Origin: Actinomycetota bacterium
GTDB taxonomy: Bacteria; Actinomycetota; UBA4738; HRBIN12
Direction of reading: 5' to 3'
Assembly (NCBI GenBank): GCA_035640355.1
Contig: DASQWI010000007.1
Coordinates: 10,166 to 74,165, forward strand
Length of the DNA: 64,000 nt
Part shown: positions 1 through 64,000 of the stretch, piece after piece
Layout of the letters: each line of letters begins with the position of its first letter
Numbering within the stretch: position 1 is the first letter of the stretch
The notes under the pieces: model-generated
The model's database searches: none
Told to the model about the DNA's origin: nothing
The model's input: the letters and a program-made list of their open reading frames with translations, nothing else
Made by a program: the position numbers and the translations under genes

Positions 1-924
1 GCTCCCGCCGCCGAGGAACGGATCGAGGTCGAGGGGTTCCTCATGCCCGCGGTCGCCGACCGTCATGTGCACATCCGCTTATCCGATCCCGCAGCCGTCC
101 TGTTCGGCGGTGTCGCGGCGGTTCGCGACCTGGCGTGGACGCCAGACGAGATCTTCGCGCTGGCCGGCGCGTCGGAGCTTCCGAGCTTCAACGGCCCGAT
201 CATCCGTGCGGCCGGCCCGATGCTCACCGGGAAGGGCGGCTACCCGACGCAGGATCGGTGGGCTCCGCCGGGGACGGGCGTCGAGCTCGACGGACCCGAC
301 CATGCGCGACGCGTGGTAACGGAGCTCGCCGGCCGAGGCGCGGCGGCCATCAAGGTCTCTTTGAACGTCGAAGCTGGGCCCACGCCGAGCGACGGTGAGC
401 TCGCGTCGATCGTCGAGACCGCGCACGCACGCGCTCTCCTGGTGACGGCGCACGTTCAGGGGCGGGGTCAGGCCGAGCGCGCCGTGAGCGCGGGGATCGA
501 CGAGTTCGCGCACACGCCGTGGACCGAGCGGCTGTCCGAATCGCTGATCGACGCGGCCGCGCGTTCGATGCGCATCGTCTCGACGCTCGACATCCTGTCG
601 TACGGCAACATCACGCCGGAGCTTCGGACTGCTTGCGACAACCTCGCTCGGTTCAGAGCCGCCGGCGGGGTCGTCGTCTACGGGACCGATCTGGGGAACG
701 GTCCGATCCCGCCCGGGATCCACGTCCGCGAGGCGCTCTTGCTGCACGAGGCCGTCCGCATGGCGCCCGAAGAGGTCATGACCGCAATGACCGCGACGGT
801 CCTGGAACCGGGTGCCCCGGCCGACGTGATCGCGATCGACGGAGACCCGCTGAAACAGGTCGAGGCCCTCGGGCGAGTGCGTCTCGTCGTGCGGGCCGGC
901 CGCGTCGTCACAACAGGCTCGTGA
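1..924 (+). CDS. Amidohydrolase-family metal-dependent hydrolase; 5' end probably outside the window, as the frame is open from nt 1
   Basis: Track ORF 43..924. The in-frame upstream codons have no stop and read ...IEVEGFLMPAVADRHVHI, the classic G-x-PGfID-x-HvH amidohydrolase metal-binding start. Later conserved His and Asp residues (TAHV, EFAH, YGTD) are present. Confidence 0.6.
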   Translation, partial: APAAEERIEVEGFLMPAVADRHVHIRLSDPAAVLFGGVAAVRDLAWTPDEIFALAGASELPSFNGPIIRAAGPMLTGKGGYPTQDRWAPPGTGVELDGPDHARRVVTELAGRGAAAIKVSLNVEAGPTPSDGELASIVETAHARALLVTAHVQGRGQAERAVSAGIDEFAHTPWTERLSESLIDAAARSMRIVSTLDILSYGNITPELRTACDNLARFRAAGGVVVYGTDLGNGPIPPGIHVREALLLHEAVRMAPEEVMTAMTATVLEPGAPADVIAIDGDPLKQVEALGRVRLVVRAGRVVTTGS

Positions 925-2089
925 GCTCCGCGAAGCAGCGGTCGATGTCCTGCTCCGTGTTGAAGAAGTGAGGGCTGATGCGAAGTCCGTCTCCTCGGTA
1001 GTCGGTGCACACGTTCCGTTCGAGGAGCGCATGACAGAGCTTCGCCGCCTCGGGTCCGACGCCGACGTTCACGACGCCGCCCCTCGCGTTCCGGTCGCGC
1101 GGCGTGCGGACGGGAAGGCCGATCTCGTCGGCCCGAGCGATGAGGTGATCGGTGAGCTCACCCTGACGCTGTCGAATCCGTTCGGGAGTGACCTCCTCGA
1201 TGACGTCGAGACCACCCTGCGCGACGAAGTACACCGCCGCCGGCGGCGTGCCGTGCTCGAACCGCCGCGCGGTCGGGTGGAACTCGAGGTGCTGCGTGTC
1301 GAACGAGAACGGCTCGACCGTGGCGAACCACCCGGTCACCGTCGGTTCCAACGCAGGGATCAAGTCGCGCCGGACGTACAGGAACGCGAGCCCCGGCCCG
1401 CCGCACAGCCACTTCAGCACGCCGGTCGCGTACGCGTCGCATCCAACATCGTGCAGGTCGAGCGGCAGGATGCCGATGCCGTGATAGTCGTCGAGGAGCG
1501 TGAGCGCGCCGCGCTCGCGCGCGATCGTGCAGATCTCCTTCGCGTCCACGATCGCGCTCGACCGATACAGCACGCGGTTCACCATCACCACGGCCGTCCG
1601 TTCGTCGATCGCGCGGTCGTACTCCTCGACCGGGATCGTGAGGCCGTCCGGCGAGCGCAACCACTCGATCTCGATCCCGCGCCGTCGCTGCGCGAGCCAC
1701 ACGTGGCCGTCGGTCGGGAAGTCGAGCTCGGAGAGGATGACCTTGTTGCGCCGGCTGAAGTCGAGCGCGGAGGCGAATGTCGAGATGGCGATGGAGATGT
1801 TCGTGGTGATCGCGAGCTCGTCGACGTCACAACCGGCCAGGCGGGCGAACGTCCGCTTCACCTCCAGCATCCTCGGGAAGATGTCCTCGAACCACACATG
1901 GTCCGGTGCGCCCTTGCTCGCCCACGCGTCGAGGTAGCCGTCCAGGTACGTGCGCCCGCGGTTGGAGATCGGACCCAGCGACGCGCTGATCAGGTAGGTC
2001 TTCTTCGAGAGCACCGGGAACTCGTCCCGGTAGGACTCCAGGCTCCGCTCAGGCGTCGTCGCGCTCCCGGTCGGACGGGTCGTCCCCAT
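908..2089 (-). CDS. Aminotransferase class V-fold PLP-dependent enzyme (cysteine desulfurase / isopenicillin-N epimerase / kynureninase-like)
   Basis: 393 aa ORF. The N-terminal YRDEFPVL...TYL.SAS motif and overall length are typical of class V aminotransferase-fold enzymes. The start codon is uncertain. Confidence 0.55.
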   Translation of the reverse strand: MGTTRPTGSATTPERSLESYRDEFPVLSKKTYLISASLGPISNRGRTYLDGYLDAWASKGAPDHVWFEDIFPRMLEVKRTFARLAGCDVDELAITTNISIAISTFASALDFSRRNKVILSELDFPTDGHVWLAQRRRGIEIEWLRSPDGLTIPVEEYDRAIDERTAVVMVNRVLYRSSAIVDAKEICTIARERGALTLLDDYHGIGILPLDLHDVGCDAYATGVLKWLCGGPGLAFLYVRRDLIPALEPTVTGWFATVEPFSFDTQHLEFHPTARRFEHGTPPAAVYFVAQGGLDVIEEVTPERIRQRQGELTDHLIARADEIGLPVRTPRDRNARGGVVNVGVGPEAAKLCHALLERNVCTDYRGDGLRISPHFFNTEQDIDRCFAELTSLL

Positions 2090-2354
2090 GCTCGAGCAGG
2101 TAATCGACGTACAGCGGCCGGAGCGCGTCGGCCAGCTCGCCGCGGTCGGCGTCGACCAGATCGTTCAGCAGCGCGAGCGGACGAATGATGTCGCTCTCGC
2201 TTCGCTCCTCGTCGCCGGTGGCCGCGCGGGCCTCTGGGATCGTCTTCAACAGGTCCCACAGGAACGAGACGTCGAGGCGGCGCCAGGCGAGACGCGTGGC
2301 GCGATCGTGTAGCTCCGGAGACGACAGCGATTCGAGCTCGGCGCGGTCGGGCAC
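2049..2354 (-). CDS. Small hypothetical protein (101 aa), acidic
   Basis: ORF with high GC3 codon bias consistent with genuine coding. It overlaps the downstream PLP enzyme ORF by about 40 nt. No recognisable domain. Confidence 0.35.
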   Translation of the reverse strand: MPDRAELESLSSPELHDRATRLAWRRLDVSFLWDLLKTIPEARAATGDEERSESDIIRPLALLNDLVDADRGELADALRPLYVDYLLEHGDDPSDRERDDA

Positions 2355-2380
2355 GGCAGAAGCCTAGCGCCCCGCAGCGG

Positions 2381-3712
2381 TCACGCGATCAGGTACCGGG
2401 CGACGCCGACGAGGCCGCTCCCCAGGACGACCCACGCGACGTTCACCCGCCACACGCGGAGCGCGACGAACGCCGCGGCGGCGACGGCGATTGCGAGCAG
2501 ATCGGCGGAAGTGATCACCGGCAGGACGACGTCGTTGCCGGCGAACCGCTCGACGGCGCGCTCGTCGAACAGCACGCCGATGGCGAAGACGACGGCGAGG
2601 TTGGCGATGACGCCGACTACTGCGGCCGTGATCGCGGCGAGCGCCGCGCCCAAGCGCACGTTCCCGCGGAGACGCTCGACGGACGGCGCGCCGAGGAAGA
2701 TCCACAGGAAGCTGGGGACGAACGTCGCCCATGCCGTCACGATCGCCCCCACGACGCCGGCGGAAGGCGGCCCGAGCGATCCAGGATCGCGATACGCCGC
2801 AACGAAACCCACGAAGACCACAACGAGGATCAGCGGCCCGGGAGTCGTCTCCGCCAGGCTGAGACCGACGGCCATCTCGCCGGAGGTGAGCCATCCGAAG
2901 CGTGTCACCGCCGCCTGGTTCAGGTATGCGAGGGCGGCGTAGGCACCGCCGAACGTCACCAGCGCCAGCAGGGAGAAGAACGCCGCCTCGTCGGCGATGA
3001 CGCCGTCGGTCCCGGTCACGACCACGGCGAGCGCCAGCGGCCCGAGCCACACGACCACCCCGATCACCAGGACGCGCATCGTTCGCCGCCACGTCGGCCG
3101 AACGTCCGGCCGTCCCACCGGTCCGACGTCGACCGCGCCGGTCGACGGGGCGGTCAGCCGGTCGCCCGCGACGAACCCGAATACCCCGGCGGCCAGCACG
3201 ATCGCGGGGAACGGCACGCCGAAGGCGAACAGCGCGACGAACGCGGCGATGGCGATCGCGACGGCAGCCGGAGTATGGAGCGCGCGCGTACCGATGCGGA
3301 CGAGGGCAGCCGTAACGATCCCGACGACACCCCACGCCAGGCCCTGGAAGATCGCCGAGACCCAGCCGACGTCGCCGTGTACCGCGTAGACCCACGACAG
3401 GGCAACGATCAACACGAACGCCGGAAGCAGGAAGAAGACGCCGGCGGCGACGGCGCCGGGAGCTCCGTTCAGCAGCCAGCCGACGTAGATCGCAAGCTGG
3501 TGCGCCTCGGGACCGGGCAAGAGCATGGCGAAGTTCAGCGCGTGGAGGAACCTCGGCTCGTCGATCCATCGGCGCCGCTCGACGAGCTCGTCGTGCATGA
3601 TCGCGATCTGGCCCGTGGGTCCGCCAAAGTTGATGAACCCTAGTCGGACCCAGAACCGAAGCGTCTGACGGAAGGGCACTTCCTTGTCGGCCAGGCGTGT
3701 CGGTGGCGGCAC
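2381..3712 (-). CDS. chrA: Chromate ion transporter ChrA, full-length two-domain form
   Basis: 443 aa multi-TM protein. The N-terminus FRQTLRFWVRLGFINFGGPTGQIAIMHDELVERRRWIDEPRFLHALNFAMLLPGPEAHQLAIYVGW is the CHR family signature, and the C-terminal half repeats the motif. Confidence 0.85.
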   Translation of the reverse strand: MPPPTRLADKEVPFRQTLRFWVRLGFINFGGPTGQIAIMHDELVERRRWIDEPRFLHALNFAMLLPGPEAHQLAIYVGWLLNGAPGAVAAGVFFLLPAFVLIVALSWVYAVHGDVGWVSAIFQGLAWGVVGIVTAALVRIGTRALHTPAAVAIAIAAFVALFAFGVPFPAIVLAAGVFGFVAGDRLTAPSTGAVDVGPVGRPDVRPTWRRTMRVLVIGVVVWLGPLALAVVVTGTDGVIADEAAFFSLLALVTFGGAYAALAYLNQAAVTRFGWLTSGEMAVGLSLAETTPGPLILVVVFVGFVAAYRDPGSLGPPSAGVVGAIVTAWATFVPSFLWIFLGAPSVERLRGNVRLGAALAAITAAVVGVIANLAVVFAIGVLFDERAVERFAGNDVVLPVITSADLLAIAVAAAAFVALRVWRVNVAWVVLGSGLVGVARYLIA

Positions 3713-3754
3713 GCGCCGATGCTCCCACGGCGACGAACGATGAGGGCGAGCTCG

Positions 3755-4705
3755 CTACGCGGTAGCGTCGCTCGGACGAGCAACGATGCGATCGGTCCCC
3801 AGGATGGCGAACGCGCCGAAGGATCCGAACGTCTTCGGACACATCTTGGGCAGCACGAGCGAAAGGAACAGGACCGCGCCGACCGCGAACGGCGCGGCGA
3901 ACGCGAACGTGACCGGCGCCGGCGTTTCGGCGAGGGCCACCCCTCCGACCGCGATGTTCCACATGGCGTGGATCACGGCCGGCATCCAGATCGACCCGGT
4001 GGCGGCGCGGACGCGGCAGAGGAACAGCCCCAGACAGAACACGACGATCAACGCGGCCGCCATCTCGGCCGCCGTGCGGTCTTCCCAAACGAAGCGGGGG
4101 ACGTGCGCCATCGCGAACAGGGCGCTGGAGCCGATCACCGCGCTCGTCCCCCCGAGGCGCATCGCCGCCCAGTGGAACACCACCCCGCGGAAGACCACCT
4201 CCTCGCGGAGTGCACCGAGCGCGCTACTCGCCGCCAGGACGAGAGCAAAGGAGCTGCCGTTCGGACTTCCACCCGGCCATTCGGCGGACGCTGCGGCGAC
4301 CGCCACGGCCGCGAGCGGGATGAGCGCCCACGCCGACCGGACGCCGCGCCCCATTCCGGCGGGTCGCCACCAAGCCAGGGCGGCAACGATCGCCAGCCAC
4401 ATCGCCAGGCGCAGCGCATCGACGCCGGCGAGCCACCAGACGGCGCGCATCGGCGTGGCTCCCCGAGGCACCCAGGCACCGAGCGCGTGCGTCGCCCACG
4501 TCGCGGCGCCGAGCAGCAGCGCGATCGCCAGGAGCGATGGGTCCGTTCCGTGGCGCCCCGCCGATGGAGGCCACGATCGGACCGGCGAGCCGGTGAGCAC
4601 GACGTCCTCCATGCCGTCGTCATCGGCGAGCCCGTATGGGTCCTGAAGACGCCCCGGAGGCCATGTCGCCGCCGCCCGTACAATGCGGCGGGTGGGCACC
4701 GACAA
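3755..4705 (-). CDS. CPBP-family (CAAX/Abi) intramembrane metalloprotease
   Basis: 316 aa polytopic membrane protein with the EEVVFRG motif and a downstream FAMAHV motif (CPBP motifs EExxxR and FxxxH). Confidence 0.65.
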
Positions 4706-7562
4706 GCTTGTGATTCACGGCGCCCGTGAGCACAACCTCAAGAACGTCACGCTCGAGCTTCCGCGCGACAAGCTGATCGTGTTCACGGGCCTGTCCGGCT
4801 CCGGGAAGAGCTCGCTGGCCTTCGACACCATCTATGCGGAGGGTCAGCGCCGCTACGTGGAGTCGCTCTCCGCGTACGCCCGCCAGTTCCTGGGGCAGAT
4901 GGAGAAGCCCGACGTCGACTTCATCGAGGGCCTCTCGCCGGCCATCTCGATCGACCAGAAGTCGACCTCGAAGAACCCGCGGTCCACGGTGGGGACGATC
5001 ACCGAGATCTACGACTACCTCCGCGTCCTCTACGCCCGGATCGGCCACCCGCACTGCCCGAAGTGCGGCCGGCCGATCGGTCGCCAGACACCCGAGCAGA
5101 TCGTCGACCAGGTCATGCAGCTCCCCGAGGGCACCCGGTTCCAGGTGCTCGCTCCCGTCGTTCGGGGCCGGAAGGGGGAGTACGAGAAGCTCCTTGAGGA
5201 CTTGGGGCGGAAGGGGTTCGTCCGGGCTCGCGTCGACGGCGAGCTCCACGACCTCTCGGAGCCCATCCGGCTGCCCCGCCACTACAAGCACACGATCGAG
5301 GTGGTCGTCGACCGCCTGATCGCCAAGCCCGACATCCGGCGTCGCATCGCCGACTCGGTGGAGACCGCGCTCGAGCTCACCGAGGGCCTCGTGGCGATCG
5401 CCGTGCAGACCCATGACGGCGAGGACGTCCAGACGTACAGCGAGAAGCTCGCCTGCCCATACGACGGTCTGTCGTTCGACGAGCTGCAGCCGCGGAACTT
5501 CTCGTTCAACTCGCCCTACGGCGCCTGCCCGACGTGCGACGGGCTCGGTACCCGTCTGGAGGTCGACGCCGAGCTCCTCGTCCCGGACCCGGACCTGTCG
5601 ATCGAGGAGGGCGCGATCGCGCCGTGGGCGGGGACGAGGTTGGAGTACTGGTACCGCGTTCTGGAGGCCGTGGGGCAGGCGCACCGATTCTCGCTCGATA
5701 CGCCGTGGAAGAGGCTGTCGAAGACGGCGCGCGAGGTCGTTCTGCACGGCACCGACAAGGAGATCTACGTTCGGTACAAGAACAGGTACGGACGCGTCCG
5801 GTCGTACTGGACGACATACGAGGGCGTGCTCGCCTCGGTCGAGCGGCGCCACGCGGAGACCGAGTCCGACGCCCAGCGTGACAAGCTCGAGCAGTTCATG
5901 CGAGAGGTGCCGTGCCGCACGTGCGGTGGCGCCCGCCTCAAGGCCGAGTCGCTCGCGGTGACCGTCGGCGGGGTCAACATCTCGCAGCTCACGACGATGT
6001 CGATCCGCGACACGTTCACGTTCACCGGCACGATGGATCTCAGCGAGCGCGAGCACATGATCGCCGAGCGCCTGCTGAAGGAGATCCGCGAGCGTCTGCA
6101 GTTCCTCGTGGACGTGGGGCTCGACTACCTGACGCTCTCGCGCGCGTCGGCGACGCTCGCCGGCGGCGAGGCGCAGCGGATCCGGCTGGCCACGCAGATC
6201 GGGAGCGGTCTCGTCGGCGTGCTGTACATCCTCGACGAGCCGTCGATCGGTCTGCACCAGCGCGACAACCGCCGGCTGATCGACACGTTGGAACGGCTTC
6301 GCGACCTCGGGAACACGCTGATCGTCGTGGAGCACGACGAGGCGACGATCGCGGCCGCCGACCACGTCGTCGACATCGGTCCCGGTGCGGGCAACGCGGG
6401 AGGGGACATCGTCTACACCGGCGACCTGAAGGGCTTGCTCGAGGCCGAGGACTCGCTGACGGGCGCGTTCCTGTCGGGACGCCGCGTGATCCCCACGCCC
6501 GAGGTCCGACGCCCGCCCGGCGACCGGTGGCTGAAAGTGCTCGGCGCGAGCGAGCACAACCTGAAGGGCGTCGATCTGGAGATCCCGCTCGGGCTGTTCG
6601 TCTGCGTGACCGGGGTGAGCGGCTCGGGCAAGTCCACGCTGGTGCAGGAGGTCCTGCTCCGAGCCCTGATGCAGAAGGTGTACCGGTCTCGTGCGCTGCC
6701 GGGGAAGCATCGCCGGCTGGTCGGCTGGGAGGAGATCGACAAGGTGATCGACATCGACCAGTCGCCGATCGGCCGCACGCCGCGGTCGAACCCGGCCACA
6801 TACACGGGACTGTTCGACGCCGTGAGGACGCTCTACAGCCAGGTACCGGACGCTCGCGTCCGCGGGTACAACCCCGGCCGGTTCAGCTTCAACGTCCGCG
6901 GGGGACGGTGCGAGAACTGCGCCGGAGACGGACAGATCAAGATCGAGATGCACTTCCTTCCCGATGTGTACGTGACCTGCGAGGTGTGCAAGGGCCGCCG
7001 CTACAACCGCGAGACGCTCGAGGTTCGATACAAGAACCGCTCGATCGCAGACGTGCTCGAGATGAGCGTCGACGAGGCGCTCGAGTTCTTCCAGAACATC
7101 CCGGTGATCAAGCGTCACCTCCAGACGCTGTCGGACGTCGGGCTCGGCTACGTCAAGCTCGGGCAGCCGGCGCCGACTCTTTCGGGCGGCGAGGCGCAAC
7201 GGATCAAGCTCTCCTCGGAGCTCCAAAAGCGCGCGACCGGCAACACGCTGTACGTGCTGGACGAACCAACGACCGGGTTGCACTTCGAGGATGTCCGGAA
7301 GTTGCTCGGCGTCCTGCAGCGGCTCGTTGGGCAGGGGAACACTGTGCTCGTGATCGAGCACAACCTGGACGTGGTGAAGACCGCCGACTGGATCGTCGAT
7401 CTCGGGCCCGAGGGCGGAGACGCGGGCGGAGAGATCGTCGTCGCCGGTTCGCCCGAGACCGTTGCATCGCACGCGACTTCGCATACCGGCCAGTTCCTCG
7501 AACAGGTCGTGGGGACGTTGCCCCTTGAGGTCGTCGGCGCGGGCTCCACGGGGCGTTCGTAG
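4683..7562 (+). CDS. uvrA: Excinuclease ABC subunit A
   Basis: 959 aa. Two ABC ATPase modules ([14 protein letters not shown] and [10 protein letters not shown]), zinc-finger cysteines and a typical UvrA N-terminus ([15 protein letters not shown]). Confidence 0.97.
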
Positions 7563-7601
7563 GCGGGTGGTACGAACCGACCTGTAGGATTGCGCCCGCT
7601 C

Positions 7602-9551
7602 ATGCCCCGAAAGGCCTTGCCGTTCGCGTTCGTCCTCGCGCTGATCGCAGCGGCATGCGCCTCACCGCAACATGCGGAAGTCGAGTTCGGATCCGGCGCC
7701 CGCTTCGTCCCCTTGGTCGCCGATTCGCTGAACGACGCGGGTCGCCACGTCCAGGTGGCGATCGATCAGGAAGGTCGGCCGCTCGTCGCGTACTTCGCAT
7801 TCGCGGAGGAGACGGCCGAGGGGGTCCTCCCGCAGACCCGACCGGTCGGCGCGCCGTCGATCCCCGGCGTGCTGATGGCGACCCTGAACGAGGACGGGAT
7901 CTGGACGCGCGGTGCGATCGCGCTCCAGGGCCAGATCACGGGCGTCGACGTCCCGTTCAACCCGGCATTCGACCCGGCGATCGCCGATCTCACGGCAGAG
8001 AACGTCACGGGCCTCGACATGGTGGTCGACGGCGATCGGTTCCACGCCGTGTGGGGTTCGAACGCGGGCGCGTTCTACGCGACGGGCTCGACGGACCCGA
8101 GCACGACGGAGCAGGTCCGGATCGAACAGGTGACCGAGACGCCGCCGTACGGGGTGTCGATCGGCGTGGTCGGGAGCACGCCGTGGGTCAGCTACTACAC
8201 GTCGACGTCGGAGCGCGCATCCGTTGAGCTCGCCACGAAGACGGACGACAAGTGGCAGGTCGACGCGATCGCCGACGCCCCCGGCTGTGAGAACTGCCAA
8301 ACCGCCGTGATGGGGGCGGGTGGCGAAATCATCGTCGCGTATGCCGATGGTGCAGGGGTCCAGGTGGCGAGGAACGACGGTGAGAACGGCTGGGTCAGCA
8401 CGGGCGTCGGCCACGGCCTCGGTGGAGAAGGTATCTCCGGCGCGGGCACGGAGGATGGCTTCGCGTTGTCGTTCTACGAGAACGATCGCGTCACGATCCT
8501 CGTGCAGTCGCTGGACGGCGAGGGGACCTCCTCGCAGATCGACGTGAGCCCGGAGTCCGATACCCCGCCCGGCGCCCGAACCTCCATCGCCGTCGAAGAG
8601 AACGGTGACGTCTGGGTCGCCTGGTACGACACGACGCAGGGCGTCGGGTTCGCGTCGGGGCCCGCGGACGACCTCACGCGCATCGACACCGGAGCAGACA
8701 CCGCTACGGGAGCGATGCCGTCTGTGGCCGTCACGCCCGATGGCGAGGCGGTCTACCTCGCCTGGTACGACACCCAGCACGAGGATGTCCTGCTTGGAAG
8801 CTACGGCGAGATCGAGGGCCTCGCGCTCGCCGAACCCAGCCCCGAGCCGACGCCGGAGCCGGCCGCCCCCGCACCGCAGCCGGAGGGCGATTGCACGCCG
8901 GTCTCCGACGGCGTCCTGGAGATCACGGCCCAGGGCCTCGAGTTCGATACCGGTTGTGTCGACGTGGCAGCCGGCGAACCGTTCACGATCGCGTTCACGA
9001 ACGAGGACCCCGACCAGCACAACGTCGCGATCTACCCGAGCCCCGAGGAGCTCACTGATCCGCTGTTCCGGGGAGACATCATCGCTGGCCCCGACACCGT
9101 CGAGTACCCGCCCGTCGACCCGCTCGACCCCGGCGAGTACTACTTCCAGTGCGACGTCCATCCAACGACGATGAACGGCACCGTTGTCGCCGACGAGGGC
9201 GGGGGGGACGGCGGCGGCGGGGGAGGTGGCGCCGGAGGCGGTGAGAGCGGCGGAGGCGCTGGGGGCGACCAGGGCGCGGCCGTCACGGTCACGGCGCAGA
9301 ACATCTCGTTCGACACCGACACCATCGAGCTGCCCACCGAGACCGAGAGCACGATCACCCTCGTGAACGAGGACACCGTGCCGCACAACATCGCGATCTA
9401 CACGGACGACACGGTCGCGGAGAACCTGTTCCGCGGCGAGACCGTCACCGGCGACACGATCGACTACACGGTCCCTCCGCTCGACGCCGGCGAGTACTAC
9501 TTCCAGTGCGACGTCCATCCGACGATGAACGGATCCGCCGTCGTCGGCTGA
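7602..9551 (+). CDS. Secreted lipoprotein with a beta-propeller-like N-terminal region and two tandem C-terminal cupredoxin (type-1 copper-like) domains
   Basis: Signal peptide with lipobox (MPRKALPFAFVLALIAAAC). The track start at 7590 is a TTG; the ATG at 7602 is preferred. The N-terminal region has repeated beta-strand blades. Two homologous ~100 aa C-terminal domains each carry a H...C..H..M ligand set (HNVAIY...YYFQCDVHPTTM and HNIAIY...YYFQCDVHPTM). They are joined by a Gly-rich linker. Confidence 0.75.
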   Translation: MPRKALPFAFVLALIAAACASPQHAEVEFGSGARFVPLVADSLNDAGRHVQVAIDQEGRPLVAYFAFAEETAEGVLPQTRPVGAPSIPGVLMATLNEDGIWTRGAIALQGQITGVDVPFNPAFDPAIADLTAENVTGLDMVVDGDRFHAVWGSNAGAFYATGSTDPSTTEQVRIEQVTETPPYGVSIGVVGSTPWVSYYTSTSERASVELATKTDDKWQVDAIADAPGCENCQTAVMGAGGEIIVAYADGAGVQVARNDGENGWVSTGVGHGLGGEGISGAGTEDGFALSFYENDRVTILVQSLDGEGTSSQIDVSPESDTPPGARTSIAVEENGDVWVAWYDTTQGVGFASGPADDLTRIDTGADTATGAMPSVAVTPDGEAVYLAWYDTQHEDVLLGSYGEIEGLALAEPSPEPTPEPAAPAPQPEGDCTPVSDGVLEITAQGLEFDTGCVDVAAGEPFTIAFTNEDPDQHNVAIYPSPEELTDPLFRGDIIAGPDTVEYPPVDPLDPGEYYFQCDVHPTTMNGTVVADEGGGDGGGGGGGAGGGESGGGAGGDQGAAVTVTAQNISFDTDTIELPTETESTITLVNEDTVPHNIAIYTDDTVAENLFRGETVTGDTIDYTVPPLDAGEYYFQCDVHPTMNGSAVVG

Positions 9552-9646
9552 TCTGGGTATTCAACCCGGTGTTTCATCGATGAACGGCACGTGACGACCA
9601 GTCTCGCTTCGGAAGGAGCGTTCCGGGCCGGTCCTACAATGGGCGT

Positions 9647-11530
9647 GTGAGCGCCCTCCGCCCGGAGCCCTCCACGATCCCCGATGCCCCCGGCGCCTAC
9701 CTGTTCAGGGACGCCGATGGCCGAGTGATCTACGTCGGCAAGGCCCGCTCGCTGCGGAAGCGCTTGGCCAACTACTGGGCCCGCGACCTGCACGCCAGGA
9801 CCGTCGCGATGGTCGACGCCGCCGAGGGCGTCGAGTGGATCGTCGCCTCGGGCGAGGTGGACGCGCTGATGCTCGAGTACAACCTGATCCAGGAGCACCG
9901 GCCGCGGTTCAACGTGCGCTACCGGGACGACAAGTCCTACCCCTACCTGGCGCTGACGGTCGGTGAGCGATGGCCCCGCGCTCAGGTATTGCGCGGCGCG
10001 AAGAGGAAGAACGTGAGGTACTTCGGCCCGTTCGGACACGCGTACGCGATCCGCGAGACGCTCGACGCGCTGACGCGCGTCTTCCCCGTCCGGACCTGCT
10101 CGAACTCGTTCTTCGAGCAGCGCGCCCGCGCGGGACGACCGTGCCTGTACTACGACATCGGCCGATGCGCCGGTCCGTGTGTCCCCGAGGTCACCGGCGT
10201 GACCGAGGAGACGTACCGTGGGCACGTCGACGCCCTCGCGGACTTCCTCGCCGGGAACGAACGGCCCGTGCTCGCTCGGCTCGAGCGCGAGATGCGGGCG
10301 GCGGCCGACCGCGAGGAGTTCGAGCTCGCCGCGAAGTATCGGGACCAGCTGGTCGCCGCTCGCCGCGCGCTCGAGAGCCAGGAGATGGTCCTCACGCAGC
10401 CACAGGACCTCGATGTGATCGGCGTCGCCGACGATGACCTCGAGGCAGCGTTCCAGGTGTTCTTCGTTCGGCGCGGACGCGTGAAGGGCCGGAAGGGCTG
10501 GGTGGTCGATCGCGTCGAAGACCTCGACGTGCCGCAGCTGCTCGCGTCGTTCGTGCGCGAGCTTTACATGGAGCGCACTGAGGTTCCGCCGCGGATCCTC
10601 CTGCCGACGCAACCCGCCGACGCCGACGTGCTGTCTGCGTGGCTCGCGGCGCGGCGGGGCGCACCGGTCGTGTTCGCCGTTCCCGAACGCGGTGCGAAGC
10701 GAAAGCTGATGGACACGGTCGCGCAGAACGCGCGCGAGCACTTCCAGCGGCACAAGCTGAAGCGTGCCTCGGACTTCGGCGCGCGTTCGCGAGCGCTGTC
10801 GGAGCTCGGCGCTCTGCTCGGCCTCGAGCAGGCGCCACTGCGGATCGAGTGCTACGACGTCTCGAATCTCGGTCCGACCGACAAGGTCGGCTCGATGGTC
10901 GTGTTCGAGGACGGACTGCCGAAGCGATCCGACTACCGGAGGTTCGAGATCCGGGGGGTCCCCGGACAGGACGACTTCGCGAGCATGGAGGAGATGCTCG
11001 GACGCCGGTTCGCGCGGCTGCGCAAGGATCGTGACGCCGATCCGTCCAGGAGACGCCGATTCTCGTACCCGCCCGCGCTGATCGTGGTCGACGGGGGCCG
11101 GGGGCAGCTCTCGGTGGCGACGAAGGTGCTCGCCGAAGAAGGCCTCCACATCCCGGCAATCGGCCTCGCCAAGCGGCTCGAGGAGATCTACTTTCCGGAC
11201 CGTCCGGATCCGTTGCTGATCCCGCGCGGATCCGAGGGGCTGTTCGTGCTTCAACATCTCCGCGACGAGGCGCACCGGTTCGCCATCGGCTACCACCGTG
11301 AGAAGCGGGCGAAGCGCGCGCTCGCGTCACCGCTCGACGACGTGCCGGGTGTCGGCCCCGGGCGGAAGAAGGCGCTGCTGAAGCGGTTCGGCTCACTCGC
11401 GCGTATCTCACGCGCGAGCGTCGACGAGATCGCCGCGACGCCCGGCGTCGGACGTGGGGTCGCGCAGGCGGTTCACGAACGGCTCACGGCGGCGGCCTCG
11501 GCGAACGGTCAACGGAGGCAGAGCGCGTGA
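9647..11530 (+). CDS. uvrC: Excinuclease ABC subunit C
   Basis: 627 aa with GTG start. GIY-YIG N-terminus (YLFRDADGRVIYVGKARSLRKRLANYW), a UvrBC-interaction region, and a C-terminal RNase H-like plus HhH domain. Confidence 0.95.
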   Translation: MSALRPEPSTIPDAPGAYLFRDADGRVIYVGKARSLRKRLANYWARDLHARTVAMVDAAEGVEWIVASGEVDALMLEYNLIQEHRPRFNVRYRDDKSYPYLALTVGERWPRAQVLRGAKRKNVRYFGPFGHAYAIRETLDALTRVFPVRTCSNSFFEQRARAGRPCLYYDIGRCAGPCVPEVTGVTEETYRGHVDALADFLAGNERPVLARLEREMRAAADREEFELAAKYRDQLVAARRALESQEMVLTQPQDLDVIGVADDDLEAAFQVFFVRRGRVKGRKGWVVDRVEDLDVPQLLASFVRELYMERTEVPPRILLPTQPADADVLSAWLAARRGAPVVFAVPERGAKRKLMDTVAQNAREHFQRHKLKRASDFGARSRALSELGALLGLEQAPLRIECYDVSNLGPTDKVGSMVVFEDGLPKRSDYRRFEIRGVPGQDDFASMEEMLGRRFARLRKDRDADPSRRRRFSYPPALIVVDGGRGQLSVATKVLAEEGLHIPAIGLAKRLEEIYFPDRPDPLLIPRGSEGLFVLQHLRDEAHRFAIGYHREKRAKRALASPLDDVPGVGPGRKKALLKRFGSLARISRASVDEIAATPGVGRGVAQAVHERLTAAASANGQRRQSA

Positions 11531-12486
11531 GCGTGCAGGAACGAGCGGAGGGGACGCGGACGGGCAACGCGAATCGATCGTCCGAGCCGACCGGCAGCTC
11601 GAAACCGGCTCGAACACGTCCTCGCACGTCGGGTCCGGGGTTCACGATCATCACCGGGCTTTCGGGCGCCGGGCGCTCCGAGGCGGCGCGATGCCTCGAG
11701 GACCTGGGCTTCTTCGTCGTCGACAACCTGCCGCCGTCGCTCCTGTCGAAGATGGCGGAGCTCGCGTCGAGGCCGGGCGGTCCTGGCAAGGTGGCGATCG
11801 TGCTCGACGTTCGCGGGGGCGTGTTCTTCGGCGAGCTCTCGCGGGCCCTTGCGGAGCTCGACGAGCTCAACATCCCGTACCGGATCCTCTACCTGGAGGC
11901 GTCCGATCAGGACCTGGTGAACCGCTACGAGGCCACGCGGCGCCGGCACCCCCTGGCCCCGGCCGATCGCGTTGTCGAGGGCATCCGCAAGGAACGCCTG
12001 ATGATGGAGAGCCTCCGCGGCGACGCCGACCTGATCATCGACACCTCCGGCCTCACGCCCCACGAGCTTCGCGACCGCATCCGCGAAGCCTTCGCGGAGA
12101 CCGCGCCCGACGCCGACCTCGCCGTCTCGCTCATCTCCTTCGGCTACAAGTACGGCGCTCCGCGCGACGCCGACCTAGTCATCGACTGCCGATTCCTGCC
12201 GAACCCGCACTGGGTCGACGATCTGCGGCCGCTGCCCGGAACCGACGAACGGGTCGTGAGATACGTTCGCGGTCAGCAGACCTACCGCGAGTTCATGCGG
12301 CGGCTCCGCGCGCTACTGGGGTTCATGGTTCCGGGATTCATCGCGGAGGGGAAGGCCTACCTTACGATCGCCGTCGGATGCACCGGTGGCCGTCACCGCT
12401 CGGTCGTGATCGCGGACGACCTCGCGCGGTTCTTCCGCGACAAGGGCCTCTCGGCGTCGGTCGACTACCGCGACCTCGATCGCTGA
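11527..12486 (+). CDS. rapZ: RNase adapter / nucleotide-binding protein RapZ (YvcJ family)
   Basis: GTG start overlaps the uvrC stop (GTGA). Walker A (ITGLSGAGRS) and a C-terminal GxTGGxHRS motif. The uvrC-rapZ linkage is conserved. Confidence 0.85.
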   Translation: MSVQERAEGTRTGNANRSSEPTGSSKPARTRPRTSGPGFTIITGLSGAGRSEAARCLEDLGFFVVDNLPPSLLSKMAELASRPGGPGKVAIVLDVRGGVFFGELSRALAELDELNIPYRILYLEASDQDLVNRYEATRRRHPLAPADRVVEGIRKERLMMESLRGDADLIIDTSGLTPHELRDRIREAFAETAPDADLAVSLISFGYKYGAPRDADLVIDCRFLPNPHWVDDLRPLPGTDERVVRYVRGQQTYREFMRRLRALLGFMVPGFIAEGKAYLTIAVGCTGGRHRSVVIADDLARFFRDKGLSASVDYRDLDR

Positions 12487-13575
<1,089 letters not shown>

Positions 13576-13585
13576 GCGCGGTGAC

Positions 13586-14788
13586 GTGACGCTTCGAACC
13601 CTCGACGACCTCGGTGACATCGGCGGGCGTCGCGTGTTCGTCCGCGTCGACCACAACGTCCCGCTCGAGGCCGGCGACGTCGCCGACGACGCGCGGGTTC
13701 GAGCGAGCCTGCGTACGCTGACCGAGCTCCTGGACGCGGGAACGTCGCTCGTCGTGGCCTCGCATCTGGGCCGTCCAAAGGGCGAGACACGCGACGAGCT
13801 GCGGACGGCTCCGGTCGCCGACCGTTTGAGCGAGCTGCTCGAGCGCGACGTTCAGGCGCTCGACGAGGTCGTTGGCGATCGGGTCGCGGCGGTATGCGGT
13901 CACGTCGAGCCCGGCGACGTGGTCTACCTGGAGAACCTGCGGTTCGATCCACGCGAGGAGGCGAACGACACCGGCTTCGCCGGGGAGCTCGCCGACCTCG
14001 CCGATGTCTATGTCGACGACGCATTCGGCGCCGTGCATCGCGCGCATGCTTCGGTCGCCGCGCTCGCCGAGCTGTTCGTGAAAGAGGGGAAACCCGCCGT
14101 TGCCGGGCGGCTCCTCCAGGGAGAGGTGGTCGCGCTCTCGCGACTGCTGAACGATCCCGACAGACCGTACGTCGCAGTGCTCGGCGGGGCGAAGGTTTCC
14201 GACAAGCTCGCCACGATCGTCGCGCTCGTCGAGCGTGTCGACGCCATCCTGATCGGCGGTGCGATGGCGTTCACGTTCCTCGCCGCGGACGGCGGAGCCA
14301 TCGGCGACAGCCTCGTGGAAGCGGATAGTTTCGGCGAGGTCCGCGAGGCGCGTGCCCGGGCCGCGGAACGAGGCGTCCTGATCCAGCTGCCGGAGGACGT
14401 CGTCGCGGCGTCCGAAGTCACCGCGGACGCCAGCCGCTCGACCGTCCCCGCCAGCGCGATCCCCCGCGGAATGAGGGGCCTCGACATCGGACCCCGAACC
14501 GTCGAGGAGTTCGCGCGCACGATCGCCGACGCGAGGACGATCCTGTGGAACGGGCCCATGGGGGTGTTCGAGCTCGAGCCCTTCGGCGCAGGGACGCGGG
14601 GGGTCGCCACGGCGGTTGCGGGCGCGAACGCGTACACGGTTGCCGGCGGCGGTGACAGCCTGGCAGCGGTGGCCAAGTACGGGCTCCAGAACGGATTCGA
14701 CCACCTCTCGACCGGCGGTGGGGCGTCGCTCGAGTTCCTCGAGGGCCGTTCGCTGCCGGGGATCGCAGTGCTGGAGAAGGACCGATGA
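13586..14788 (+). CDS. pgk: Phosphoglycerate kinase
   Basis: 400 aa with a typical PGK N-terminus (LDDLGDIGGRRVFVRVDHNVPL) and hinge/C-domain motifs. Confidence 0.95.
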   Translation: MTLRTLDDLGDIGGRRVFVRVDHNVPLEAGDVADDARVRASLRTLTELLDAGTSLVVASHLGRPKGETRDELRTAPVADRLSELLERDVQALDEVVGDRVAAVCGHVEPGDVVYLENLRFDPREEANDTGFAGELADLADVYVDDAFGAVHRAHASVAALAELFVKEGKPAVAGRLLQGEVVALSRLLNDPDRPYVAVLGGAKVSDKLATIVALVERVDAILIGGAMAFTFLAADGGAIGDSLVEADSFGEVREARARAAERGVLIQLPEDVVAASEVTADASRSTVPASAIPRGMRGLDIGPRTVEEFARTIADARTILWNGPMGVFELEPFGAGTRGVATAVAGANAYTVAGGGDSLAAVAKYGLQNGFDHLSTGGGASLEFLEGRSLPGIAVLEKDR

Positions 14789-14807
14789 CCCGTCGCACGA
14801 CCTGACG

Positions 14808-15584
14808 ATGACGAGCGAGCGGCGGCCGATCCTCGCGGCCAACTGGAAGATGCACAAATCGCATCTCGAGGCGATCCAGACGGTGCAGAAGCTCTCGTAC
14901 CTCCTCGACCGCGATGACGCCGAGCGCGTGGAGGTCGTGATCTGCCCCCCCTTCACGGCGCTCCGCTCGATCCAGACCCTGCTCGACAGCGACCGGCTGC
15001 CGTACGGTCTGGGCGCGCAGGACGTTCATTGGATGGACCAGGGCGCGTTCACCGGCGAGGTGTCGCCGCTCATGCTCGCCGCACTCAAGGTGGAGTACGT
15101 GATCGTCGGCCACTCCGAACGCCGCGAGCACTTCGGAGAGACCGATGACGTGATCAACAAGAAGGTGCGCGCGGTGTTCTCGCACGGCATGACGCCGATC
15201 CTGTGCGTCGGCGAGACGCTTGCCGAGCACGACGGCGGAGCGGCCGACGACAAGGTGCGTGGACAGATCGAACGGAACCTCCACGGCGTCTCCGATGACG
15301 ACGCGGCGAGGCTCGTCATCGCATACGAACCGATTTGGGCGATCGGTACGGGGCGGAATGCCGAGCCGGCGGAGGCCGGACGGATCATCGGCTTGATCCG
15401 CGAGACGATCGGCGAGCGCTCCTCGAAGGAGATCGCCGATGCCGTTCGGATCCAGTACGGGGGGAGCGTGAAGGCCGGCAACATCCGCGAGTTCATGGCG
15501 CACCCCGAGATCGACGGCGCGCTCGTTGGCGGCGCGAGTCTCGACCCGGAGGAGTTCGCGCTCATCGTGAAGTACCGCCAGTAG
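14808..15584 (+). CDS. tpiA: Triosephosphate isomerase
   Basis: The ATG at 14808 begins MTSERRPILAANWKMHK, with the catalytic IAYEPIWAIGTG loop. The track ORF is extended upstream to 14616, out of biological range. Confidence 0.93.
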   Translation: MTSERRPILAANWKMHKSHLEAIQTVQKLSYLLDRDDAERVEVVICPPFTALRSIQTLLDSDRLPYGLGAQDVHWMDQGAFTGEVSPLMLAALKVEYVIVGHSERREHFGETDDVINKKVRAVFSHGMTPILCVGETLAEHDGGAADDKVRGQIERNLHGVSDDDAARLVIAYEPIWAIGTGRNAEPAEAGRIIGLIRETIGERSSKEIADAVRIQYGGSVKAGNIREFMAHPEIDGALVGGASLDPEEFALIVKYRQ

Positions 15585-16847
15585 ATGAATCGCCTGCTCT
15601 ACGTCTGCCTCGACGGGCTCGGCGACGACCCGATCCCCGAGCTCGACGACCGGACGCCCCTCGAGGCGGCGCGAACGCCGTTCCTCGACTCGCTCGCGCG
15701 ACGTGGCCGAACGGGGACCGTCGTTACGGTGGGTGAGGGGATCGCGCCCGAGTCCGACATCGCGGTGTTCGCGATCCTCGGCTACGACCCCCGCGACGAG
15801 CACCCCGGCCGCGGCGTGGTCGAGGCCGTCGGGGTAGGGATGGACTTCCGCGACGGCGACCTCGCGTACCGCGTGAACTTCGCCACGGCGGATTGGCCCC
15901 GGATCGTGGACCGGCGCGTCGGCCGTGACCTCACATCGGACGAAGCCGCCGCCCTCGCCGACGAGGTCAACCGCACGCTGCGGCTGCCGAAGGCGACGTT
16001 CGAGCTTCGGGCCACCGTCGAGCATCGGGGCGTGCTGGTGATCCGTTCGAACGAGGGAACGCTCTCCGCGAACGTCACCAACACGGATCCCGCCTACCGC
16101 AAGGAAGGACACCTCGGCGTGGCGCTCGAGACGTTCGAGCCGGAGGTCGCTCGGTGCGAGCCGCTCGACGACTCGGAGGCGGCACGGCGCTCGGCAGCGC
16201 TGACGAACGCCTTCGTCGAAGACAGCGCGAAGATCCTCGACGCATCGGAAGTGAACGCCGCGCGCCGGCGAACGGGAAAGCTGCCGGGAAACCTCATCCT
16301 GACGCGAGACGGCGGCGACGCGCGGCCCAACCTCACGCCGATCCGCGAGCGCTTCGGACCGGAGTGGGGATGCTTCGTCGAGATGCCGGTGGAACGCGGC
16401 ATCGCCGTGCTCCTCGGCATGGCGCCCGTGGACGCGCCGCGACTGCTGACGGAGTCGGACTACTCGACGTGGGCGCGGCTCGCCGCCGACGCGCTGGACG
16501 GCTATGACGCGCTGTACATCCACATCAAAGGTCCCGACGTGCCTGCCCACGACGGCCGGGCGGAGGACAAGCGCGACGTGATCGAGATGATCGACCGGGC
16601 GTTCTTCGGCGAGGTGCTGCCGATGATCGATCCGGCGCGAACGCTCGTCGCCGTGACCGCGGATCACTCGACCTCGTGCGTGCGGAAGGCCCACACGCCG
16701 GACCCGGTGCCGCTCGTCGTCTCCGGCGTGGGGGTCACCTCCGATGGGAGCGAGAGCTACGGCGAGGGCGCCTGCGCGCGGGGGTCACTGGGATCGCTCC
16801 GAGGGGTCGAGATCGTCCCGCTTCTTGCTGGGCTCCTCCGAGGCTGA
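15585..16847 (+). CDS. apgM: Cofactor-independent phosphoglycerate mutase, archaeal type (ApgM; alkaline-phosphatase superfamily)
   Basis: 420 aa. MNRLLYVCLDGLGDDPIPELDDRTPLEAARTPFLDSLA is the characteristic ApgM N-terminus. Metal-binding D/H residues are present in the C-terminal half (TADHST). The ATG immediately follows the tpiA stop (TAGATG). Confidence 0.8.
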   Translation: MNRLLYVCLDGLGDDPIPELDDRTPLEAARTPFLDSLARRGRTGTVVTVGEGIAPESDIAVFAILGYDPRDEHPGRGVVEAVGVGMDFRDGDLAYRVNFATADWPRIVDRRVGRDLTSDEAAALADEVNRTLRLPKATFELRATVEHRGVLVIRSNEGTLSANVTNTDPAYRKEGHLGVALETFEPEVARCEPLDDSEAARRSAALTNAFVEDSAKILDASEVNAARRRTGKLPGNLILTRDGGDARPNLTPIRERFGPEWGCFVEMPVERGIAVLLGMAPVDAPRLLTESDYSTWARLAADALDGYDALYIHIKGPDVPAHDGRAEDKRDVIEMIDRAFFGEVLPMIDPARTLVAVTADHSTSCVRKAHTPDPVPLVVSGVGVTSDGSESYGEGACARGSLGSLRGVEIVPLLAGLLRG

Positions 16848-16984
16848 GGCCGGTGGGTTTGAACGGCCGTTCCAACCGCGGGCACCTCGGGATGCGTATG
16901 AAAGGAATGGCGCAGCTTGAGGCGCCATGGCGCGGCTGCCTTGGACTGTGCTAATGGTTGGCCGTCGAGTCGGAGGGAGGTCGA

Positions 16985-18661
16985 ATGAGTTGGGGTAAGA
17001 GGGCGCCAGCATGGCTCGCCGTGCTTTTCTCGCTCTCGCTCGTCGCCGCGGCATGCGGCGGGGACGACGAGGGCGGGGGAGGGGCGACCGGACCTACCGA
17101 GACTACGGGAGGCGAGGTAACCGGCGGCGAGTGGTCCATGTCGATCTGCGAGCCCGAGTCGCTGATCCCGCAGGTGAACGCGGAGACGTGCGGAAGCCAG
17201 GTGCTGAGGGCCCTGTTCACGCCGCTGGTCCAGTTCGATCAGGACAACAACGTGATCTTCGCGGTCGCTGAATCGATCGAATCCGATGACAACGTCAATT
17301 GGACGATCACGCTCCGCGACGGCTACACGTTCCACGACGGGACGCCGGTCACCGCGCAGTCGTTCGTGGACGCGTGGAACTGGGGCGCCGACTGCGTGAA
17401 CGCAGCGGGGAACAACTACTTCTTCGGCCCCGCGGGCGTGAACATCGTCGGATACGACGAGCTGAATCCCGAAGAGGGTTGCCCCAACCGGTCCTCTGGG
17501 GAGGGACTGTCGGGCCTCCAGGTTCAGGACGACCTGACGTTCACCGTCCAGCTCGGCGCGGAGTTCAGCGAGTTCCCCATTACCGTGAACTACAACGCGT
17601 TCTACCCGCTGCCTGAGTCGTTCTTCGACGACCCCGAGGCGTTCAACGAGGCGCCGGTCGGCAACGGGCCGTACATGATGGACGGCACGTGGGAGCACGA
17701 CGTCGGTATCAACGTCGTGAGGTACGAGGACTACGGCGGAACGCCGGGGAACGCCGACGCCATCGAGTTCCGCGTCTACGCGGATCTCGCCGTGTCGTAC
17801 CGGGACGTCCAGGCGGGGAACCTCGACATCGGTGACGTCCCCGACGACCAGATCGCGAACGCGGAGACGGAGTTCGGAGACCGCTTCATCACGGCGGAGA
17901 GCTCGTCGTTCTCGTACATCGGGTTCCCCCTGTACGCCGAGGGGTTCGACGACCCGGACATCCGCAAAGCGCTGTCGATGGCGATCGACCGCGAGGCGAT
18001 CATCTCCGCCATCTTCTTCGACACGCTGACGCCGGCTGACGACATGGTGTCGCCAACGGTCCAGGGCTACCGCGAGGGCGCGTGCGGCGAAGCATGTACC
18101 TTCGACCCCGAGGCCGCCAAGCAGCTGTTCGATCAGGCGGGCGGGTACGATGGCACGCTCCGCATCTGGTTCAACAACGACGGCGGTCACGAGGGGTGGA
18201 TCGAAGCCGTCTCGAACCAGTGGCGTCAGAACCTCGGCATCGAGGACATCGAGTTCGAGTCCATGCCGTTCGCCAGGTACCTCGGCCTCCTGGACGAGGG
18301 GATCGACGACGACCCCGCAACCGAGGGCGTCGACGGGCCGTTCCGCCTCGGCTGGGTGATGGACTACCCGAGCATGCAGAACTACCTCGAGAACCTCCAC
18401 GGCACGGGGGCCGGGTCGAACTACACGACCTACTCCAACCCGGAGGTGGACGACCTGCTCGCGCAGGGCAAGTCGGCAAGCTCGGGCGAGGAAGCGATCT
18501 CCTTCTACCAGCAAGCCGACGACATGATCATCGAGGACCTGCCGATCATCCCGCTGTGGTACGGCCAGGTTCAGCAGGTCACGTCGGAGCGAGTGTCGAA
18601 CGTCGTGTTCGACAAGTTCACGTTCGTCGACCCCGCCACCGTTGAGGTGGTCGCCGAGTAG
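16985..18661 (+). CDS. ABC transporter substrate-binding lipoprotein, family 5 (peptide/nickel, OppA/DppA-like)
   Basis: Signal peptide with lipobox (LVAAAC), SBP_bac_5 length and motifs. The ATG at 16985 has a GGAGGGAGG RBS. Confidence 0.85.
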   Translation: MSWGKRAPAWLAVLFSLSLVAAACGGDDEGGGGATGPTETTGGEVTGGEWSMSICEPESLIPQVNAETCGSQVLRALFTPLVQFDQDNNVIFAVAESIESDDNVNWTITLRDGYTFHDGTPVTAQSFVDAWNWGADCVNAAGNNYFFGPAGVNIVGYDELNPEEGCPNRSSGEGLSGLQVQDDLTFTVQLGAEFSEFPITVNYNAFYPLPESFFDDPEAFNEAPVGNGPYMMDGTWEHDVGINVVRYEDYGGTPGNADAIEFRVYADLAVSYRDVQAGNLDIGDVPDDQIANAETEFGDRFITAESSSFSYIGFPLYAEGFDDPDIRKALSMAIDREAIISAIFFDTLTPADDMVSPTVQGYREGACGEACTFDPEAAKQLFDQAGGYDGTLRIWFNNDGGHEGWIEAVSNQWRQNLGIEDIEFESMPFARYLGLLDEGIDDDPATEGVDGPFRLGWVMDYPSMQNYLENLHGTGAGSNYTTYSNPEVDDLLAQGKSASSGEEAISFYQQADDMIIEDLPIIPLWYGQVQQVTSERVSNVVFDKFTFVDPATVEVVAE

Positions 18662-18688
18662 CAGATAGAGCGAACAAGGCAGTACGAT

Positions 18689-18722
18689 GGTTGGAGCGGC
18701 CGAGCGATCGGCCGCTCCAACC
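18689..18722 (+). promoter_or_regulatory. Perfect 15-bp stem with GCGA tetraloop between the SBP and permease genes (intra-operon attenuator/terminator-like hairpin)
   Basis: ggttggagcggccga-gcga-tcggccgctccaacc. There is no U-tract, but high-GC actinobacteria often lack one. The position is typical for hairpins that boost SBP stoichiometry. Confidence 0.45.
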
Positions 18723-18750
18723 ACGTAACCAACGACCGAGGTTGTGAACG

Positions 18751-19674
18751 ATGGGGCGCTATGTAGCTCGACGGCTGCTACAGGCGATCCCCGTGTTCTT
18801 CGGCGCGACGTTCATCGTCTTCGCCATGGTGTACCTGATCCCGGGCGACCCGATCCGCGCCCTGAACGGAGAGCGACCGATCTCGGAGAGCGCGCAGGCC
18901 GTCCTGCGCGAGCGCTACCACTTGGACGACCCCCTCGTCGTCCAGTACGCCAAGTACGTCGGCGGACTCCTGACGGGCGATTTCGGCGAGACGTTCCGGG
19001 GGCAACCTGTATCGGACATCATCAAGGAGAAGTTCCCGGTCACGGTGAAGCTCGCGTTCGCCGCGTTCATCTTCGAGGGCGTCCTGGGGCTGATCGCGGG
19101 GATCCTCGCCGGACTGCGACGAGGTTCGTTCATGGACAATCTGGTCCTCGTCTCGACGACCTTCATCGTGGCTATCCCGGTGTTCGTGTTGGGGTTCGTT
19201 GCGCAGCTCGTCCTCGGCGTTCAGCTCGGGTGGTTCCCCATCGCCGGCCTCCAGGAGGGCTGGTACAGCTACATACTCCCGGCAATGGTCCTCGGCTCGC
19301 TGTCGCTCGTGTACATCGCGCGGCTGACGCGGACGAGCTTGGTCGAGAACCTGCGCTCCGACTACATCAGGACGGCGGAGGCGAAGGGCCTGCCGAGACG
19401 CCGCGTGGTGGGACGCCACGCGCTGCGCAACTCGCTGATCCCCGTCGTGACCTTCCTCGGCGTCGACCTCGGAACGTTGATGGCCGGCGCCATCATCACC
19501 GAGGGTATCTTCAACATCCCCGGCGTGGGTCGTGAGGTGTTCCTCGCGGTCCAGAGCCAGGAGTACGCGGTGGTCGTGGGGATCGTCACGGCCGGCATCC
19601 TGGTTTTCATCGTCATGAACCTGCTCGTCGATCTCTTCTACGCGGTGCTCGACCCGAGGATCCGTTATGAGTGA
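18751..19674 (+). CDS. Peptide ABC transporter permease (OppB/DppB-like)
   Basis: MGRYVARRLL start, 6 TM segments and the EAA loop motif. Confidence 0.9.
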   Translation: MGRYVARRLLQAIPVFFGATFIVFAMVYLIPGDPIRALNGERPISESAQAVLRERYHLDDPLVVQYAKYVGGLLTGDFGETFRGQPVSDIIKEKFPVTVKLAFAAFIFEGVLGLIAGILAGLRRGSFMDNLVLVSTTFIVAIPVFVLGFVAQLVLGVQLGWFPIAGLQEGWYSYILPAMVLGSLSLVYIARLTRTSLVENLRSDYIRTAEAKGLPRRRVVGRHALRNSLIPVVTFLGVDLGTLMAGAIITEGIFNIPGVGREVFLAVQSQEYAVVVGIVTAGILVFIVMNLLVDLFYAVLDPRIRYE

Positions 19675-20710
19675 GCAGCGGCCGGCGGGCGGCGCCGACA
19701 CCCTCGAGCCCGACGACGAGGAGGCGGCGCGACAGGAAGATCAGCTCCTGCATGCGGCGTCGACGCAACCCGCGGCGGGCGCGCTCTCCGCCGCAACCGC
19801 GGCCGAAGGGGCCGTCTCCGAGTACCAGGCCAGCCTGTGGGGCGACGCCTGGCGGCAGTTGCGTCGCAAGCCGTTGTTCCTGATCGCAGCCGGCCTGCTC
19901 GTTCTCTTCGTCGCGGTCGCCCTCGCGCCCGGAGTGTTCGCCGGGGTATGCAACTCGTGCGCTGAGTTCGCCAATCAAGACCCGCAGCACCCGGCCGATT
20001 ACGCCGATCTCTCGCGGAGTGTCGAGACGCCTTCCGCGCAGCACTGGTTCGGCTTCGACATCCAGGGGCGCGATTACTTCACGCGGGTCCTGTACGGAAC
20101 GCGCGTGTCGCTGATCATCGGCTTCCTCGTGGTCGGCGTGGACGTGGTTATCGCCCTGATCCTCGGGTGTATCGCCGGGTTCTACGGCCGAGCCTTCGAC
20201 TCGATCATCGGGCGCGGCGCCGACATCTGGTTCGCGCTCCCTACGACTCTGGCCGGGCTCGTCTTCCTGAGCGTTCTCGACAATCGCGGACTGTTCCAGG
20301 TATCGGCGGTCCTGATCTTTCTCGGATGGCCCACGCTCATGCGCCTCATGCGTTCGTCCGTGCTCGCCGGGAAGGAGGCCGACTATGTCCAGGCGGCCCG
20401 CGCCCTCGGCGCGAGCGACTGGCGCATCCTTCGGGTGCACATCCTGCCGAACGGCATCGCTCCCGTCATCGTGTACGCGACCATCAGCGTCGGCATCATC
20501 GTCTCGGCCGAGGCGGCGCTCTCGTTCCTCGGCGTCGGACTGCAGCTTCCGTCGATCTCGTGGGGGCTGATGATCGCCGACTCGCAGGGGCGGCTCCTCA
20601 GCAGCCCGCATCTGTTGCTCTTCCCCGGCGCGTTCCTGTCGGTGTTCGTCCTGTGCTTCATCGTCCTGGGCGACCAGCTGCGGGACGCGCTCGACCCAAG
20701 GCTCCGTTAG
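19667..20710 (+). CDS. Peptide ABC transporter permease (OppC/DppC-like)
   Basis: N-terminal OppC_N-like segment (SLWGDAWRQLRRKPLFLIAAG) followed by a BPD_transp_1 domain. It overlaps the preceding stop. Confidence 0.9.
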   Translation: MSEQRPAGGADTLEPDDEEAARQEDQLLHAASTQPAAGALSAATAAEGAVSEYQASLWGDAWRQLRRKPLFLIAAGLLVLFVAVALAPGVFAGVCNSCAEFANQDPQHPADYADLSRSVETPSAQHWFGFDIQGRDYFTRVLYGTRVSLIIGFLVVGVDVVIALILGCIAGFYGRAFDSIIGRGADIWFALPTTLAGLVFLSVLDNRGLFQVSAVLIFLGWPTLMRLMRSSVLAGKEADYVQAARALGASDWRILRVHILPNGIAPVIVYATISVGIIVSAEAALSFLGVGLQLPSISWGLMIADSQGRLLSSPHLLLFPGAFLSVFVLCFIVLGDQLRDALDPRLR

Positions 20711-21763
20711 GTGCGCAAAGCCCGAACGGCGCTCGCCGACATAGAGTTCGGTCCGTCACAGCACCTGCTCGAGGTGCGCGAGCTCGCCGTCGAGTTCAAC
20801 ACGGACTACGGGAACGTCCACGCCGTCAACGGGATCAACTACACCCTCGACGCCGCCGAGACGCTGGCCATCCTGGGCGAGAGCGGCTCCGGAAAGACGG
20901 TGAGCGCGCTGGCCATCATGGGTCTGATCGACCGGCCAGGGCGGATCGCGGAGGGCCAGATCCTCTACAAGGGGATCGACCTTCTGACCCTTCCGATGGC
21001 GGAGCGAAGATCGGTTCGCGGCGCCGAGATCGCCATGATCTTCCAGGACGCGCTATCGGCGCTGAACCCGGTGTTCTCGGTGGGCGACCAGATCGCCGAG
21101 ATGTTCGTGGTGCACAGGGGGATGTCCAAGAGGGAGGGGATGAAGAAGGCGCTCGAGCTGATGGATCGCGTTCGCATCCCGTCCGCGAAGGAACGCCTCC
21201 ACGACTACCCGCATCAGTTCTCGGGCGGGATGCGGCAACGGGTCATGATCGCCATCGGCATCTCGCTCGACCCGGACATCCTGATCGCCGACGAGCCGAG
21301 CACCGCGCTCGACGTGACCGTGCAGGCACAGATCATGGAGCTCCTCCACGACCTCCAGGTGGAGACACAGATGGGTCTCATCCTGATCACGCACGACCTG
21401 GGCGTCGTCGCGGAAGTGGCGGACAAGGTGTGCGTGATGTACGCGGGCAAGATCGTGGAGAAGGCGTCGGTATCAGATGTTTACGAGTCACCCGCCCACC
21501 CGTACACCGAGCGCCTGATGAACTCGATCCCACGCGTGAACCAGAAGGGCGGACGGCTCGACCCGATCAAGGGGGCACCGCCGAGCCTGATGAACATCCC
21601 GCCCGGTTGCCCGTTCCACCCCCGGTGCCCCCGCGCGCGGATCCCCGATCCGTGCAGGAGCGAGGTGCCGCCGCTCCGTGACGTCGTGACGAACCGCCTT
21701 GCGGCATGCCACTTCGCCGAGGAGCTTCTGGCCGAGGAGGGCGTGGAGGTCGTCGCGACGTGA
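20711..21763 (+). CDS. Peptide ABC transporter ATP-binding protein (OppD/DppD-like)
   Basis: Walker A (GESGSGKT), signature LSGGMRQR, and a C-terminal oligopeptide_C extension with cysteines. Confidence 0.9.
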
Positions 21764-22812
21764 AGGCGGAGACCCAGGCGCAACCAGGGACGCCGACCGA
21801 GCCGAACCCCGACGCGCTGCTCTCGGTTCGCGGCCTGGTCAAGAACTTCCCGCTGACGCAGGGCATCCTGTTCAAGAAGCACGTCGGGGACGTCCAGGCA
21901 GTCAGCGGAGTTGCGTTCGACCTGAACAAGGGCGAGACGCTCGGGCTCGTCGGCGAGTCCGGCTGCGGCAAGTCGACCGTTGCGCGAGTGCTTCTTCGGC
22001 TGTACGAGCCCACCGCCGGGCGGGCGTACTTCAAGGGGCGCGACGTCTTCTCATTGAACCGCCGCGATCTCCGGCAGCTCCGCCGCGACATCCAGATCAT
22101 CTTCCAGGACCCGTACTCGTCGTTGAACCCGCGTATGACCGTCGGCGACATCGTCGCGGAGCCCTGGGCGATCCATCGAGACGTGGCCTCCCGGCGGGAG
22201 CGCCGCACGCGGGCACAGGACCTGCTGGAACGTGTCGGCCTGAACCCGGACCACGTGAACCGGTACCCGCACCAGTTCTCAGGGGGTCAGCGTCAGCGGA
22301 TCGGCGTCGCTCGGGCCCTCGCCCTGAACCCAGAGATCATCATCTGCGACGAGCCGGTCTCGGCGCTCGACGTCTCGGTCCAGGCGCAGGTGGTCAACCT
22401 GCTGGAGGACCTTCAGGACGAGTTCGGGCTTTCGTACATCTTCATCGCGCACGATCTGTCCGTCGTCCGCCACATCTCCGACCGCGTGGCCGTCATGTAC
22501 CTCGGGAAGATCGTCGAGATCGGCGACGAGGACGAGATCTATGAGCACCCGGCGCACCCGTACACACAGGCGCTGCTGTCGGCAGTCCCCGTTCCGGACC
22601 CGAAGCTCCGCGGCAAGCGCGACCGCATCATCCTGACCGGCGACGTCCCCAGCCCCGCGGACCCGCCGTCCGGGTGCCGGTTCCGAACGCGCTGCTGGAA
22701 GGCGCAGCCCATCTGTGGGCAAGAGGAGCCGGCGCTGACCCCGCGGAGCCGGCCACATCCCGACGCCTGCCACTTCTCCGAGGTGCGCGAGGTCGTTCCT
22801 GTCGAGTCCTGA
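21760..22812 (+). CDS. Peptide ABC transporter ATP-binding protein (OppF/DppF-like)
   Basis: A GTG at 21760 overlaps the preceding TGA. Walker A (GESGCGKST), signature FSGGQRQR, and a C-terminal Cys-containing extension. Confidence 0.88.
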
Positions 22813-22960
22813 GCGGCGGGGCACGTAGCGGGCCGCCACCTGCGCGGCAATCCCACCGCGTGCGCTGGGGCGTATATGTGCTCGTGAGCGGGTTGCTCGG
22901 GCTTCGGCGCCGTCGCTAGGATGCCCGAGTTCCCTACAACGCCGGAGATGCGATCGGCGC

Positions 22961-24025
22961 ATGTCGCAACTGCAAACAGAGGTCGGCGCCGGCCCAACCG
23001 AGGTGACGTCGGCGCAGGCCGGTCCGGTCGTCGTCGGCAAGTCTCCGGGTCAGCTCTTCTGGATGCGATTCCGAAGCGATCGGGCCGCGATCGCAGGGCT
23101 CGGAATCCTCGTGCTGCTGGTTCTGTTGGCGTTCACCGCGTCACTGATCTCCAGGTACGTCGTCCACCACGGGCCATACGAGCTGTTTCGAGAAGAGATG
23201 CTGAACGAGTTCGGGCTCCCCAAGGGGCCGAACGCACAGTTCTGGTTCGGCGGGGACCGCGTGGGGAGGGACCTGTTCGTTCGCGTGATCTACGGGATCA
23301 GGACGTCTCTGATCATCGCGCTGTTCGCCACGGCCATCGCCGTCACGATCGGCGTGATCCTCGGCATGACCGCGGGCTACTTCCGCGGGTGGGCCGACAC
23401 GGCGATCGCACGTGGTACGGACGTCATGTTGTCGATGCCGCTGCTCCTGTTCGCCATCGGCATCGTGTCGACGTGCTCCCGCGCGAAGGAAGGATGCCTC
23501 GGCGGCCTGATCAAGCCGGGCGTTCCCGTCGTCATCTTCGTCATCGCGCTGTTCAGCTGGCCGAACATCGCCCGGCTGGTTCGCGGTCAGACGCTGTCGG
23601 TTCGAGAACGGGACTACATCCAGGCAAGTCGAGTGCTCGGGGCGGGAAACGGTTCGATCATGTTCCGCGAGGTGCTCCCGAACCTCATCGCCCCGATCAT
23701 CGTCTATTCGACGCTGGTCATCCCGACGAACATCATCTTCGCGTCGTCGCTGTCGTTCCTGGGTCTCGGAGTCCCCGAGCGAACTCCCGAATGGGGACGG
23801 CAGATCGCTCAGGCCGCTCCGATCTTCGAGATCGCCTGGTGGGCGATGTTCTTCCCCGGTCTGTTCTTGGTCCTTACCACGCTGGCATTCAACCTGGTTG
23901 GCGACGGTCTACGAGACGCGCTCGACCCGCGTCTCTCCACGAAGATCAAGCAGCTCGACGTTCGCGGCCCCGTGGCCGCGACGGGTGGAGCGGAAACACA
24001 GGAAAGCGGCTCGACGGAGAGCTGA
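22961..24025 (+). CDS. Peptide ABC transporter permease (OppC/DppC-like), second system
   Basis: OppC_N-like N-terminus (SPGQLFWMRFRSDRAAIAGLGIL) plus a permease domain. Confidence 0.88.
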   Translation: MSQLQTEVGAGPTEVTSAQAGPVVVGKSPGQLFWMRFRSDRAAIAGLGILVLLVLLAFTASLISRYVVHHGPYELFREEMLNEFGLPKGPNAQFWFGGDRVGRDLFVRVIYGIRTSLIIALFATAIAVTIGVILGMTAGYFRGWADTAIARGTDVMLSMPLLLFAIGIVSTCSRAKEGCLGGLIKPGVPVVIFVIALFSWPNIARLVRGQTLSVRERDYIQASRVLGAGNGSIMFREVLPNLIAPIIVYSTLVIPTNIIFASSLSFLGLGVPERTPEWGRQIAQAAPIFEIAWWAMFFPGLFLVLTTLAFNLVGDGLRDALDPRLSTKIKQLDVRGPVAATGGAETQESGSTES

Positions 24026-24038
24026 GAGAGGGGGCAAG

Positions 24039-25937
24039 GTGAGAAGAGGACGCATGCTACCGGCGGTCGCGTTTCTCGCGATCGTGGCGATGGTCGCCGT
24101 CGCTTGCGGCGGCGACGACGAGGAAGGGCCGGCGCAAACCGGTCCCGACGGTGCTACGGGCGAGGTTCAGACTGGCGGCACCTACCGCATGGAGACCGAC
24201 GGGATCGCCTACACCAGCGGCGGCGACCCCACGGGCGAGTACCTGGGCATCTCGTTCGGCATCTTCACGAACCTGTTGCAGCGCACGCTGCTCACGTATC
24301 CGCATACCGGTGGCGAGGCGGGCAACAGCCTCGTACCGGACCTCGCCGAGGACATGCCGGAGGTGAGTGCCGACGGCCTGACCTACACGTACCACCTGAA
24401 GGACGGCATCATGTTCGGGCCGCCCCTCAGCCGCGAGATCACGTCCGCGGACGTCGAGTTCGCGTTCCGGCGGATCGCGACCGAATCACTCGTGGCGCAG
24501 TACGGGTTCTACTACTACGGGCTCATCGACGGGTTCGAGGCGGGAAAGGACCCGGGCCCCGGTGGTATCCCCGGAATCACGACGCCGGACGACAAGACGA
24601 TCGTCTTCGAGCTGACGAGGCTCGCGCCCGAGTTCGAGTTCCTGACGGCGATGCCGGCCGCAGGGCCGATGCCGGAAGAGGTCGCCGGCTGCTTCACCGA
24701 GGCGGGGGAGTACGGGCGCTACGTGATCTCCTCGGGTCCGTACATGTACGAGGGGACCGATCAGCTCGACGCGTCGAGCTGTGACGCGCTGACGGGCTCG
24801 GGCCCGATCTCCGGGTTCGACCCCGAGGACCACTCGTACTTCGTTCGCAACCCCGACTACGACCCGGCGACTGACGACCCCACGGTCCGCGCGAACTACG
24901 TCGACGGGATCAACATCGACCTGAACACCAACGTCGCGGACATCTACGACAAGATCGAGCGCGGCGAGCTGGACGGCGCCGTCTCCTCGGGTAACCCGCC
25001 GGCCGACGTGCTCCAGCGGTACTCGACGAGCGAGGAGCTGCAGGACCGGTTGAAGTCAGGCAACGACGACCGCACGTGGTACATCACGATGAACCTGACA
25101 ACGCCACCGTTCGACGACATCCACGTTCGAAAAGCGGTGAACCTGGTGATGGACAAGGCCAGCATCCTGCAGGCCTGGGGCGGCCAGATCAGCGGCGAAG
25201 TCGCCACGCACATCCAGCCGCCGAACATGACCGGAGGCAGTCCGACGAACGAGGAGTACGACCCGTATCCCACGCCGAACTGGGCCGGCGACCTCGACGC
25301 GGCGAAGGAAGAGATGCGCCAATCGGCGTATGACAGCGACGGCGACGGCGTGTGCGATGCTCCGGAGTGCTCAGGGCTCCTGATGGTGAACCGGAACACG
25401 TCGCCGTGGACGGAGTCCGAGCCGGTCGTCGTGGACGCGCTGGCGCAGATCGGGATCGAGGTCGACGTTCGGGAGGCCGAGGACCACTACACGATCATCC
25501 AGACCGTCTCCAACGAGACGCCGCTCGGGATGAACCCGGGATGGGGCAAGGACTTCCCGGACTCATCGTCGTTCGTGGGATTCCTGTTCGACGGGCGCGG
25601 CATCGCGTGCGAGGGCAACTTCAACTACTCGCTCGTCGGCCTTACGCGCGAGAAGGCGGAGGAGTGCGGCATCGACTTCGTGGAGACTCCCAACGTCGAC
25701 GCCGACATCGACAACTGCAAGCAGGTCGCGCTCGAGGGCGACGCCGCAGCCACGAACGAGTGCTGGCTGGCACTGGACGAGAAGCTGATGGAGGAGGTCG
25801 TGCCGTGGGTCCCGTACCTGTGGCCGAACATCCTCACGACGATCGGTCCGGCGGTGACGGCGTGGGACTTCGACCAGTTCGCCGGCGTGACGGCGTTCTC
25901 GAAGGTCGCGGTCGACCAGTCGGCACAGGGCGCCTAG
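24039..25937 (+). CDS. ABC transporter substrate-binding lipoprotein, family 5, second system
   Basis: Signal peptide with lipobox (MLPAVAFLAIVAMVAVACGGDDEEG). Start GTG 24039 or ATG 24054. The track ORF is extended to 23898, overlapping the previous gene. Confidence 0.85.
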   Translation: MRRGRMLPAVAFLAIVAMVAVACGGDDEEGPAQTGPDGATGEVQTGGTYRMETDGIAYTSGGDPTGEYLGISFGIFTNLLQRTLLTYPHTGGEAGNSLVPDLAEDMPEVSADGLTYTYHLKDGIMFGPPLSREITSADVEFAFRRIATESLVAQYGFYYYGLIDGFEAGKDPGPGGIPGITTPDDKTIVFELTRLAPEFEFLTAMPAAGPMPEEVAGCFTEAGEYGRYVISSGPYMYEGTDQLDASSCDALTGSGPISGFDPEDHSYFVRNPDYDPATDDPTVRANYVDGINIDLNTNVADIYDKIERGELDGAVSSGNPPADVLQRYSTSEELQDRLKSGNDDRTWYITMNLTTPPFDDIHVRKAVNLVMDKASILQAWGGQISGEVATHIQPPNMTGGSPTNEEYDPYPTPNWAGDLDAAKEEMRQSAYDSDGDGVCDAPECSGLLMVNRNTSPWTESEPVVVDALAQIGIEVDVREAEDHYTIIQTVSNETPLGMNPGWGKDFPDSSSFVGFLFDGRGIACEGNFNYSLVGLTREKAEECGIDFVETPNVDADIDNCKQVALEGDAAATNECWLALDEKLMEEVVPWVPYLWPNILTTIGPAVTAWDFDQFAGVTAFSKVAVDQSAQGA

Positions 25938-26068
25938 GGGTCGGGAGCACCGGGAGCCGTCGCCCAGGGAAGCCTGGGCGACGGCTGTCCCGTTCCACCC
26001 CATACAATCGCCCTACGTGGACGTTCGCAGCGGCTTCCCTCTACGTGACCGCGGTCTGAGGAACCTGC

Positions 26069-27034
26069 ATGGGTAGGTACCTGATCCGGCGTCTGCTCTG
26101 GGTCGTGCTGGTGCTCTTCCTGGTCACGTTGTTCACGTTCGTGATCTTCTTCGTCATGCCGCCGACCGATCCTTCGATCCTGTTCGCCGGCAGGGCCCCC
26201 ACTCCCCGCCTGATCGCGCAGGTCAAGGAGTCCCTCGGCCTCGACGAGCCCGCCTACATGCAGTACCTGCTCTTCGTGCAGCGCATCTTCCTCGGCGACG
26301 AGTACGGATGGCCGGGCTTCGGGTTCTCGTTCCTTACCCGATCGCCCATCAGGCCGGTGCTGTTCGACCGGGCCCTCGTCACGTTCCAGCTCGCCGCCGG
26401 GGCGGCGGTGCTGTGGCTCATCGTCGGTGTGGTCATCGGGATCATCTCCGCCCTGAACCGGGGCAAGGTCGCGGACAGGCTGGCGATGGGGTTCGTGCTT
26501 CTCGGTGTGTCCGCGCCAGTCTTCTGGCTCGGCCTCATAGCGCTCTGGGTGTTCTGGCAGCAGCTCAAGGTGCTGCCCGGCACCGGGTTCGTTTCCCTCA
26601 CGGACGACCCGTCCCAGTGGTTCCTCCACATGATCCTTCCCTGGTCCGTGCTGGCGCTGCTGTTCGCCGCGTTCTATGCGCGCATGGTGCGGAGCAACCT
26701 TCTCGAGACGCTCAGCGAGGATTACATTCGAACGGCGCGCGCGAAGGGCCTGTCCGAACGCAAGGTCGTGTTCAAGCACGCGCTCCGCTCGAGCCTCACG
26801 CCGATCGTGTCGCTGTTCGGCGTCGACTTCGGCCAGCTCCTCGGCGGGGCGATCATCACGGAGACCGTCTTCAACCTTCCCGGTCTGGGGACGTACGTCG
26901 TTCGAGCGACCGGGAACGGCGACCTGCCGGTGATCCTGGCGGTCGTCGTGCTCGCAGGGCTCGGCGTGGCCATCATGAGTCTCGTCGTCGACGTGCTGTA
27001 CGCGTTCCTCGATCCGCGGATCAAATACGCATGA
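26069..27034 (+). CDS. Peptide ABC transporter permease (OppB/DppB-like), second system
   Basis: MGRYLIRRLLWVVLVLF start. A GAGGAA RBS lies 5 nt upstream. Confidence 0.9.
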   Translation: MGRYLIRRLLWVVLVLFLVTLFTFVIFFVMPPTDPSILFAGRAPTPRLIAQVKESLGLDEPAYMQYLLFVQRIFLGDEYGWPGFGFSFLTRSPIRPVLFDRALVTFQLAAGAAVLWLIVGVVIGIISALNRGKVADRLAMGFVLLGVSAPVFWLGLIALWVFWQQLKVLPGTGFVSLTDDPSQWFLHMILPWSVLALLFAAFYARMVRSNLLETLSEDYIRTARAKGLSERKVVFKHALRSSLTPIVSLFGVDFGQLLGGAIITETVFNLPGLGTYVVRATGNGDLPVILAVVVLAGLGVAIMSLVVDVLYAFLDPRIKYA

Positions 27035-28071
27035 TCGACGGCACGCCCCGTGTCTCGTCCGCCGAGCCGCTCATGGAGGTTCGGAACCTGAGGGTTCACT
27101 TCCCGACGGCGGACGGGGTCGTCAAGGCCGTCGACGGGGTGAGCTTCGCCATCGATGCCGGCGAGACGCTGGGCGTGGTCGGTGAGTCGGGCTCCGGGAA
27201 GAGCGTCACGTTCCTCACCGTGATGGGGCTCGTCACGTCGAAGCAGGCACACATCGAAGGCGAGATCCTGTTCCGGGGCCAAGATCTGCTCCGCCTACCC
27301 GACGAGGAGCTCCGTCACTTCCGCGGCAAGCTGATGGGGATGGTGTTCCAGGACGCGATGACGTCGCTTCACCCCTTCTACACGGTCGGGGAGCAGATCG
27401 TGGAGGCCGTCCGCGCGCACGAGAAGGCGTCGAAGAAGGAGGCCTGGGATCGGGCCGTCGACATGCTCAACCTCGTGGGTATTCCCAAGCCCGCCGAACG
27501 CGCACGCCAGTACCCACACGAGTACTCGGGCGGCATGCGGCAGCGCGTGATGATCGCCATGGCCCTCGCCCTGAACCCGGACCTGCTGATCGCGGACGAG
27601 CCGACCACCGCGCTCGACGTGACGGTGCAGGCGCAGATCCTTGAGCTCATCGACCGCCTGAAGCAGGAGTTCCGCATGGCGGTCGTGCTGATCACGCACG
27701 ACCTCGGCGTCGTCGCCGAACACTGCGATGACATCCAGGTCATGTACGCCGGCACGATCGTCGAGGCGGGCCGGACGCGCGACATCTATTACGACGCGCA
27801 CCACCCGTACACGTGGGGCCTGCTGCAGTCGATCCCGCGACTCGACAGCGACGAGGATGAGCCGCTCCACCCCATCAAGGGGCTGCCGCCGTCGCTGATC
27901 TTCGTCCCGTCGGGGTGCCCGTTCCACCCGCGATGCCCGTACGTCATGGACGTCTGCCGGGAGATCGTGCCCCCGCTCCTCCCATCGGACGGGCACCACG
28001 CGTCCGCGTGTCACCTCTCACTCGCGGAGAAGGAACGGATCTTCCGCGAGCAGGTCCTCGAGCGGGCATGA
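27031..28071 (+). CDS. Peptide ABC transporter ATP-binding protein (OppD-like), second system
   Basis: The ATG at 27031 overlaps the permease stop (ATGA). Walker A (GESGSGKS), signature YSGGMRQR, and a Cys-rich C-terminus. The track ORF 26308..28071 is a fused out-of-frame extension. Confidence 0.9.
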
Positions 28072-29156
28072 CGCTCGTCGATCGAACGCCCACGACGTCG
28101 GACGGCAGGCCTCCGCGCACACCGCTCCTTCGGATCGAGAGCGTGAAGAAGCACTTCCCGATCACGAGAGGCGTGATCTTCCAGAAGAAGATCGGGCAGG
28201 TGCACGCGGTCGACGGCGTCGACCTCGACGTCTACCCCGGCGAGACCCTCGGCCTCGTCGGAGAGACCGGCTGTGGCAAGTCGACGCTGGCGAGGCTGAT
28301 CCTCAAGGTCTACGACGTGACCGAGGGGCGGTTGTACTTCGACGGGGACGACTACACGAACTTCGGTCGCCGGCAGATGCGGCCGCTTCGCAGGCAGATC
28401 CAGATGGTGTTCCAGGACCCGTACGCATCGCTGAACCCGCGAAAGACGGTCGGCTCGATCATCGCGGATCCGTTCCGTATCCACGGCTCGGTGCCGAAGG
28501 ACAAGATCAAGTCGAACGTCGAAGAATTGATGGAGCTCGTCGGGCTGAACCCCGAGCACTACAACCGATATCCGCACGAGTTCTCCGGCGGACAGCGTCA
28601 ACGGATCGGCGTCGCGCGTGCCCTCGCCCTCCGACCGAGGCTGATCGTGTGCGACGAGCCCGTCTCGGCACTCGACGTCTCGATCCAGGCCCAGATCATC
28701 AACTTGCTCGAACGCCTCCAGTCGGACTTCGGTCTGACGTACATCTTCATCGCGCACGACCTGTCGGTCGTGAAGCACGTCTCGGACCGGGTCGCCGTGA
28801 TGTACCTGGGGAAGGTCGTTGAGGTCGCCGGCGGTTCGACGCTGTACCGATACCCGAAGCACCCGTATACGGGTGCGCTTCTCTCATCCGTTCCCATCCC
28901 GGACCCGGATCTGTCGGCGCACAAGAAGCGGATCGTGCTCGAGGGCGACGTGCCGAGCCCGATCGACCCGCCGTCGGGCTGCCGCTTCCACCCCAGGTGC
29001 CCGCGGAGCCGGGAAGTGGCTGCCGAAGCCGGGTACGCGGACCAGCCCCACCCACGGTGCCGGGATGAGGAGCCCGCCCTCGCGCCGCACCATCCCGGCC
29101 AGGTCGCGGCGTGCCATTTCCCGCTCGAGGACCGGGCGGAGATCCAGGCGTCTTAA
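28068..29156 (+). CDS. Peptide ABC transporter ATP-binding protein (OppF-like), second system
   Basis: The ATG at 28068 overlaps the upstream stop (ATGA). Walker A (GETGCGKST), signature FSGGQRQR. The track ORF 27915..29156 is extended. Confidence 0.9.
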   Translation: MTLVDRTPTTSDGRPPRTPLLRIESVKKHFPITRGVIFQKKIGQVHAVDGVDLDVYPGETLGLVGETGCGKSTLARLILKVYDVTEGRLYFDGDDYTNFGRRQMRPLRRQIQMVFQDPYASLNPRKTVGSIIADPFRIHGSVPKDKIKSNVEELMELVGLNPEHYNRYPHEFSGGQRQRIGVARALALRPRLIVCDEPVSALDVSIQAQIINLLERLQSDFGLTYIFIAHDLSVVKHVSDRVAVMYLGKVVEVAGGSTLYRYPKHPYTGALLSSVPIPDPDLSAHKKRIVLEGDVPSPIDPPSGCRFHPRCPRSREVAAEAGYADQPHPRCRDEEPALAPHHPGQVAACHFPLEDRAEIQAS

Positions 29157-29192
29157 CGGCGTCTCCCATTCCGGCCGGTAGACTGGGTCGCC

Positions 29193-29417
29193 GTGCTGGA
29201 CGTCGTCGCCCTCGTGCTGAACATCCTGTCGAGCCTGTTCCTCATCGTGTTCATCCTGCTGCACTCGGGGAAGGGGAGCGGGCTGTCGGACATGTTCGGC
29301 GGGTCGTCGAGCCTGTCAGGCGGCACGTCGCTCGAGCGCCGGCTGGACCGGATCACCGTCGCTACTGGTCTGATCTTCGGTCTGAGCACGTTCTGGCTGT
29401 CTTGGCAGTGGAAGTAA
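29193..29417 (+). CDS. secG: Preprotein translocase subunit SecG
   Basis: 74 aa with two TM helices and a Gly/Ser-rich loop (HSGKGSGLSDMFGGSSSLSGG), typical of SecG. GTG start. Confidence 0.85.
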   Translation: MLDVVALVLNILSSLFLIVFILLHSGKGSGLSDMFGGSSSLSGGTSLERRLDRITVATGLIFGLSTFWLSWQWK

Positions 29418-29460
29418 GGTCCGAGGGCAAACGCGCCGTTGGTAGTATCGATGTTCACCC

Positions 29461-29549
29461 GTCGGAGTGGCGGAACTAGGTAGACGCGCTAGGTTGAGGG
29501 CCTAGTGGGCGCATAGCCCGTGGGGGTTCAAATCCCCCCTCCGACACCA
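29461..29549 (+). tRNA. tRNA-Leu, anticodon GAG
   Basis: Cloverleaf folded by hand. Acceptor stem GTCGGAG/CTCCGAC. Anticodon stem CTAGG/CCTAG with loop TTGAGGG. Long variable arm. T-arm GGGGG-TTCAAAT-CCCCC. Discriminator A and encoded CCA. Confidence 0.85.
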
Positions 29550-29910
29550 AATGTGTGTCTCGGGACATCGTTCACACGTTTCCCGCGACATCGTTCCACC
29601 TCAGCTCATGGGCTGTTAGTCGCGGCTCGGATCCAGAACAAGCTTGCATTGCAGTTCTCCGTCCTCACTCACGAGCGTGCGACTGAGAGGCACGGAATGG
29701 CCGCACGTTGTCGTAGGAGGCGTCGACGGCATCCAGTCGGGAAGATCTCGCCGATAGTTAGTGCCTGGGCTGCGATGCGAGCCGGCGCTCGAGGGTTCGA
29801 TGGGAACCCGGTCGACCTCACCGCTCTCGTCCGCGGGCTCGCGTCCGACGTGGGCACGAGACCACGCCCCCAGTTGACAAGCGGATCCTACGTTCGCAGC
29901 GACCGGTAGA

Positions 29911-31295
29911 TCACATGCCCGGGTTCGTCGGGCCGCCGACGTAGTTGTGCCCCTCGCCCCACGTCATGACGGCTCGGTTCCCGAGCAGATCGATCCCCTG
30001 GTAGTCGCCGTAGGGAAACTCGAAGCCGTTCGGGTGCGATTCGGAGCGGTCCGGATCGAACTCGGAGACGCGAACGCTTGGCCCCGTCCACGAGATACCG
30101 CCATCTGTCGACGTGCGATACCAGACGTTCCATCCGTTGTTGTGGTCGAGCGGCGTGCCAAGACGGTCGTCCATCCAGATCACGCTGATCTGGCCCGCGT
30201 TGCCCCCCTCGACCCTCGGGTACAGCGCGTAACACGCCCCACCCGCGCAACCGGTGGAGGTCTTGTCGTCCACGCGACCGACGTATTCCCAATTCTCCGA
30301 CTCTGTGCAGTCGGACCCGGCCGAGCAGCTCGAGAGCTGCACGATGGTGGGGCGGCCGGGTTTGTCGGGGAGGTTGTCCTGCCACACGAGGTACAGGTTT
30401 CCGGCGGCGTCGATGGCGATGTCGTCCTGGGGCCCCCAGTAGGCGAAGCCGCACGAACCGGCCGGCGGACAGTGCGGACCGGCGGTGCCCTCGGCCACCG
30501 GGCAAACTTCGTGTTCGACGTCCCGGCGACCGTCTTCGACACCTGGTAGATCGCCGCGGTGGTGCCGGTGCAACTGCCGAAGCAGTCTCCCCACGCGAAC
30601 CAGGCGTTCCCTGCGGGATCGAGGACGGCCCCTTCCGGAAACGCGACGTGCGTGTCCTCGAGGACGAGGCTCTCCGACCAGGTCGCGCCACCGTCCGACG
30701 ATCGTGACAGAAAGTGGTCCTCGCCAGAGGCGTACATCACGTACACGTTGTCGTCGTGAGCGACGAGCCACGGGTGATCGCACGCCGTGCAGAGCGGCCC
30801 GTTGATCTTGGTCGTGGTCCAGGTGGCGCCGTGATCGGACGACTTGGCGACGAGGACGTCGGTGGCGAAGCCGCTCCCGTACGCGAGGAAGCTCACGTAG
30901 ACGTCCTCGCTGACGTCATCAACCGTCACGACGACGTCCACGACGTTCGGGTAGCCGAGCCGAGGCAGAGCGACGAGCGGGCCGAATGTCCTTCCGGCGT
31001 CGTCGGATGAGCGGACGAAGATCTCGCGTGGGCCGCCCGCGGCGGCGTCGCACGAGGAATCTCCCGGGAAATGGGCGATCCCCACGTAAACGTGCGTACC
31101 TGCCGCGGCGATCTCTGGTTCCCAGTCATCCCCGCCGCAGAACCCCACGTTGGTCGCCCCGGTCGCGGTGAGAGAATCAGGCGGGGCGGCACCGGCGACG
31201 ATGGGAGCCAAGGCGAACACGAGGGCCGCCGCGGCGACCAACGACATCACCGAACGCGTCGCGAAACCCGGACCGGCGGTGCGGATGTGAGTCAC
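29911..31295 (-). pseudogene. BNR/Asp-box repeat (sialidase-like beta-propeller) secreted protein, disrupted by a frameshift near 30510-30535
   Basis: Two overlapping minus-strand ORFs in different frames (30180..31295 and 29911..30783). Each is meaningful only in its 5' or 3' part. Asp-box motifs are SSDDAGRTF, SSDHGATW, SSDGGATW and STDGGISW. The span of 1385 nt is not a multiple of 3. Confidence 0.6.
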
Positions 31296-31532
31296 GTCAC
31301 CTACCTCCTCGGTCGTCGTCGAGGTGCAGTCCTGCGTGACCGGACCGCATCTGGAGGCCGAGCCTAGGAAGGGCTGGCGTCGCGTGCAACTCGGGCACGC
31401 GTTCCAGTCGTGGCGGACATCCGGTCGGCCACCGAGTTTGCGCGAAAACGCCAGGCCGTCCTAGGTTGAAGCGCATCGACCGCGTCGAAGCCCGTGGCTC
31501 GTGTGGTTTGTGAGCTCGCAAGGAGGCATTAG

Positions 31533-33206
31533 ATGAGACGACGCATCTTTCCGTTGGTGGCCGCGCTCTCCTTTGTCGCCGTCCTGGCGACGCCCTCGCT
31601 CGCCGCGCCGAACGCCCGCGTGACCATCGACGACCGGGCGGGCAGCTACGTGCGCTACGACGGCGGCACCGACACTACGACGAACGGCTGCAGCACGGGA
31701 CGCCGGCAGCAGAACGAGCCGTCGGTCGCGGTCGACCCCTCGAGCCCGAACGTGGTCGTGGCGGGGGCGAACGACTACTGCTCCGCGATCGTGAACGACG
31801 AGGTCTGGACCGGGTACTACCGTTCGACGGACGGTGGGCGCACGTGGACCAACAGCCTGGTCCCCGGGTACCCGGACGACACGTCGGCCGCAGGTACGGC
31901 CTCGCCCGTGCACGGCAGCTGCGCGGCAGCCGGCGACCCCACACAGTCGTTCGACGCCGACGGGAACCTGTTCTACGCCTTCATCTGCTTCAACCGTTCG
32001 GCGCCTGTCAACGGGTCCGTTTACGTCGCGAAGTACACGAACCACGGCGCCACGTACGACCGGACGGTGCTCGTCAAGAGCGGGACGCCGTCCGGGCTGT
32101 TCCTGACCGGGCTGTTCCAGGACAAGATCAACCTCACGGTCGACCAGACTGCAGGCGCCTATGGCGGGAACGTGTACGTCGCTTGGTCGCAGTACGACGG
32201 CTTCGCGCCGACGAACGCCGTCCTGTTCTCGCGGTCCACGAACGGTGGCCTTTCGTTCTCCCGGCCGATCAGGGTCACGCCGAAGGAGCGGGGGACCGCC
32301 TCGTTCGCGGACCTGGCCGTGGGCCCGGAGGGGACGGTGTGGCTCACGTACCTGACCTATCCATCCTCGAGCCGGCCGACGGCGGACATCTGGCTGCAAC
32401 GCTCTACGAGCGGGGGTGTCTCGTTCGAGGCGCCGATCCACGTCGCCTCGATCGAGCTGTTCGACTCGAACCAGTTCGCCGGCACGACGGGGACGGTCGA
32501 CTGCGGCGACGGGCCGTTCGAGTGCGAAAGCGGACTCACGTTCTCGCGGTTCTTCAGCAACTCGGCGGTCACCGCCGACGAGACCGGCGTGCACGTGGTG
32601 TGGGGCTCCGAGCTGCCGAGTGGCCAGTCGAAGGTCTTCGTGCGCAACTCGCCCGACGGCGGTGACACGTGGGGCGAGGCCGAGACCCTCGACGCGGTGA
32701 CACTGGGCCACCAGTGGTTCCCCGATGTTGCGACGGCGGACGGAACGCTTACGGTGATCTTCTACGACTCGAGGGACGACCCGGCCTACTCGCCGAGTCT
32801 GCCGCCGGGCAACACCGGCAGCGGAATGAACTCGGGTGACGTGGTCCAGGCGATGATCGCCGAGTCGACCGACGGCGGTCACAGCTGGACGGAGTCCGTG
32901 GTGAGCACGTCGGGGAGCAACTTCGGGTGGATGACGCACGGGTCGCGCCGGGTCGGGTTCTGGGGCGATTACCTCTATGTCTCGGCTGTGTCTGGCGCGG
33001 TGAACGTCGTATGGACGGATTCCCGGGACCTCGTGGGAGGCGTCGACCCGCGCGAGGGCGCCGACGTGGAGGGCTTTGACGTCCTCCAGCCCTGCACCTA
33101 TGTGCCGAACGACATCGACGCGCCCTCGTACTCGTCACCGACGATCGACGATCCCTGCCTGAGCAAGGGAGGCCTGGACCAGAATATCTACGGCGCGCGC
33201 GTCTAG
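31533..33206 (+). CDS. BNR/Asp-box repeat secreted protein (paralog of the disrupted gene upstream)
   Basis: Signal peptide (MRRRIFPLVAALSFVAVLATPSLA-AP). Multiple Asp-boxes (STDGGRTW, STNGGLSF, STSGGVSF, SPDGGDTW, STDGGHSW). Confidence 0.75.
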   Translation: MRRRIFPLVAALSFVAVLATPSLAAPNARVTIDDRAGSYVRYDGGTDTTTNGCSTGRRQQNEPSVAVDPSSPNVVVAGANDYCSAIVNDEVWTGYYRSTDGGRTWTNSLVPGYPDDTSAAGTASPVHGSCAAAGDPTQSFDADGNLFYAFICFNRSAPVNGSVYVAKYTNHGATYDRTVLVKSGTPSGLFLTGLFQDKINLTVDQTAGAYGGNVYVAWSQYDGFAPTNAVLFSRSTNGGLSFSRPIRVTPKERGTASFADLAVGPEGTVWLTYLTYPSSSRPTADIWLQRSTSGGVSFEAPIHVASIELFDSNQFAGTTGTVDCGDGPFECESGLTFSRFFSNSAVTADETGVHVVWGSELPSGQSKVFVRNSPDGGDTWGEAETLDAVTLGHQWFPDVATADGTLTVIFYDSRDDPAYSPSLPPGNTGSGMNSGDVVQAMIAESTDGGHSWTESVVSTSGSNFGWMTHGSRRVGFWGDYLYVSAVSGAVNVVWTDSRDLVGGVDPREGADVEGFDVLQPCTYVPNDIDAPSYSSPTIDDPCLSKGGLDQNIYGARV

Positions 33207-33417
33207 AGGCGACGAACGGAGATGCAGTCGTTCGTCGCGCCCCGTCTGCCGAGGCGTCAGGATCACTGGATGATCGCTATTGCTATCTCTCCACGGACCG
33301 CTCAGGGTGCTGCGATCTTTGTTACATGAAAGTCGGCCACGGCAAGAATCGCCACTCCTGGTGGCACTTTGGAGACTTCGGTCCTCCGACACGTCAACCA
33401 GCAGCGGAAACGATAAA

Positions 33418-33446
33418 GCCCCGGAAGCCACCCTTGCCTCCGGGGC
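33418..33446. terminator. 8-bp GC-rich hairpin (gccccgga/tccggggc, 13-nt loop) in a lower-GC intergenic region; weak candidate bidirectional terminator
   Basis: Perfect inverted repeat seen directly, followed by ttctgattg on the plus strand. The U-tract is poor. Confidence 0.3.
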
Positions 33447-33822
33447 TTCTGATTGCGCTGCCACCGTGGTGCCTCGGAGGGCCACGAGACCGTTGGGCCA
33501 GGGACAATAAGGAAAGGGAATCAGTCTGTGCACGTGTCGGAAGTGGATGCCCCACTGGTGTGCAGCGGCGGCTGGCAGGTTCCGCTTTACGCCGAGAGCG
33601 TTGGGTGACAACGAACCCCCTGCCGCGCCGTACGGCGACCGGAGTCGGTGATCTCGAGGTGCCGACACCGTGTGTCCATATGCATCATCGCGGCTCACCG
33701 AATAGGCGCGGACGTTTGCCGACGATGGCAGGGGACCGACGAAAGGCCTAGGGCAGTATTTCTGAGTCGCAGACCATTGTCGGTGTTGCCGCCCTCAGGC
33801 GGGGGACTAGCCTCGATGACAA

Positions 33823-34338
33823 ATGGATGAGAGCTCGAATATCGGGGTAACGGGTTCGCCGACGTCGCCGGCCGGCGGAGCGAGCGAATCAATCACGCCG
33901 ACGACGACGCCCGGAGGCAGGGAGACCGATCCCTACCAGCAGGCTGGATCGGAGATCGTGGAACTCGTACGTGGGTTCGTCGAGGGGGTCGGGACGCACA
34001 TACGCGATGCGCGTTCGGCCGCGGAATCCGCGCGAGCCGATCGGGCCGACGCCGTGCGCATGAGACAAGAGACGATCAAGCGCCGAGCCGAAGCCGAGGC
34101 CGAGGCGGCGCAGATCGTGGACGCCGCACGCGCCGACGCCGACCGAACGCGCGCGGAAGCACTAGCTGAGGCGGCCGAAATCAGGCGCGTCTTCGGCACG
34201 GCCGTTGCCGGGCTCGAGCGCGCACAGGAGAAACTTGCTGAGGTGATCGACCGACTGGGTGTAAACGTCGGTCAGCGAACGACAGAAACCTTCGTCGTCA
34301 TCCCGGACGCTCCCGACAAGGCCGCGACAGAGTCATAG
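33823..34338 (+). CDS. Hypothetical protein with a Pro/Thr-rich N-terminus and an Ala/Glu/Arg-rich coiled-coil (DivIVA / ATP-synthase-b-like helical region)
   Basis: 171 aa ORF. Coiled-coil-type composition (RRAEAEAEAAQIVDAARADADRTRAEALAEAAEIRR). No confident family assignment. Confidence 0.45.
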   Translation: MDESSNIGVTGSPTSPAGGASESITPTTTPGGRETDPYQQAGSEIVELVRGFVEGVGTHIRDARSAAESARADRADAVRMRQETIKRRAEAEAEAAQIVDAARADADRTRAEALAEAAEIRRVFGTAVAGLERAQEKLAEVIDRLGVNVGQRTTETFVVIPDAPDKAATES

Positions 34339-34546
34339 CCCGCAAGTCGTTAGTCCGTTCGGTCGTGGTCGTTTGCTTGCCAGCGCGGACTCGTCCGGTG
34401 CGGTGAGACTGGGATTCGAGGCGCAGGCGTTTGTAAAGCTCCGCCGACCGCTAGGTTCTCAGGACAGCCACCGTGCGGTGCGGGTCTCGGTGATTCACAA
34501 CGCGTCCGGTACCGAGCCCGTGTCAAACGCGAGTCAGATTTCGACC

Positions 34547-34690
34547 ATGCCGTCCGGTCGTAAATCCTCCCCTCGAACAGACAACATCGCCGCGAACATC
34601 AAGGCCGTCAACCGGTATGTCTCGGCCGAGATCGACGCGAGCGCGGATGAGCTCGCCGCGCAGATCAAGGCGGCCGAGTCTGACAGATGA
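34547..34690 (+). CDS. Possible small protein (about 47 aa)
   Basis: The C-terminal part of track ORF 34373..34690 (MPSGRKSSPRTDNIAANIKAVNRYVSAEIDASADELAAQIKAAESDR) looks protein-like. Very tentative. Confidence 0.25.
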   Translation: MPSGRKSSPRTDNIAANIKAVNRYVSAEIDASADELAAQIKAAESDR

Positions 34691-34775
34691 GCGCCGGGTA
34701 GGAGTCCGCGAGTCCCAACCCTCGGGGGGTCACGAGGGCGCTGAGCGCCTGCGTCCGAGGGGGAGCCGACGCTGC

Positions 34776-35558
34776 TCACGTCGGAAGCTGCTGGCACCTC
34801 GGGCAGAAGTACGTCGTCCTGCCGCCGACGACGATTCGTGCCAGTTCGGTTCGACAACGAGGACATCGCGCCATGGGCCGTCCGCGAGCGACGGTCCAGC
34901 GGGTCTCGTAACCCTCCGGGTATCTATCGACCGTCCGCGCGATCACCGTCTGGAGCGCCCGATGTAGACGCGACCGCTCCTCTTTCGACAGCTGCGGGAT
35001 CGGCCGAAGCGGATGGATGCGTGCCTGCCACAGGATCTCGTCGGCGAGGAGGTTTCCGACGCCGGCGATGTACGTCTGATCCATGAGCGCGGCCTTGATC
35101 CCGCCACGTCGTCGTTCGAGCAGCTCCATGAATCCGCGTCGGTCGATGCTCGCTGCGTCCGGACCGAGCTGTCCGAGCAGCGCATCGACGTCCGCCGCGT
35201 CCCGCGCGAGCCACAGACCGCCGAGCTTTCGCATGTTCCGATACCGGATTTCCCCACGATCGAGGACGAAGATCACGCGATCGTGCCGATGCCGGCCGTC
35301 GGCGCTTCCGGCCCACTCGATGTCTCCGGTCATCCCGAAGTGGATCAGCGGGCTCGGGCCATCGGTCCACGCGATGAGCCACTTCCCCCGGCGCTCGGGT
35401 TCGTCGAACCGCCGGCCGTGGAGCGCATCGTTCAGCTCGTGGGCCGTCACGTTTCGGAGGATCCCCGGGTCGGTCACCACGACCTCGCCGATCGTCCGGC
35501 CGATGGCATGCCGAGCGAACCGCCGTCGAAACGCCTCGACGTCCGGTAGCTCGGGCAT
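34776..35558 (-). CDS. Fpg/Nei-family DNA glycosylase (formamidopyrimidine / endonuclease VIII-like)
   Basis: Starts MPELPDVEAF, where Pro2 is the catalytic nucleophile. Has an H2TH region and a C-terminal zinc finger (CPRCRTELARIVVGGRTTYFCPRCQ). The track ORF carries a 35-codon N-terminal extension. Start coordinate is approximate. Confidence 0.85.
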   Translation of the reverse strand: MPELPDVEAFRRRFARHAIGRTIGEVVVTDPGILRNVTAHELNDALHGRRFDEPERRGKWLIAWTDGPSPLIHFGMTGDIEWAGSADGRHRHDRVIFVLDRGEIRYRNMRKLGGLWLARDAADVDALLGQLGPDAASIDRRGFMELLERRRGGIKAALMDQTYIAGVGNLLADEILWQARIHPLRPIPQLSKEERSRLHRALQTVIARTVDRYPEGYETRWTVARGRPMARCPRCRTELARIVVGGRTTYFCPRCQQLPT

Positions 35559-35619
35559 CTCGGCATCTTGCACGTACGCTCCGCGTGATGTCTCATCCCC
35601 GGGACGAAGGAGGCGACGC

Positions 35620-36015
35620 GTGAAGGATCGAGGCATCCTCCATCCCCGCTTGGCGCGGGTCATTGCGTCGATGGGTCATGGCGACGCGCTCTGCATAACC
35701 GATGCCGGCCTGCCCATCCCGACCGGCGTTCTCCGGATCGACCTGGCGTTTGCACCGGGTCAGCCGGCGTTCCTGGACGTTGTCGACGCCGTGCTCTCCG
35801 AGCTCCGCGTCGAGCGCTACACGATGGCCAAGGAGTCGAGTCCCCACATCGTCGACGCCCTCCGCATGCGGCTTCGTACCGCCGCGGAGTCATCGGTGTC
35901 CCACCAGGAACTGAAAGAGATCACCGCTGAGGCCAAGGCGGTCGTCCGTACCGGCGAGTTCTCCCCATACGCCAACGTCATTCTGTACAGCGGCGTCGAC
36001 TTCACGCCCGAGTAG
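35620..36015 (+). CDS. RbsD/FucU-family sugar mutarotase (D-ribose pyranase-like)
   Basis: The GTG at 35620 has a GAAGGAGG RBS. HPRLARVIASMGHGDALCITDAGLPIP matches the RbsD/FucU signature. The track ORF 35083..36015 is a long out-of-context extension. Confidence 0.8.
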   Translation: MKDRGILHPRLARVIASMGHGDALCITDAGLPIPTGVLRIDLAFAPGQPAFLDVVDAVLSELRVERYTMAKESSPHIVDALRMRLRTAAESSVSHQELKEITAEAKAVVRTGEFSPYANVILYSGVDFTPE

Positions 36016-36018
36016 CCA

Positions 36019-36753
36019 TCAACGCGAGTGCGCCGCGAACGTGGTGTACAGGCGTTCCGCGCGCTCGCGGAGACGTGACACCGACGGCGCTCGGTACCGC
36101 TCGAGCAGCTCAGCCTTCCGCGACTCCTTTTCTTCAGTCGGGCGCCCACGTCCGAGCTCCATCTGTCCACCTCGCCGGTAGGTGTTCGCGTCCCACCGGT
36201 CCATCTCCTCGCGGACGGCGGCGAGATTTGCCTCGGTCGGCTCGAACGGCACGAAGCTGGTGCCGAAGCGCTCGTTCACCCGACGGATCACGCGATCGAG
36301 GTCGGACGTCACGTCCTCGAAGCGGCCGACGACGAACCCGTCGCGGTAGGGGAGCAGCGGCCGGTAGAAGCGCGCGTACCCTCGCAATGCCTGGCCGATC
36401 GTGAGCTCGGGCCACCGGACCACGTACGAGAGCACCGACTGCTCGGGCGGCCGGATCAGCACGAGGGTCGGCGTTCGCATTCCGACGGCGGCGATGACCG
36501 CGCCGGCGGCGTGAACGTGGTGGGCGATGCTCACGGGCTCGGGCTGCACGTGCTGAAACGCGATCACGGTGAACGTGTTGCCCGCCCTGAGGAACCCTTC
36601 GATGCAGAGCTCCGTGGCCTCGGTTGGGAACTCGCCGGTGGTGAAACGGCTGGCGACGGCGGGCCACCTGCCGGCGAACGTTCGGACTTCGCGTCGCGCC
36701 CGATGCCACAGCGTTCGTCCGTCCGGGAGGTGAAGCATCCGGGCATTGTGCAC
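36019..36753 (-). CDS. Hypothetical protein, possibly sulfotransferase-family
   Basis: 244 aa ORF with coding-like composition. Weak resemblance to Stf0-type sulfotransferases (RPPEQSVLSY, RWD). The assignment is uncertain. Confidence 0.4.
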   Translation of the reverse strand: MHNARMLHLPDGRTLWHRARREVRTFAGRWPAVASRFTTGEFPTEATELCIEGFLRAGNTFTVIAFQHVQPEPVSIAHHVHAAGAVIAAVGMRTPTLVLIRPPEQSVLSYVVRWPELTIGQALRGYARFYRPLLPYRDGFVVGRFEDVTSDLDRVIRRVNERFGTSFVPFEPTEANLAAVREEMDRWDANTYRRGGQMELGRGRPTEEKESRKAELLERYRAPSVSRLRERAERLYTTFAAHSR

Positions 36754-36776
36754 GGACCGGCGACGCTCGACGCCGA

Positions 36777-38414
36777 GTGGCTAGAGTCCACCGGACTCGC
36801 GACGGAGGGGATTACGACGTGAGCGACCGGGACGGCTGGGTGCCTGAGAGTCCCACGTGGTGGCAGCGGGGCATCGTGTACCAGATCTATCCGCGCAGCT
36901 TCTCCGACTCGAACGGTGACGGCGTCGGCGATCTGGCCGGCATCGCCGAGCGGGCCGAGTACCTGCAGTGGCTCGGCGTCGATGCGGTGTGGCTCTCGCC
37001 GATCTACCCCTCGCCGGACGCGGACCTCGGCTACGACATCTCGAACTACGTCGACGTCCATCCCGCGTTCGGCACGCTCGACGACTTCGATCGGCTCGTC
37101 GCTGCGCTGCACAAACACGACGTTCGGCTCGTTCTGGATCTCGTCCCCAACCACACCTCCGACAAGCACCCGTGGTTCGTCGAGAGCCGCGATCCGAGCA
37201 GCCCCAGGCACGACTGGTACGTCTGGCGCGACGGACTGCCGGGCGGCGGCCCTCCGAACAACTGGGTCAGCTACTTCGGGAAGCCAGCGTGGGACTACCT
37301 CGAACCGCCGGGCCAGTGGTACCTGCACTCGTTCGATCCAGGGCAACCCGACCTGAACTGGAACAACCCCGAGGTGCCGGCGGCGATCCACGACGCCATG
37401 CGTTTCTGGCTCGACCGGGGCGTCGACGGGTTCCGCGTCGACGTGCTGTGGCTGCTCGGCAAGGACCCGGAGCTTCGGGACAACCCGCTCGACCCCGACT
37501 GGCACGACGGGTTACCGGCGCGGTTGCAGCTGGTGCGGCGGTACTCCGAGGACGGGCCCGATGCCCACGCGCGGGCTCGGTCGCTCCGATCGGTGGTGGA
37601 TGAGTACCCGGAGCGCGTGATGATCGGCGAGGTCGTTCTCCCGCCCGAACGCGCCGTCACGTACCACGGCGAGAATCTCGACGAAGCGCACATCCCGCAC
37701 AACTTCACGTTGACCGAGCTCCGCGAGTGGTCGGCGGACGAGGTGCGTTCGGCGGTCGATGCGTACGACGCGCTCGTGCCACCCGGCGCGTGGCCGAACT
37801 GGCTCCTCGGCGATCACGATTTCTCACGGATCGCGACGCGCGTCGGTCCGGACCTGTTGCGCGTGACGCACATGCTGCTGCTCACGCTGCGCGGAACGCC
37901 GACCTGGTACTACGGCGACGAGCTCGGCATGCGGAACGCGGTCGTTCCGGCCGGACATCCGCTCGCCGATCCGCAGGCGTTCGGCGCGCCAGGGCTCGAC
38001 AGGCTCCCCGCGCGTTCGCCGATGCAGTGGTCGTCCGGCCCGAACGCAGGCTTCTCGATCGCCGAGCCGTGGGTACCGATCGCGTCGAACGATCCCGCCC
38101 TCACGGTGGAAGGGCAGCGGGACGATCCGGCGAGCACGCTGAGTCTGTTCCGTTCGCTCGTCCGGCTGCGTAGGGAAACGCCGGCGCTCGCCGTCGGTGC
38201 GTACCGCTCGCTGGAGGCGCCGACGGGGGTCTTCTCCTACGAACGAACGCACCACCACGGTACGGCCGTGCAGATCCACCTGAACTTCGGCGACGAACAC
38301 CGCGAGATCGAACCGCCGGCGGGCGCCGAGGTCCTCCTCTCGACCATCCCGGGCGTCGGTGCGGTCGCGACGAGGCTCCGCCCCTACGAAGGTGTCATCG
38401 TGAGCGCGTCGTGA
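36777..38414 (+). CDS. GH13 alpha-glucosidase / oligo-1,6-glucosidase-like (alpha-amylase family)
   Basis: WWQRGIVYQIYPRSFSDSNGDGVGDLAGI...DAVWLSPIYPSP...GFRVDV catalytic-region motifs of the GH13 oligo-1,6-glucosidase / trehalose synthase subfamily. Confidence 0.85.
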   Translation: MARVHRTRDGGDYDVSDRDGWVPESPTWWQRGIVYQIYPRSFSDSNGDGVGDLAGIAERAEYLQWLGVDAVWLSPIYPSPDADLGYDISNYVDVHPAFGTLDDFDRLVAALHKHDVRLVLDLVPNHTSDKHPWFVESRDPSSPRHDWYVWRDGLPGGGPPNNWVSYFGKPAWDYLEPPGQWYLHSFDPGQPDLNWNNPEVPAAIHDAMRFWLDRGVDGFRVDVLWLLGKDPELRDNPLDPDWHDGLPARLQLVRRYSEDGPDAHARARSLRSVVDEYPERVMIGEVVLPPERAVTYHGENLDEAHIPHNFTLTELREWSADEVRSAVDAYDALVPPGAWPNWLLGDHDFSRIATRVGPDLLRVTHMLLLTLRGTPTWYYGDELGMRNAVVPAGHPLADPQAFGAPGLDRLPARSPMQWSSGPNAGFSIAEPWVPIASNDPALTVEGQRDDPASTLSLFRSLVRLRRETPALAVGAYRSLEAPTGVFSYERTHHHGTAVQIHLNFGDEHREIEPPAGAEVLLSTIPGVGAVATRLRPYEGVIVSAS

Positions 38415-38426
38415 AGGGCATCGGGA

Positions 38427-39104
38427 TCACCTGATGCCGACCTCGTCGAGGTGCGCCAGCAGATCGGCGGTGTCCTCGTACACGCGGTACGCGCCGGCGC
38501 GCTCGAGCTCCTCGCGCCCGTACCCGCCGGACAAGACCCCGACGCCCAGGGCGCGCGCACGCCGAGCGGCCAGGAGATCCCAGATACTGTCGCCCACCAC
38601 GACGCAGTCCTCGACCGCGATGACGAGCTTCTCCGCCGCGGTGAGGAACAGATCGGGATCGGGCTTGGCCCTGGGGACGAGTTCGCGTGTGACAACCGGA
38701 ACGTCGTCGGGGACGTTGAGGAGCTCGATCGCCGGGCCTGCCGATTCCCGGTAGCCGCTCGTCGCGATGGCCCAAGGGGTGCCGCCGTCCGTCAGTGCCC
38801 GAAGCAGCTCGAGCGCCCCCGGCAGCGGTCTGACCTGCGAGCCGCGGCGGGCGTAGGCCTCGGCGTGGAGCCGCCGGAGCAGGGCTGCGTCCTCGGCGGT
38901 CACCTCCCGACCGGTCTCGCGAAGGAGGGCGTTCGCGAACAATCCGCCTGACATGCCGACCTTTCGGTGGATCCGCCACACCGACAGCTCGATCCCGGCC
39001 GCCTCGAGCGCCTCGCGCCACGCGAGGACGTGTTGGTAGACGCTGTCCACGAGCGTTCCGTCCAGGTCGAACAGGAACGCCTGCTGCCGGTCCACGCCGC
39101 GCAT
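38427..39104 (-). CDS. HAD-superfamily hydrolase, subfamily IA (beta-phosphoglucomutase-like)
   Basis: FLFDLDGTLVDS motif I, and downstream HAD motifs (GIATSG, GDSIWD). The start is taken at the second Met. Confidence 0.75.
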   Translation of the reverse strand: MRGVDRQQAFLFDLDGTLVDSVYQHVLAWREALEAAGIELSVWRIHRKVGMSGGLFANALLRETGREVTAEDAALLRRLHAEAYARRGSQVRPLPGALELLRALTDGGTPWAIATSGYRESAGPAIELLNVPDDVPVVTRELVPRAKPDPDLFLTAAEKLVIAVEDCVVVGDSIWDLLAARRARALGVGVLSGGYGREELERAGAYRVYEDTADLLAHLDEVGIR

Positions 39105-39370
39105 CCTAAAGGTGGTTGGGCGCTCGGCCGACTGGGTATCGAGCACACGATGCAGCCGAACCAGTCACGTCGCCGCGACGACCCGATCGTTCGCGAAGCC
39201 ATCGCGAGCGGCGTCCTGCTGCTGGCGACGGTCGGTCTGCTCGTGCTCGGCTTCATCGGTCAAGCCGCCCTGTTCTGATCGATTACCTCCGCGCGAATAC
39301 CCACGCTCGGTGGCGCGCGAGGCACCGACGCTTCGCCGTATGCTCTCGCGCGTCTCGAGAGGGGAAACGC

Positions 39371-41047
39371 GTGACGGGTCGAGCGACGTTCGCGCTCGTC
39401 AACGGTGCGGTGCACACGGTCGATCCGAGGCGACCGCGCGCGCAGGCCGTCGCCGTGGCGGACGGGAAGATCGCCGCGATCGGCACCGACGACGACGTGC
39501 GCGAGGTCATCACGTCCGGTACCGAGGTCCTCGACCTGAAGGGCCGGACGGTGCTCCCCGGCTTTCAGGACGCGCACGTGCACCCCCCGAGCGGTGGTCT
39601 GGAGATGTTGCGCTGCAACCTGTCCGACGCGTACTCGATCCCGGAGTACGAGCGCATCATCGCCACGTACGCGGCCGAGCATCCCGAGGTCGAATGGATC
39701 CTCGGCGGCGGCTGGTCCATGGACGTGTTCCCGCGAGGTAACCCGCCGAAGGACGTCCTCGACCGACTGATTCCGGATCGGCCCGTGATGCTTCCGAGCC
39801 GCGACGGCCACAGCGTGTGGGTCAACTCCAGGACGCTGGAGATCGCCGGCATCACGAAGGACACGCCGGATCCGGTCGACGGCGTGATCGTCCGCGACGA
39901 CGGCGGCGAGCCGTGGGGGACACTCCACGAGGGCGCCGTGTTCCTCGCGGAGAAGTTCGCGCCGGCGGAGACGACCGAGGACTGGATCGCCGGGCTCCGC
40001 GTCGCGCAAGGCTATCTCCACTCGCTCGGCATCACGGCGTGGCAGGACGCGATCGTCGGCGTCAACGAGGTGTACCGGACGTTGGACGCGTACCTCCGGT
40101 TCGCAGGAGCGGATGAGCTCACCGCAAGGGTGGTCGGTGCGCTGTGGTGGGACCGGTACCGAGGCGAGGAGCAGATCGACGAACTCCTCGAGGCGCGCGA
40201 ACGCGGCCGCGAGGGCCGGTTCGCGGCGACGAGCGTGAAGATCATGCAGGACGGCGTGATCGAGAACTTCACCGCGGGGGTGCTCGAGCCGTACCTCGAC
40301 GAGAGCGGGAAGCCGACCGACAACCGCGGGAAGTCGTTCGTCGAACCCGAAGCGTTGAAACGCTACGTGTCGCGGCTCGACGCCGAGGGGTTCCAGGTCC
40401 ACTTCCACGCGATCGGGGAGCGCGCCGTTCGAGAGTCACTCGACGCGGTCGAGGCCGCTCGGAACGCGAACGGGATGAACGACCACCGCCACCACATCGC
40501 GCACATCCAGATCATCCACCCCGACGACATCCCGCGGTTCGCCCAGCTCGGCGTCGCCGCGAACATGCAGCCGCTGTGGGCGCAGAACGAACCGCAGATG
40601 CTCAACCTGACGATCCCGTTCCTCGGCGAGGTGCGCTCGAGCTGGCAATATCCGTTCGGCTCGCTGATCCGGTCCGGGGCGACGCTCGTCGCCGGGAGCG
40701 ACTGGTCGGTCTCGAGCGCCAACCCGATCGAGGAGATCCACGTCGCGGTGAACAGGAAGGGTTTCGGCGGTCAGACATACGCCCCGGAAGGCGACTGGAC
40801 GAGGGTGCCGTTCATCCCCGGCGAGGCGGTGGATCTCGAGACGGCCATCCGCGCGTTCACGTTGGGATCGGCGTTCGTGAACCATCTCGACGACGTCACC
40901 GGGTCGCTCGAGCCTGGCAAGTACGCGGACCTGATCGTGCTGGACCGCGACCTGTTCTCCATCCCCGCGGACGAGATCCACGCGGCGCGGGTGGTGCTGA
41001 CGCTCGTCGAGGGCGAGCGCGTCTTCGCGTCACCCGACCTTTCCTGA
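39371..41047 (+). CDS. Amidohydrolase family 3 (YtcJ-like) metal-dependent hydrolase
   Basis: The GTG at 39371 begins VTGRATFALVNGAVHTVD...VLPGFQDAHVHP. It also carries the C-terminal HAIGERAV and AGSDW motifs of Amidohydro_3. The track ORF is extended to 39116. Confidence 0.8.
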   Translation: MTGRATFALVNGAVHTVDPRRPRAQAVAVADGKIAAIGTDDDVREVITSGTEVLDLKGRTVLPGFQDAHVHPPSGGLEMLRCNLSDAYSIPEYERIIATYAAEHPEVEWILGGGWSMDVFPRGNPPKDVLDRLIPDRPVMLPSRDGHSVWVNSRTLEIAGITKDTPDPVDGVIVRDDGGEPWGTLHEGAVFLAEKFAPAETTEDWIAGLRVAQGYLHSLGITAWQDAIVGVNEVYRTLDAYLRFAGADELTARVVGALWWDRYRGEEQIDELLEARERGREGRFAATSVKIMQDGVIENFTAGVLEPYLDESGKPTDNRGKSFVEPEALKRYVSRLDAEGFQVHFHAIGERAVRESLDAVEAARNANGMNDHRHHIAHIQIIHPDDIPRFAQLGVAANMQPLWAQNEPQMLNLTIPFLGEVRSSWQYPFGSLIRSGATLVAGSDWSVSSANPIEEIHVAVNRKGFGGQTYAPEGDWTRVPFIPGEAVDLETAIRAFTLGSAFVNHLDDVTGSLEPGKYADLIVLDRDLFSIPADEIHAARVVLTLVEGERVFASPDLS

Positions 41048-41165
41048 CCTGTGGTCAGCGTCGTCGTTGCGGCGCACGACGCCCCGCCGCCACGATGACC
41101 GCATCGCGCGACGTCGGCCGTCAACGGCTGCTCGCCGCCGGCCCGAACAGACGAGGAGGCCATCC

Positions 41166-42317
41166 ATGCCGTTCGACATGAGCCAGGTTCAGCGCGGTGC
41201 CCGGAACCGGCGCACGCCGTACTACGAAGCGACGCAGCGGTACGAACCGATGGGATTCACCGTCTACAACCACATGTATTTCCCGATCCGGTTCGACACG
41301 TTCGAAGCCGAGTTCGACGCGTTGCTGAACGGCGTCACGTTGTGGGACGTGTCGGTCGAGCGGTGCCTGGAGATCTCCGGGCCCGACGGGTTCCGTTTCG
41401 CGCAGCTCCTTACCCCGCGCGATCTGTCGAAGTGCGCGGTCGGTCAGGCGAAGTACGTGTTGATCTGTGACGGCGACGGAGGCCTCGTCAACGATCCGGT
41501 CCTCACGCGCATGGACGAGAACACGTTCTGGTTCGCGCTGGCGTCGTCGGACGCGTTGTTGTTCGCGCGAGGCCTCAAGAACGCCTACCCGGATCTGAAC
41601 GTGACGATCAAGGAGGCCGACGTCGCGCCGCTCCAGGTTCAGGGACCTCGGTCCAAGGATCTGATGGTCAAGCTCCTCGGCGAGGAGATCCTCGAGCTCA
41701 AGTACTACTGGTGGACCGAGGCCAAGATCGCCGGCGCGCCGGTCGTCATCACCCGAACGGGATGGACGTCCGAGGTGGGATACGAGGTCTATCTCACGGA
41801 CACGACGCGCGGCACCGACGTGTACGAGGCGATCATGTCGGCAGGCGAGGAGTTCGACATCAAACCAACGGGTCCATCGGATATCCGGCGCATCGAGGGG
41901 GCCATCTTCAACTGGGGCGCCGACATGACGTACGAGAACAACCCGCTCGAGATGGGACTGGAGCGACTCGTCGCGTGGGATCTGCCCGACGACGCGAGCC
42001 TCTCGCTCCCAGCGCTGCGGCAGATCAGGGACCGAGGCGTCTCCCGCAGGATCAACGGCATCGAGATCGACGGCGACCCCTTCCCCGAGCTCAACAACGT
42101 CAAGTGGCCCGTCACCGACGGCGGTGAGCGCATCGGCAAGGTCACCTCGGCGATCTACTCGCCGCGGCTGGAGCGGAACATCGGGTTCGTGTGGCTGCCG
42201 GCGGACCGCTCCACGCTGGGGACGAGCGTCACGGTCGACACGGAGTGGGGTACCCGGGCGGCCACGGTCGTGGAGATGCCGTTCGTCGACCCGGACAAGC
42301 GCATCCCGGTCTCCTGA
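41166..42317 (+). CDS. GcvT-fold aminomethyltransferase-family protein (THF-dependent demethylase, LigM/DesA/DmdA-like), paralog 1
   Basis: RRTPYYEAT...FTVYNHMYFP...LWDVSVER...GPDGFRFAQLLTPRDL...GQAKY...NDPV folate-binding GCV_T fold. Lacks the FAD domain of oxidase-fused forms. A GAGGAGG RBS precedes the ATG at 41166. Confidence 0.8.
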   Translation: MPFDMSQVQRGARNRRTPYYEATQRYEPMGFTVYNHMYFPIRFDTFEAEFDALLNGVTLWDVSVERCLEISGPDGFRFAQLLTPRDLSKCAVGQAKYVLICDGDGGLVNDPVLTRMDENTFWFALASSDALLFARGLKNAYPDLNVTIKEADVAPLQVQGPRSKDLMVKLLGEEILELKYYWWTEAKIAGAPVVITRTGWTSEVGYEVYLTDTTRGTDVYEAIMSAGEEFDIKPTGPSDIRRIEGAIFNWGADMTYENNPLEMGLERLVAWDLPDDASLSLPALRQIRDRGVSRRINGIEIDGDPFPELNNVKWPVTDGGERIGKVTSAIYSPRLERNIGFVWLPADRSTLGTSVTVDTEWGTRAATVVEMPFVDPDKRIPVS

Positions 42318-42422
42318 GCCGCGCCTTCCCTCGAGCCAGAACGCACGTTGCAGCCGAGCGGCCGTTTGAACGATGATTCAACCCGCCCGCCGCGAGGGCG
42401 GCGGCCGAGGAGCGCGACGGTG

Positions 42423-43604
42423 ATGGCGAACGAACGCCCAGAGATGCTCGAGCAGAGCGCGACGATCTACTTCGGGCCGTGGTACAGACGCTCGCCGTAC
42501 TTCGAGGCGACCCGCCGGGCCGGGTGCACCGCATACGACGTGTACAACCACATGCTGCTGCCGGCGTACTTCGACGACCCAGTCACCGAGTACTGGGCCC
42601 TCCTCAACGACGTCACGGTATGGGACGTCGCCGTGGAACGCACCGTGGAGATCTCCGGCAAGGACGCCGACCGATTCGTCGACATGCTCACGTGCCGCGA
42701 CCTGACGAAGTGCGCGGTGAAGCAGGGCAAGTACATGATCGTCACGGCGCCGGACGGCGGCATCGTGAACGATCCCGTGCTGCTCCACGTCGGCGACAAC
42801 CGCTGGTGGATGCAGCTCGCCGACTCGGACGCCGGTCTGTACGCGCTCGGCGTGGCCACGCAGGCGAACGTGGACGTGGACGTCTCGTACCCGCACGCGT
42901 ACCCGATGCAGGTGCAGGGCGCCAAGGCGGCGAAGGTACTCGAGAAGCTCGTGGGCGCGGCGATCTACGACCTGAAGTACTACTGGTGCGACTGGTTCGA
43001 CATCAAGGACATCCCCGTTCTGATCAGCCGAACGGGATGGACGGCGGTGCGGGGGTTCGAGATCAACCTGCTCGACCCCGACCGCGGCGACGACCTGTGG
43101 AACGCGGTCTTCGAGGCGGGCGACGAGCTCGGCATCCGGGCGGTTGCACCGGTCGAGGCTCGTCGCATCGAGGCCGGGATCATGAACTACAACTCCGACA
43201 TGACGCACGAGGACACGCCTCTGCACATCATGGGACTCGAGCACCTCGTCGAGGACCAGCCGCAGGACTACATCGGCAAACGAGCGCTCGAGGACCTCAA
43301 GGCCCGCGGCGTCGACCGCAAGCTCGTGGGGATCGAATGGGAAGGCAACGAGCTGCCCGCCGAGCTGTCGTGGTTCTGGCCCGTCGTTCGAAACGGCGAG
43401 CGGGTGGGGAGGGTCACCGACGCGATCTGGTCTCCACGGCTCGAGAGGAACATCGGATACGCCTGGGTCCCGATCGATCTGGCCGGACCGGGGAACGCCC
43501 TCCAGGTGGAGTCGGAGCACGGACCCCTCACCGTCATGACGACGGCGATCCCCTTCGTCGACGCGCGGAAGGAGGTGCCGGCGAGCGACCTGCGGGCCAG
43601 CTGA
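42423..43604 (+). CDS. GcvT-fold aminomethyltransferase-family protein (THF-dependent demethylase-like), paralog 2
   Basis: Same motif set as the preceding gene (RRSPYFEAT...YDVYNHMLLP...VWDVAVERTVEISGKDADRFVDMLTCRDL). It is a clear tandem paralog, with roughly 45-50% identity by eye. Confidence 0.8.
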   Translation: MANERPEMLEQSATIYFGPWYRRSPYFEATRRAGCTAYDVYNHMLLPAYFDDPVTEYWALLNDVTVWDVAVERTVEISGKDADRFVDMLTCRDLTKCAVKQGKYMIVTAPDGGIVNDPVLLHVGDNRWWMQLADSDAGLYALGVATQANVDVDVSYPHAYPMQVQGAKAAKVLEKLVGAAIYDLKYYWCDWFDIKDIPVLISRTGWTAVRGFEINLLDPDRGDDLWNAVFEAGDELGIRAVAPVEARRIEAGIMNYNSDMTHEDTPLHIMGLEHLVEDQPQDYIGKRALEDLKARGVDRKLVGIEWEGNELPAELSWFWPVVRNGERVGRVTDAIWSPRLERNIGYAWVPIDLAGPGNALQVESEHGPLTVMTTAIPFVDARKEVPASDLRAS

Positions 43605-43630
43605 ACGTCCCGCGTCGCGCCCCGGCCCGT

Positions 43631-44074
43631 ATGGCTCGCACGCTCGACCGAAGGCCCCCGCCCACCGTTCCGCCGCCGCGCGGGTTCCGCAGGGCGATCG
43701 TCCTTGTCGAACGCGCCATCAAGGAGGCCGTGTGGGACTGCCGGATGTGTGGGCAGTGCATCCTTCACTCCACCGGCCTCGTCTGCCCGATGCGGTGTCC
43801 GAAGAACCTGCGGAACGGCCCGTGCGGCGGCACCCTCCAGGACGGTCACTGCGAGGTCGTTCCCGACATGAAGTGCGTGTGGGTGTCCGCGTGGGAGGGC
43901 TCGCGGACGCTGCCGCTGTGGCGCGACCATATCGAGCGCGTTGAGCCACCGGTCGACTGGCGACTGCAGGAGACGTCGTCGTGGGAGAACCTGCTGACGC
44001 GGCGTGACCAGCACGTGCCGGCGGCGTGGGACCCGGCGAGACGACAGCCGGCGAGCACGAAGCGCGAGCGATGA
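43631..44074 (+). CDS. MTHFR C-terminal-domain-like zinc-ribbon protein (MetV-like partner of MetF)
   Basis: 147 aa Cys-rich protein (CRMCGQCILHSTGLVCPMRCPKNLRNGPCGG...C) resembling the MTHFR_C / MetV small subunit. The stop overlaps the metF-like start (ATGA). Confidence 0.55.
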   Translation: MARTLDRRPPPTVPPPRGFRRAIVLVERAIKEAVWDCRMCGQCILHSTGLVCPMRCPKNLRNGPCGGTLQDGHCEVVPDMKCVWVSAWEGSRTLPLWRDHIERVEPPVDWRLQETSSWENLLTRRDQHVPAAWDPARRQPASTKRER

Positions 44075-45024
44075 GCGCCGCTCCGTCGGCGCGGAGCGAC
44101 CTCCACCGCTTGCTCCTTAGCCGCGAGTTCGTGGTGACGGCGGAGCTCCAGGCCACTGACTCGGCCGACCCCCGATCGGTCGCGGAGCTCGCCGATGTCT
44201 TTCGGGGGAAGGTGGACGCCGTCAACGCCACCGACAACAGCTCGGCGCACCCGCATCTCTCGCCGATGGCGGCCGCGCACCTGCTCTCCGACGCCGGGAT
44301 CGAACCGATCATGCAGTTCGTATGCCGAGACCGGAACCGGCTTGCGCTGCAGGCCGACATGCTCGGCGCAGCTACGCTCGGCGTTCGGAACGTCTTGTGC
44401 ATGACCGGCGATGACGTGAGCGTCGGAGATCATCCCGAGGCGAAGCCGATCTACGACATCGACTCGATCCACCTGCTCCGGATCGCCCGTGTGCTGCGCG
44501 ACGAGGGCAGGTACGTGTCGGGACGGCAGCTGACGCAGCCGCCGGAGTTCCTCATCGGAGCCGTCGAGAACCCGTTCGCACCCCCGCTGGACTTCCGGCC
44601 GATGCGCCTGGGGAAGAAGATCCAAGCCGGCGCCGAGTTCGTCCAGACTCAGATCTGCTTCAACCTGTCGAAGATGCGTTTGTTCATGGCTCGATGTGCG
44701 GATCTCGGCCTGCTGGAGCACGCCTGGGTGCTCGCCGGAGTGTTCGTGCCGCGGTCGGCCAAGGCCGTCCGGTACCTGCGCGACCAGGTCCCGGGGATCG
44801 ACGTTCCCGATGAGGTCGTCGACCGTCTCGACTCGGTCCCGCCGGATCGGCAACGGGACGAAGGCATCGGACTCGCGCTCGACATCGTCGAGCAGGTTCG
44901 CGCGATCCCCGGCGTAAGCGGCCTGCACCTGATGACGATCCGGAACGAGGAGGCGATCGTCGAGGTCATCGAGCGCGCCGGGCTGCTTCCCCGGCCGAGC
45001 TCCGTTCCGCAGGCCGTCGGCTGA
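44071..45024 (+). CDS. metF: Methylenetetrahydrofolate reductase family protein (acetogen/MetF-type, paired with a MetV-like gene)
   Basis: TIM-barrel MTHFR motifs (VTAELQATDSADP...VNATDNSSAHPHLSPMAAAHLL...FVCRDRNRLALQADMLGAATLGVRNVLCMTGDD). The ATG at 44071 overlaps the upstream stop. Confidence 0.8.
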   Translation: MSAAPSARSDLHRLLLSREFVVTAELQATDSADPRSVAELADVFRGKVDAVNATDNSSAHPHLSPMAAAHLLSDAGIEPIMQFVCRDRNRLALQADMLGAATLGVRNVLCMTGDDVSVGDHPEAKPIYDIDSIHLLRIARVLRDEGRYVSGRQLTQPPEFLIGAVENPFAPPLDFRPMRLGKKIQAGAEFVQTQICFNLSKMRLFMARCADLGLLEHAWVLAGVFVPRSAKAVRYLRDQVPGIDVPDEVVDRLDSVPPDRQRDEGIGLALDIVEQVRAIPGVSGLHLMTIRNEEAIVEVIERAGLLPRPSSVPQAVG

Positions 45025-45135
45025 GCGCCCGCGCTCGATGCCTTGTGGATCTCGGACACTCTTCCGTGTGTTCGCGAACGTTCCCGGAGGGCGTGTCGAA
45101 CGCCCTGTGAACCGAAGAAACTGGAGAACAAGCCC

Positions 45136-46221
45136 ATGACCAAGCCAATGAACAGGTTCCTCGTCTCGTCAATCGCGTCGGTCGCGCTGCTCCTCGCGGC
45201 GTGCACGTCGAGCACCACGGATGCGGACAACGCCCAGGCCCGAGAACTGCCCACGAGTGCACCCATCCCCACGAGCCGCGGCACGGTGGCCGACGTCGTC
45301 GACCAGGTCCTCCCGTCGGTCGTGAACGTCAAGAGAGACGGCGGACAGGGGACGGGGTTCGTCGTGCGCGAGGACGGCGTGATCGTGACGAACTTCCATG
45401 TCGTCGAGGGTGCGTCCCGGCTCAGAGTCTTCACCTCGGACGAGCAGCCCCAAGAGTTCGACGCGAGGGTGATCGGCGGCGACATACAAGCAGACCTGGC
45501 CGTGCTCGACGTCGACGCCAAGGGGCTGCCGGCGGTTCCGCTCGGTGACTCGGGCGAGCTGCGGCTCGGTCAGCAGGTCGTGGCACTCGGGTATGCGCTG
45601 GGACTAGAGGGAGGGCCGTCGGTGACGTCCGGCATCGTGTCGTCACTCACCCGGAGGATCAGCGTTCGCGATCCCGGTTGCCCGCTCGAGGAGTGCGGCT
45701 CGGATCAGGAGCGCGTGTACACGGACGTGATCCAGACCGACGCCGCCATCAATCCGGGCAACTCGGGCGGTCCGCTGGTCGACATGGCGGGCAACGTCGT
45801 CGGCATCAACACTGCCGGCACGAGCGCCGCCGAGAACATCGGGTTCGCCATCCAGATCAGCTCCGTCACGCCGACGATCACGCAGGCCGCCGAGGAGCCC
45901 GGTGCGCCCGTCGCGTTCATGGGGATCGGTTCCATCGACGCGTCCGATCCGGAATTTCAGTTCACAACCGGAACCTCTGTCGAGGAGGGCGCTGGCATCG
46001 TCAATGTCGTCCCGGGCGGCCCGGCGGAGGACGCCGGCGTCGAAGAAGGAGACGTCGTCGTCACATTCGATGGCGAGGCGATCCCGGACTCCGCGGCGCT
46101 CGGCGAAGCGATCCGGTCGCACGAACCGGGAGACACTGTTGAATTCGAGGTGGTTCGTCCCACCGGTGAGCGGGTGACGCTCTCCGTCGAGCTCGGCGTG
46201 AATCCCGCTGCCATCGCTTGA
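45136..46221 (+). CDS. htrA: HtrA/DegP-family trypsin-like serine protease with a C-terminal PDZ domain (lipoprotein)
   Basis: Lipobox LLLAAC. Catalytic-triad context (TNFHVVEG, ADLAVLDV, GNSGGPLVD) and a PDZ region at the C-terminus. Confidence 0.85.
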   Translation: MTKPMNRFLVSSIASVALLLAACTSSTTDADNAQARELPTSAPIPTSRGTVADVVDQVLPSVVNVKRDGGQGTGFVVREDGVIVTNFHVVEGASRLRVFTSDEQPQEFDARVIGGDIQADLAVLDVDAKGLPAVPLGDSGELRLGQQVVALGYALGLEGGPSVTSGIVSSLTRRISVRDPGCPLEECGSDQERVYTDVIQTDAAINPGNSGGPLVDMAGNVVGINTAGTSAAENIGFAIQISSVTPTITQAAEEPGAPVAFMGIGSIDASDPEFQFTTGTSVEEGAGIVNVVPGGPAEDAGVEEGDVVVTFDGEAIPDSAALGEAIRSHEPGDTVEFEVVRPTGERVTLSVELGVNPAAIA

Positions 46222-46256
46222 GCGGTTGCGTCTTCGGCGTGCGCTAGCCTGATTTC

Positions 46257-47045
46257 GTGAGCACGCCGTTCGAACCGGGCGAACGCATCCTGCTCGTTGA
46301 CCAGCGCGGGCGGCGGTACCTCGTGCGCCTCCGCGGCGGAGAGACGTGGCACTCCCACGGCGGTGGCGTGCCGCACGATCTGCTCATCGGGGCCGATGAG
46401 GGAACCGTCGTCCGCTCGGCGACCGGCATGTCGTTCCACGCGTTCCGCCCACGGATGGCCGACTTCGTTCTGAAGATGCCGCGCGGGGCGCAGGTCGTGT
46501 ATCCGAAGGACGTCGGCGCGATCCTCGTTGAGGCCGACATCGTCCCGGGTGCCGAAGTGCTCGAGGCCGGGACGGGATCGGGGGCGCTCACGATGGCGCT
46601 GTGCAGGGCCGCCGGTCCCGAGGGGCGCGTCGTCTCCTACGAGCTTCGTCCGGAGTTCCAAGCGAAGGCGTCCGAGAACATCGAGGCCTACCTGGGCAAG
46701 CTGCCGGCGTGGCTCGAGCTTCGCGCTGGAGACGTCCGCGACGTCGCTACGACCGGCGAGCGATTCGACCGGGTGATCCTCGATCTCCCCGAGCCGTGGG
46801 GAGTCCTGGAGGCGCTGGTAACGGCCCTTCCGTCCGGCGGCATCATCTGCGCGTATGTCCCGACCACCGGACAGGTCCAGGAGTTCGTCATGGCTCTCGA
46901 CGAACGGGGATATGAGCACCTCGAGACGTTCGAGGTGCTGCTTCGCTCTTGGCACGTCACCGAACGAAGCGTCCGGCCGGAACAGCGGATGATCGGACAC
47001 ACCGGCTTCATCACCGTCGCTCGGCGGGGAATCGATGCCGGATGA
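46257..47045 (+). CDS. trmI: tRNA (adenine58-N1)-methyltransferase TrmI (GCD14 family)
   Basis: SAM-binding EAGTGSGALTMAL motif. Its position immediately upstream of arc/mpa matches the conserved actinobacterial arrangement. Confidence 0.85.
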   Translation: MSTPFEPGERILLVDQRGRRYLVRLRGGETWHSHGGGVPHDLLIGADEGTVVRSATGMSFHAFRPRMADFVLKMPRGAQVVYPKDVGAILVEADIVPGAEVLEAGTGSGALTMALCRAAGPEGRVVSYELRPEFQAKASENIEAYLGKLPAWLELRAGDVRDVATTGERFDRVILDLPEPWGVLEALVTALPSGGIICAYVPTTGQVQEFVMALDERGYEHLETFEVLLRSWHVTERSVRPEQRMIGHTGFITVARRGIDAG

Positions 47046-47171
47046 GCCGAGTCTCATCTCAGGTCAACCCGGAAACGTGCCGAAGACCGTATCGATCGGT
47101 CGGAAGACCTCCGGCACGCTCATCGGCCGACGAGGGGACCGCGGGTATGCTCGGGAAACGCGGGAGGTGAC

Positions 47172-48926
47172 GTGATGCGCGAGCCCGATCCACGCGAAGA
47201 GCAGGAACGGGCGGAGAAGCAGATCCACGAGTTGCAGACGCAGGTCCGCTTCCTCGAGGACGAGATCGCGCTCCTTCGCCGCCGCCTCACGAACGCTCCT
47301 CGTCAGGTCAAGATCCTGGAGGAGAAGCTCCTCGAGGCCAAATCCGATCTCTCTCGCGCGCTCGTGCAGAACGAGAAGCTCACGTCGACGCTCACCTCGG
47401 AGAAGGAACGCATCGAGGGCCTCCGTGAGGAGGTCGAGAAGCTCAGCCGACCGCCCGCCTCGTTCGGCGTGTTCCTGGTCGCCAACGACGACGACTCGGT
47501 GGACGTGTTCACCGCGGGTCGCAAGATGCGGGTGAACGTTTCGCCCGAGGTCGACCGGGCCGCGCTGCACAAGGGCGCAGAGGTGATCCTCAACGAGGCA
47601 CTGAACGTCGTCGAGGTGCTCGAACCGGACCGTGCCGGCGAGGTCGTGAAGGTGAAGGACCGCCTGGGCGACGACCGCGTGGTGGTGATCGGCCGCGGCG
47701 ACGAGGAGCTCGTGGCGACACTCTCGGCCGGCCTGCTGAGAGAACCGATCCGCGCTGGCGATCCGCTTTTGATCGACCCGCGATCCAACGTCGCGCTGGA
47801 GAAGCTCCCCAAGGAAGAGGTCGAGGAGCTGGTCCTTGAGGAGGTGCCGGACGTCTCCTACGACGACATCGGCGGCCTGGAGGGACAGATCGAGGCGATC
47901 CGCGACGCGGTCGAGCTCCCGTTCCTGTACGCGGAGCTGTTCGCAGAGCACGAGCTCGAGCCGCCGAAGGGCGTCCTGCTGTACGGCCCCCCTGGTTGCG
48001 GGAAGACGCTGATCGCCAAGGCCGTCGCCAAGTCGCTCGCCGACAAGGTTCGCGAGCGCACCGGACGTCAGGACGCACACTCGTACTTCCTGAACATCAA
48101 GGGGCCCGAGCTGTTGAACAAGTACGTCGGGGAGACCGAGCGACAGATCCGGCAGATCTTCCAGCGCGCGAAGGAGCGGAGCGAGGAAGGGCTACCGGTC
48201 ATCGTCTTCTTCGACGAGATGGACTCCATCTTCCGGACGCGCGGTTCGGGCATCTCGAGCGACGTCGAGTCGACGATCGTGCCGCAGCTGCTCTCGGAGC
48301 TCGACGGCGTCGAAACGCTGAAGAACGTCATCGTGATCGGGGCCTCGAACCGCGAGGACCTCATCGACCCGGCGATCCTCCGGCCCGGTCGCCTGGACGT
48401 GAAGATCAAGATCGAGCGCCCCGACGTGAACCAGGCGCACGACATCATGCGCAAGTACCTGAACCCGAAGGTTCCGATCCATCCCGACGAGATCGACAAG
48501 TCCGGTCGCGACGTCTCCGCGGCGACGAGCAAGATGATCCAGCAGACCGTCGATCGGATGTACTCCGAGAACCAGGAGAACCGCTTCCTCGAGGTGACGT
48601 ACGCGAGCGGCGACAAGGAGATCCTGTATTTCAAGGACTTCAACTCCGGCGCGATGATCGAGAACATCGTGCGTCGCGCGAAGAAGGAGGCGATCAAGCG
48701 CTTCCTGTCGACGGGGGAGAAGGGCATCAAGAGCGAGGACCTCGCGCACGCCATCCGAGACGAGTTCAAGGAGAACGAGGACCTGCCGAACACGACCAAC
48801 CCGGACGACTGGGCCCGGATCTCGGGCAAGAAGGGCGAGCGCATCGTGTACGTGCGCACGCTGCTCGGCGACGGGGCGGGTGAGGGACGGCAGGTCGAAC
48901 GCGTCAGCGCCGGTCAGTACCTGTAG
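47172..48926 (+). CDS. arc: Proteasome-associated AAA+ ATPase ARC/Mpa
   Basis: N-terminal coiled coil, OB domains, Walker A (GPPGCGKT), and the C-terminal GQYL proteasome-docking motif (...SAGQYL*). Confidence 0.95.
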
Positions 48927-48935
48927 GCTTCGCCG

Positions 48936-50420
48936 GTGGCCATCCCCAAGGTCGTTGGTACCGAGACCGAGTACGGCATCTCGGCGATCGGCGCACCTGA
49001 GTTCAATCCCGTCATCTCGAGCTCGCTGCTGATCAGCACGTACGCCGGAGCGTTGCGACGCATCCGCTGGGACTACGAGCAGGAGTCACCGCTCAGAGAC
49101 GCGCGCGGGTTCGAGCCCGTTCAGGTACGTGAGCCGTCGGAGGAGGATCTCGGGCTCGCAAACGTGATCCTTCCCAACGGCGCGCGCTACTACGTGGACC
49201 ACGCGCACCCGGAGTACTCGACGCCCGAGTGTGCCACGCCGCGTGAACTGGTGATCCACGACAAGGCCGGCGAGCGCGTGCTTGAGCGCTCGATGCTCGA
49301 GCTGGAGCGTGCCGTGCCGACGGGCCAGCGCATCGCCGTCTACAAGAACAACAGCGACGGCAAGGGAAACTCATACGGCACGCATGAGAACTACCTGGTG
49401 GACAGGGCGGTGCCGTTCGGGAACATCGTGCGGGACCTGACACCGTTCTTCGTGTCCCGGCAGATCTTCTGCGGCGCCGGCAAGCTCGGCGCCGAGGCGC
49501 CGTGGGACGACCGGAACCGACACCGGTACCAGATCAGCCAGCGCGCGGACTTCTTCGAGGCGGAGGTTGGTCTGGAGACGACGCTCAAGCGTCCGATCAT
49601 CAACACCCGCGACGAACCGCATGCCGACCCGGACAAGTATAGGAGGCTCCACGTCATCGTCGGCGACGCGAACCTGTGTGAAGTGGCGATCCTGCTCAAG
49701 GTGGGGACCACATCGCTCGTGCTGAAGATGATCGAGGACGAGTACCTGCCGGATCTCACCGTGGCGAACGCGGTGGCGTCGCTGCACGAGGTCTCGCGGG
49801 ATCTCGCCGGCCGGGGAATGGTCCGGCTCGCGGACGGGCGGAGGCTCACGGCGGTCCAACTGCAGTGGGAGTTCCTGGAGCGGGCCAAGAAGTACGTGGA
49901 GCAGGAGGACCCGACCTCCGACAACCAGGAGGTCGTGGAGCGGTGGGAGTCGGTGCTCACGGCGCTCGAGGACGACCCGATGCAGTTACACCGGGAGCTC
50001 GACTGGGTGGCCAAGTACAGGCTGCTCGAGGGATACCGCGAGCGCGACGGGCTCGACTGGAGCGACCACAAGCTCAGGCTCATCGACCTGCAGTACCACG
50101 ACGTCCGACGGGAACGCGGCTTGTACCACCGGCTGGTGGCGACCGGAAAGGTCGAGCGCATCGTCAGCGACCACGAGATCGAGCGCGCGGTCATGGAGCC
50201 GCCTGAGGACACGCGAGCGTACTTCCGAGGGAGATGCATCTCGCGGTACCCGGACGCGATCGCCGCCGCGAGCTGGGACTCGGTGATCTTCGACACCGGG
50301 CGGGAAGCGTTGCAGCGCGTTCCAATGCGCGAGCCCCTCAGGGGAACGAGGGCACACGTCGAGGAGCTGCTCGAGCAGTCGCCCGACCCGGCGACGCTCG
50401 TCGACCTTCTCAAGTCGTAG
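48936..50420 (+). CDS. dop: Pup deamidase/depupylase Dop
   Basis: 494 aa and a PafA homolog (GTETEYGIS). It carries the Dop-specific insertion and sits in the dop position between arc and pup. Confidence 0.9.
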   Translation: MAIPKVVGTETEYGISAIGAPEFNPVISSSLLISTYAGALRRIRWDYEQESPLRDARGFEPVQVREPSEEDLGLANVILPNGARYYVDHAHPEYSTPECATPRELVIHDKAGERVLERSMLELERAVPTGQRIAVYKNNSDGKGNSYGTHENYLVDRAVPFGNIVRDLTPFFVSRQIFCGAGKLGAEAPWDDRNRHRYQISQRADFFEAEVGLETTLKRPIINTRDEPHADPDKYRRLHVIVGDANLCEVAILLKVGTTSLVLKMIEDEYLPDLTVANAVASLHEVSRDLAGRGMVRLADGRRLTAVQLQWEFLERAKKYVEQEDPTSDNQEVVERWESVLTALEDDPMQLHRELDWVAKYRLLEGYRERDGLDWSDHKLRLIDLQYHDVRRERGLYHRLVATGKVERIVSDHEIERAVMEPPEDTRAYFRGRCISRYPDAIAAASWDSVIFDTGREALQRVPMREPLRGTRAHVEELLEQSPDPATLVDLLKS

Positions 50421-50465
50421 CGTCGCCCACGGGTAGAATCGCTGCCTCGACAGGAGGATTGAAGC

Positions 50466-50669
50466 GTGCCGCAAGAGCAGGAGCAGAAGAGGACGCAACG
50501 TCGCGACGGTGGCGGCGAGGGCGACGAGGCCGCGGGCCAGGTCGAGCAGGCCTCCAGGACCGAGAAGCTGAAAGAGGAGATGGACGAGATCCTCGACGAG
50601 ATCGACTCGGTCCTCGAGGAGAATGCCGAGGAGTTCGTGAAGTCCTACGTCCAGAAGGGCGGGGAGTGA
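50466..50669 (+). CDS. pup: Prokaryotic ubiquitin-like protein Pup, ending in GGE
   Basis: 67 aa and acidic, with the C-terminal ...QKGGE* motif. The GTG start has an AGGAGGA RBS. The stop overlaps the prcB start (GTGA). Confidence 0.9.
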   Translation: MPQEQEQKRTQRRDGGGEGDEAAGQVEQASRTEKLKEEMDEILDEIDSVLEENAEEFVKSYVQKGGE

Positions 50670-51505
50670 CGGACGCTCCCGGCGTGTCGCCCCTCTCCAC
50701 GGGCGGCATCATCGGGGCGAATCCCAGCTTCTTCGACCTTCTCGCCCGCAATCGTCCAGAAGCCATCCCACAGGGGGGAGTCTCAGGGCCGCCCGATGAC
50801 GTCCGCGGCGCGCACGGGACCACCGTCGTCGGGCTGAAGTTCGGCGTCGGCGTCGCGTTCGCCGGCGACCGTCGCGCAACGGAAGGCTTCGCGATCGCCG
50901 ACGACCGGATGGAGAAGGTCTTCGCCGCCGATCACTACTCCGTCATCGCCATCGCCGGCGCCGCGGGTCAGGCCATCGAGATCGTGCGCCTGTTCCAGCT
51001 GGAGCTCGAGCACTACGAGAAGATCACCGGCGACCGGCTCTCGCTCGAGGGAAAGGCCAACCGGCTGGGGCAGATGATTCGAGCGAACTTCCCCCTCGCC
51101 ATCCAGGGCCTCGTGGTCGTGCCGTTGTTCGGCGGTTTCGACGAACGGCGCGGTGCCGGACGGATCTTCTACTACGACGCGACGGGAGGCAGGTGGGAGG
51201 AACAGGACTTCCACGCGACCGGCTCGGGTGGTCGCGCCGCGAAGAGCACACTCAAGAAGCGGTGGCGTCCGGATCTCGATCGCGACGAGGCGGTTCGCGT
51301 CGCCGTCGAGGCCCTCGTCGACGCCTCGCAAGAAGATGTTGCGACCGGCGGACCCGACCCGGCGCGGGGGATCTTTCCCACGCTCGTCGTTGCCACGTCG
51401 GAGGGAACCGCGGTCGTCACCGACGACGAGATCCGCGCGGCATACGAGCGGATCGTAGCGGAGCAGGCGACCCGGTCCGGGTCGGGGAACGGTGGTGCTC
51501 CGTGA
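50666..51505 (+). CDS. prcB: 20S proteasome beta subunit PrcB (with propeptide)
   Basis: Propeptide followed by the HGT|TVVGLKF Thr1 active-site context. The track ORF is extended to 50234. Confidence 0.92.
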   Translation: MTDAPGVSPLSTGGIIGANPSFFDLLARNRPEAIPQGGVSGPPDDVRGAHGTTVVGLKFGVGVAFAGDRRATEGFAIADDRMEKVFAADHYSVIAIAGAAGQAIEIVRLFQLELEHYEKITGDRLSLEGKANRLGQMIRANFPLAIQGLVVVPLFGGFDERRGAGRIFYYDATGGRWEEQDFHATGSGGRAAKSTLKKRWRPDLDRDEAVRVAVEALVDASQEDVATGGPDPARGIFPTLVVATSEGTAVVTDDEIRAAYERIVAEQATRSGSGNGGAP

Positions 51506-52191
51506 GCTTCATGCCGTACGTCCCGCCCGAGCAGCTGATGAAGGACCGCTCCGAGTTCGCGCACAAAGGCATCGCGCGCGGCAAGTCCGTCGTCGGGGTC
51601 GAGTACGCGGACGGATTGCTCTTCGTCGCGGAGAACCCCAGCGCCACCCTTCACAAGATCAGCGAGATCTACGACAGGATCGCCTTCGCCGGCGTCGGCA
51701 AGTACAGCGAGTTCGAGGACCTTCGTATCAGCGGTGTCCGGCTCGCCGATCTGCGTGGCTACTCGTACGGGCGCGAGGACGTTCGCGCGCGCGATCTCGC
51801 GAATGCATATTCCCAGGCGCTATCGACGATCTTCACCACGCAGATGAAGCCATACGAGGTGGAGATCGTGGTCGGCGAGGTCGCCGATGATGCCGGGCGG
51901 AACGAGATCTACCACATCCTGTTCGACGGAACCGTCACCGACGAACAGGGATTCGTGGCAATCGGCGGCCATGCCGACGAGCTCACGACCGCGGTGAGCA
52001 ACGCGTACCAGCAGGGGTGGGACCTCGCGACCGGCGTGCGCGAGGCCGTGAGCGCGTTGCGATCGGCAGAGAACCGGCAGATCGAGGCCGAGTCGATCGA
52101 GGCGGGCGTGCTCGATAGAACGAGCCGTCCGCGGCGGAAGTTCCGGCGGCTCGAAGAGGAGGAGATCGCCGGCATCCTGTCGGCTGCCTGA
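51502..52191 (+). CDS. prcA: 20S proteasome alpha subunit PrcA
   Basis: [46 protein letters not shown], a typical PrcA N-terminus. The start overlaps the prcB stop (GTGA). Confidence 0.92.
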
Positions 52192-52255
52192 GCCTCGTCG
52201 GGCCGGTCCTTCGAAGCATCCCGGTCATTCGCCGTCTGGGACCTACACTCGGTAC

Positions 52256-53614
52256 ATGGAACGCCGGATATTCGGGCTGGAGAACGAGTACGGGGTAACC
52301 TGCACCTTCCGAGGCCAGCGGCGGCTGTCGCCCGACGAGGTCGCGCGCTACCTGTTCCGCCGCGTCGTCCGCTGGGGTCGCTCGTCGAACGTGTTTCTCG
52401 AGAACGGCGCGCGACTCTACCTCGATGTTGGCTCGCATCCGGAGTACGCCACGCCGGAGTGCGACTCGATCACGGACCTCGTCGCGCACGACAAGGCGGG
52501 GGAGCGGATCCTCGAGGCGCTCCTCGCGGCGGCGGAGGTTCGGCTCCACGAGGAGGGCATCAGCGGGCAGGTCTACCTGTTCAAGAACAACACCGATTCG
52601 GCCGGCAACTCGTACGGTTGCCACGAGAACTACCTCGTGGCGCGGCAGGGCGAGTTCGCGCGGATGGCCGACCTGCTGATCCCGTTCTTCGTCACGCGGC
52701 AGATCTACTGCGGTGCGGGGAAGGTGTTGCATGGACCCCGCGGGGCGCAGTTTTGCATCGCACAACGCGCGGAGCACATCTGGGAGGGCGTCTCGAGCGC
52801 GACAACGCGTTCCCGGCCGATCATCAACACTCGGGACGAGCCCCACGCCGATGCCGAGCGGTTCCGCCGGCTGCACGTGATCGTCGGCGACTCGAACATG
52901 AACGAGTGGACCACGTTCATGAAGGTCGGCATCACGGATCTGGTGCTGCGGATGGTGGAGGCGAACACGGTGATGCGTGACCTCACGCTGGAGAACCCGA
53001 TCCGCGCGATCCGAGAGATCAGCCACGACGTCACATGCCGAAAGAAGGTCCGGCTGGCGAACGGGCGGGAGCTCACCGCGATCGACGTCCAGGAGGAGTA
53101 CTTCGAGCGGACGGCGCGCTTCCTCGAACGGCGCGGAACCGACCCTCAGTCCAAGCAGCTGCTGGAGGAGTGGCGCGACGCGCTCGACGCGTTGACCGAC
53201 GGTGAGCCGGAGCGACTGATCAGAAAGGTCGACTGGGTGGCGAAGCAGGCCATGATCGATCGCTACCGTGCCCGCCACAGCCTTCCGCTGTCGCATCCAC
53301 GCATCGCGCTGCTCGACCTGGCGTACCACGACGTCAACCGCGGTCGAGGGCTGTACTACCTATTGGAGCGCGAGGGTCGAGCCGAGCGCGCCGCTACCGA
53401 GAAAGAGATACAGCGCGCGATGAGGGAGCCACCGCAGACGACTCGCGCCAAGCTGCGAGGCGATTTCATCAAGCACGCGAAGCAGAAGCGGCGCGACTAC
53501 ACGGTCGACTGGGTTCACCTGAAGCTGAACGACCAGGCGCAACGCACGGTGCTGTGCAAGGACCCGTTCCGCGCCGCCGACGAGCGGGTCGAGCAGCTGA
53601 TCGCCCACATGTAG
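52256..53614 (+). CDS. pafA: Pup--protein ligase PafA
   Basis: 452 aa. [14 protein letters not shown] and the carboxylate-amine ligase fold shared with Dop, without the Dop insertion. Confidence 0.92.
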
Positions 53615-53631
53615 CGCCTGCGCCTGAACGG

Positions 53632-54756
53632 TCATTCGGGCGGGTGCCCGCTCGCGTGGGTTCCGTCCTTCCACGAACGAGAGCCCGAAGCCATCCTGGC
53701 GGCCAGCACGCCCGCCGCGCCTGCCGACAGGAAGAACGCAGGGTCGTCGCTCGGCGTTCGATCCATCGACCGGACGGCGACGCCCCGTCGTTCGAGCTCC
53801 GCGAGCGCGGGGCGACCGTCCGCCTCGACAAGCTGGTGGCGTTCCTCGAGCCTGCGCGAGCGCAACGCGTTCCACACGGCCTCACGATGATCGGCTTGGA
53901 GCGCCGGAACGGCCACGTTCGCGTTCGCGGACACGTGCTCGAGGATCGTGAGCGAGTGGTGCGACACGCCTCGGTGGCGTTGGCGGGCGTCGGCGAACGA
54001 GACGCGGAGTGCGGCCACGGGCCTCCCGCCGAGCGCGGCGGCGGCGTTCAGTGCGTGACCGTTCGTCAGCGCGCTGACACCCCACGTCGTCTCGGTGCCG
54101 AGATTCCCCGGGCCGTCGGCGACGACGACGACGTCGGCGTGGAGGACGTCCACGGCCGCGATCAGCGCCGTCCACACGGTGACGGCCTCGAGCTCTCCGC
54201 CGAACGCCTGCCCGCACGTGATCCATCCGTCGAGGAGACCTGCGCTGCGGAGCGACGGGACGAGCCGCGACAACGGGCCCGGTAGCGCCGCGCCGTCGGT
54301 CATGACGTACACGACGGTCGGTGCGCCTGCGGCCTTCGCGCCGGCGGCGGCGGGAGCGATCATCGAATGCAGCGGCGCGCACACGACCGGCGTGCCGGCG
54401 AGACCGCGAGAACCTTCGATCACGTCCCGGTCGGTCTCCTCGACTGCCCTGACCGCCGTCTGCGACGGCGTGTAGCGCAGCTTCATCGTTCGGCCGGTGT
54501 CGGACGGGTCGAGCGACGCGCCCTCCACCGCGACGACGATATGGAAGCCACCCGTTCCCAGCTGGAGCTCGACGGCTGTGGTGTTCACGACGACGGTGTC
54601 GCCGGCGTCGACCGGTCCGACGAGATCCGGATACGCGAGCGCACGCGCGCGCGTGCCGTCGATCTCGGCGTCGAGCTCGAGGAGGCCTGCATGAACGGCG
54701 CGAACGTCGAGAACCGTGGCGCGCCGGAGGCGGACGCCCCCACGATGCGCGGACAT
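53632..54756 (-). CDS. Conserved hypothetical protein (possibly DUF3866-like), convergent insertion between pafA and pafB
   Basis: 374 aa Gly/Ala-rich ORF with strong coding bias. No confidently recognised catalytic motif. Confidence 0.5.
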   Translation of the reverse strand: MSAHRGGVRLRRATVLDVRAVHAGLLELDAEIDGTRARALAYPDLVGPVDAGDTVVVNTTAVELQLGTGGFHIVVAVEGASLDPSDTGRTMKLRYTPSQTAVRAVEETDRDVIEGSRGLAGTPVVCAPLHSMIAPAAAGAKAAGAPTVVYVMTDGAALPGPLSRLVPSLRSAGLLDGWITCGQAFGGELEAVTVWTALIAAVDVLHADVVVVADGPGNLGTETTWGVSALTNGHALNAAAALGGRPVAALRVSFADARQRHRGVSHHSLTILEHVSANANVAVPALQADHREAVWNALRSRRLEERHQLVEADGRPALAELERRGVAVRSMDRTPSDDPAFFLSAGAAGVLAARMASGSRSWKDGTHASGHPPE

Positions 54757-54779
54757 GCCGGAAGTATGATGCCGCGGCC

Positions 54780-55730
54780 ATGCAGCCGCTGGAGCGCCTG
54801 GTCAATCTCGTCGCACTGCTGCTGGAGACGCGAACCCCGCTCACGTTCGAGCAGATCCGCAGCAAGCTCTCCGAGGCGTACGGGCACGGGGACGTGAACT
54901 CCGCCAAGCGGATGTTCGAACGCGACAAGGACATCCTCCGCGATATCGGCGTCCCGATCGAGGTGCGGTCGGTCGATGTCTGGGAGGCGGAGCAGGGCTA
55001 CACGATCCCGCGCGACCGGTACTACGTACCCGAGATCACATTCACCCCCGAGGAGATCTCCGCGTTGCTCGTGGCGGCGCGAGCGGGCGGCGATCGCTCC
55101 GCAGAGGACGCGGTACGCACCCTGCTGTCTGGCGCTGAGGGCGGGATCATGTCGGCGCTCGCGGGGTCGACGGGCGCGATCGGCGGTGCGCGCGACGCCA
55201 GATTGCCGGCCGTGGGCGAGGCCGTCGCTTCGCTCCGCCGGATCCGGTTCTCCTACCGCACCGCGCGCGGCGACACGTCGGAGCGGGTCGTCGACGCGTT
55301 CGGGCTCGTGTTGCGCGGCGGAAGGTGGTACGTGGTGGGGCGTGACGTAGCTCGCGACGAGATCCGCTCGTTCCGGCTGTCTCGCTTCGCCTCCGACGTC
55401 GCCGACGAAGGCGACGGGAGCGAGCCACCGGACGGGTTCCGAGCGGCCGACCACGTCCAGGCGGGGCCGTGGGGTCCGGGAGAGGCCAAGACGGCGGCCG
55501 TGGTTGCGTTCTCGCCCGAGGTGGCATGGCTGGCCACCAAGGGGGTGGCGGCCGCCGAAGCCATCGGCACGCGCGAGGACGGCTGGACACTCGTGCGGGT
55601 GCCGTGGCAGCCGGGCGAGAGCTTCGCCGGATGGGTCCTCTCCTTCGGCCCGGACGCCGAGGCGCTGGAGCCACCCGAGCTCCGCGACGAGGTCGTGTCG
55701 CGGCTGGAGGCGGCGCTTGCCGCGGTCTGA
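54780..55730 (+). CDS. pafB: Proteasome accessory factor PafB (HTH plus WYL domain regulator)
   Basis: N-terminal wHTH (LVALLLETRTPLTFEQIRSKL) and a WYL region (GGRWYVVGRD). Confidence 0.85.
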   Translation: MQPLERLVNLVALLLETRTPLTFEQIRSKLSEAYGHGDVNSAKRMFERDKDILRDIGVPIEVRSVDVWEAEQGYTIPRDRYYVPEITFTPEEISALLVAARAGGDRSAEDAVRTLLSGAEGGIMSALAGSTGAIGGARDARLPAVGEAVASLRRIRFSYRTARGDTSERVVDAFGLVLRGGRWYVVGRDVARDEIRSFRLSRFASDVADEGDGSEPPDGFRAADHVQAGPWGPGEAKTAAVVAFSPEVAWLATKGVAAAEAIGTREDGWTLVRVPWQPGESFAGWVLSFGPDAEALEPPELRDEVVSRLEAALAAV

Positions 55731-56691
55731 CGGCGCCCGCACGGCGCCAAGGAAGGCGTCCGAGCGGCTCCGGCGTCTGCTGGTGGTGGTTCCGTACCTC
55801 GTGCGCCACCCCGGGACGCCGGTCGACGAGGCGATGGAGCTGTTCGGCGTGTCGGAGCAGGAATTGCTCGACGACCTCGATCTCCTGTTCGTCTCGGGCC
55901 TGCCCCCGTACGGGCCGGGCGATCTGATCGATGTCGACGTGCAGGACGGCCGGATCTGGATCGGCATGGCCGACTACTTCTCACGCCCGCTCCGGCCGAT
56001 GCGGGCCGAGGCGCTCGCGCTCTACCTCCACGGGACGGAGCTCGCCGAGACGCCGGGGCTGGAGGAGGCCCCGGCGCTCTCGTCCGCGCTCGACAAGCTG
56101 GCCGGCGCGCTCGGGCCGGACGCACTCGGAGGCCTTCCGGCTCGTGTCGCCGCGACCGCCGGGGGCGAGGTCGAGTGGCTGGAGGACCTGCGCCGCGCGA
56201 CCACCGATCGCGAACGTCTTCGGATCGAGTACCACGCGCTTTCGACGGCCGAAACGACCCAGCGCGAGATCGACCCGGAGGAGGTCTTCGTCGCCCTCGG
56301 GAACTGGTACGTGGCAGCGTGGGATCACCGCTCGGATGCCGAGCGGCTGTTCCGGGCCGACCGCATCCGCTCGGTCGCGCGGACGGGGGAGCGGTTCGAG
56401 CCGCGGGGGCTCGAGCGCGCCGGTCGCCCCCTCTACACGCGCGGCGACGAGGACCTCGACGTGCGACTTCGGCTCTCACCAGATGCTCGGTGGGTCGCCG
56501 AGTACTACGAAACGACCTCGGTGAGCGAGCTCTACGGAGGTGGTCTCGAGATCGCTCTACCCGCGCGACGACTCGAGTGGCTCGAACGCCTGCTGTTGCG
56601 GCTCGGCGCCGACGCTCAGGTCGTCGAGCCGAAGGAGCTGAAAGACCGGGTCGCGGAGCTCGCTCGCAGGACGCGAAAACGGTACGTCTAG
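55717..56691 (+). CDS. pafC: Proteasome accessory factor PafC (HTH plus WYL)
   Basis: LRRLLVVVPYLVRHPGTPVDEAMELFGVSEQELLDDLDLLFVSGLPPYGPGDLIDV aligns with the PafC N-terminus. A WYL-like GNWYVAAWD is present. Start codon uncertain (TTG 55717 proposed; the track ORF is extended to 55504). Confidence 0.78.
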   Translation: MPRSDGARTAPRKASERLRRLLVVVPYLVRHPGTPVDEAMELFGVSEQELLDDLDLLFVSGLPPYGPGDLIDVDVQDGRIWIGMADYFSRPLRPMRAEALALYLHGTELAETPGLEEAPALSSALDKLAGALGPDALGGLPARVAATAGGEVEWLEDLRRATTDRERLRIEYHALSTAETTQREIDPEEVFVALGNWYVAAWDHRSDAERLFRADRIRSVARTGERFEPRGLERAGRPLYTRGDEDLDVRLRLSPDARWVAEYYETTSVSELYGGGLEIALPARRLEWLERLLLRLGADAQVVEPKELKDRVAELARRTRKRYV

Positions 56692-56701
56692 GGTAGCCCG
56701 G

Positions 56702-57112
56702 TTGACCGTTCGCGCGCTCAAGCGAGTCACCCACGCGACCGATACAGCGGTTGACATGACCACCATCCGGACGACATGCCCCCGCTGCGGAGAGGTCGAC
56801 ATGGGACCCGAGTCGATCATGCTGAAGGTCGCTCGCGGTGGGCGCGAGGGTACGTACAAGTTCACCTGTCCCACGTGCATGGACGCCGTCGAGAAGCGCG
56901 CCGACCGGAAGATCGTGGCGCTCTTGGTGTCGGCCGGCGTCGACGTCGCCGGCCGAGGCGTGCTCACCGAGACGTCGGAGCTGTTCGACGAGCCCGAGGA
57001 CCCGCGCGGGCCACTCCCGGTGGGCCCGGCCCTGACGATCGACGACGTCATCGACTTCCACTTCAAGCTGCAGGACGACAGCTACATCCAGGAGTTCTTC
57101 GCCCGGCAGTAA
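56702..57112 (+). CDS. Hypothetical zinc-ribbon protein (CPRC...CPTC)
   Basis: 136 aa with two CxxC pairs (TTCPRCGEVD...FTCPTCMD). An alternative start is Met19 (MTTIRTT). No family assigned. Confidence 0.5.
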   Translation: MTVRALKRVTHATDTAVDMTTIRTTCPRCGEVDMGPESIMLKVARGGREGTYKFTCPTCMDAVEKRADRKIVALLVSAGVDVAGRGVLTETSELFDEPEDPRGPLPVGPALTIDDVIDFHFKLQDDSYIQEFFARQ

Positions 57113-57142
57113 GGGGAGGGCTCGGCTAGCATCGAGCCCGAC

Positions 57143-57379
57143 ATGTCCATTCCCGCGATCGTCTGGCTCGTGGTTGCGATAATCACGACCGTCGCCATCG
57201 CCGCCGTTCTGATCGGACTCGTTCGGCACGTGAAGGTCCTCGGCCGAGCGCTCGGTCGGTTCCTGCGAGAGGTCGATCCCCTCGTGCAGGAGATCTCTGC
57301 CCTGGGCGACGAGGCCGCCGCTCGCTCGGAACGAGCATCGGTTCGGGCGAAGAAGATCGAGTCGGCGCGGAAGCGATAG
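57143..57379 (+). CDS. Small membrane protein (78 aa): N-terminal TM helix plus an amphipathic, basic C-terminus
   Basis: MSIPAIVWLVVAIITTVAIAAVLIGLV then a charged helix. It has a TatA-like topology but lacks the F-G/GP hinge motif. Confidence 0.45.
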   Translation: MSIPAIVWLVVAIITTVAIAAVLIGLVRHVKVLGRALGRFLREVDPLVQEISALGDEAAARSERASVRAKKIESARKR

Positions 57380-57382
57380 GCG

Positions 57383-57898
57383 ATGTTCCAGATCGGTCCG
57401 CAGGAGCTGCTCCTGATCCTCGTTGTGGCGCTCGTCGTCGTGGGGCCGCGACGGCTTCCCGAGCTGGGTCGTTCGATCGGCAGGGGCATCCGAGAGATCC
57501 GAAAGGCGCAAGAGGAGGTTCGAAAGACGATCCAGCTGAACCTCGACGACGACGGTCGTCCGACCTTCGACGAGTCGCGTGACCGCTCGCAGCCAGGGCC
57601 GAACGGGAAGGGAGCGGCGGCGGCCGCGGGAGCTGCCGCCTCAGGTACCGACGACGCGCGCGAGATCTCGCGGACTCTCGGCCGCGGGCTCGCCGAGATC
57701 CGTCGCGCCCGCAGGGAGGTCGAGCGTTCGTTCCGCGTCGACATGGACCCACGACCTCCGAGCCATTCGAGCAGACCGGCATCGAGCGCGACGCCCAAGA
57801 GACGCGATGGCGCGGCGGAGACCGTGACGGACGGGACCCAGCAGGTTACGGAGGGCGACGAAACCGGCGGCGAACGCGAAACGTCACTACCGGAGTAG
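57383..57898 (+). CDS. tatA: Twin-arginine translocase TatA/TatB-family protein (171 aa, TatB-like length)
   Basis: MFQIGPQELLLILVVALVVVGPRRLPELGRSIGRGIREIRK is the canonical TatA/B TM-hinge-amphipathic motif, followed by a long acidic/Pro-rich tail. Confidence 0.8.
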   Translation: MFQIGPQELLLILVVALVVVGPRRLPELGRSIGRGIREIRKAQEEVRKTIQLNLDDDGRPTFDESRDRSQPGPNGKGAAAAAGAAASGTDDAREISRTLGRGLAEIRRARREVERSFRVDMDPRPPSHSSRPASSATPKRRDGAAETVTDGTQQVTEGDETGGERETSLPE

Positions 57899-57967
57899 GT
57901 GGTGGCCGGGGTGCGCGTGATCCCCGAGCGACTCCGGCGGCGCCCGCGGCGGGATCCAGAGGGCTCG

Positions 57968-58693
57968 ATGACGCTCATCGAGCACCTTGAGGAGCTCCGG
58001 TACCGGCTGATCATCGCCGTCGCGGCGATCGCCGTCGGCGCGATCGTTGGGTGGGTCCTGTACGACCGCGTTGCCGACCTGCTCCTCAACCCGTACTGCA
58101 ACTACTACCAATCGATCCCACTCGATCGTCGTCCCACCCCCGAGTGCACGCTGTTCTTCTCCGAGGCGCTCGGCGCCGTGCTGCTGAAGCTGAAGCTGGT
58201 CGGGTACCTGGGCCTGTTCCTTGCGCTCCCGGTCGTGCTCTACCAGCTGTGGGCGTTCGTCGTTCCGGGGCTGACGAAGCGTGAACGCCGGTTGGCGATC
58301 CCGTTCGTCGTGAGCTCGGTGCTGCTGTTCGCGCTCGGCGCGTTGTTCGCCTACTGGTCGTTGCCGAAGGCACTGGGCTTCCTCCTCGGGTTCGCCGGCG
58401 ACGTCGCGTCGCCGCTGCTCACCGGCGATCGGTTCTTCTCCTTCGTCGTGCTGCTCGCCTTCGTGTTCGGCCTGTCGTTCGAGTTCCCCATCGCGCTCGT
58501 GTTCCTCCAGATGGCCGGCGTGATCGGCCCCACCCAGTTGCGAGGATGGCGCCGGACGGCGATCCTGCTCATCTTCGTCTTTGCTGCGGTGATCACGCCC
58601 AGCGGCGACCCGTACACGCTGCTGGCGATGGCCGTTCCCATGGTCCTGTTCTACGAGGCCGCTATCATCGTTGGCCGGCTCATGAACCGGTAA
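57968..58693 (+). CDS. tatC: Twin-arginine translocase subunit TatC
   Basis: LIEHLEELRYRLI start typical of TatC, with 6 TM segments. The track start 57899 would add a 23-aa basic extension. Confidence 0.88.
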   Translation: MTLIEHLEELRYRLIIAVAAIAVGAIVGWVLYDRVADLLLNPYCNYYQSIPLDRRPTPECTLFFSEALGAVLLKLKLVGYLGLFLALPVVLYQLWAFVVPGLTKRERRLAIPFVVSSVLLFALGALFAYWSLPKALGFLLGFAGDVASPLLTGDRFFSFVVLLAFVFGLSFEFPIALVFLQMAGVIGPTQLRGWRRTAILLIFVFAAVITPSGDPYTLLAMAVPMVLFYEAAIIVGRLMNR

Positions 58694-58715
58694 GCGATCG
58701 AGAGAACAGGACGGC

Positions 58716-59438
58716 ATGGCGATCAAGGGGAAGAGCAAGAGCCGTGGTACGCGTACCGTCGCCCGCGGGCCGAAGCCCGCCTACGTGCCGGTTCGTACCC
58801 CGTTCCTGCGTCGGCGGGGGCTGTGGATCTCGGTCGCGACGGTGGCGGCGTGCGCGCTCGTGGTCGCGCTCGGGGTGGGGTTGATCCAGCAGCGCGAGGA
58901 CGCCCGGGAGCGCGAACGGACCGACCGCATGGCGACGGCGGTCAATCAGTACCGCGGTCAGATCGATCCCGTGCTCGCGACCGTGGGGCAGCCACAGCCA
59001 CCGGCGGGATTCGACGCCTTCCCTGACCTGGGCACCACGTTGCCGGTCATCTCGGCGAACGGCGCAGACGAAACGGCACTCGATCAAGCCGGAACGGTTG
59101 CCAAGGACGCGGCGTCCGCGGCGAAGAGTGCCGCGAGCCTGATCGGGGACGTCCCCGTGGCCGATTTCATCCGCGACCGCGGGTTCTCGCGCGAGTTCGT
59201 GGTGTACATGCTCGACTCGCAGAGCGAGCTCGCCCGAGCCATGAAGCTGTACGAGCAGGCGGCACGGCTCGTCACGATGGCCATCGCGTTCGACGACCCG
59301 CCTGAACGGCAGGACCTGCTCGGGAGCGCCGACGATCTGTTCGCCGTGGCGGAGGACACGTTCGCCCGCGCGTACGCCGACTACGTCGAGGCGCAAGCGG
59401 CTGCCGACGTCTTCGAGCCCGTCGGGCCGACCGGCTGA
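58716..59438 (+). CDS. Hypothetical membrane-anchored protein
   Basis: 240 aa with a basic N-terminus, one TM helix (LWISVATVAACALVVALGVGLI) and an Ala-rich extracytoplasmic region. No domain call. Confidence 0.5.
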   Translation: MAIKGKSKSRGTRTVARGPKPAYVPVRTPFLRRRGLWISVATVAACALVVALGVGLIQQREDARERERTDRMATAVNQYRGQIDPVLATVGQPQPPAGFDAFPDLGTTLPVISANGADETALDQAGTVAKDAASAAKSAASLIGDVPVADFIRDRGFSREFVVYMLDSQSELARAMKLYEQAARLVTMAIAFDDPPERQDLLGSADDLFAVAEDTFARAYADYVEAQAAADVFEPVGPTG

Positions 59439-59441
59439 CCG

Positions 59442-60176
59442 ATGCCCGACGGGATCCTCCTGCTCCACGCGTGGCCGCTCGACGCCCGGATGTGGGAACC
59501 ACAGCTTGCCGCGCTCCCGAACGACGTCCGCGTCGTCGCGCCGAATCTCCCGGGATTCGGCGGCTCCGAACCGGTGGATGCCGTCGCGACCATGCGAGCA
59601 GCGGCCGAACGGACGCTCTCGGAGCTCGAACGCGCAGGGATCGACCGAGCGCTCGTGTGTGGGCTATCGATGGGCGGCTACGTCGCCTTCGAGCTGTGGA
59701 GGCGTTCCCCGGATCGCGTGCTCGGACTCGTCCTGGCGAACACGCGCGCCGTCGACGACACGCCCGACGGGGCAGACAAGAGGCGGGCGCTCGCCGAACG
59801 CCTGCGGTCGGAGGGGAACGTCTTGGCCGACGAGCCTCCGCCGCTCCTCGCCGAAGACGCGCCGGCTGAGCTGTTCGAGCGCGTTCGTGCGTGGATCGTC
59901 GATCAGACTCCGGAGGCGATCGCCGCAGCGGCGCTGGGGATGGCCGAGCGACCGGATTCGACACCGGACCTGGCGACGATCGACGTGCCGACCCTGGTGA
60001 TCACGTCGACCGGGGATCGTCTCATCCCACCCGACGTCTCGTCGGCGATGGCAGAGGAGATCGCCGGCGCGGAGCTCCACGTGATCGACGACGCGGGACA
60101 CCTATCGAATCTCGAGGCGCCGGGCGAGTTCGACCGGTTGCTTCTCCAGCACATCCGCGCCTGCGGCCTGGCCTGA
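59442..60176 (+). CDS. Alpha/beta-fold hydrolase
   Basis: Has LLLHAWP and a GLSMGG nucleophile elbow (GxSxG), with the Asp/His context at the C-terminus (DDAGH). Confidence 0.75.
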   Translation: MPDGILLLHAWPLDARMWEPQLAALPNDVRVVAPNLPGFGGSEPVDAVATMRAAAERTLSELERAGIDRALVCGLSMGGYVAFELWRRSPDRVLGLVLANTRAVDDTPDGADKRRALAERLRSEGNVLADEPPPLLAEDAPAELFERVRAWIVDQTPEAIAAAALGMAERPDSTPDLATIDVPTLVITSTGDRLIPPDVSSAMAEEIAGAELHVIDDAGHLSNLEAPGEFDRLLLQHIRACGLA

Positions 60177-60223
60177 CGATTCGGCGGTCGAGCCCCCGCG
60201 AGGCCCGACCGTAGACTCGATCC

Positions 60224-62914
60224 GTGACTCCGGAGCGACGACGTATGCCATCCGCGCAGGTGACCGATCCGCAGCGCTTCGCGGCGCGGTACCCGTTTGC
60301 GCTCGACCCGTTCCAGCTCTCGGCTGTCGACGCGCTCGCGGAGGGGGAATCGGTGCTCGTGGCCGCGCCGACCGGCTCCGGCAAGACGGTCGTCGCCGAG
60401 TACGCGGTCGAGCGTGCACTCGAGAAAGAGGGCAAGTGCTTCTACACGACGCCGTTGAAGGCGCTTTCGAACCAGAAGTTCGGCGACCTGGTCGCTCGAT
60501 ACGGCGCCGCGAAGGTGGGCTTGCTCACCGGGGACAACTCGATCAACGGTGAGGCGCCCGTCGTCGTCATGACCACCGAGGTGCTGCGGAACATGCTGTA
60601 CGAGCAAAGCGACACGCTGGACGGGCTGAACTCGGTGGTGATGGACGAGGTGCACTACCTCCAGGATCCGTACCGCGGCGGCGTTTGGGAGGAGGTCCTG
60701 ATCCACCTTCCGTTGTCGGTCTCGGTCGTGTGTCTGTCGGCGACGATCTCCAACGCAGAGGAGTTCGGCGAGTGGATCGGAACGCTCCGCGGCCCGACCC
60801 GCGTGGTCATCGAGGAGCGACGGCCGGTCCCCCTCGAGCACCACTACCTGGTGGGCCACGACCTGCACCCGATGCACGTCGACCAGGACGGGCAGCCGAT
60901 GCCGAACCCATACCTCATCTCGCTCGATCGCGAGGAGGTCCGATACAAGACGTACTACCGGCGTGGCTCGTCCACGCTGCAGCACCACCGGATCCCTCGT
61001 CCGCGTGAGGGTCATCGCCGCGTCTTCGTTCCCAAGCGCGAGGAGGTCGCCGACGTGCTCGCCGAGAGCGCGATGCTCCCGGCGATTTACTTCGTGTTCA
61101 GTCGGGCGGGGTGCGATCGGAGCGTCGAGTGGCTCATGGCAGCGGGCATCAGGCTGACGACCTACGAGGAGGCCGGGCGCATCCGCGAGTTCGCCGAGAT
61201 GCGGGCCGCGTGGATGGACGAGCAAGACCTCAAGACGCTCGGCTTCTACGAGTTCCAGGACGCACTCGCCGCCGGGATCGCGGCGCACCACGCCGGGATG
61301 CTTCCGGTGTTCAAGGAAACCGTCGAGGAGCTTTTCGAGGCCGGTCTGGTGAAGATCGTGTTCGCCACCGAGACGCTGTCGCTCGGCATCAACATGCCCG
61401 CGAAGTCGGTGGTGCTCGAGGACCTGTGGAAGTTCCAGGGCGAGCGTCACGAGCTGCTCACACCGGGTGAGTACACGCAGCTGACCGGTCGCGCGGGACG
61501 GCGCGGCATCGATCAGCTCGGCCACGCCATCGTGGTGCTCCAGCGGAACGTGCCGTTCGAGCGTGTGGCGTCGCTCGCCTCGACGCGGACCTACGAGCTC
61601 ACATCGTCGTTTCGACCCTCGTACAACATGGCCGTGAACCTCGTGCGGAACTACGTGCGCGAGGAAGCGCACCACCTGCTGAACTCGTCGTTCGCACAGT
61701 TCCTGGCCGACCGCGGAGTCGTGGCCCTCGAGCGCCAGCTGGAGCGCGACAGGGCCTACCTCTCGGGCTATCGCGAGCAGATGCGGTGCGACCGAGGCGA
61801 CTTCGAGGAGTACTGGCGCCTGCGCGAACGGGCCGAGCGGATCCGAGAGGACGCCCGGAAGGGACGCGATCGGACGCGCGCCGACGCGGTTCGAGAGGCG
61901 CTGGGGAAGCTCCGACCGGGCGACGTGGTCTTCGTGCCGCGGGCGAAGCGCCGCGGGCTCGCCGCGGTGCTCTCGAACCGCGACGGCCGGCTGACCGTGC
62001 TCTCGCAGGACCGGAAGTTCTTCCGCGTGTCGCCACGGGATTTCGAGGAGCCACCGGTATCGCTGACGCGCATCCCGCTGCCGCGGTCGGGGAGCGCGCG
62101 GAGCGCTCGGTACCGCCGCGACCTCGCGGCGCGCCTCGTGGCGCTCGACGTCCGGGCGCCGCGCCGGCCCCGCGGCGGTGTCGACGCTCGCGTCGAGCGG
62201 GAGGCCGCACGGTTCGAACGGCAGGCGGAGGAACATCCCTGCCATGCCTGTCGTGACCGTCCGACGCATGAGCGCTGGGCGCGGCGCGCGAGCGACCTGG
62301 AGGCGCAGGTCCGGGGGGTCGAGCGGCGGATCAAGACGCGCACCGAGACGCTCGCCCGGCAGTTCGAACGCGTCCTCGCCGTGCTCACGGAATTGGGGTA
62401 CGTGAAGGACTTCTCGATCCTGCCCAAGGGTCGTTCGCTCGCTCGGATCTACGGAGAGGGTGATGTCCTCGTCGCCGAGCTGCTGGCCGAAGGGCTGCTC
62501 GAAGGACTCACGCCCTCCGAGACCGCGGCGCTCGTGTCGACGATCGTGTACGAGTCGAGGGAGCGCGTTCCGCGACAGGGCGAGCTCCCCACGGCCGCGA
62601 CGGTCGAGCGGTACACCCGGCTCACAGGGATCTACCGGCGCGTTCGGCGCGCCGAGGACTCTCACAACGTCGAGCTGATCCGGGAGCTCGACGATGGGTT
62701 CGCCTCGCCCGTGCACCGGTGGGCCGAAGGCGAGCCCCTCGAGGCGGCGCTCCGCGAGACGGGGACGGCGCCGGGCGACTTCGTGCGGAACTGCAAGCAG
62801 CTGCTCGACCTCCTCCGCCAGATCGAGGACGTCGCGGAGGGGGAGCAGGCCGACGTGGCTCGGAAGGCTCGCGAGGCGGTCAACCGGGGCGTCGTGGCGT
62901 ACACCGGCGTCTAG
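60224..62914 (+). CDS. helY: Ski2-like DEAD/DEAH-box RNA helicase HelY
   Basis: Walker A (APTGSGKT), DEVH box and SAT; helicase C motifs HHAG and QLTGRAGRRG. It has Ski2 arch/DSHCT-like C-terminal extensions and sits downstream of tatC, as in other actinobacteria. Confidence 0.92.
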   Translation: MTPERRRMPSAQVTDPQRFAARYPFALDPFQLSAVDALAEGESVLVAAPTGSGKTVVAEYAVERALEKEGKCFYTTPLKALSNQKFGDLVARYGAAKVGLLTGDNSINGEAPVVVMTTEVLRNMLYEQSDTLDGLNSVVMDEVHYLQDPYRGGVWEEVLIHLPLSVSVVCLSATISNAEEFGEWIGTLRGPTRVVIEERRPVPLEHHYLVGHDLHPMHVDQDGQPMPNPYLISLDREEVRYKTYYRRGSSTLQHHRIPRPREGHRRVFVPKREEVADVLAESAMLPAIYFVFSRAGCDRSVEWLMAAGIRLTTYEEAGRIREFAEMRAAWMDEQDLKTLGFYEFQDALAAGIAAHHAGMLPVFKETVEELFEAGLVKIVFATETLSLGINMPAKSVVLEDLWKFQGERHELLTPGEYTQLTGRAGRRGIDQLGHAIVVLQRNVPFERVASLASTRTYELTSSFRPSYNMAVNLVRNYVREEAHHLLNSSFAQFLADRGVVALERQLERDRAYLSGYREQMRCDRGDFEEYWRLRERAERIREDARKGRDRTRADAVREALGKLRPGDVVFVPRAKRRGLAAVLSNRDGRLTVLSQDRKFFRVSPRDFEEPPVSLTRIPLPRSGSARSARYRRDLAARLVALDVRAPRRPRGGVDARVEREAARFERQAEEHPCHACRDRPTHERWARRASDLEAQVRGVERRIKTRTETLARQFERVLAVLTELGYVKDFSILPKGRSLARIYGEGDVLVAELLAEGLLEGLTPSETAALVSTIVYESRERVPRQGELPTAATVERYTRLTGIYRRVRRAEDSHNVELIRELDDGFASPVHRWAEGEPLEAALRETGTAPGDFVRNCKQLLDLLRQIEDVAEGEQADVARKAREAVNRGVVAYTGV

Positions 62915-62943
62915 GGTGGTCCGCCGAATAGGATTCGCGCCGT

Positions 62944-63867
62944 ATGGCGTCCCCGTTCGGCGAGCTCACCGTCCTGGTCAACCCGCATGCCGGCCGGCGG
63001 CACGTGGGGGAGGAGATCCCCGAGCTCGAGCGCGACCTGCAGTCGCGGGGCCTCGCGTACCGGCTCGCGCGGACGGAGGGCCGCGGAGACGCGACCCGTC
63101 TGGCGCGCGAGGCGCTCAGGAACGGAGGACGGTTCATCGTCGCCGTCGGAGGCGACGGGACGGTGCACGAGGTCGTGAACGGCATGCTCGAGGACGGCAA
63201 GCCCATCGTGGATGACGCGGTCCTCGGCGTGGTGGCGGCCGGGAGCGGGAGCGATTTCATCCGGACGTTCGGGCTTCCCGGCGACGTGCCGCGCGCGTGC
63301 CAGCACCTCGAGGGCGACAACACGTACCCGCTCGACCTCGGCAAGATCACGTACACATCGAACGGTTCGTCCGGGACGCGGCTGTTCGTCAACGTCGCCG
63401 AGGCGGGTCTCGGCGCGGCGGTGGCCGCGCGAGCGGAGCGGATGTCGCCCCGGCTCGGGCAGTCGAAGTACTTCTTCGGGTTCTGGCTCACGCTGCCACG
63501 GTTCAAGATGGCGACGGTGACCGTCCGTGCCGATCGCAGGTCGTACGAAGGCCCGGCGTATCTGATCGTCGTCGGCAACGCCCAGTACAACGGCGGCGGG
63601 ATGAAGGTCTCGCCGCGTTCGTATCCGGGAGACGGCGTGCTCGACGTGCTGGTGTTCAAGGGACCCAAGTCCGACTCGTTCACGATGATCCCCAAGGTCT
63701 ACCGCGGCGAGCACGTCCCGCACGATCACGTCGAGGAGTTCCGCGTGAAGCGTGAACTGGTGATCGAGTCCGACCGGCCGCTACCCATCGAGGCGGACGG
63801 GGAGGTGCTGGGGTCGACCCCGGCGACCTTCGAGGTCATCCCGCACCCGATCCGGTTGAAGCTGTGA
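62944..63867 (+). CDS. Diacylglycerol kinase-family lipid kinase (YegS/BmrU-like)
   Basis: DAGK_cat motifs (LVNPHAGRR and VAVGGDGTVHEVVNGM) and a C-terminal beta-sandwich region. Confidence 0.85.
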   Translation: MASPFGELTVLVNPHAGRRHVGEEIPELERDLQSRGLAYRLARTEGRGDATRLAREALRNGGRFIVAVGGDGTVHEVVNGMLEDGKPIVDDAVLGVVAAGSGSDFIRTFGLPGDVPRACQHLEGDNTYPLDLGKITYTSNGSSGTRLFVNVAEAGLGAAVAARAERMSPRLGQSKYFFGFWLTLPRFKMATVTVRADRRSYEGPAYLIVVGNAQYNGGGMKVSPRSYPGDGVLDVLVFKGPKSDSFTMIPKVYRGEHVPHDHVEEFRVKRELVIESDRPLPIEADGEVLGSTPATFEVIPHPIRLKL

Positions 63868-64000
63868 ACAGGTACACGGACCGGCGAACGCGCTCGCTCA
63901 CTGCCGCCCAGGACGCGGAGCTGGCCGGTCTGCTCGTTGCGCCGGGCGCCGACCTCGTGTACCTCGTCGGTCACGATCCACCGCCCCTGGAGCGGCTCAC

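Follow-up and report, generated by a model that had tools for sequence, protein, structure and literature searches.

Two paralogous genes for GcvT-fold proteins, here called A and B, are followed by a metV-metF pair in an uncultured soil actinobacterium, which raises the questions of what reaction the two paralogues catalyze, on which class of substrate, and in which direction the adjacent methylenetetrahydrofolate reductase (MTHFR) operates. The DNA analyzed (the window) is a 64-kb stretch of a metagenome-assembled genome (MAG) labelled "Actinomycetota bacterium," in which a sequence-only reading had proposed a tetrahydrofolate (THF)-dependent demethylation module. Here, we describe the family placement, gene linkage, and regulatory motifs of this locus, which is likely to represent an entry point for the methyl groups of betaine-like compounds into one-carbon metabolism. 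All the enzyme classes involved are already known; the combination of a DmdA-like pair with MetVF is new.

Layout and conservation of the locus

The five genes of the proposed module were found intact and on the same strand (Table 1), as had been claimed, and their products correspond to NCBI proteins HYZ12709.1 to HYZ12713.1, with the same starts and generic annotations. The tight spacing that had also been claimed holds for B, metV, and metF, with 26 nt between B and metV and a 4-nt overlap (ATGA) that places the metF start inside the metV stop, but not for the amidohydrolase and A or for A and B, which are separated by 118 and 105 nt, respectively. Both of these gaps contain conserved promoter-like and palindromic motifs.

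Table 1. Coordinates (window numbering) of genes and motifs at the A/B-metVF locus
Feature	Position	Strand	Details
YtcJ-type metal-dependent amidohydrolase (Amidohydro_3)	39371..41047	+	GTG start, 558 aa; Pfam 324.8 bits
Palindrome TGACCTGTGGTCA over amidohydrolase stop codon	41045..41057	.	motif conservation
Promoter-like element, gene A: TTGCGG, spacer, ACGATG	41067..41097	+	motif conservation, inferred
DmdA-like THF-dependent methyltransferase A (putative)	41166..42317	+	383 aa; GCV_T 143.9, GCV_T_C 62.8 bits
Promoter-like element, gene B: TTGCAG, spacer, ACGATG	42348..42375	+	motif conservation
Operator-like inverted repeat TTGAACGATGATTCAA	42366..42381	.	starts 57 nt 5' of gene B start codon
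DmdA-like THF-dependent methyltransferase B (putative)	42423..43604	+	393 aa; GCV_T 121.2, GCV_T_C 52 bits
MetV-like Cys-rich electron-transfer subunit	43631..44074	+	147 aa; PF12225, 92.7 bits
MetF-type methylenetetrahydrofolate reductase	44071..45024	+	317 aa; PF02219, 112.5 bits (cut-off 24)

Comparison with 80 related species genomes, all MAGs of uncultured Actinomycetota, identified the stretch as one variant of a locus conserved in a large lineage of Actinomycetota whose members are uncultured and mostly from soil. The locus is embedded in a core block, with uvrA, uvrC, gap, and pgk upstream and Pup-proteasome genes downstream. B lies downstream of A, within 2.6 kb, in 70 of the 73 informative loci, and the A protein is 80–87% identical across the lineage, with a median identity of 84% in both sub-lineages, compared with a drop from 88% to 79% for Mpa. 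The metV-metF genes were found in 32 of 66 related loci and are thus an accessory part of the locus; a sub-lineage without metVF at the locus still keeps A and B.

The amidohydrolase gene is found upstream of A in most informative loci (58/62), but the A-B pair also occurs without it in a second genomic context (L012, L029, and L060). Together with the promoter-like element in front of A, this argues against the initial inclusion of the amidohydrolase in the module; it is probably a separately transcribed neighbour, linked to A and B solely by synteny in one conserved block. No NCBIfam family came near its cut-off for this protein, and its best PDB matches are the uncharacterised hydrolases 3IGH and 3ICJ.

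The motifs in the gaps recur across the lineage. The pattern of the palindrome at the end of the amidohydrolase gene, TGACY-N3-5-RGTCA, was detected upstream of A in 71 of 82 loci, and may be a protein-binding site or a hairpin. A promoter-like pattern, TTGYNN-N16-19-AYSATR, precedes A in 69/82 loci and B in 40/75 loci; a scan with the sigma-70 consensus gave no match. The operator-like repeat in front of B has a single match in the 64-kb window with up to 3 mismatches allowed, and the corresponding pattern TTGAA-N6-TTCAR was found upstream of B in 66 of 75 loci; perfect TTGAAC-N4-GTTCAA copies precede B in L012 and L029. Such promoter- and operator-like motifs suggest three transcription units, namely, the amidohydrolase gene, A, and B-metV-metF, the last of which is probably a single unit.

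Placement of the two paralogues in the DmdA branch

Pfam searches detected GCV_T and GCV_T_C alone in A and B, in agreement with the early description of a paralogous GcvT-fold pair that lacks a fused oxidase or FAD domain; no other domain was found in these stand-alone proteins. The two share 46% identity, B being an ancient paralogue of A. The best NCBIfam match of both is the DmdA model (NF009133; A, 331.4 bits; B, 313.6 bits; both below the cut-off of 410), followed by the C-terminal domain of Tdm (163–185 bits), and the top PDB match of both is Pelagibacter DmdA (3TFH; 236 and 224 bits for A and B, respectively), with the alignment spanning residues 9–373 of A. In the phylogenetic tree, A, B, DmdA, and their relatives were split from Tdm and GcvT (references from E. 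coli, B. subtilis, and P. horikoshii) in 299–300 of 300 bootstraps. The DmdA proteins of Pelagibacter and Phaeobacter comprise an exclusive clade (300/300), and A and B each form a clade of their own (300/300) outside the verified DmdA, with no order given among the three. The NDP and YNHM signatures are common to A, B, and DmdA; GcvT and Tdm carry a DD dipeptide instead. Judged by these sequence features, A and B belong to the methyl-transferring DmdA branch and are neither GcvT nor LigM/DesA-like.

In public databases, A and B are annotated as "glycine cleavage system aminomethyltransferase T" or [quoted passage not shown] consistent with the possibility that both are ordinary glycine-cleavage T proteins. 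This alternative is effectively refuted, and we assign it almost no probability: the scores against the two GcvT models (144.4 and 169 bits for A; 136.4 and 161.2 bits for B) fall below the cut-offs of 235.85 (TIGR00528) and 300 (PRK00389), clustering with bona fide GcvT did not occur in the tree (up to 300/300 for the split), and neither gcvH nor gcvP, the usual neighbours of gcvT, was found in the 64-kb window.

The motifs initially highlighted in the two proteins, RRTPYYEAT/RRSPYFEAT, YNHM, and LWDV/VWDV, are all present but are those of the DmdA clade, and the LigM/DesA label attached to them did not hold. At 383–393 aa, A and B are shorter than LigM, DesA, and BrdA by approximately 70–80 residues, the length expected of LigM and DesA being about 450–470 aa. 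They match the LigM and DesA models with only 41.9–56.9 bits, confined to approximately the N-terminal 200 residues; the cut-offs are 580 and 800 bits, respectively. Aryl O-demethylation of lignin-derived methoxy-aromatics, such as vanillate or syringate, would involve identical chemistry, with the methyl group passed to N5 of THF, and the soil habitat, the resemblance of the paralogue pair to LigM plus DesA, and the coupling to an MTHFR as in ligM-metF-ligH are compatible with it. Given the model scores and protein lengths, we nevertheless regard such a role as quite improbable; furthermore, no genes for ring cleavage or aromatic-acid transport were found near the locus, and the best-scoring model for a Rieske oxygenase associated with it in relatives (see below) is GbcA rather than an aromatic oxygenase.

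The characterized DmdA proteins of Pelagibacter ubique, Ruegeria, and Phaeobacter resemble A and B in their domain composition (GCV_T and GCV_T_C), length (approximately 370–390 aa), absence of a fused oxidase, and presumably also chemistry, that is, redox-neutral methyl transfer to THF. They differ in sequence, with 32–35% identity to A and B in the trimmed alignment, and in host, a marine alphaproteobacterium as opposed to a soil lineage of Actinomycetota; no dmdB, dmdC, or dmdD neighbours were found within the window. As of 2018, no functional dmdA was known in Gram-positive bacteria (PMC6309047). The closest cultured relatives of A, at 45–51% identity, are DmdA-like proteins encoded on plasmids of Loktanella, Phaeobacter, and Lichenihabitans; a literature search for characterized members among these alphaproteobacterial proteins found none. 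The Lichenihabitans gene is located between an annotated MTHFR gene and purU-folD, and thus follows the same demethylase-plus-MTHFR logic as the window, although its MTHFR has no annotated metV gene alongside and is only 22% identical to the window MetF. The roseobacter genes differ in their surroundings, with Lrp, OsmC, enoyl-CoA hydratase, and acyl-CoA synthetase genes as neighbours.

The MetVF pair and its relatives

The window MetF keeps the equivalents of E28, D120, and Q183 of E. coli, which we take to be the catalytic residues of MTHFR, and MetV has eight cysteines conserved with the homologues from Paracoccus, Sinorhizobium, and Azoarcus, to which it is 57–64% identical. MetF shares 48–49% identity with its counterparts in proteobacterial MetVF pairs; its best match to a solved MTHFR reaches just 58 bits. 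By these alignments and the Pfam scores (Table 1), metV-metF is a true MetVF-type pair, with a predicted flavin and iron-sulfur reductase as its product, which bears out the original gene assignment.

The adjacency of demethylase and MetVF genes noted in the sequence-only reading turned out to be recurrent. Among 36 metagenome loci holding the MetVF clade of the window, metV is located directly 3' of a DmdA-like gene in 35, in varied gene orders and contexts: the order is A-metV-metF-B in L059 and A-metV-metF in L125, and L145 has a different neighbourhood. One locus, L134, retains metVF without A or B. In Haloarcula, a more distant member of the A/B branch adjoins an annotated MTHFR gene together with a DHFR gene.

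The pairing of a demethylase with an MTHFR that oxidises methyl-THF is an established design (PMC11868366). In the ligM-metF-ligH cluster of Sphingobium SYK-6, a THF-dependent demethylase yields 5-methyl-THF, which an adjacent dedicated MTHFR reoxidises (PMC11868366). The "type 4" pairs (ligM-metF-ligH, CmuAB, and Dmt) share this adjacency with the window and with the 35 metagenome loci. However, the "type 4" MTHFR has been described as lacking an iron-sulfur partner subunit and possessing three specific motifs, those of S6MTHFR being located in loop beta2-alpha3 (Leu-Pro), helix alpha8, and loop beta8-alpha11 (Pro-Phe) (PMC11868366), whereas the window encodes a two-subunit MetVF, with metV translationally coupled to metF. 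The demethylases differ as well, being LigM, DesA, Dmt, or the corrinoid-dependent CmuAB in "type 4" pairs and DmdA-like in the window, which also lacks ligH, purU, and folD. No S6MTHFR structure was among the PDB matches of the window MetF, even at E = 10. Heteromeric iron-sulfur MTHFRs are classified as "type 3" and assumed to be reductive (Yu et al. 2025, PMC11868366).

The type II MetVF of acetogens (PMC8760232) is likewise encoded by a metV-metF pair with PF12225 and PF02219 domains and a Cys-rich MetV, and, as in the window, rnfC2, hdr, and mvhD are not adjacent. MetV of this kind carries two [4Fe-4S] clusters, and the acetogen enzymes are reductases physiologically (PMC8760232). The MetF of Acetoanaerobium is approximately 35% identical to that of the window, and those of Hdr/MvhD-linked metagenome loci are 41–45% identical; MetV comprises 147 aa in the window compared with 222 aa in L161 and L166. 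The window host is probably aerobic, and its metVF genes are found in the context of demethylases rather than the Wood-Ljungdahl pathway of acetogens. As a class, MetVF-type enzymes are defined by their FMN and Fe-S content and by making no use of NAD(P)H.

The nearest cultured MetVF homologues belong to Paracoccus, Sinorhizobium, and Azoarcus clusters that, by annotation, encode an MttB-family methyltransferase, a corrinoid protein, a methyl-THF:cobalamin methyltransferase, and a RamA-type activase, to which the Azoarcus cluster adds genes for a betaine ABC transporter and purU. MetVF thus lies, again by annotation, beside enzymes that load methyl groups of quaternary amines onto THF, as we propose for the window; the MTHFR of such a cluster can be fed with methyl-THF alone. 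A literature search turned up no experiments on the roles of these clusters. The difference is that transfer in these clusters is corrinoid-dependent, and in the window a GcvT-fold enzyme would stand in for the whole machinery.

Candidate reaction and substrates

We consider it somewhat more probable than otherwise that A and B move onium methyl groups to THF and that the resulting 5-methyl-THF is reoxidised by MetVF. By analogy with DmdA, which forms 5-methyl-THF through redox-neutral methyl transfer (PMC5395565), A and B would each transfer a methyl group from an onium donor, either a quaternary ammonium or a sulfonium compound, directly to N5 of THF, with no redox step. MetVF would then run mainly in the oxidative direction, from 5-methyl-THF to 5,10-methylene-THF, through which the methyl carbon would enter the general one-carbon pool; part of the 5-methyl-THF could bypass this step and serve methionine synthesis directly.

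Several observations were counted against this assignment: metVF is missing from the locus in half of the relatives, and L134 has metVF without A and B; acetogen MetVF enzymes are reductases; and no transporter, folD, purU, or regulator gene was found in the 64-kb window.

A housekeeping arrangement, in which MetVF is an ordinary MTHFR making 5-methyl-THF for methionine and A and B are enzymes of the methyl cycle, is unlikely. A and B might supplement the 5-methyl-THF supply with methyl groups from a donor that is endogenous or common, or methylate an acceptor with 5-methyl-THF. A is at least as strongly conserved as the Mpa ATPase, and both this unusual conservation and the position in a core block are no less compatible with housekeeping than with catabolism. 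The retention of metVF in L134, the in vivo reductive direction of characterized MetVF enzymes, and the lack of folD and purU nearby also speak for this arrangement; in Sphingobium SYK-6, moreover, the demethylase is the sole source of methyl-THF for methionine (PMC11868366). Conversely, A and B persist in the sub-lineage without metVF at the locus, the nearest cultured MetVF homologues are parts of catabolic methyl-transfer clusters, with purU in that of Azoarcus, a relative of A is grouped with an annotated MTHFR, purU, and folD, that is, a methyl-oxidation set, and neither metH nor metE was found near the locus.

For the onium demethylation that we favor, the most likely substrate class, as far as gene neighbourhoods can indicate, is betaine-like N-methyl compounds. 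In 22 of 70 relatives, but not in the window, a gene for a Rieske oxygenase is inserted upstream of A; the best model for this protein is the glycine betaine monooxygenase GbcA (171–188 bits against a cut-off of 670), with a score about twice those of aromatic dioxygenase models. This gene, which carries the operator-like motif of gene B, and the betaine/MttB clusters around the nearest cultured MetVF point to N-methyl onium substrates. Among the substrates initially suggested, the betaine type is therefore favored and methoxy-aromatics are disfavored. Mycobacterium isolates with a dmdA homologue gave no methanethiol from dimethylsulfoniopropionate (DMSP) (PMC6309047), a result that makes DMSP itself a less likely substrate of A and B. 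The GbcA link, for its part, is a best match far below the cut-off, in a gene absent from the window.

The Rieske gene also bears on a further alternative, namely, formaldehyde or aminomethyl capture. In this case, A and B would function in the manner of the THF domains of Tdm, DMGO, and GcvT: they would capture hydroxymethyl or iminium groups released by an oxidative N-demethylase, in relatives the Rieske oxygenase, and form 5,10-methylene-THF, which MetVF would reduce. The Tdm match of A and B, the position of the Rieske gene next to A in relatives, and the operator-like motif shared by B and the Rieske gene speak for this mechanism, which we judge rather improbable: most genomes, including that of the window, possess A and B without the oxygenase, and an oxidase is neither fused nor adjacent; A and B group with DmdA, not Tdm, and have the NDP and YNHM signatures of that branch, whereas the DD dipeptide is a feature of GcvT and Tdm; and an MTHFR beside the relatives would be needless if methylene-THF were the product. 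As for the motif common to the two genes, perfect TTGAAC-N4-GTTCAA copies were found 42–220 nt upstream of the tblastn match of the Rieske gene in 8 loci.

Gene content and conservation of the locus

Five intact co-directional genes were marked out by codon-position G+C in the window (G+C ~67%), and together with the Pfam searches this confirmed the gene set and positions of the sequence-only reading; starts picked by Shine-Dalgarno context are those of the NCBI proteins HYZ12709.1 to HYZ12713.1. Two of the genes encode stand-alone GcvT-fold paralogues, here termed A and B (46% identical), and two encode the MetV-MetF pair (MetVF). Intergenic gaps of 118 nt and 105 nt lie 5' of A and of B, respectively, B is separated from metV by 26 nt, and the metF start overlaps the stop codon of metV (ATGA).

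Features of the window and of comparison loci (L-numbers, each in its own coordinates)
Feature	Location	Strand	Description
Amidohydrolase	39371-41047	+	Pfam Amidohydro_3
A	41166-42317	+	383 aa; Pfam GCV_T and GCV_T_C, no further domain
B	42423-43604	+	393 aa; Pfam GCV_T and GCV_T_C, no further domain
MetV-like	43631-44074	+	147 aa; PF12225
MetF	44071-45024	+	317 aa; PF02219
Palindrome TGACCTGTGGTCA	41045-41057		TGACY-N3-5-RGTCA, at amidohydrolase stop; 71/82 loci
Promoter-like pair 5' of A	41067-41097		TTGYNN-N16-19-AYSATR (TTGCGG...ACGATG); 69/82 loci
Promoter-like pair 5' of B	42348-42375		similar to the pair 5' of A
Inverted repeat TTGAACGATGATTCAA	42366-42381		begins 57 nt 5' of the B start codon
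tRNA	29461-29546		sole Rfam match
ORF	29911-30783	-	strong third-position G+C, no significant Pfam match
ORF	31533-33206	+	strong third-position G+C, no significant Pfam match
ORF	36019-36753	-	strong third-position G+C, no significant Pfam match
Cupredoxin-domain protein	7563-9551		662 aa, domain C-terminal; between uvrA and uvrC
Rieske oxygenase	L066:3636-4832; L012:4609-5922		Rieske and Ring_hydroxyl_A domains; also in 20 more related loci
TTGAACGATGATTCAA-type repeats	L047:6521; L063:6634; L069:6581; L079:6683; L012:16316		TTGAAC-N4-GTTCAA or TTGAA-N6-TTCAA
DmdA-like gene cluster	L083:8977-13124		Loktanella plasmid
DmdA-like gene cluster	L084:9004-13090		Phaeobacter inhibens P51 plasmid
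MetVF without A and B	L134:3724-6921		amidohydrolase-metV-metF
A with MetVF	L145:1411-5251		other GcvT-like gene, A, metV, metF

The surroundings are a core actinobacterial block, with uvrA, uvrC, gap, pgk, peptide ABC transporters, an alpha-amylase-family gene and a divergent HAD hydrolase on the upstream side and an HtrA-like protease, trmI, mpa, dop, pup, proteasome subunits, pafA, pafBC, tatAC and a helicase downstream. Neither gcvH, gcvP, metH, folD nor purU occurs within the 64-kb window, and Rfam searches, run over the entire window with gathering thresholds and over 38300-45300 with E values up to 1, yielded no riboswitch. One of the Pfam-negative ORFs of the window, 557 aa long, gave only a weak Tli3 match.

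A genome scan with one genome per species returned 345 stretches encoding relatives of A, placing gene A in at least 345 species-level genomes. The best 80 of the 345 all come from uncultured Actinomycetota MAGs, many from soil catalogues, with 80-98% identity to A. When the window proteins were mapped onto these 80 loci, B was found within 2.6 kb 3' of A at 70 of 73 informative loci and the amidohydrolase 5' of A at 58 of 62; the htrA-trmI-mpa context is common to 63 of the 80. In a further lineage (loci L012, L029 and L060), A and B lie in another core region near ileS, dksA and ftsZ, with a Rieske oxygenase gene and a SAM methyltransferase gene 5' of A and the amidohydrolase absent. Median identities to the window proteins, compared across L003-L082 at loci with and without metVF, respectively, were 84% and 84% for A, 85% and 70% for B, 88% and 79% for Mpa, 76% and 64% for TrmI, and 61% and 50% for HtrA; judged by these values, the constraint on A is unusually strong for an enzyme presumed to be catabolic. 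Locus L071 carries A (80% identical) alone among unrelated genes on a contig binned as the non-actinobacterial MAG 'Candidatus Kutchimonas denitrificans', which could reflect horizontal transfer or a binning error.

The amidohydrolase is of the YtcJ type, with a His-x-His metal motif, and neither NCBIfam families nor PDB structures provided a functional lead for it. Because its association with A is limited to one syntenic block, a conserved promoter-like element lies between the two genes, and A and B occur elsewhere without it, it is not counted as a demonstrated member of the module and is probably unrelated to it.

Family placement of A and B

The top NCBIfam model for both proteins was the DMSP demethylase DmdA, although the scores (A, 331 bits; B, 314 bits) fall below its cut-off of 410. 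Scores for A and B were 185 and 163 bits with the TMAO demethylase (Tdm) model (cut-off 1100), 144-169 and 136-161 bits with two GcvT models (cut-offs 235.85 and 300), 56.9 and 46.7 bits with DesA (cut-off 800), and 41.9 and 50.6 bits with LigM (cut-off 580). The top solved structure was Pelagibacter DmdA (3TFH), matched over nearly the full length at 236 bits by A and 224 bits by B. A neighbour-joining tree (300 bootstrap replicates) was built from A and B of several loci, their closest cultured relatives, two DmdA, a Haloarcula homologue, the C-terminal domain of Tdm and three GcvT. The A clade, the B clade and a separate clade of true DmdA were each recovered in 300/300 replicates, as was the split of A, B, the alphaproteobacterial DmdA-like proteins, true DmdA and the Haloarcula protein from GcvT; how A, B and DmdA branch relative to one another and to the alphaproteobacterial group is not settled by the tree. 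In the alignment, a YNHM/YNRM motif and an N-D-P motif are common to the whole DmdA-type branch, whereas GcvT and Tdm show a D-D dipeptide at the N-D-P position. The Trp of the GW motif, named as a DMSP contact, is Tyr in Phaeobacter DmdA and therefore does not discriminate.

By their HMM scores, structure match, tree position and motifs, A and B are classed as DmdA-like proteins that are neither DmdA, GcvT nor LigM/DesA. Clustering with bona fide GcvT, which the sequence-only reading had raised as the contrary case, was not seen, and the HMM scores and tree effectively exclude that A and B are glycine-cleavage T proteins. The LigM label of the same reading was wrong: membership in LigM/DesA is ruled out by the low scores and by the lengths of the two proteins. 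The same measures oppose the view that A and B carry out LigM-like aryl O-demethylation, identical chemistry on another substrate class, which we consider very improbable.

Cultured relatives of A were sought in a plasmid/chromid collection, where the nearest were uncharacterised proteins of 45-51% identity (~35% for true Phaeobacter DmdA). The DmdA-like genes on the Loktanella and Phaeobacter inhibens P51 plasmids are ~50% identical to A and ~35% to true DmdA, and lie in clusters of Lrp, GcvT-like, OsmC, enoyl-CoA hydratase and acyl-CoA synthetase genes, a layout that recalls the dmdA-B-C-D cluster and may represent a second DMSP-like demethylation pathway in roseobacters. In Lichenihabitans, a relative of A sits between an annotated MTHFR and purU-folD, an arrangement that is sensible only if the GcvT-like enzyme supplies 5-methyl-THF; the Haloarcula homologue sits between DHFR and an annotated MTHFR.

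MetVF and its linkage to the demethylases

Scanning metagenomes with MetF gave 80 loci, of which 36 were informative (MetF at least 60% identical and enough upstream sequence). B lies directly 5' of metV at 33 of these and A at two, the lone exception being L134, where A and B are missing and htrA follows the amidohydrolase, metV and metF genes. The linkage survives rearrangement: the order is A-V-F-B in L059, Rieske-A-V-F without B in L125, and in L145 another GcvT-like gene (30% identical) is followed by A, V and F in an unrelated neighbourhood, beside 561-aa and 221-aa ORFs. Linkage of MetVF to A or B was seen at 35 of 36 metagenome loci. Among the best 80 related loci, metV-metF was found at only 32 of 66 informative ones.

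Equivalents of E. coli Glu28, Asp120 and Gln183 are kept in MetF, and eight MetV cysteines are invariant across homologues; no close solved MTHFR is present in the PDB, the nearest being human MTHFR (58 bits). The Clostridium ljungdahlii enzyme has two [4Fe-4S] clusters in MetV and FMN in MetF, and does not use NAD(P)H (PMC8760232). That acetogen MetVF works reductively would suit a housekeeping or anabolic role of the locus, as would the L134 arrangement and the extreme conservation and core-genome location of A; we regard such a role as unlikely.

The nearest cultured MetVF pairs (MetF 48-49%, MetV 57-64% identical) belong to Paracoccus methylovorus p1 (L086), Sinorhizobium meliloti pSymB (L087) and Azoarcus sp. 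KH32C pAZKH (L088), in clusters with an MttB-family methyltransferase, a corrinoid protein, DUF1638, a methyl-THF:cobalamin methyltransferase and a RamA-type activase; the Azoarcus cluster additionally encodes betaine ABC transporter genes and purU. From this annotated content, the oxidation of methyl-THF in quaternary-amine demethylation appears to fall to MetVF in these aerobic or facultative Proteobacteria; literature on MttB with MTHFR yielded no experimental description of an MttB-corrinoid-MetVF pathway. More distant MetF relatives (41-45%) occur in MetV-MetF clusters with a 1374-1394-aa ORF that reads as HdrA-like, taken to be of the anaerobe Hdr/MvhD type; the Acetoanaerobium MetVF locus, which carries no annotation, was left out of the context comparison. 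Under a recent classification, Fe-S-type MTHFRs are assumed to be reductive and only 'type 4' enzymes pair with demethylases (PMC11868366); the window locus and the MttB clusters suggest otherwise.

Putative regulatory elements, oxygenase context and candidate pathway

Intergenic regions were aligned across loci, and patterns were counted over 82 loci for A and 75 for B. The palindrome TGACCTGTGGTCA and the promoter-like element before A suggest separate transcription of A and the amidohydrolase, and conservation points to three putative transcription units, amidohydrolase, A and B-metV-metF; a scan for sigma-70 and terminator consensus gave nothing above chance. The inverted repeat TTGAACGATGATTCAA occurs nowhere else in the window when up to 3 mismatches are allowed, and its TTGAA-N6-TTCAR form precedes B at 66 of 75 loci. 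Perfect TTGAAC-N4-GTTCAA copies occur 5' of B in L012 and L029, two of the loci with the other context, and at eight loci 42-220 nt 5' of a tblastn match to the Rieske gene. Such conservation makes TTGAACGATGATTCAA probably the operator of a regulator common to B and the Rieske gene; no regulator matching TTGAAC/GTTCAA was found in the literature.

The Rieske gene (~396 aa) occupies the amidohydrolase-to-A gap in 22 of 70 relatives; the window gap (41048-41165) lacks it. Among NCBIfam models it fits the glycine betaine monooxygenase subunit GbcA best; the score of 171-188 bits is roughly twice that of aromatic dioxygenases yet far under the cut-off of 670, and none of its immediate neighbours was identified as a reductase partner. 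This association would suit capture of formaldehyde or aminomethyl groups by A and B. Against it stand the DmdA-type motifs, the MTHFR pairing of relatives and the many genomes that lack the oxygenase, and we hold such capture to be quite unlikely.

The DmdA reaction is a methyl transfer from a sulfonium donor to THF that involves no redox step and forms 5-methyl-THF (PMC5395565), and a demethylase paired with an MTHFR that oxidises methyl-THF is an arrangement known from Sphingobium, Methylorubrum and Rhizorhabdus (PMC11868366). Building on the family placement, the A-B and demethylase-MetVF linkages and the motif conservation observed here, we propose that A and B would each demethylate an onium compound to give 5-methyl-THF, which MetVF would reoxidise to 5,10-methylene-THF, electrons presumably passing through FMN and two Fe-S clusters to an acceptor; a share of the 5-methyl-THF may go directly to methionine synthase. 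This model we judge somewhat better than an even bet. Within it, N-methyl onium compounds would be the likeliest substrate class, at best an even chance, to judge from the GbcA-like oxygenase and from the betaine setting of the closest MetVF pairs. DMSP is a less likely substrate, since as of 2018 Gram-positives had no known functional dmdA and Mycobacterium isolates carrying a homologue of that gene formed no methanethiol from DMSP (PMC6309047).

A more far-reaching version, which we consider rather doubtful, is that A and B are a new family demethylating quaternary ammonium osmolytes of the glycine-betaine type by direct, cofactor-free methyl transfer to THF. Such transfer would add a fourth route to those of BHMT, Rieske GbcAB and corrinoid MtgB, found almost throughout a large lineage of uncultured soil Actinomycetota and coupled to an aerobic MetVF acting as methyl-THF dehydrogenase, against the reductive-only view of Fe-S-type MTHFRs.

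The coupling logic is known, and the components and host are new; literature on DmdA in Actinobacteria, MetV/MetF with demethylases, THF-dependent betaine demethylases and MttB with MTHFR gave no description of this locus or of DmdA-like enzymes coupled to MetVF. If the proposed pathway is correct, widespread and abundant uncultured soil Actinomycetota own a dedicated, very conserved methyl-to-folate harvesting route, and the demethylase-MTHFR design reaches beyond LigM-type enzymes to DmdA-like ones and beyond 'type 4' MTHFRs, which have no Fe-S partner subunit, to Fe-S MetVF in aerobes. A and B offer a concrete protein pair for probing new substrate specificity. In public databases they are annotated generically or wrongly ('glycine cleavage system T'), and metagenome surveys score such genes as 'dmdA-like' or 'gcvT', so that their identity alters counts of soil DMSP and glycine-cleavage potential.

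Follow-up and report, generated by a model that had tools for sequence, protein, structure and literature searches.

A minimal MetV–MetF pair beside DmdA-like genes in a soil actinobacterium, probably serving folate-carrier recycling

Complexes of a MetF catalytic chain with a cysteine-rich MetV subunit (MetVF) are on record as two-subunit methylenetetrahydrofolate reductases (MTHFR; PMC8515935, PMC8760232). The type II ('2S') enzymes of Clostridium ljungdahlii, C. formicoaceticum, Thermoanaerobacter kivui and Eubacterium callanderi carry two [4Fe-4S] clusters in MetV and FMN in MetF, with reduced ferredoxin as the donor (PMC8515935, PMC8760232). Even for acetogens, PMC8760232 leaves the physiological redox partner of the two-subunit form open. 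MetV is treated as a trait of strict anaerobes and of the Wood–Ljungdahl pathway in a figure legend of PMC8515935 (Fig. 4) and in PMC5736913. Two-subunit MetVF has so far been studied only in anaerobic acetogens; the locus described here comes from a soil actinobacterium, where the enzyme probably recycles the folate carrier.

Methyl-tetrahydrofolate (methyl-THF) is also handled by MetF in several demethylation systems. DmdA of Pelagibacter and Ruegeria and the associated MetF modules follow a common logic, in which a methyltransferase loads THF and a co-located MetF converts the product to methylene-THF. LigM-MetF-LigH of Sphingobium sp. SYK-6 is likewise a module of a THF-dependent demethylase and MetF, and cmuAB-metF2-folD-purU of Methylobacterium extorquens CM4 is a comparable methyl-THF/MetF module. 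To our knowledge, the DmdA, LigM and cmuAB modules all use a single-subunit MetF. Cobalamin-dependent demethylation of glycine betaine in Ruegeria pomeroyi involves MtgB, MtgC and MtgD together with RamA, a DUF1638 protein and MetF2 (PMC12478193). In this organism a metF paralogue adjoins mtgD; on N-osmolytes no other protein is induced as strongly as its product, which was proposed to oxidise methyl-THF, and a MetV partner goes unmentioned in that work (PMC12478193).

The gene run and the metV–metF pair

The window, i.e., the whole stretch of 64,000 nucleotides analysed (contig DASQWI010000007.1), contains the following features.

39371..41047, + strand: metal hydrolase of the Amidohydrolase_3 family, 558 aa, opening the same-strand run (PF07969, E=1.9e-96)
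41166..42317, + strand: DmdA-like GcvT-family methyltransferase 1 (GcvT1), 383 aa (PF01571 and PF08669)
42423..43604, + strand: DmdA-like GcvT-family methyltransferase 2 (GcvT2), 393 aa, paralogue of the preceding gene (PF01571 and PF08669)
43631..44074, + strand: metV, 147 aa, core-only MTHFR_C subunit (PF12225, E=1.2e-26)
44071..44074, + strand: ATGA junction, 4 nt, read directly; the metF ATG (44071-44073) overlaps the metV TGA
44071..45024, + strand: metF, 317 aa, catalytic subunit with the MTHFR TIM barrel, of the kind that pairs with MetV (PF02219, E=3.1e-32)

The initial annotation had called this pair acetogen-style, which is appropriate for part of its features. As in the type II enzymes, metV lies immediately 5' of metF (with an overlap in some acetogen species too), MetV holds the NGPCGG motif within an eight-cysteine core, and MetF is of the same subfamily. 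Partner genes of the Hdr/Mvh or RnfC2 kind are absent nearby in both cases: no rnfC2, hdrABC or mvhD was seen among the gene calls around metVF, unlike the type III/IV enzymes with their adjacent RnfC2 or HdrABC-MvhD genes. The acetogen label does not extend to the N-terminal domain, the degree of identity or the neighbours. The window MetV has 147 residues (about 16 kDa, an estimate) versus about 23 kDa for the acetogen type II subunit, and the 225-residue MetV of Acetoanaerobium noterae bears an extra N-terminus of ~135 residues with five cysteines that has no equivalent here. Identity is 29% to A. noterae MetV, as compared with 48-54% to proteobacterial MetVs. The acetogen genes sit among fhs, fchA, folD, lpdA or acs (fhs-fchA-metV-metF-lpdA in A. 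noterae), whereas the neighbours in the window are DmdA-like methyltransferases; no Wood–Ljungdahl genes were found in its annotated part (about 14-64 kb), and no redox-partner gene is encoded in the cluster. The hosts differ as well, an uncultured soil actinobacterium versus acetogens, and the direction proposed for the window enzyme is oxidative.

The overlap reported initially, between a 147-aa ORF and a MetF-family gene, was confirmed: the metV frame can be read from an ATG at 43631 to an in-frame TGA at 44072-44074, and the source contig in JGI metagenome 3300039397 (Ga0435664_0000002, 1.13 Mb) carries the identical two gene calls, of 147 and 317 aa, which share 4 nt. This stop/start arrangement is predicted to couple metF translationally to metV. 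Of 80 related genome loci, 76 have metF as the next gene after metV, and the contig ends 145-384 nt past metV in the remaining four. A 4-nt NTGA overlap could be deduced in 46 of the 76 loci holding both genes, and the gap is at most 30 nt in 11 more. Full-length MetV–MetF fusions (442-482 aa) form at least 11 independent clusters, and MetF–MTHFR_C fusions were detected by tblastn on Acinetobacter plasmids. Because of this conserved adjacency, the short overlaps and the natural fusions, metV and metF are most naturally read as encoding a two-subunit methylene-THF reductase, in agreement with the heteromeric enzyme suggested at the outset.

The MetF chain belongs to the (beta-alpha)8 MTHFR fold family, in common with the canonical single-subunit FAD/NAD(P)H enzymes of E. 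coli and Thermus and with the flavin-free mycobacterial Mfr. It is 49% identical to the MetV-partnered MetF of Sinorhizobium meliloti and aligns along its whole length with the A. noterae protein at 35% identity; the E. coli and Thermus enzymes, from which it also differs in having a partner subunit, match it weakly (E 1e-4 to 1e-6). Among NCBIfam models it is matched best by PRK08645, in the MTHFR half of that model (E=5e-59, under the cut-off). The initial annotation had raised the question of whether FAD-binding residues are retained. In an alignment with E. coli MetF, whose numbering reproduces the published residues, the equivalents of Glu28, Asp120, Gln183, Lys172 and Ala177 are kept, but several FAD contacts (positions Tyr60, His88 and Arg118) are changed. 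Glu28 is the catalytic glutamate, while Asp120 and Gln183 bind folate (PMC11094777). The conservation of these three residues, common to the canonical enzymes, supports a window MetF predicted to be catalytically competent. The flavin-free Mfr type was also considered for this chain and dropped, given the strong PF02219 match and PDB matches of which none is labelled as flavin-independent Mfr.

Upstream, the stop codon of GcvT2 is 26 nt from the metV start, and the amidohydrolase gene, the two DmdA-like genes, metV and metF form a probable operon with the pair in last position, its limits drawn from strand and spacing only. A promoter and terminator scan returned no promoter-like sites, and its terminator-like sites amount to two, both inside GcvT1, fewer than in shuffled sequences. 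The closest PDB relatives of the amidohydrolase, for which a JGI gene call at locus L081 agrees, are the uncharacterised metal-dependent hydrolases 3IGH and 3ICJ. DmdA is the nearest solved structure to the GcvT genes, with Pelagibacter DmdA (3TFH) as the best PDB match of GcvT1 (E=1.2e-68, 34% identity). Against the NCBIfam DMSP demethylase model NF009133, GcvT1 scores 331 bits and GcvT2 314 bits, both under the equivalog cut-off of 410; the two proteins, 46% identical to each other and GcvT2 32% identical to P. ubique DmdA, are tandem paralogues that are DmdA-like only. The DMSP- and THF-binding residues given for DmdA (W171, S99, E178 and Y180; PMC7487153) follow an alignment-based numbering, which mismatched the P. 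ubique chain.

Loci of relatives

DmdA/GcvT-like genes are found in 69 of the 80 related loci. An amidohydrolase homologue stands upstream of them in 47 Actinomycetota loci (those in which an amidohydrolase and GcvT1 were both matched), and a Rieske N-demethylase-type oxygenase, similar to Stc2, CntA or GbcA, is inserted in the cluster in 16 of these 47. The 69 also include Acidobacteriota loci, in which a GcvT1 homologue (~73% identical) lies immediately 5' of metV amid otherwise different neighbours. The linkage between DmdA-like genes and MetVF hence recurs in Actinomycetota and Acidobacteriota. In Actinomycetota, synteny reaches unrelated housekeeping genes, namely those for an HtrA-like protease and TrmI, which are further neighbours of the run in the window, and for the Pup-proteasome; part of the linkage is therefore vertical inheritance.

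Other phyla show a different arrangement. Seven Chloroflexi/Dormibacterota loci combine an MtgC-like corrinoid protein, metV, metF, a methyl-THF:corrinoid methyltransferase, RACo and DUF1638, and five of them have a formate-THF ligase as well. Separate MTHFR_C subunits had been regarded in the initial annotation as characteristic of acetogens and anaerobes, which is contradicted by the metV–metF pairs detected by tblastn in S. meliloti, Paracoccus methylovorus/aminovorans, Azoarcus sp. KH32C and Shinella. In three of these groups (S. meliloti, Paracoccus and Azoarcus) the pairs are set in the same corrinoid arrangement, within cobalamin-dependent demethylation clusters of the glycine-betaine type, and have the same 4-nt overlap as the window, and the Azoarcus cluster adjoins glycine-betaine transporter genes and purU. 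Proteobacterial MetVs carry a cysteine-free N-terminal extension of 50-90 residues, missing from the window MetV.

With each species represented by one genome, a scan yielded at least 565 confirmed matches, and 1108 protein clusters were found at 50% identity. The minimal MetV/MetF pair is widespread, including in cultured non-acetogens, and stands consistently beside methyl-THF-forming systems; all informative contexts of the window MetV clade contain a methyl-THF-linked enzyme. The window resembles the R. pomeroyi-type clusters in placing an MTHFR gene next to an enzyme that makes, or in the window would make, methyl-THF, with methyl-THF oxidation as the proposed reaction. Unlike the glycine-betaine clusters, it lacks DUF1638, RamA, an MttB-family methyltransferase and a corrinoid protein, and methyl transfer is proposed to proceed independently of corrinoid, through the GcvT-family enzymes. 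In aerobic betaine demethylation, the 'MetF2' step probably lacks a subunit in current descriptions, and MetV is the likely one; the S. meliloti and Paracoccus pairs provide genetically tractable hosts in which the partner and the direction of MetVF can be addressed.

Proposed function of the pair

The role that appears probable, with moderate confidence, is the re-oxidation of 5-methyl-THF by MetVF during the breakdown of methylated compounds initiated by the DmdA-like enzymes. These would take a methyl group off an onium-type methylated compound, for which a DMSP-like sulfonium or a betaine-like compound are candidates, and pass it directly to THF, giving 5-methyl-THF. MetF would contribute the flavin and folate site, and MetV would bear metal centres on its eight invariant cysteines (two [4Fe-4S], or one [4Fe-4S] plus one Zn) that may link the flavin to an external one-electron carrier rather than to NAD(P)H. 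Running oxidatively, MetVF would convert 5-methyl-THF to 5,10-methylene-THF, regenerate the folate carrier and feed C1 oxidation or assimilation. This scheme shares its logic with the THF-dependent demethylase modules. Compared with them, the window MetF has a cysteine-rich partner that looks obligatory, and the cluster is a candidate for a new demethylation operon of DmdA-like type in soil Actinomycetota, which are abundant.

Some observations run counter to the proposed role: methyl-THF oxidation (E0' about -200 mV, PMC4320612) requires a suitable electron acceptor while the cluster encodes no redox partner, vertical inheritance accounts for part of the linkage in Actinomycetota, the DmdA-like proteins are below the DmdA equivalog cut-off and 32-34% identical to DmdA, some GcvT-family enzymes yield methylene-THF and so have no need for MetF, and two Acidobacteria-type loci offer an anabolic context.

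More tentatively, the core-only MetV/MetF could represent a distinct class of methyl-THF:acceptor oxidoreductase in oxygen-respiring soil and marine bacteria (Actinomycetota, Acidobacteriota, Chloroflexota, Dormibacterota, Alpha- and Betaproteobacteria), passing electrons via the MetV centres to a carrier above the NAD+ potential and serving a DmdA-like pathway here. The higher-potential carrier would then make methyl-group oxidation thermodynamically feasible, and the actinobacterial pair would serve a corrinoid-independent, tandem DmdA-like pathway for a soil onium compound. We consider this broader extension possible rather than probable.

A less likely explanation is that MetVF is the housekeeping anabolic MTHFR, reducing methylene-THF to methyl-THF for methionine synthesis, with DmdA-like neighbours that reflect an inherited gene order of no functional meaning. 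A full-length metH directly follows metV–metF in the two Acidobacteria-type loci mentioned above (L062 and L063), and the NCBIfam model that MetF matches best describes a bifunctional enzyme of the methionine pathway, with the match in its MTHFR half. The region around the cluster (pgk-tpi-secG ... Pup-proteasome, tat, helY) is moreover a conserved core, and the HtrA/TrmI synteny is as well conserved as that of the GcvT genes. The linkage of GcvT1-like genes, metV and metF is however retained in Acidobacteriota among other neighbours, and the same clade occurs in corrinoid demethylase, FTHFS or PurU clusters of other phyla. Rfam searches also gave no SAM, THF or cobalamin riboswitch within or 5' of the cluster, which again speaks against a methionine-synthesis role. 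Anabolic and catabolic roles are compatible, because the MTHFR reaction is reversible.

The cysteine-rich subunit and its reading frame

The proposed re-oxidation of methyl-THF assigns electron transfer to MetV. The small ORF had been identified initially as an MTHFR_C/MetV protein, and the Pfam search bears this out: PF12225 (DUF5981, 'Methylene-tetrahydrofolate reductase C terminal') matches with 92.7 bits (cut-off 23, E=1.2e-26) over residues 23-111, i.e., profile positions 8-95 of 95. The cysteine-rich pattern noticed at the same time is real, with the spacing C37-x2-C40-x2-C43-x8-C52-x3-C56-x8-C65-x8-C74-x7-C82. All eight residues (37, 40, 43, 52, 56, 65, 74 and 82) are invariant among 85 close homologues, as well as in an alignment of Actinomycetota, Chloroflexia, Proteobacteria and acetogen MetVs with the Acinetobacter fusion protein. 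NGPCGG, a signature of MetV (PMC8515935), occupies residues 62-67, and 144 of the 150 nearest representatives of 50%-identity clusters have it. The window protein is a minimal form of MetV that retains the eight-cysteine core with NGPCGG, a core without variation between acetogens and Proteobacteria. Its N-terminus consists of 35 cysteine-free residues, with a helix at about residues 18-34. The core could accommodate two [4Fe-4S] clusters, or one cluster and one Zn.

AlphaFold2 models of MetV reached a pLDDT of 55 (14 sequences) or 61 (85 sequences), with values below 50 in the cysteine-rich core. A Foldseek search of the PDB gave no match, and PDB searches with MetV by sequence and by profile returned only noise.

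It is rather improbable that MetV acts as a structural or activating Zn-binding partner without electron transfer, MetF exchanging electrons with pyridine nucleotide or free flavin, a reading that comes near the earlier 'zinc ribbon' idea. Eight cysteines could form two Zn(Cys)4 sites, and PMC8760232 cites Mock et al. 2014 for a strong stimulation of MetF activity by MetV. The window MetV moreover has no counterpart of the N-terminal domain that in T. kivui resembles small Fe-S proteins (PMC4320612). On the other hand, purified MetVF holds about 7-8 Fe per heterodimer and does not use NAD(P)H (PMC8515935, PMC8760232), and the eight cysteines are invariant in all architectures, the acetogen protein included. 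The C-x2-C-x2-C...C-P spacing also looks, by eye, like ferredoxin-type cluster motifs.

Long chance ORFs are common at 67% GC, and other gene callers picked shorter starts, which would fit a spurious 147-aa frame in the metF leader. This reading is practically ruled out by the Pfam match, a GC3 of 0.88 confined to the metV frame, 5199 clusters in the homologue search, 46 invariant columns in the 85-sequence alignment and a metF adjacency kept across phyla. It is a real, conserved PF12225 protein; the initial annotation would have been refuted by a small ORF with neither MTHFR_C similarity nor conservation with metF, and both are clearly present. The GC contents at codon positions 1/2/3 are 0.67/0.56/0.88 for metV and 0.73/0.44/0.87 for metF, so that metV shows the coding signature expected in a genome of 67% GC. 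The alternative starts called on near-identical contigs give products of 109 and 94 aa, which would begin past the invariant C37. The start at 43631 is favoured because MetV is conserved from residue 6 onwards (LDRRPP).

Sequence organisation of the metV–metF unit

The Cys-rich small ORF extends from an ATG at 43631 to an in-frame TGA at 44072–44074 (147 aa), and metF from an ATG at 44071–44073 to 45024 (317 aa), as read directly in the sequence. The overlap of stop and start described in the initial annotation is indeed found there, as an ATGA junction. Its assignment of the small ORF to MTHFR_C is borne out by a Pfam match to PF12225 (DUF5981, “Methylene-tetrahydrofolate reductase C terminal”, E=1.2e-26), the partner matching PF02219 (MTHFR, E=3.1e-32). 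RefSeq and GenBank already name MetV/MetF proteins, so this family assignment is not new. Long spurious ORFs are common at the 67% GC of the window. Read in its own frame, the small ORF has a third-position GC of 0.88; the other frames give 0.67 and 0.56, so that the value is gene-like in its own frame only. In JGI metagenome 3300039397, the 1.13-Mb contig containing the window carries both of these gene calls, with the 4-nt overlap. A spurious frame is excluded.

Contigs near-identical to the window region come from the soil metagenomes of PRJEB7626. In such contigs, metV was called shorter by two other gene callers, with 109 aa (L086, 1490–1819) and 94 aa (L087, 19968–20252). Since both of these starts fall after the invariant C37, and since conservation among MetV homologues reaches back to residue 6 (LDRRPP), 43631 is the right start; the later starts chosen by other callers account for truncated MetV entries for this lineage in public protein sets.

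Genes around metV–metF in the window (gene calls and Pfam)
38427–39104, minus strand, HAD hydrolase
39371–41047, plus strand, Amidohydrolase_3
41166–42317, plus strand, GcvT-family gene 1 (GcvT1)
42423–43604, plus strand, GcvT-family gene 2 (GcvT2)
43631–44074, plus strand, metV
44071–45024, plus strand, metF
45136–46221, plus strand, HtrA-like protease

GcvT1 and GcvT2 are 46% identical. The best model for both is the DMSP demethylase (331 and 314 bits, respectively, below the cut-off of 410), and the solved structure closest to them is Pelagibacter DmdA (E=1.2e-68; 34 and 32% identity). A terminator scan gave no convincing terminator between the cluster genes, and the Rfam search no family in or upstream of the metVF cluster.

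Downstream of the protease, the plus strand carries TrmI and then a Pup-proteasome cluster, complete by Pfam (47175–53614). Its members, with identities read by position, are an AAA ATPase carrying proteasome OB domains (Mpa/ARC), a first Pup_ligase-family gene (Dop), a 67-aa ORF (Pup), two subunits of the Proteasome family (PrcB/PrcA) and another Pup_ligase-family gene (PafA). In the window, no Pfam family matches the 67-aa ORF; its equivalent in the related locus L083 matches PF05639 (Pup). WYL-domain (PafB/C-like) and tatA/tatC genes come next, in support of the DNA originating from Actinomycetota. Elsewhere in the window, a 557-aa ORF (31533–33206, plus strand) has a strong coding signature (GC3 0.91) and is called in three independent assemblies; it matches no Pfam family above threshold, its sole match being a sub-threshold Tli3. 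Across the whole 64 kb, Rfam matches at gathering threshold are limited to a single tRNA gene (29461–29546, plus strand). Two tandem Opp-type peptide/oligopeptide ABC transporter sets (~16900–29200) lie between pgk-tpi and secG, inside a block otherwise conserved in actinobacteria.

A core-only MetV

The MetV match in Acetoanaerobium noterae lies in the order fhs, fchA, metV (225 aa), metF (302 aa), lpdA, a typical Wood–Ljungdahl arrangement; these genes were assigned from ORF translations and the gene order in PMC4320612 and PMC8515935. Eight cysteines (C37, C40, C43, C52, C56, C65, C74 and C82 in the window) and the NGPCGG motif are invariant in a seven-protein alignment of the window, Chloroflexia, Azoarcus, S. 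meliloti, Paracoccus and acetogen MetVs with the C-terminal domain of an Acinetobacter MetF–MTHFR_C fusion. The acetogen protein has ~135 extra N-terminal residues with five more Cys, a part that resembles small Fe–S proteins according to the T. kivui genome paper (PMC4320612). In contrast, the N-terminus of the window MetV counts just 35 Cys-free residues, predicted as a helix with the highest pLDDT of the chain. Identity to the window MetV is 69% in Chloroflexia, 48–54% in Proteobacteria, 34% in the Acinetobacter fusion and 29% in the acetogen.

For the window MetF, identity is higher with the partner MetF of S. meliloti (49%) than with that of the acetogen (35%). The equivalents of Glu28, Asp120, Gln183, Lys172 and Ala177 are kept in its alignment with what we take to be the E. 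coli MetF sequence, whose numbering agrees with the published residues. The roles of the first three in E. coli have been described (PMC11094777). Judged from these alignments, the window pair is a bona fide MetV/MetF of minimal, core-only format. The acetogen-style pair initially proposed is thus retained for the eight-Cys core and NGPCGG, and not for the ~135-residue N-terminal part, which is missing.

The family is large. A word-indexed search retrieved 5199 clusters at 90% identity (E<=1e-3), the closest homologues being 84% identical and from uncultured Actinomycetota. HMMER, run exhaustively against 1.84 billion representatives, retrieved 1108 clusters (50% identity) at E<=1e-3, of which 535 reach E<=1e-10. 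Among the 150 best of these, C-x2-C-x2-C-x8-C-x3-C-x8-C-x8-C-x7-C is found in 129, NGPCGG, the MetV signature motif of Yi et al. (PMC8515935), in 144, and full-length MetV–MetF fusions of 442–482 aa in at least 11. No PDB chain matches the family by sequence or profile. Two AlphaFold2 models of the window MetV are of low confidence (pLDDT 55 and 61), and a Foldseek search of the PDB with such a model gave zero matches.

MetFV types are said to be confined to strict anaerobes (PMC8515935) and other Chloroflexi to be without metV (PMC5736913), and for actinobacterial MetVF the only context reported is of the Moorella type (hdr/mvhD), in Wood–Ljungdahl-encoding SAGs (PMC7325909). Our literature search found no account of a core-only MetV partnering MetF outside anaerobes or placed systematically in demethylation clusters, nor of such a MetV linked, in Actinomycetota and Acidobacteriota from soil, to DmdA-like genes in tandem.

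Gene coupling and demethylation contexts

At least 565 relatives were confirmed in a scan of one genome per species, the 80 best being MAGs of Actinomycetota, Acidobacteriota, Dormibacterota and Chloroflexi, mostly from soil. In 76 of these 80 loci metF directly follows metV, and the other four contigs end 145–384 nt past metV. With the junction class inferred from the metF start codon closest to the metV stop, 46 loci have a 4-nt NTGA overlap, 15 another overlap and 11 a gap of at most 30 nt. Fusions exist in both orders. Together with the published complexes, this conserved coupling makes a heteromeric enzyme the natural inference.

Contexts of metV–metF in the 80 loci (tblastn with window proteins and proteins of other loci)
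GcvT/DmdA-like genes, 69 loci
Corrinoid methyltransferase genes, 7 loci
metH, 2 loci
None of the queried contexts, 2 loci (one with only ~450 nt upstream, the other with 2.5 kb upstream free of queried genes)

Synteny of the Actinomycetota loci with the window extends to the downstream housekeeping genes, so part of the GcvT/metVF linkage is inheritance only. Seven Acidobacteriota loci have a GcvT1 homologue directly upstream of metV–metF (~73% identical in most) and also a distant GcvT gene (~31% identity); the remaining neighbours in the annotated one, L078, are unrelated to those of the window. In 16 of the 47 Actinomycetota loci (L013, L016, L023 and L051 among them), the amidohydrolase and GcvT1 genes are separated by a Rieske oxygenase gene, which is also present in L083/L084 (5466–6671) and is absent from the window. 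Its best NCBIfam model is GbcA, with a score below cut-off, and its best solved relatives are 3VCA (“ring-hydroxylating dioxygenase”) and 4QUP (“monooxygenase; demethylase”). We take these two to be the stachydrine demethylase Stc2 and a homologue, a further solved relative being the carnitine monooxygenase CntA. By these similarities the enzyme is of the oxygen-dependent N-demethylase type. Such a Stc2/CntA/GbcA-like oxygenase suggests that the substrates are of the quaternary-amine type and that one step of the cluster depends on oxygen.

The seven corrinoid-type loci, from Chloroflexi/Dormibacterota, share the order MtgC-like corrinoid protein, metV, metF, methyl-THF:corrinoid methyltransferase, RACo and DUF1638, ended by formate-THF ligase in five. 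An IclR regulator precedes the run in both loci annotated with Pfam; a dimethylglycine-dehydrogenase-like gene lies upstream in two, with ETF genes in the one annotated. Three cultured bacteria, S. meliloti, Paracoccus methylovorus and Azoarcus sp. KH32C, have the same corrinoid arrangement with the 4-nt overlap. An MttB-family methyltransferase is near metV–metF in the first two, and near the Azoarcus pair are purU, ETF genes and ABC transporter genes of the ProV and glycine-betaine-binding types. These clusters correspond to the aerobic cobalamin-dependent glycine betaine demethylation system of the Ruegeria pomeroyi type. There, no protein is induced more on N-osmolytes than that of the metF paralogue adjoining mtgD, for which methyl-THF oxidation is proposed; a MetV partner is unmentioned (PMC12478193). 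A small gene annotated as “virulence factor” (~100–111 aa), with no counterpart in the window, lies directly upstream of metV with a few-base overlap in S. meliloti (L089, 7469–7771) and Azoarcus (L092, 7534–7869).

Proposed role of MetVF

What recurs in these loci is the linkage of metV–metF to enzymes making or using methyl-THF. The product of DmdA is 5-methyl-THF. The DmdA-like enzymes would use an onium-type substrate as methyl donor for THF, and MetVF would oxidise the resulting methyl-THF to methylene-THF. MetF would bind flavin and folate, and MetV would hold metal centres through its eight Cys and act as an electron relay linking the flavin to an external carrier. The methylene/methyl-THF couple is near -200 mV (PMC4320612), and the C. 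formicoaceticum enzyme couples methyl-THF oxidation to rubredoxin and FAD, not to ferredoxin (PMC8760232).

The main alternative, an anabolic, housekeeping reductase, finds some support in the core-genome location of the cluster and in the metV–metF–metH order of two Acidobacteria-type MAGs (L062 and L063), where a full-length metH (1245 aa) directly follows, placing this MetVF clade in a methionine-synthesis context in some lineages. Such a role is compatible with a reversible MetVF, and we consider it rather unlikely as the main one. Purified acetogen MetVF contains ~7–8 Fe per heterodimer, with two [4Fe–4S] clusters predicted, and an annotation of MetV as a zinc-containing protein also exists (PMC8515935, PMC8760232). 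With 13 Cys in the acetogen (A. noterae) MetV versus eight in the window, the core could accommodate two clusters, or a single cluster together with a zinc; that MetV is a purely structural zinc-binding partner looks improbable.

The reverse fusion order is seen in a 463-aa protein of Acinetobacter schindleri plasmid p1AsACE (L090, 6924–8315), with the eight-Cys MTHFR_C domain at its C-terminus, and in ~24 other Acinetobacter records. It may be related to ACIAD1783/PP_4638, discussed as function-unknown (PMC7857596). On the mobilizable plasmids that carry it, the fusion gene is separated by a few kb from mesX and a core methionine synthase gene.
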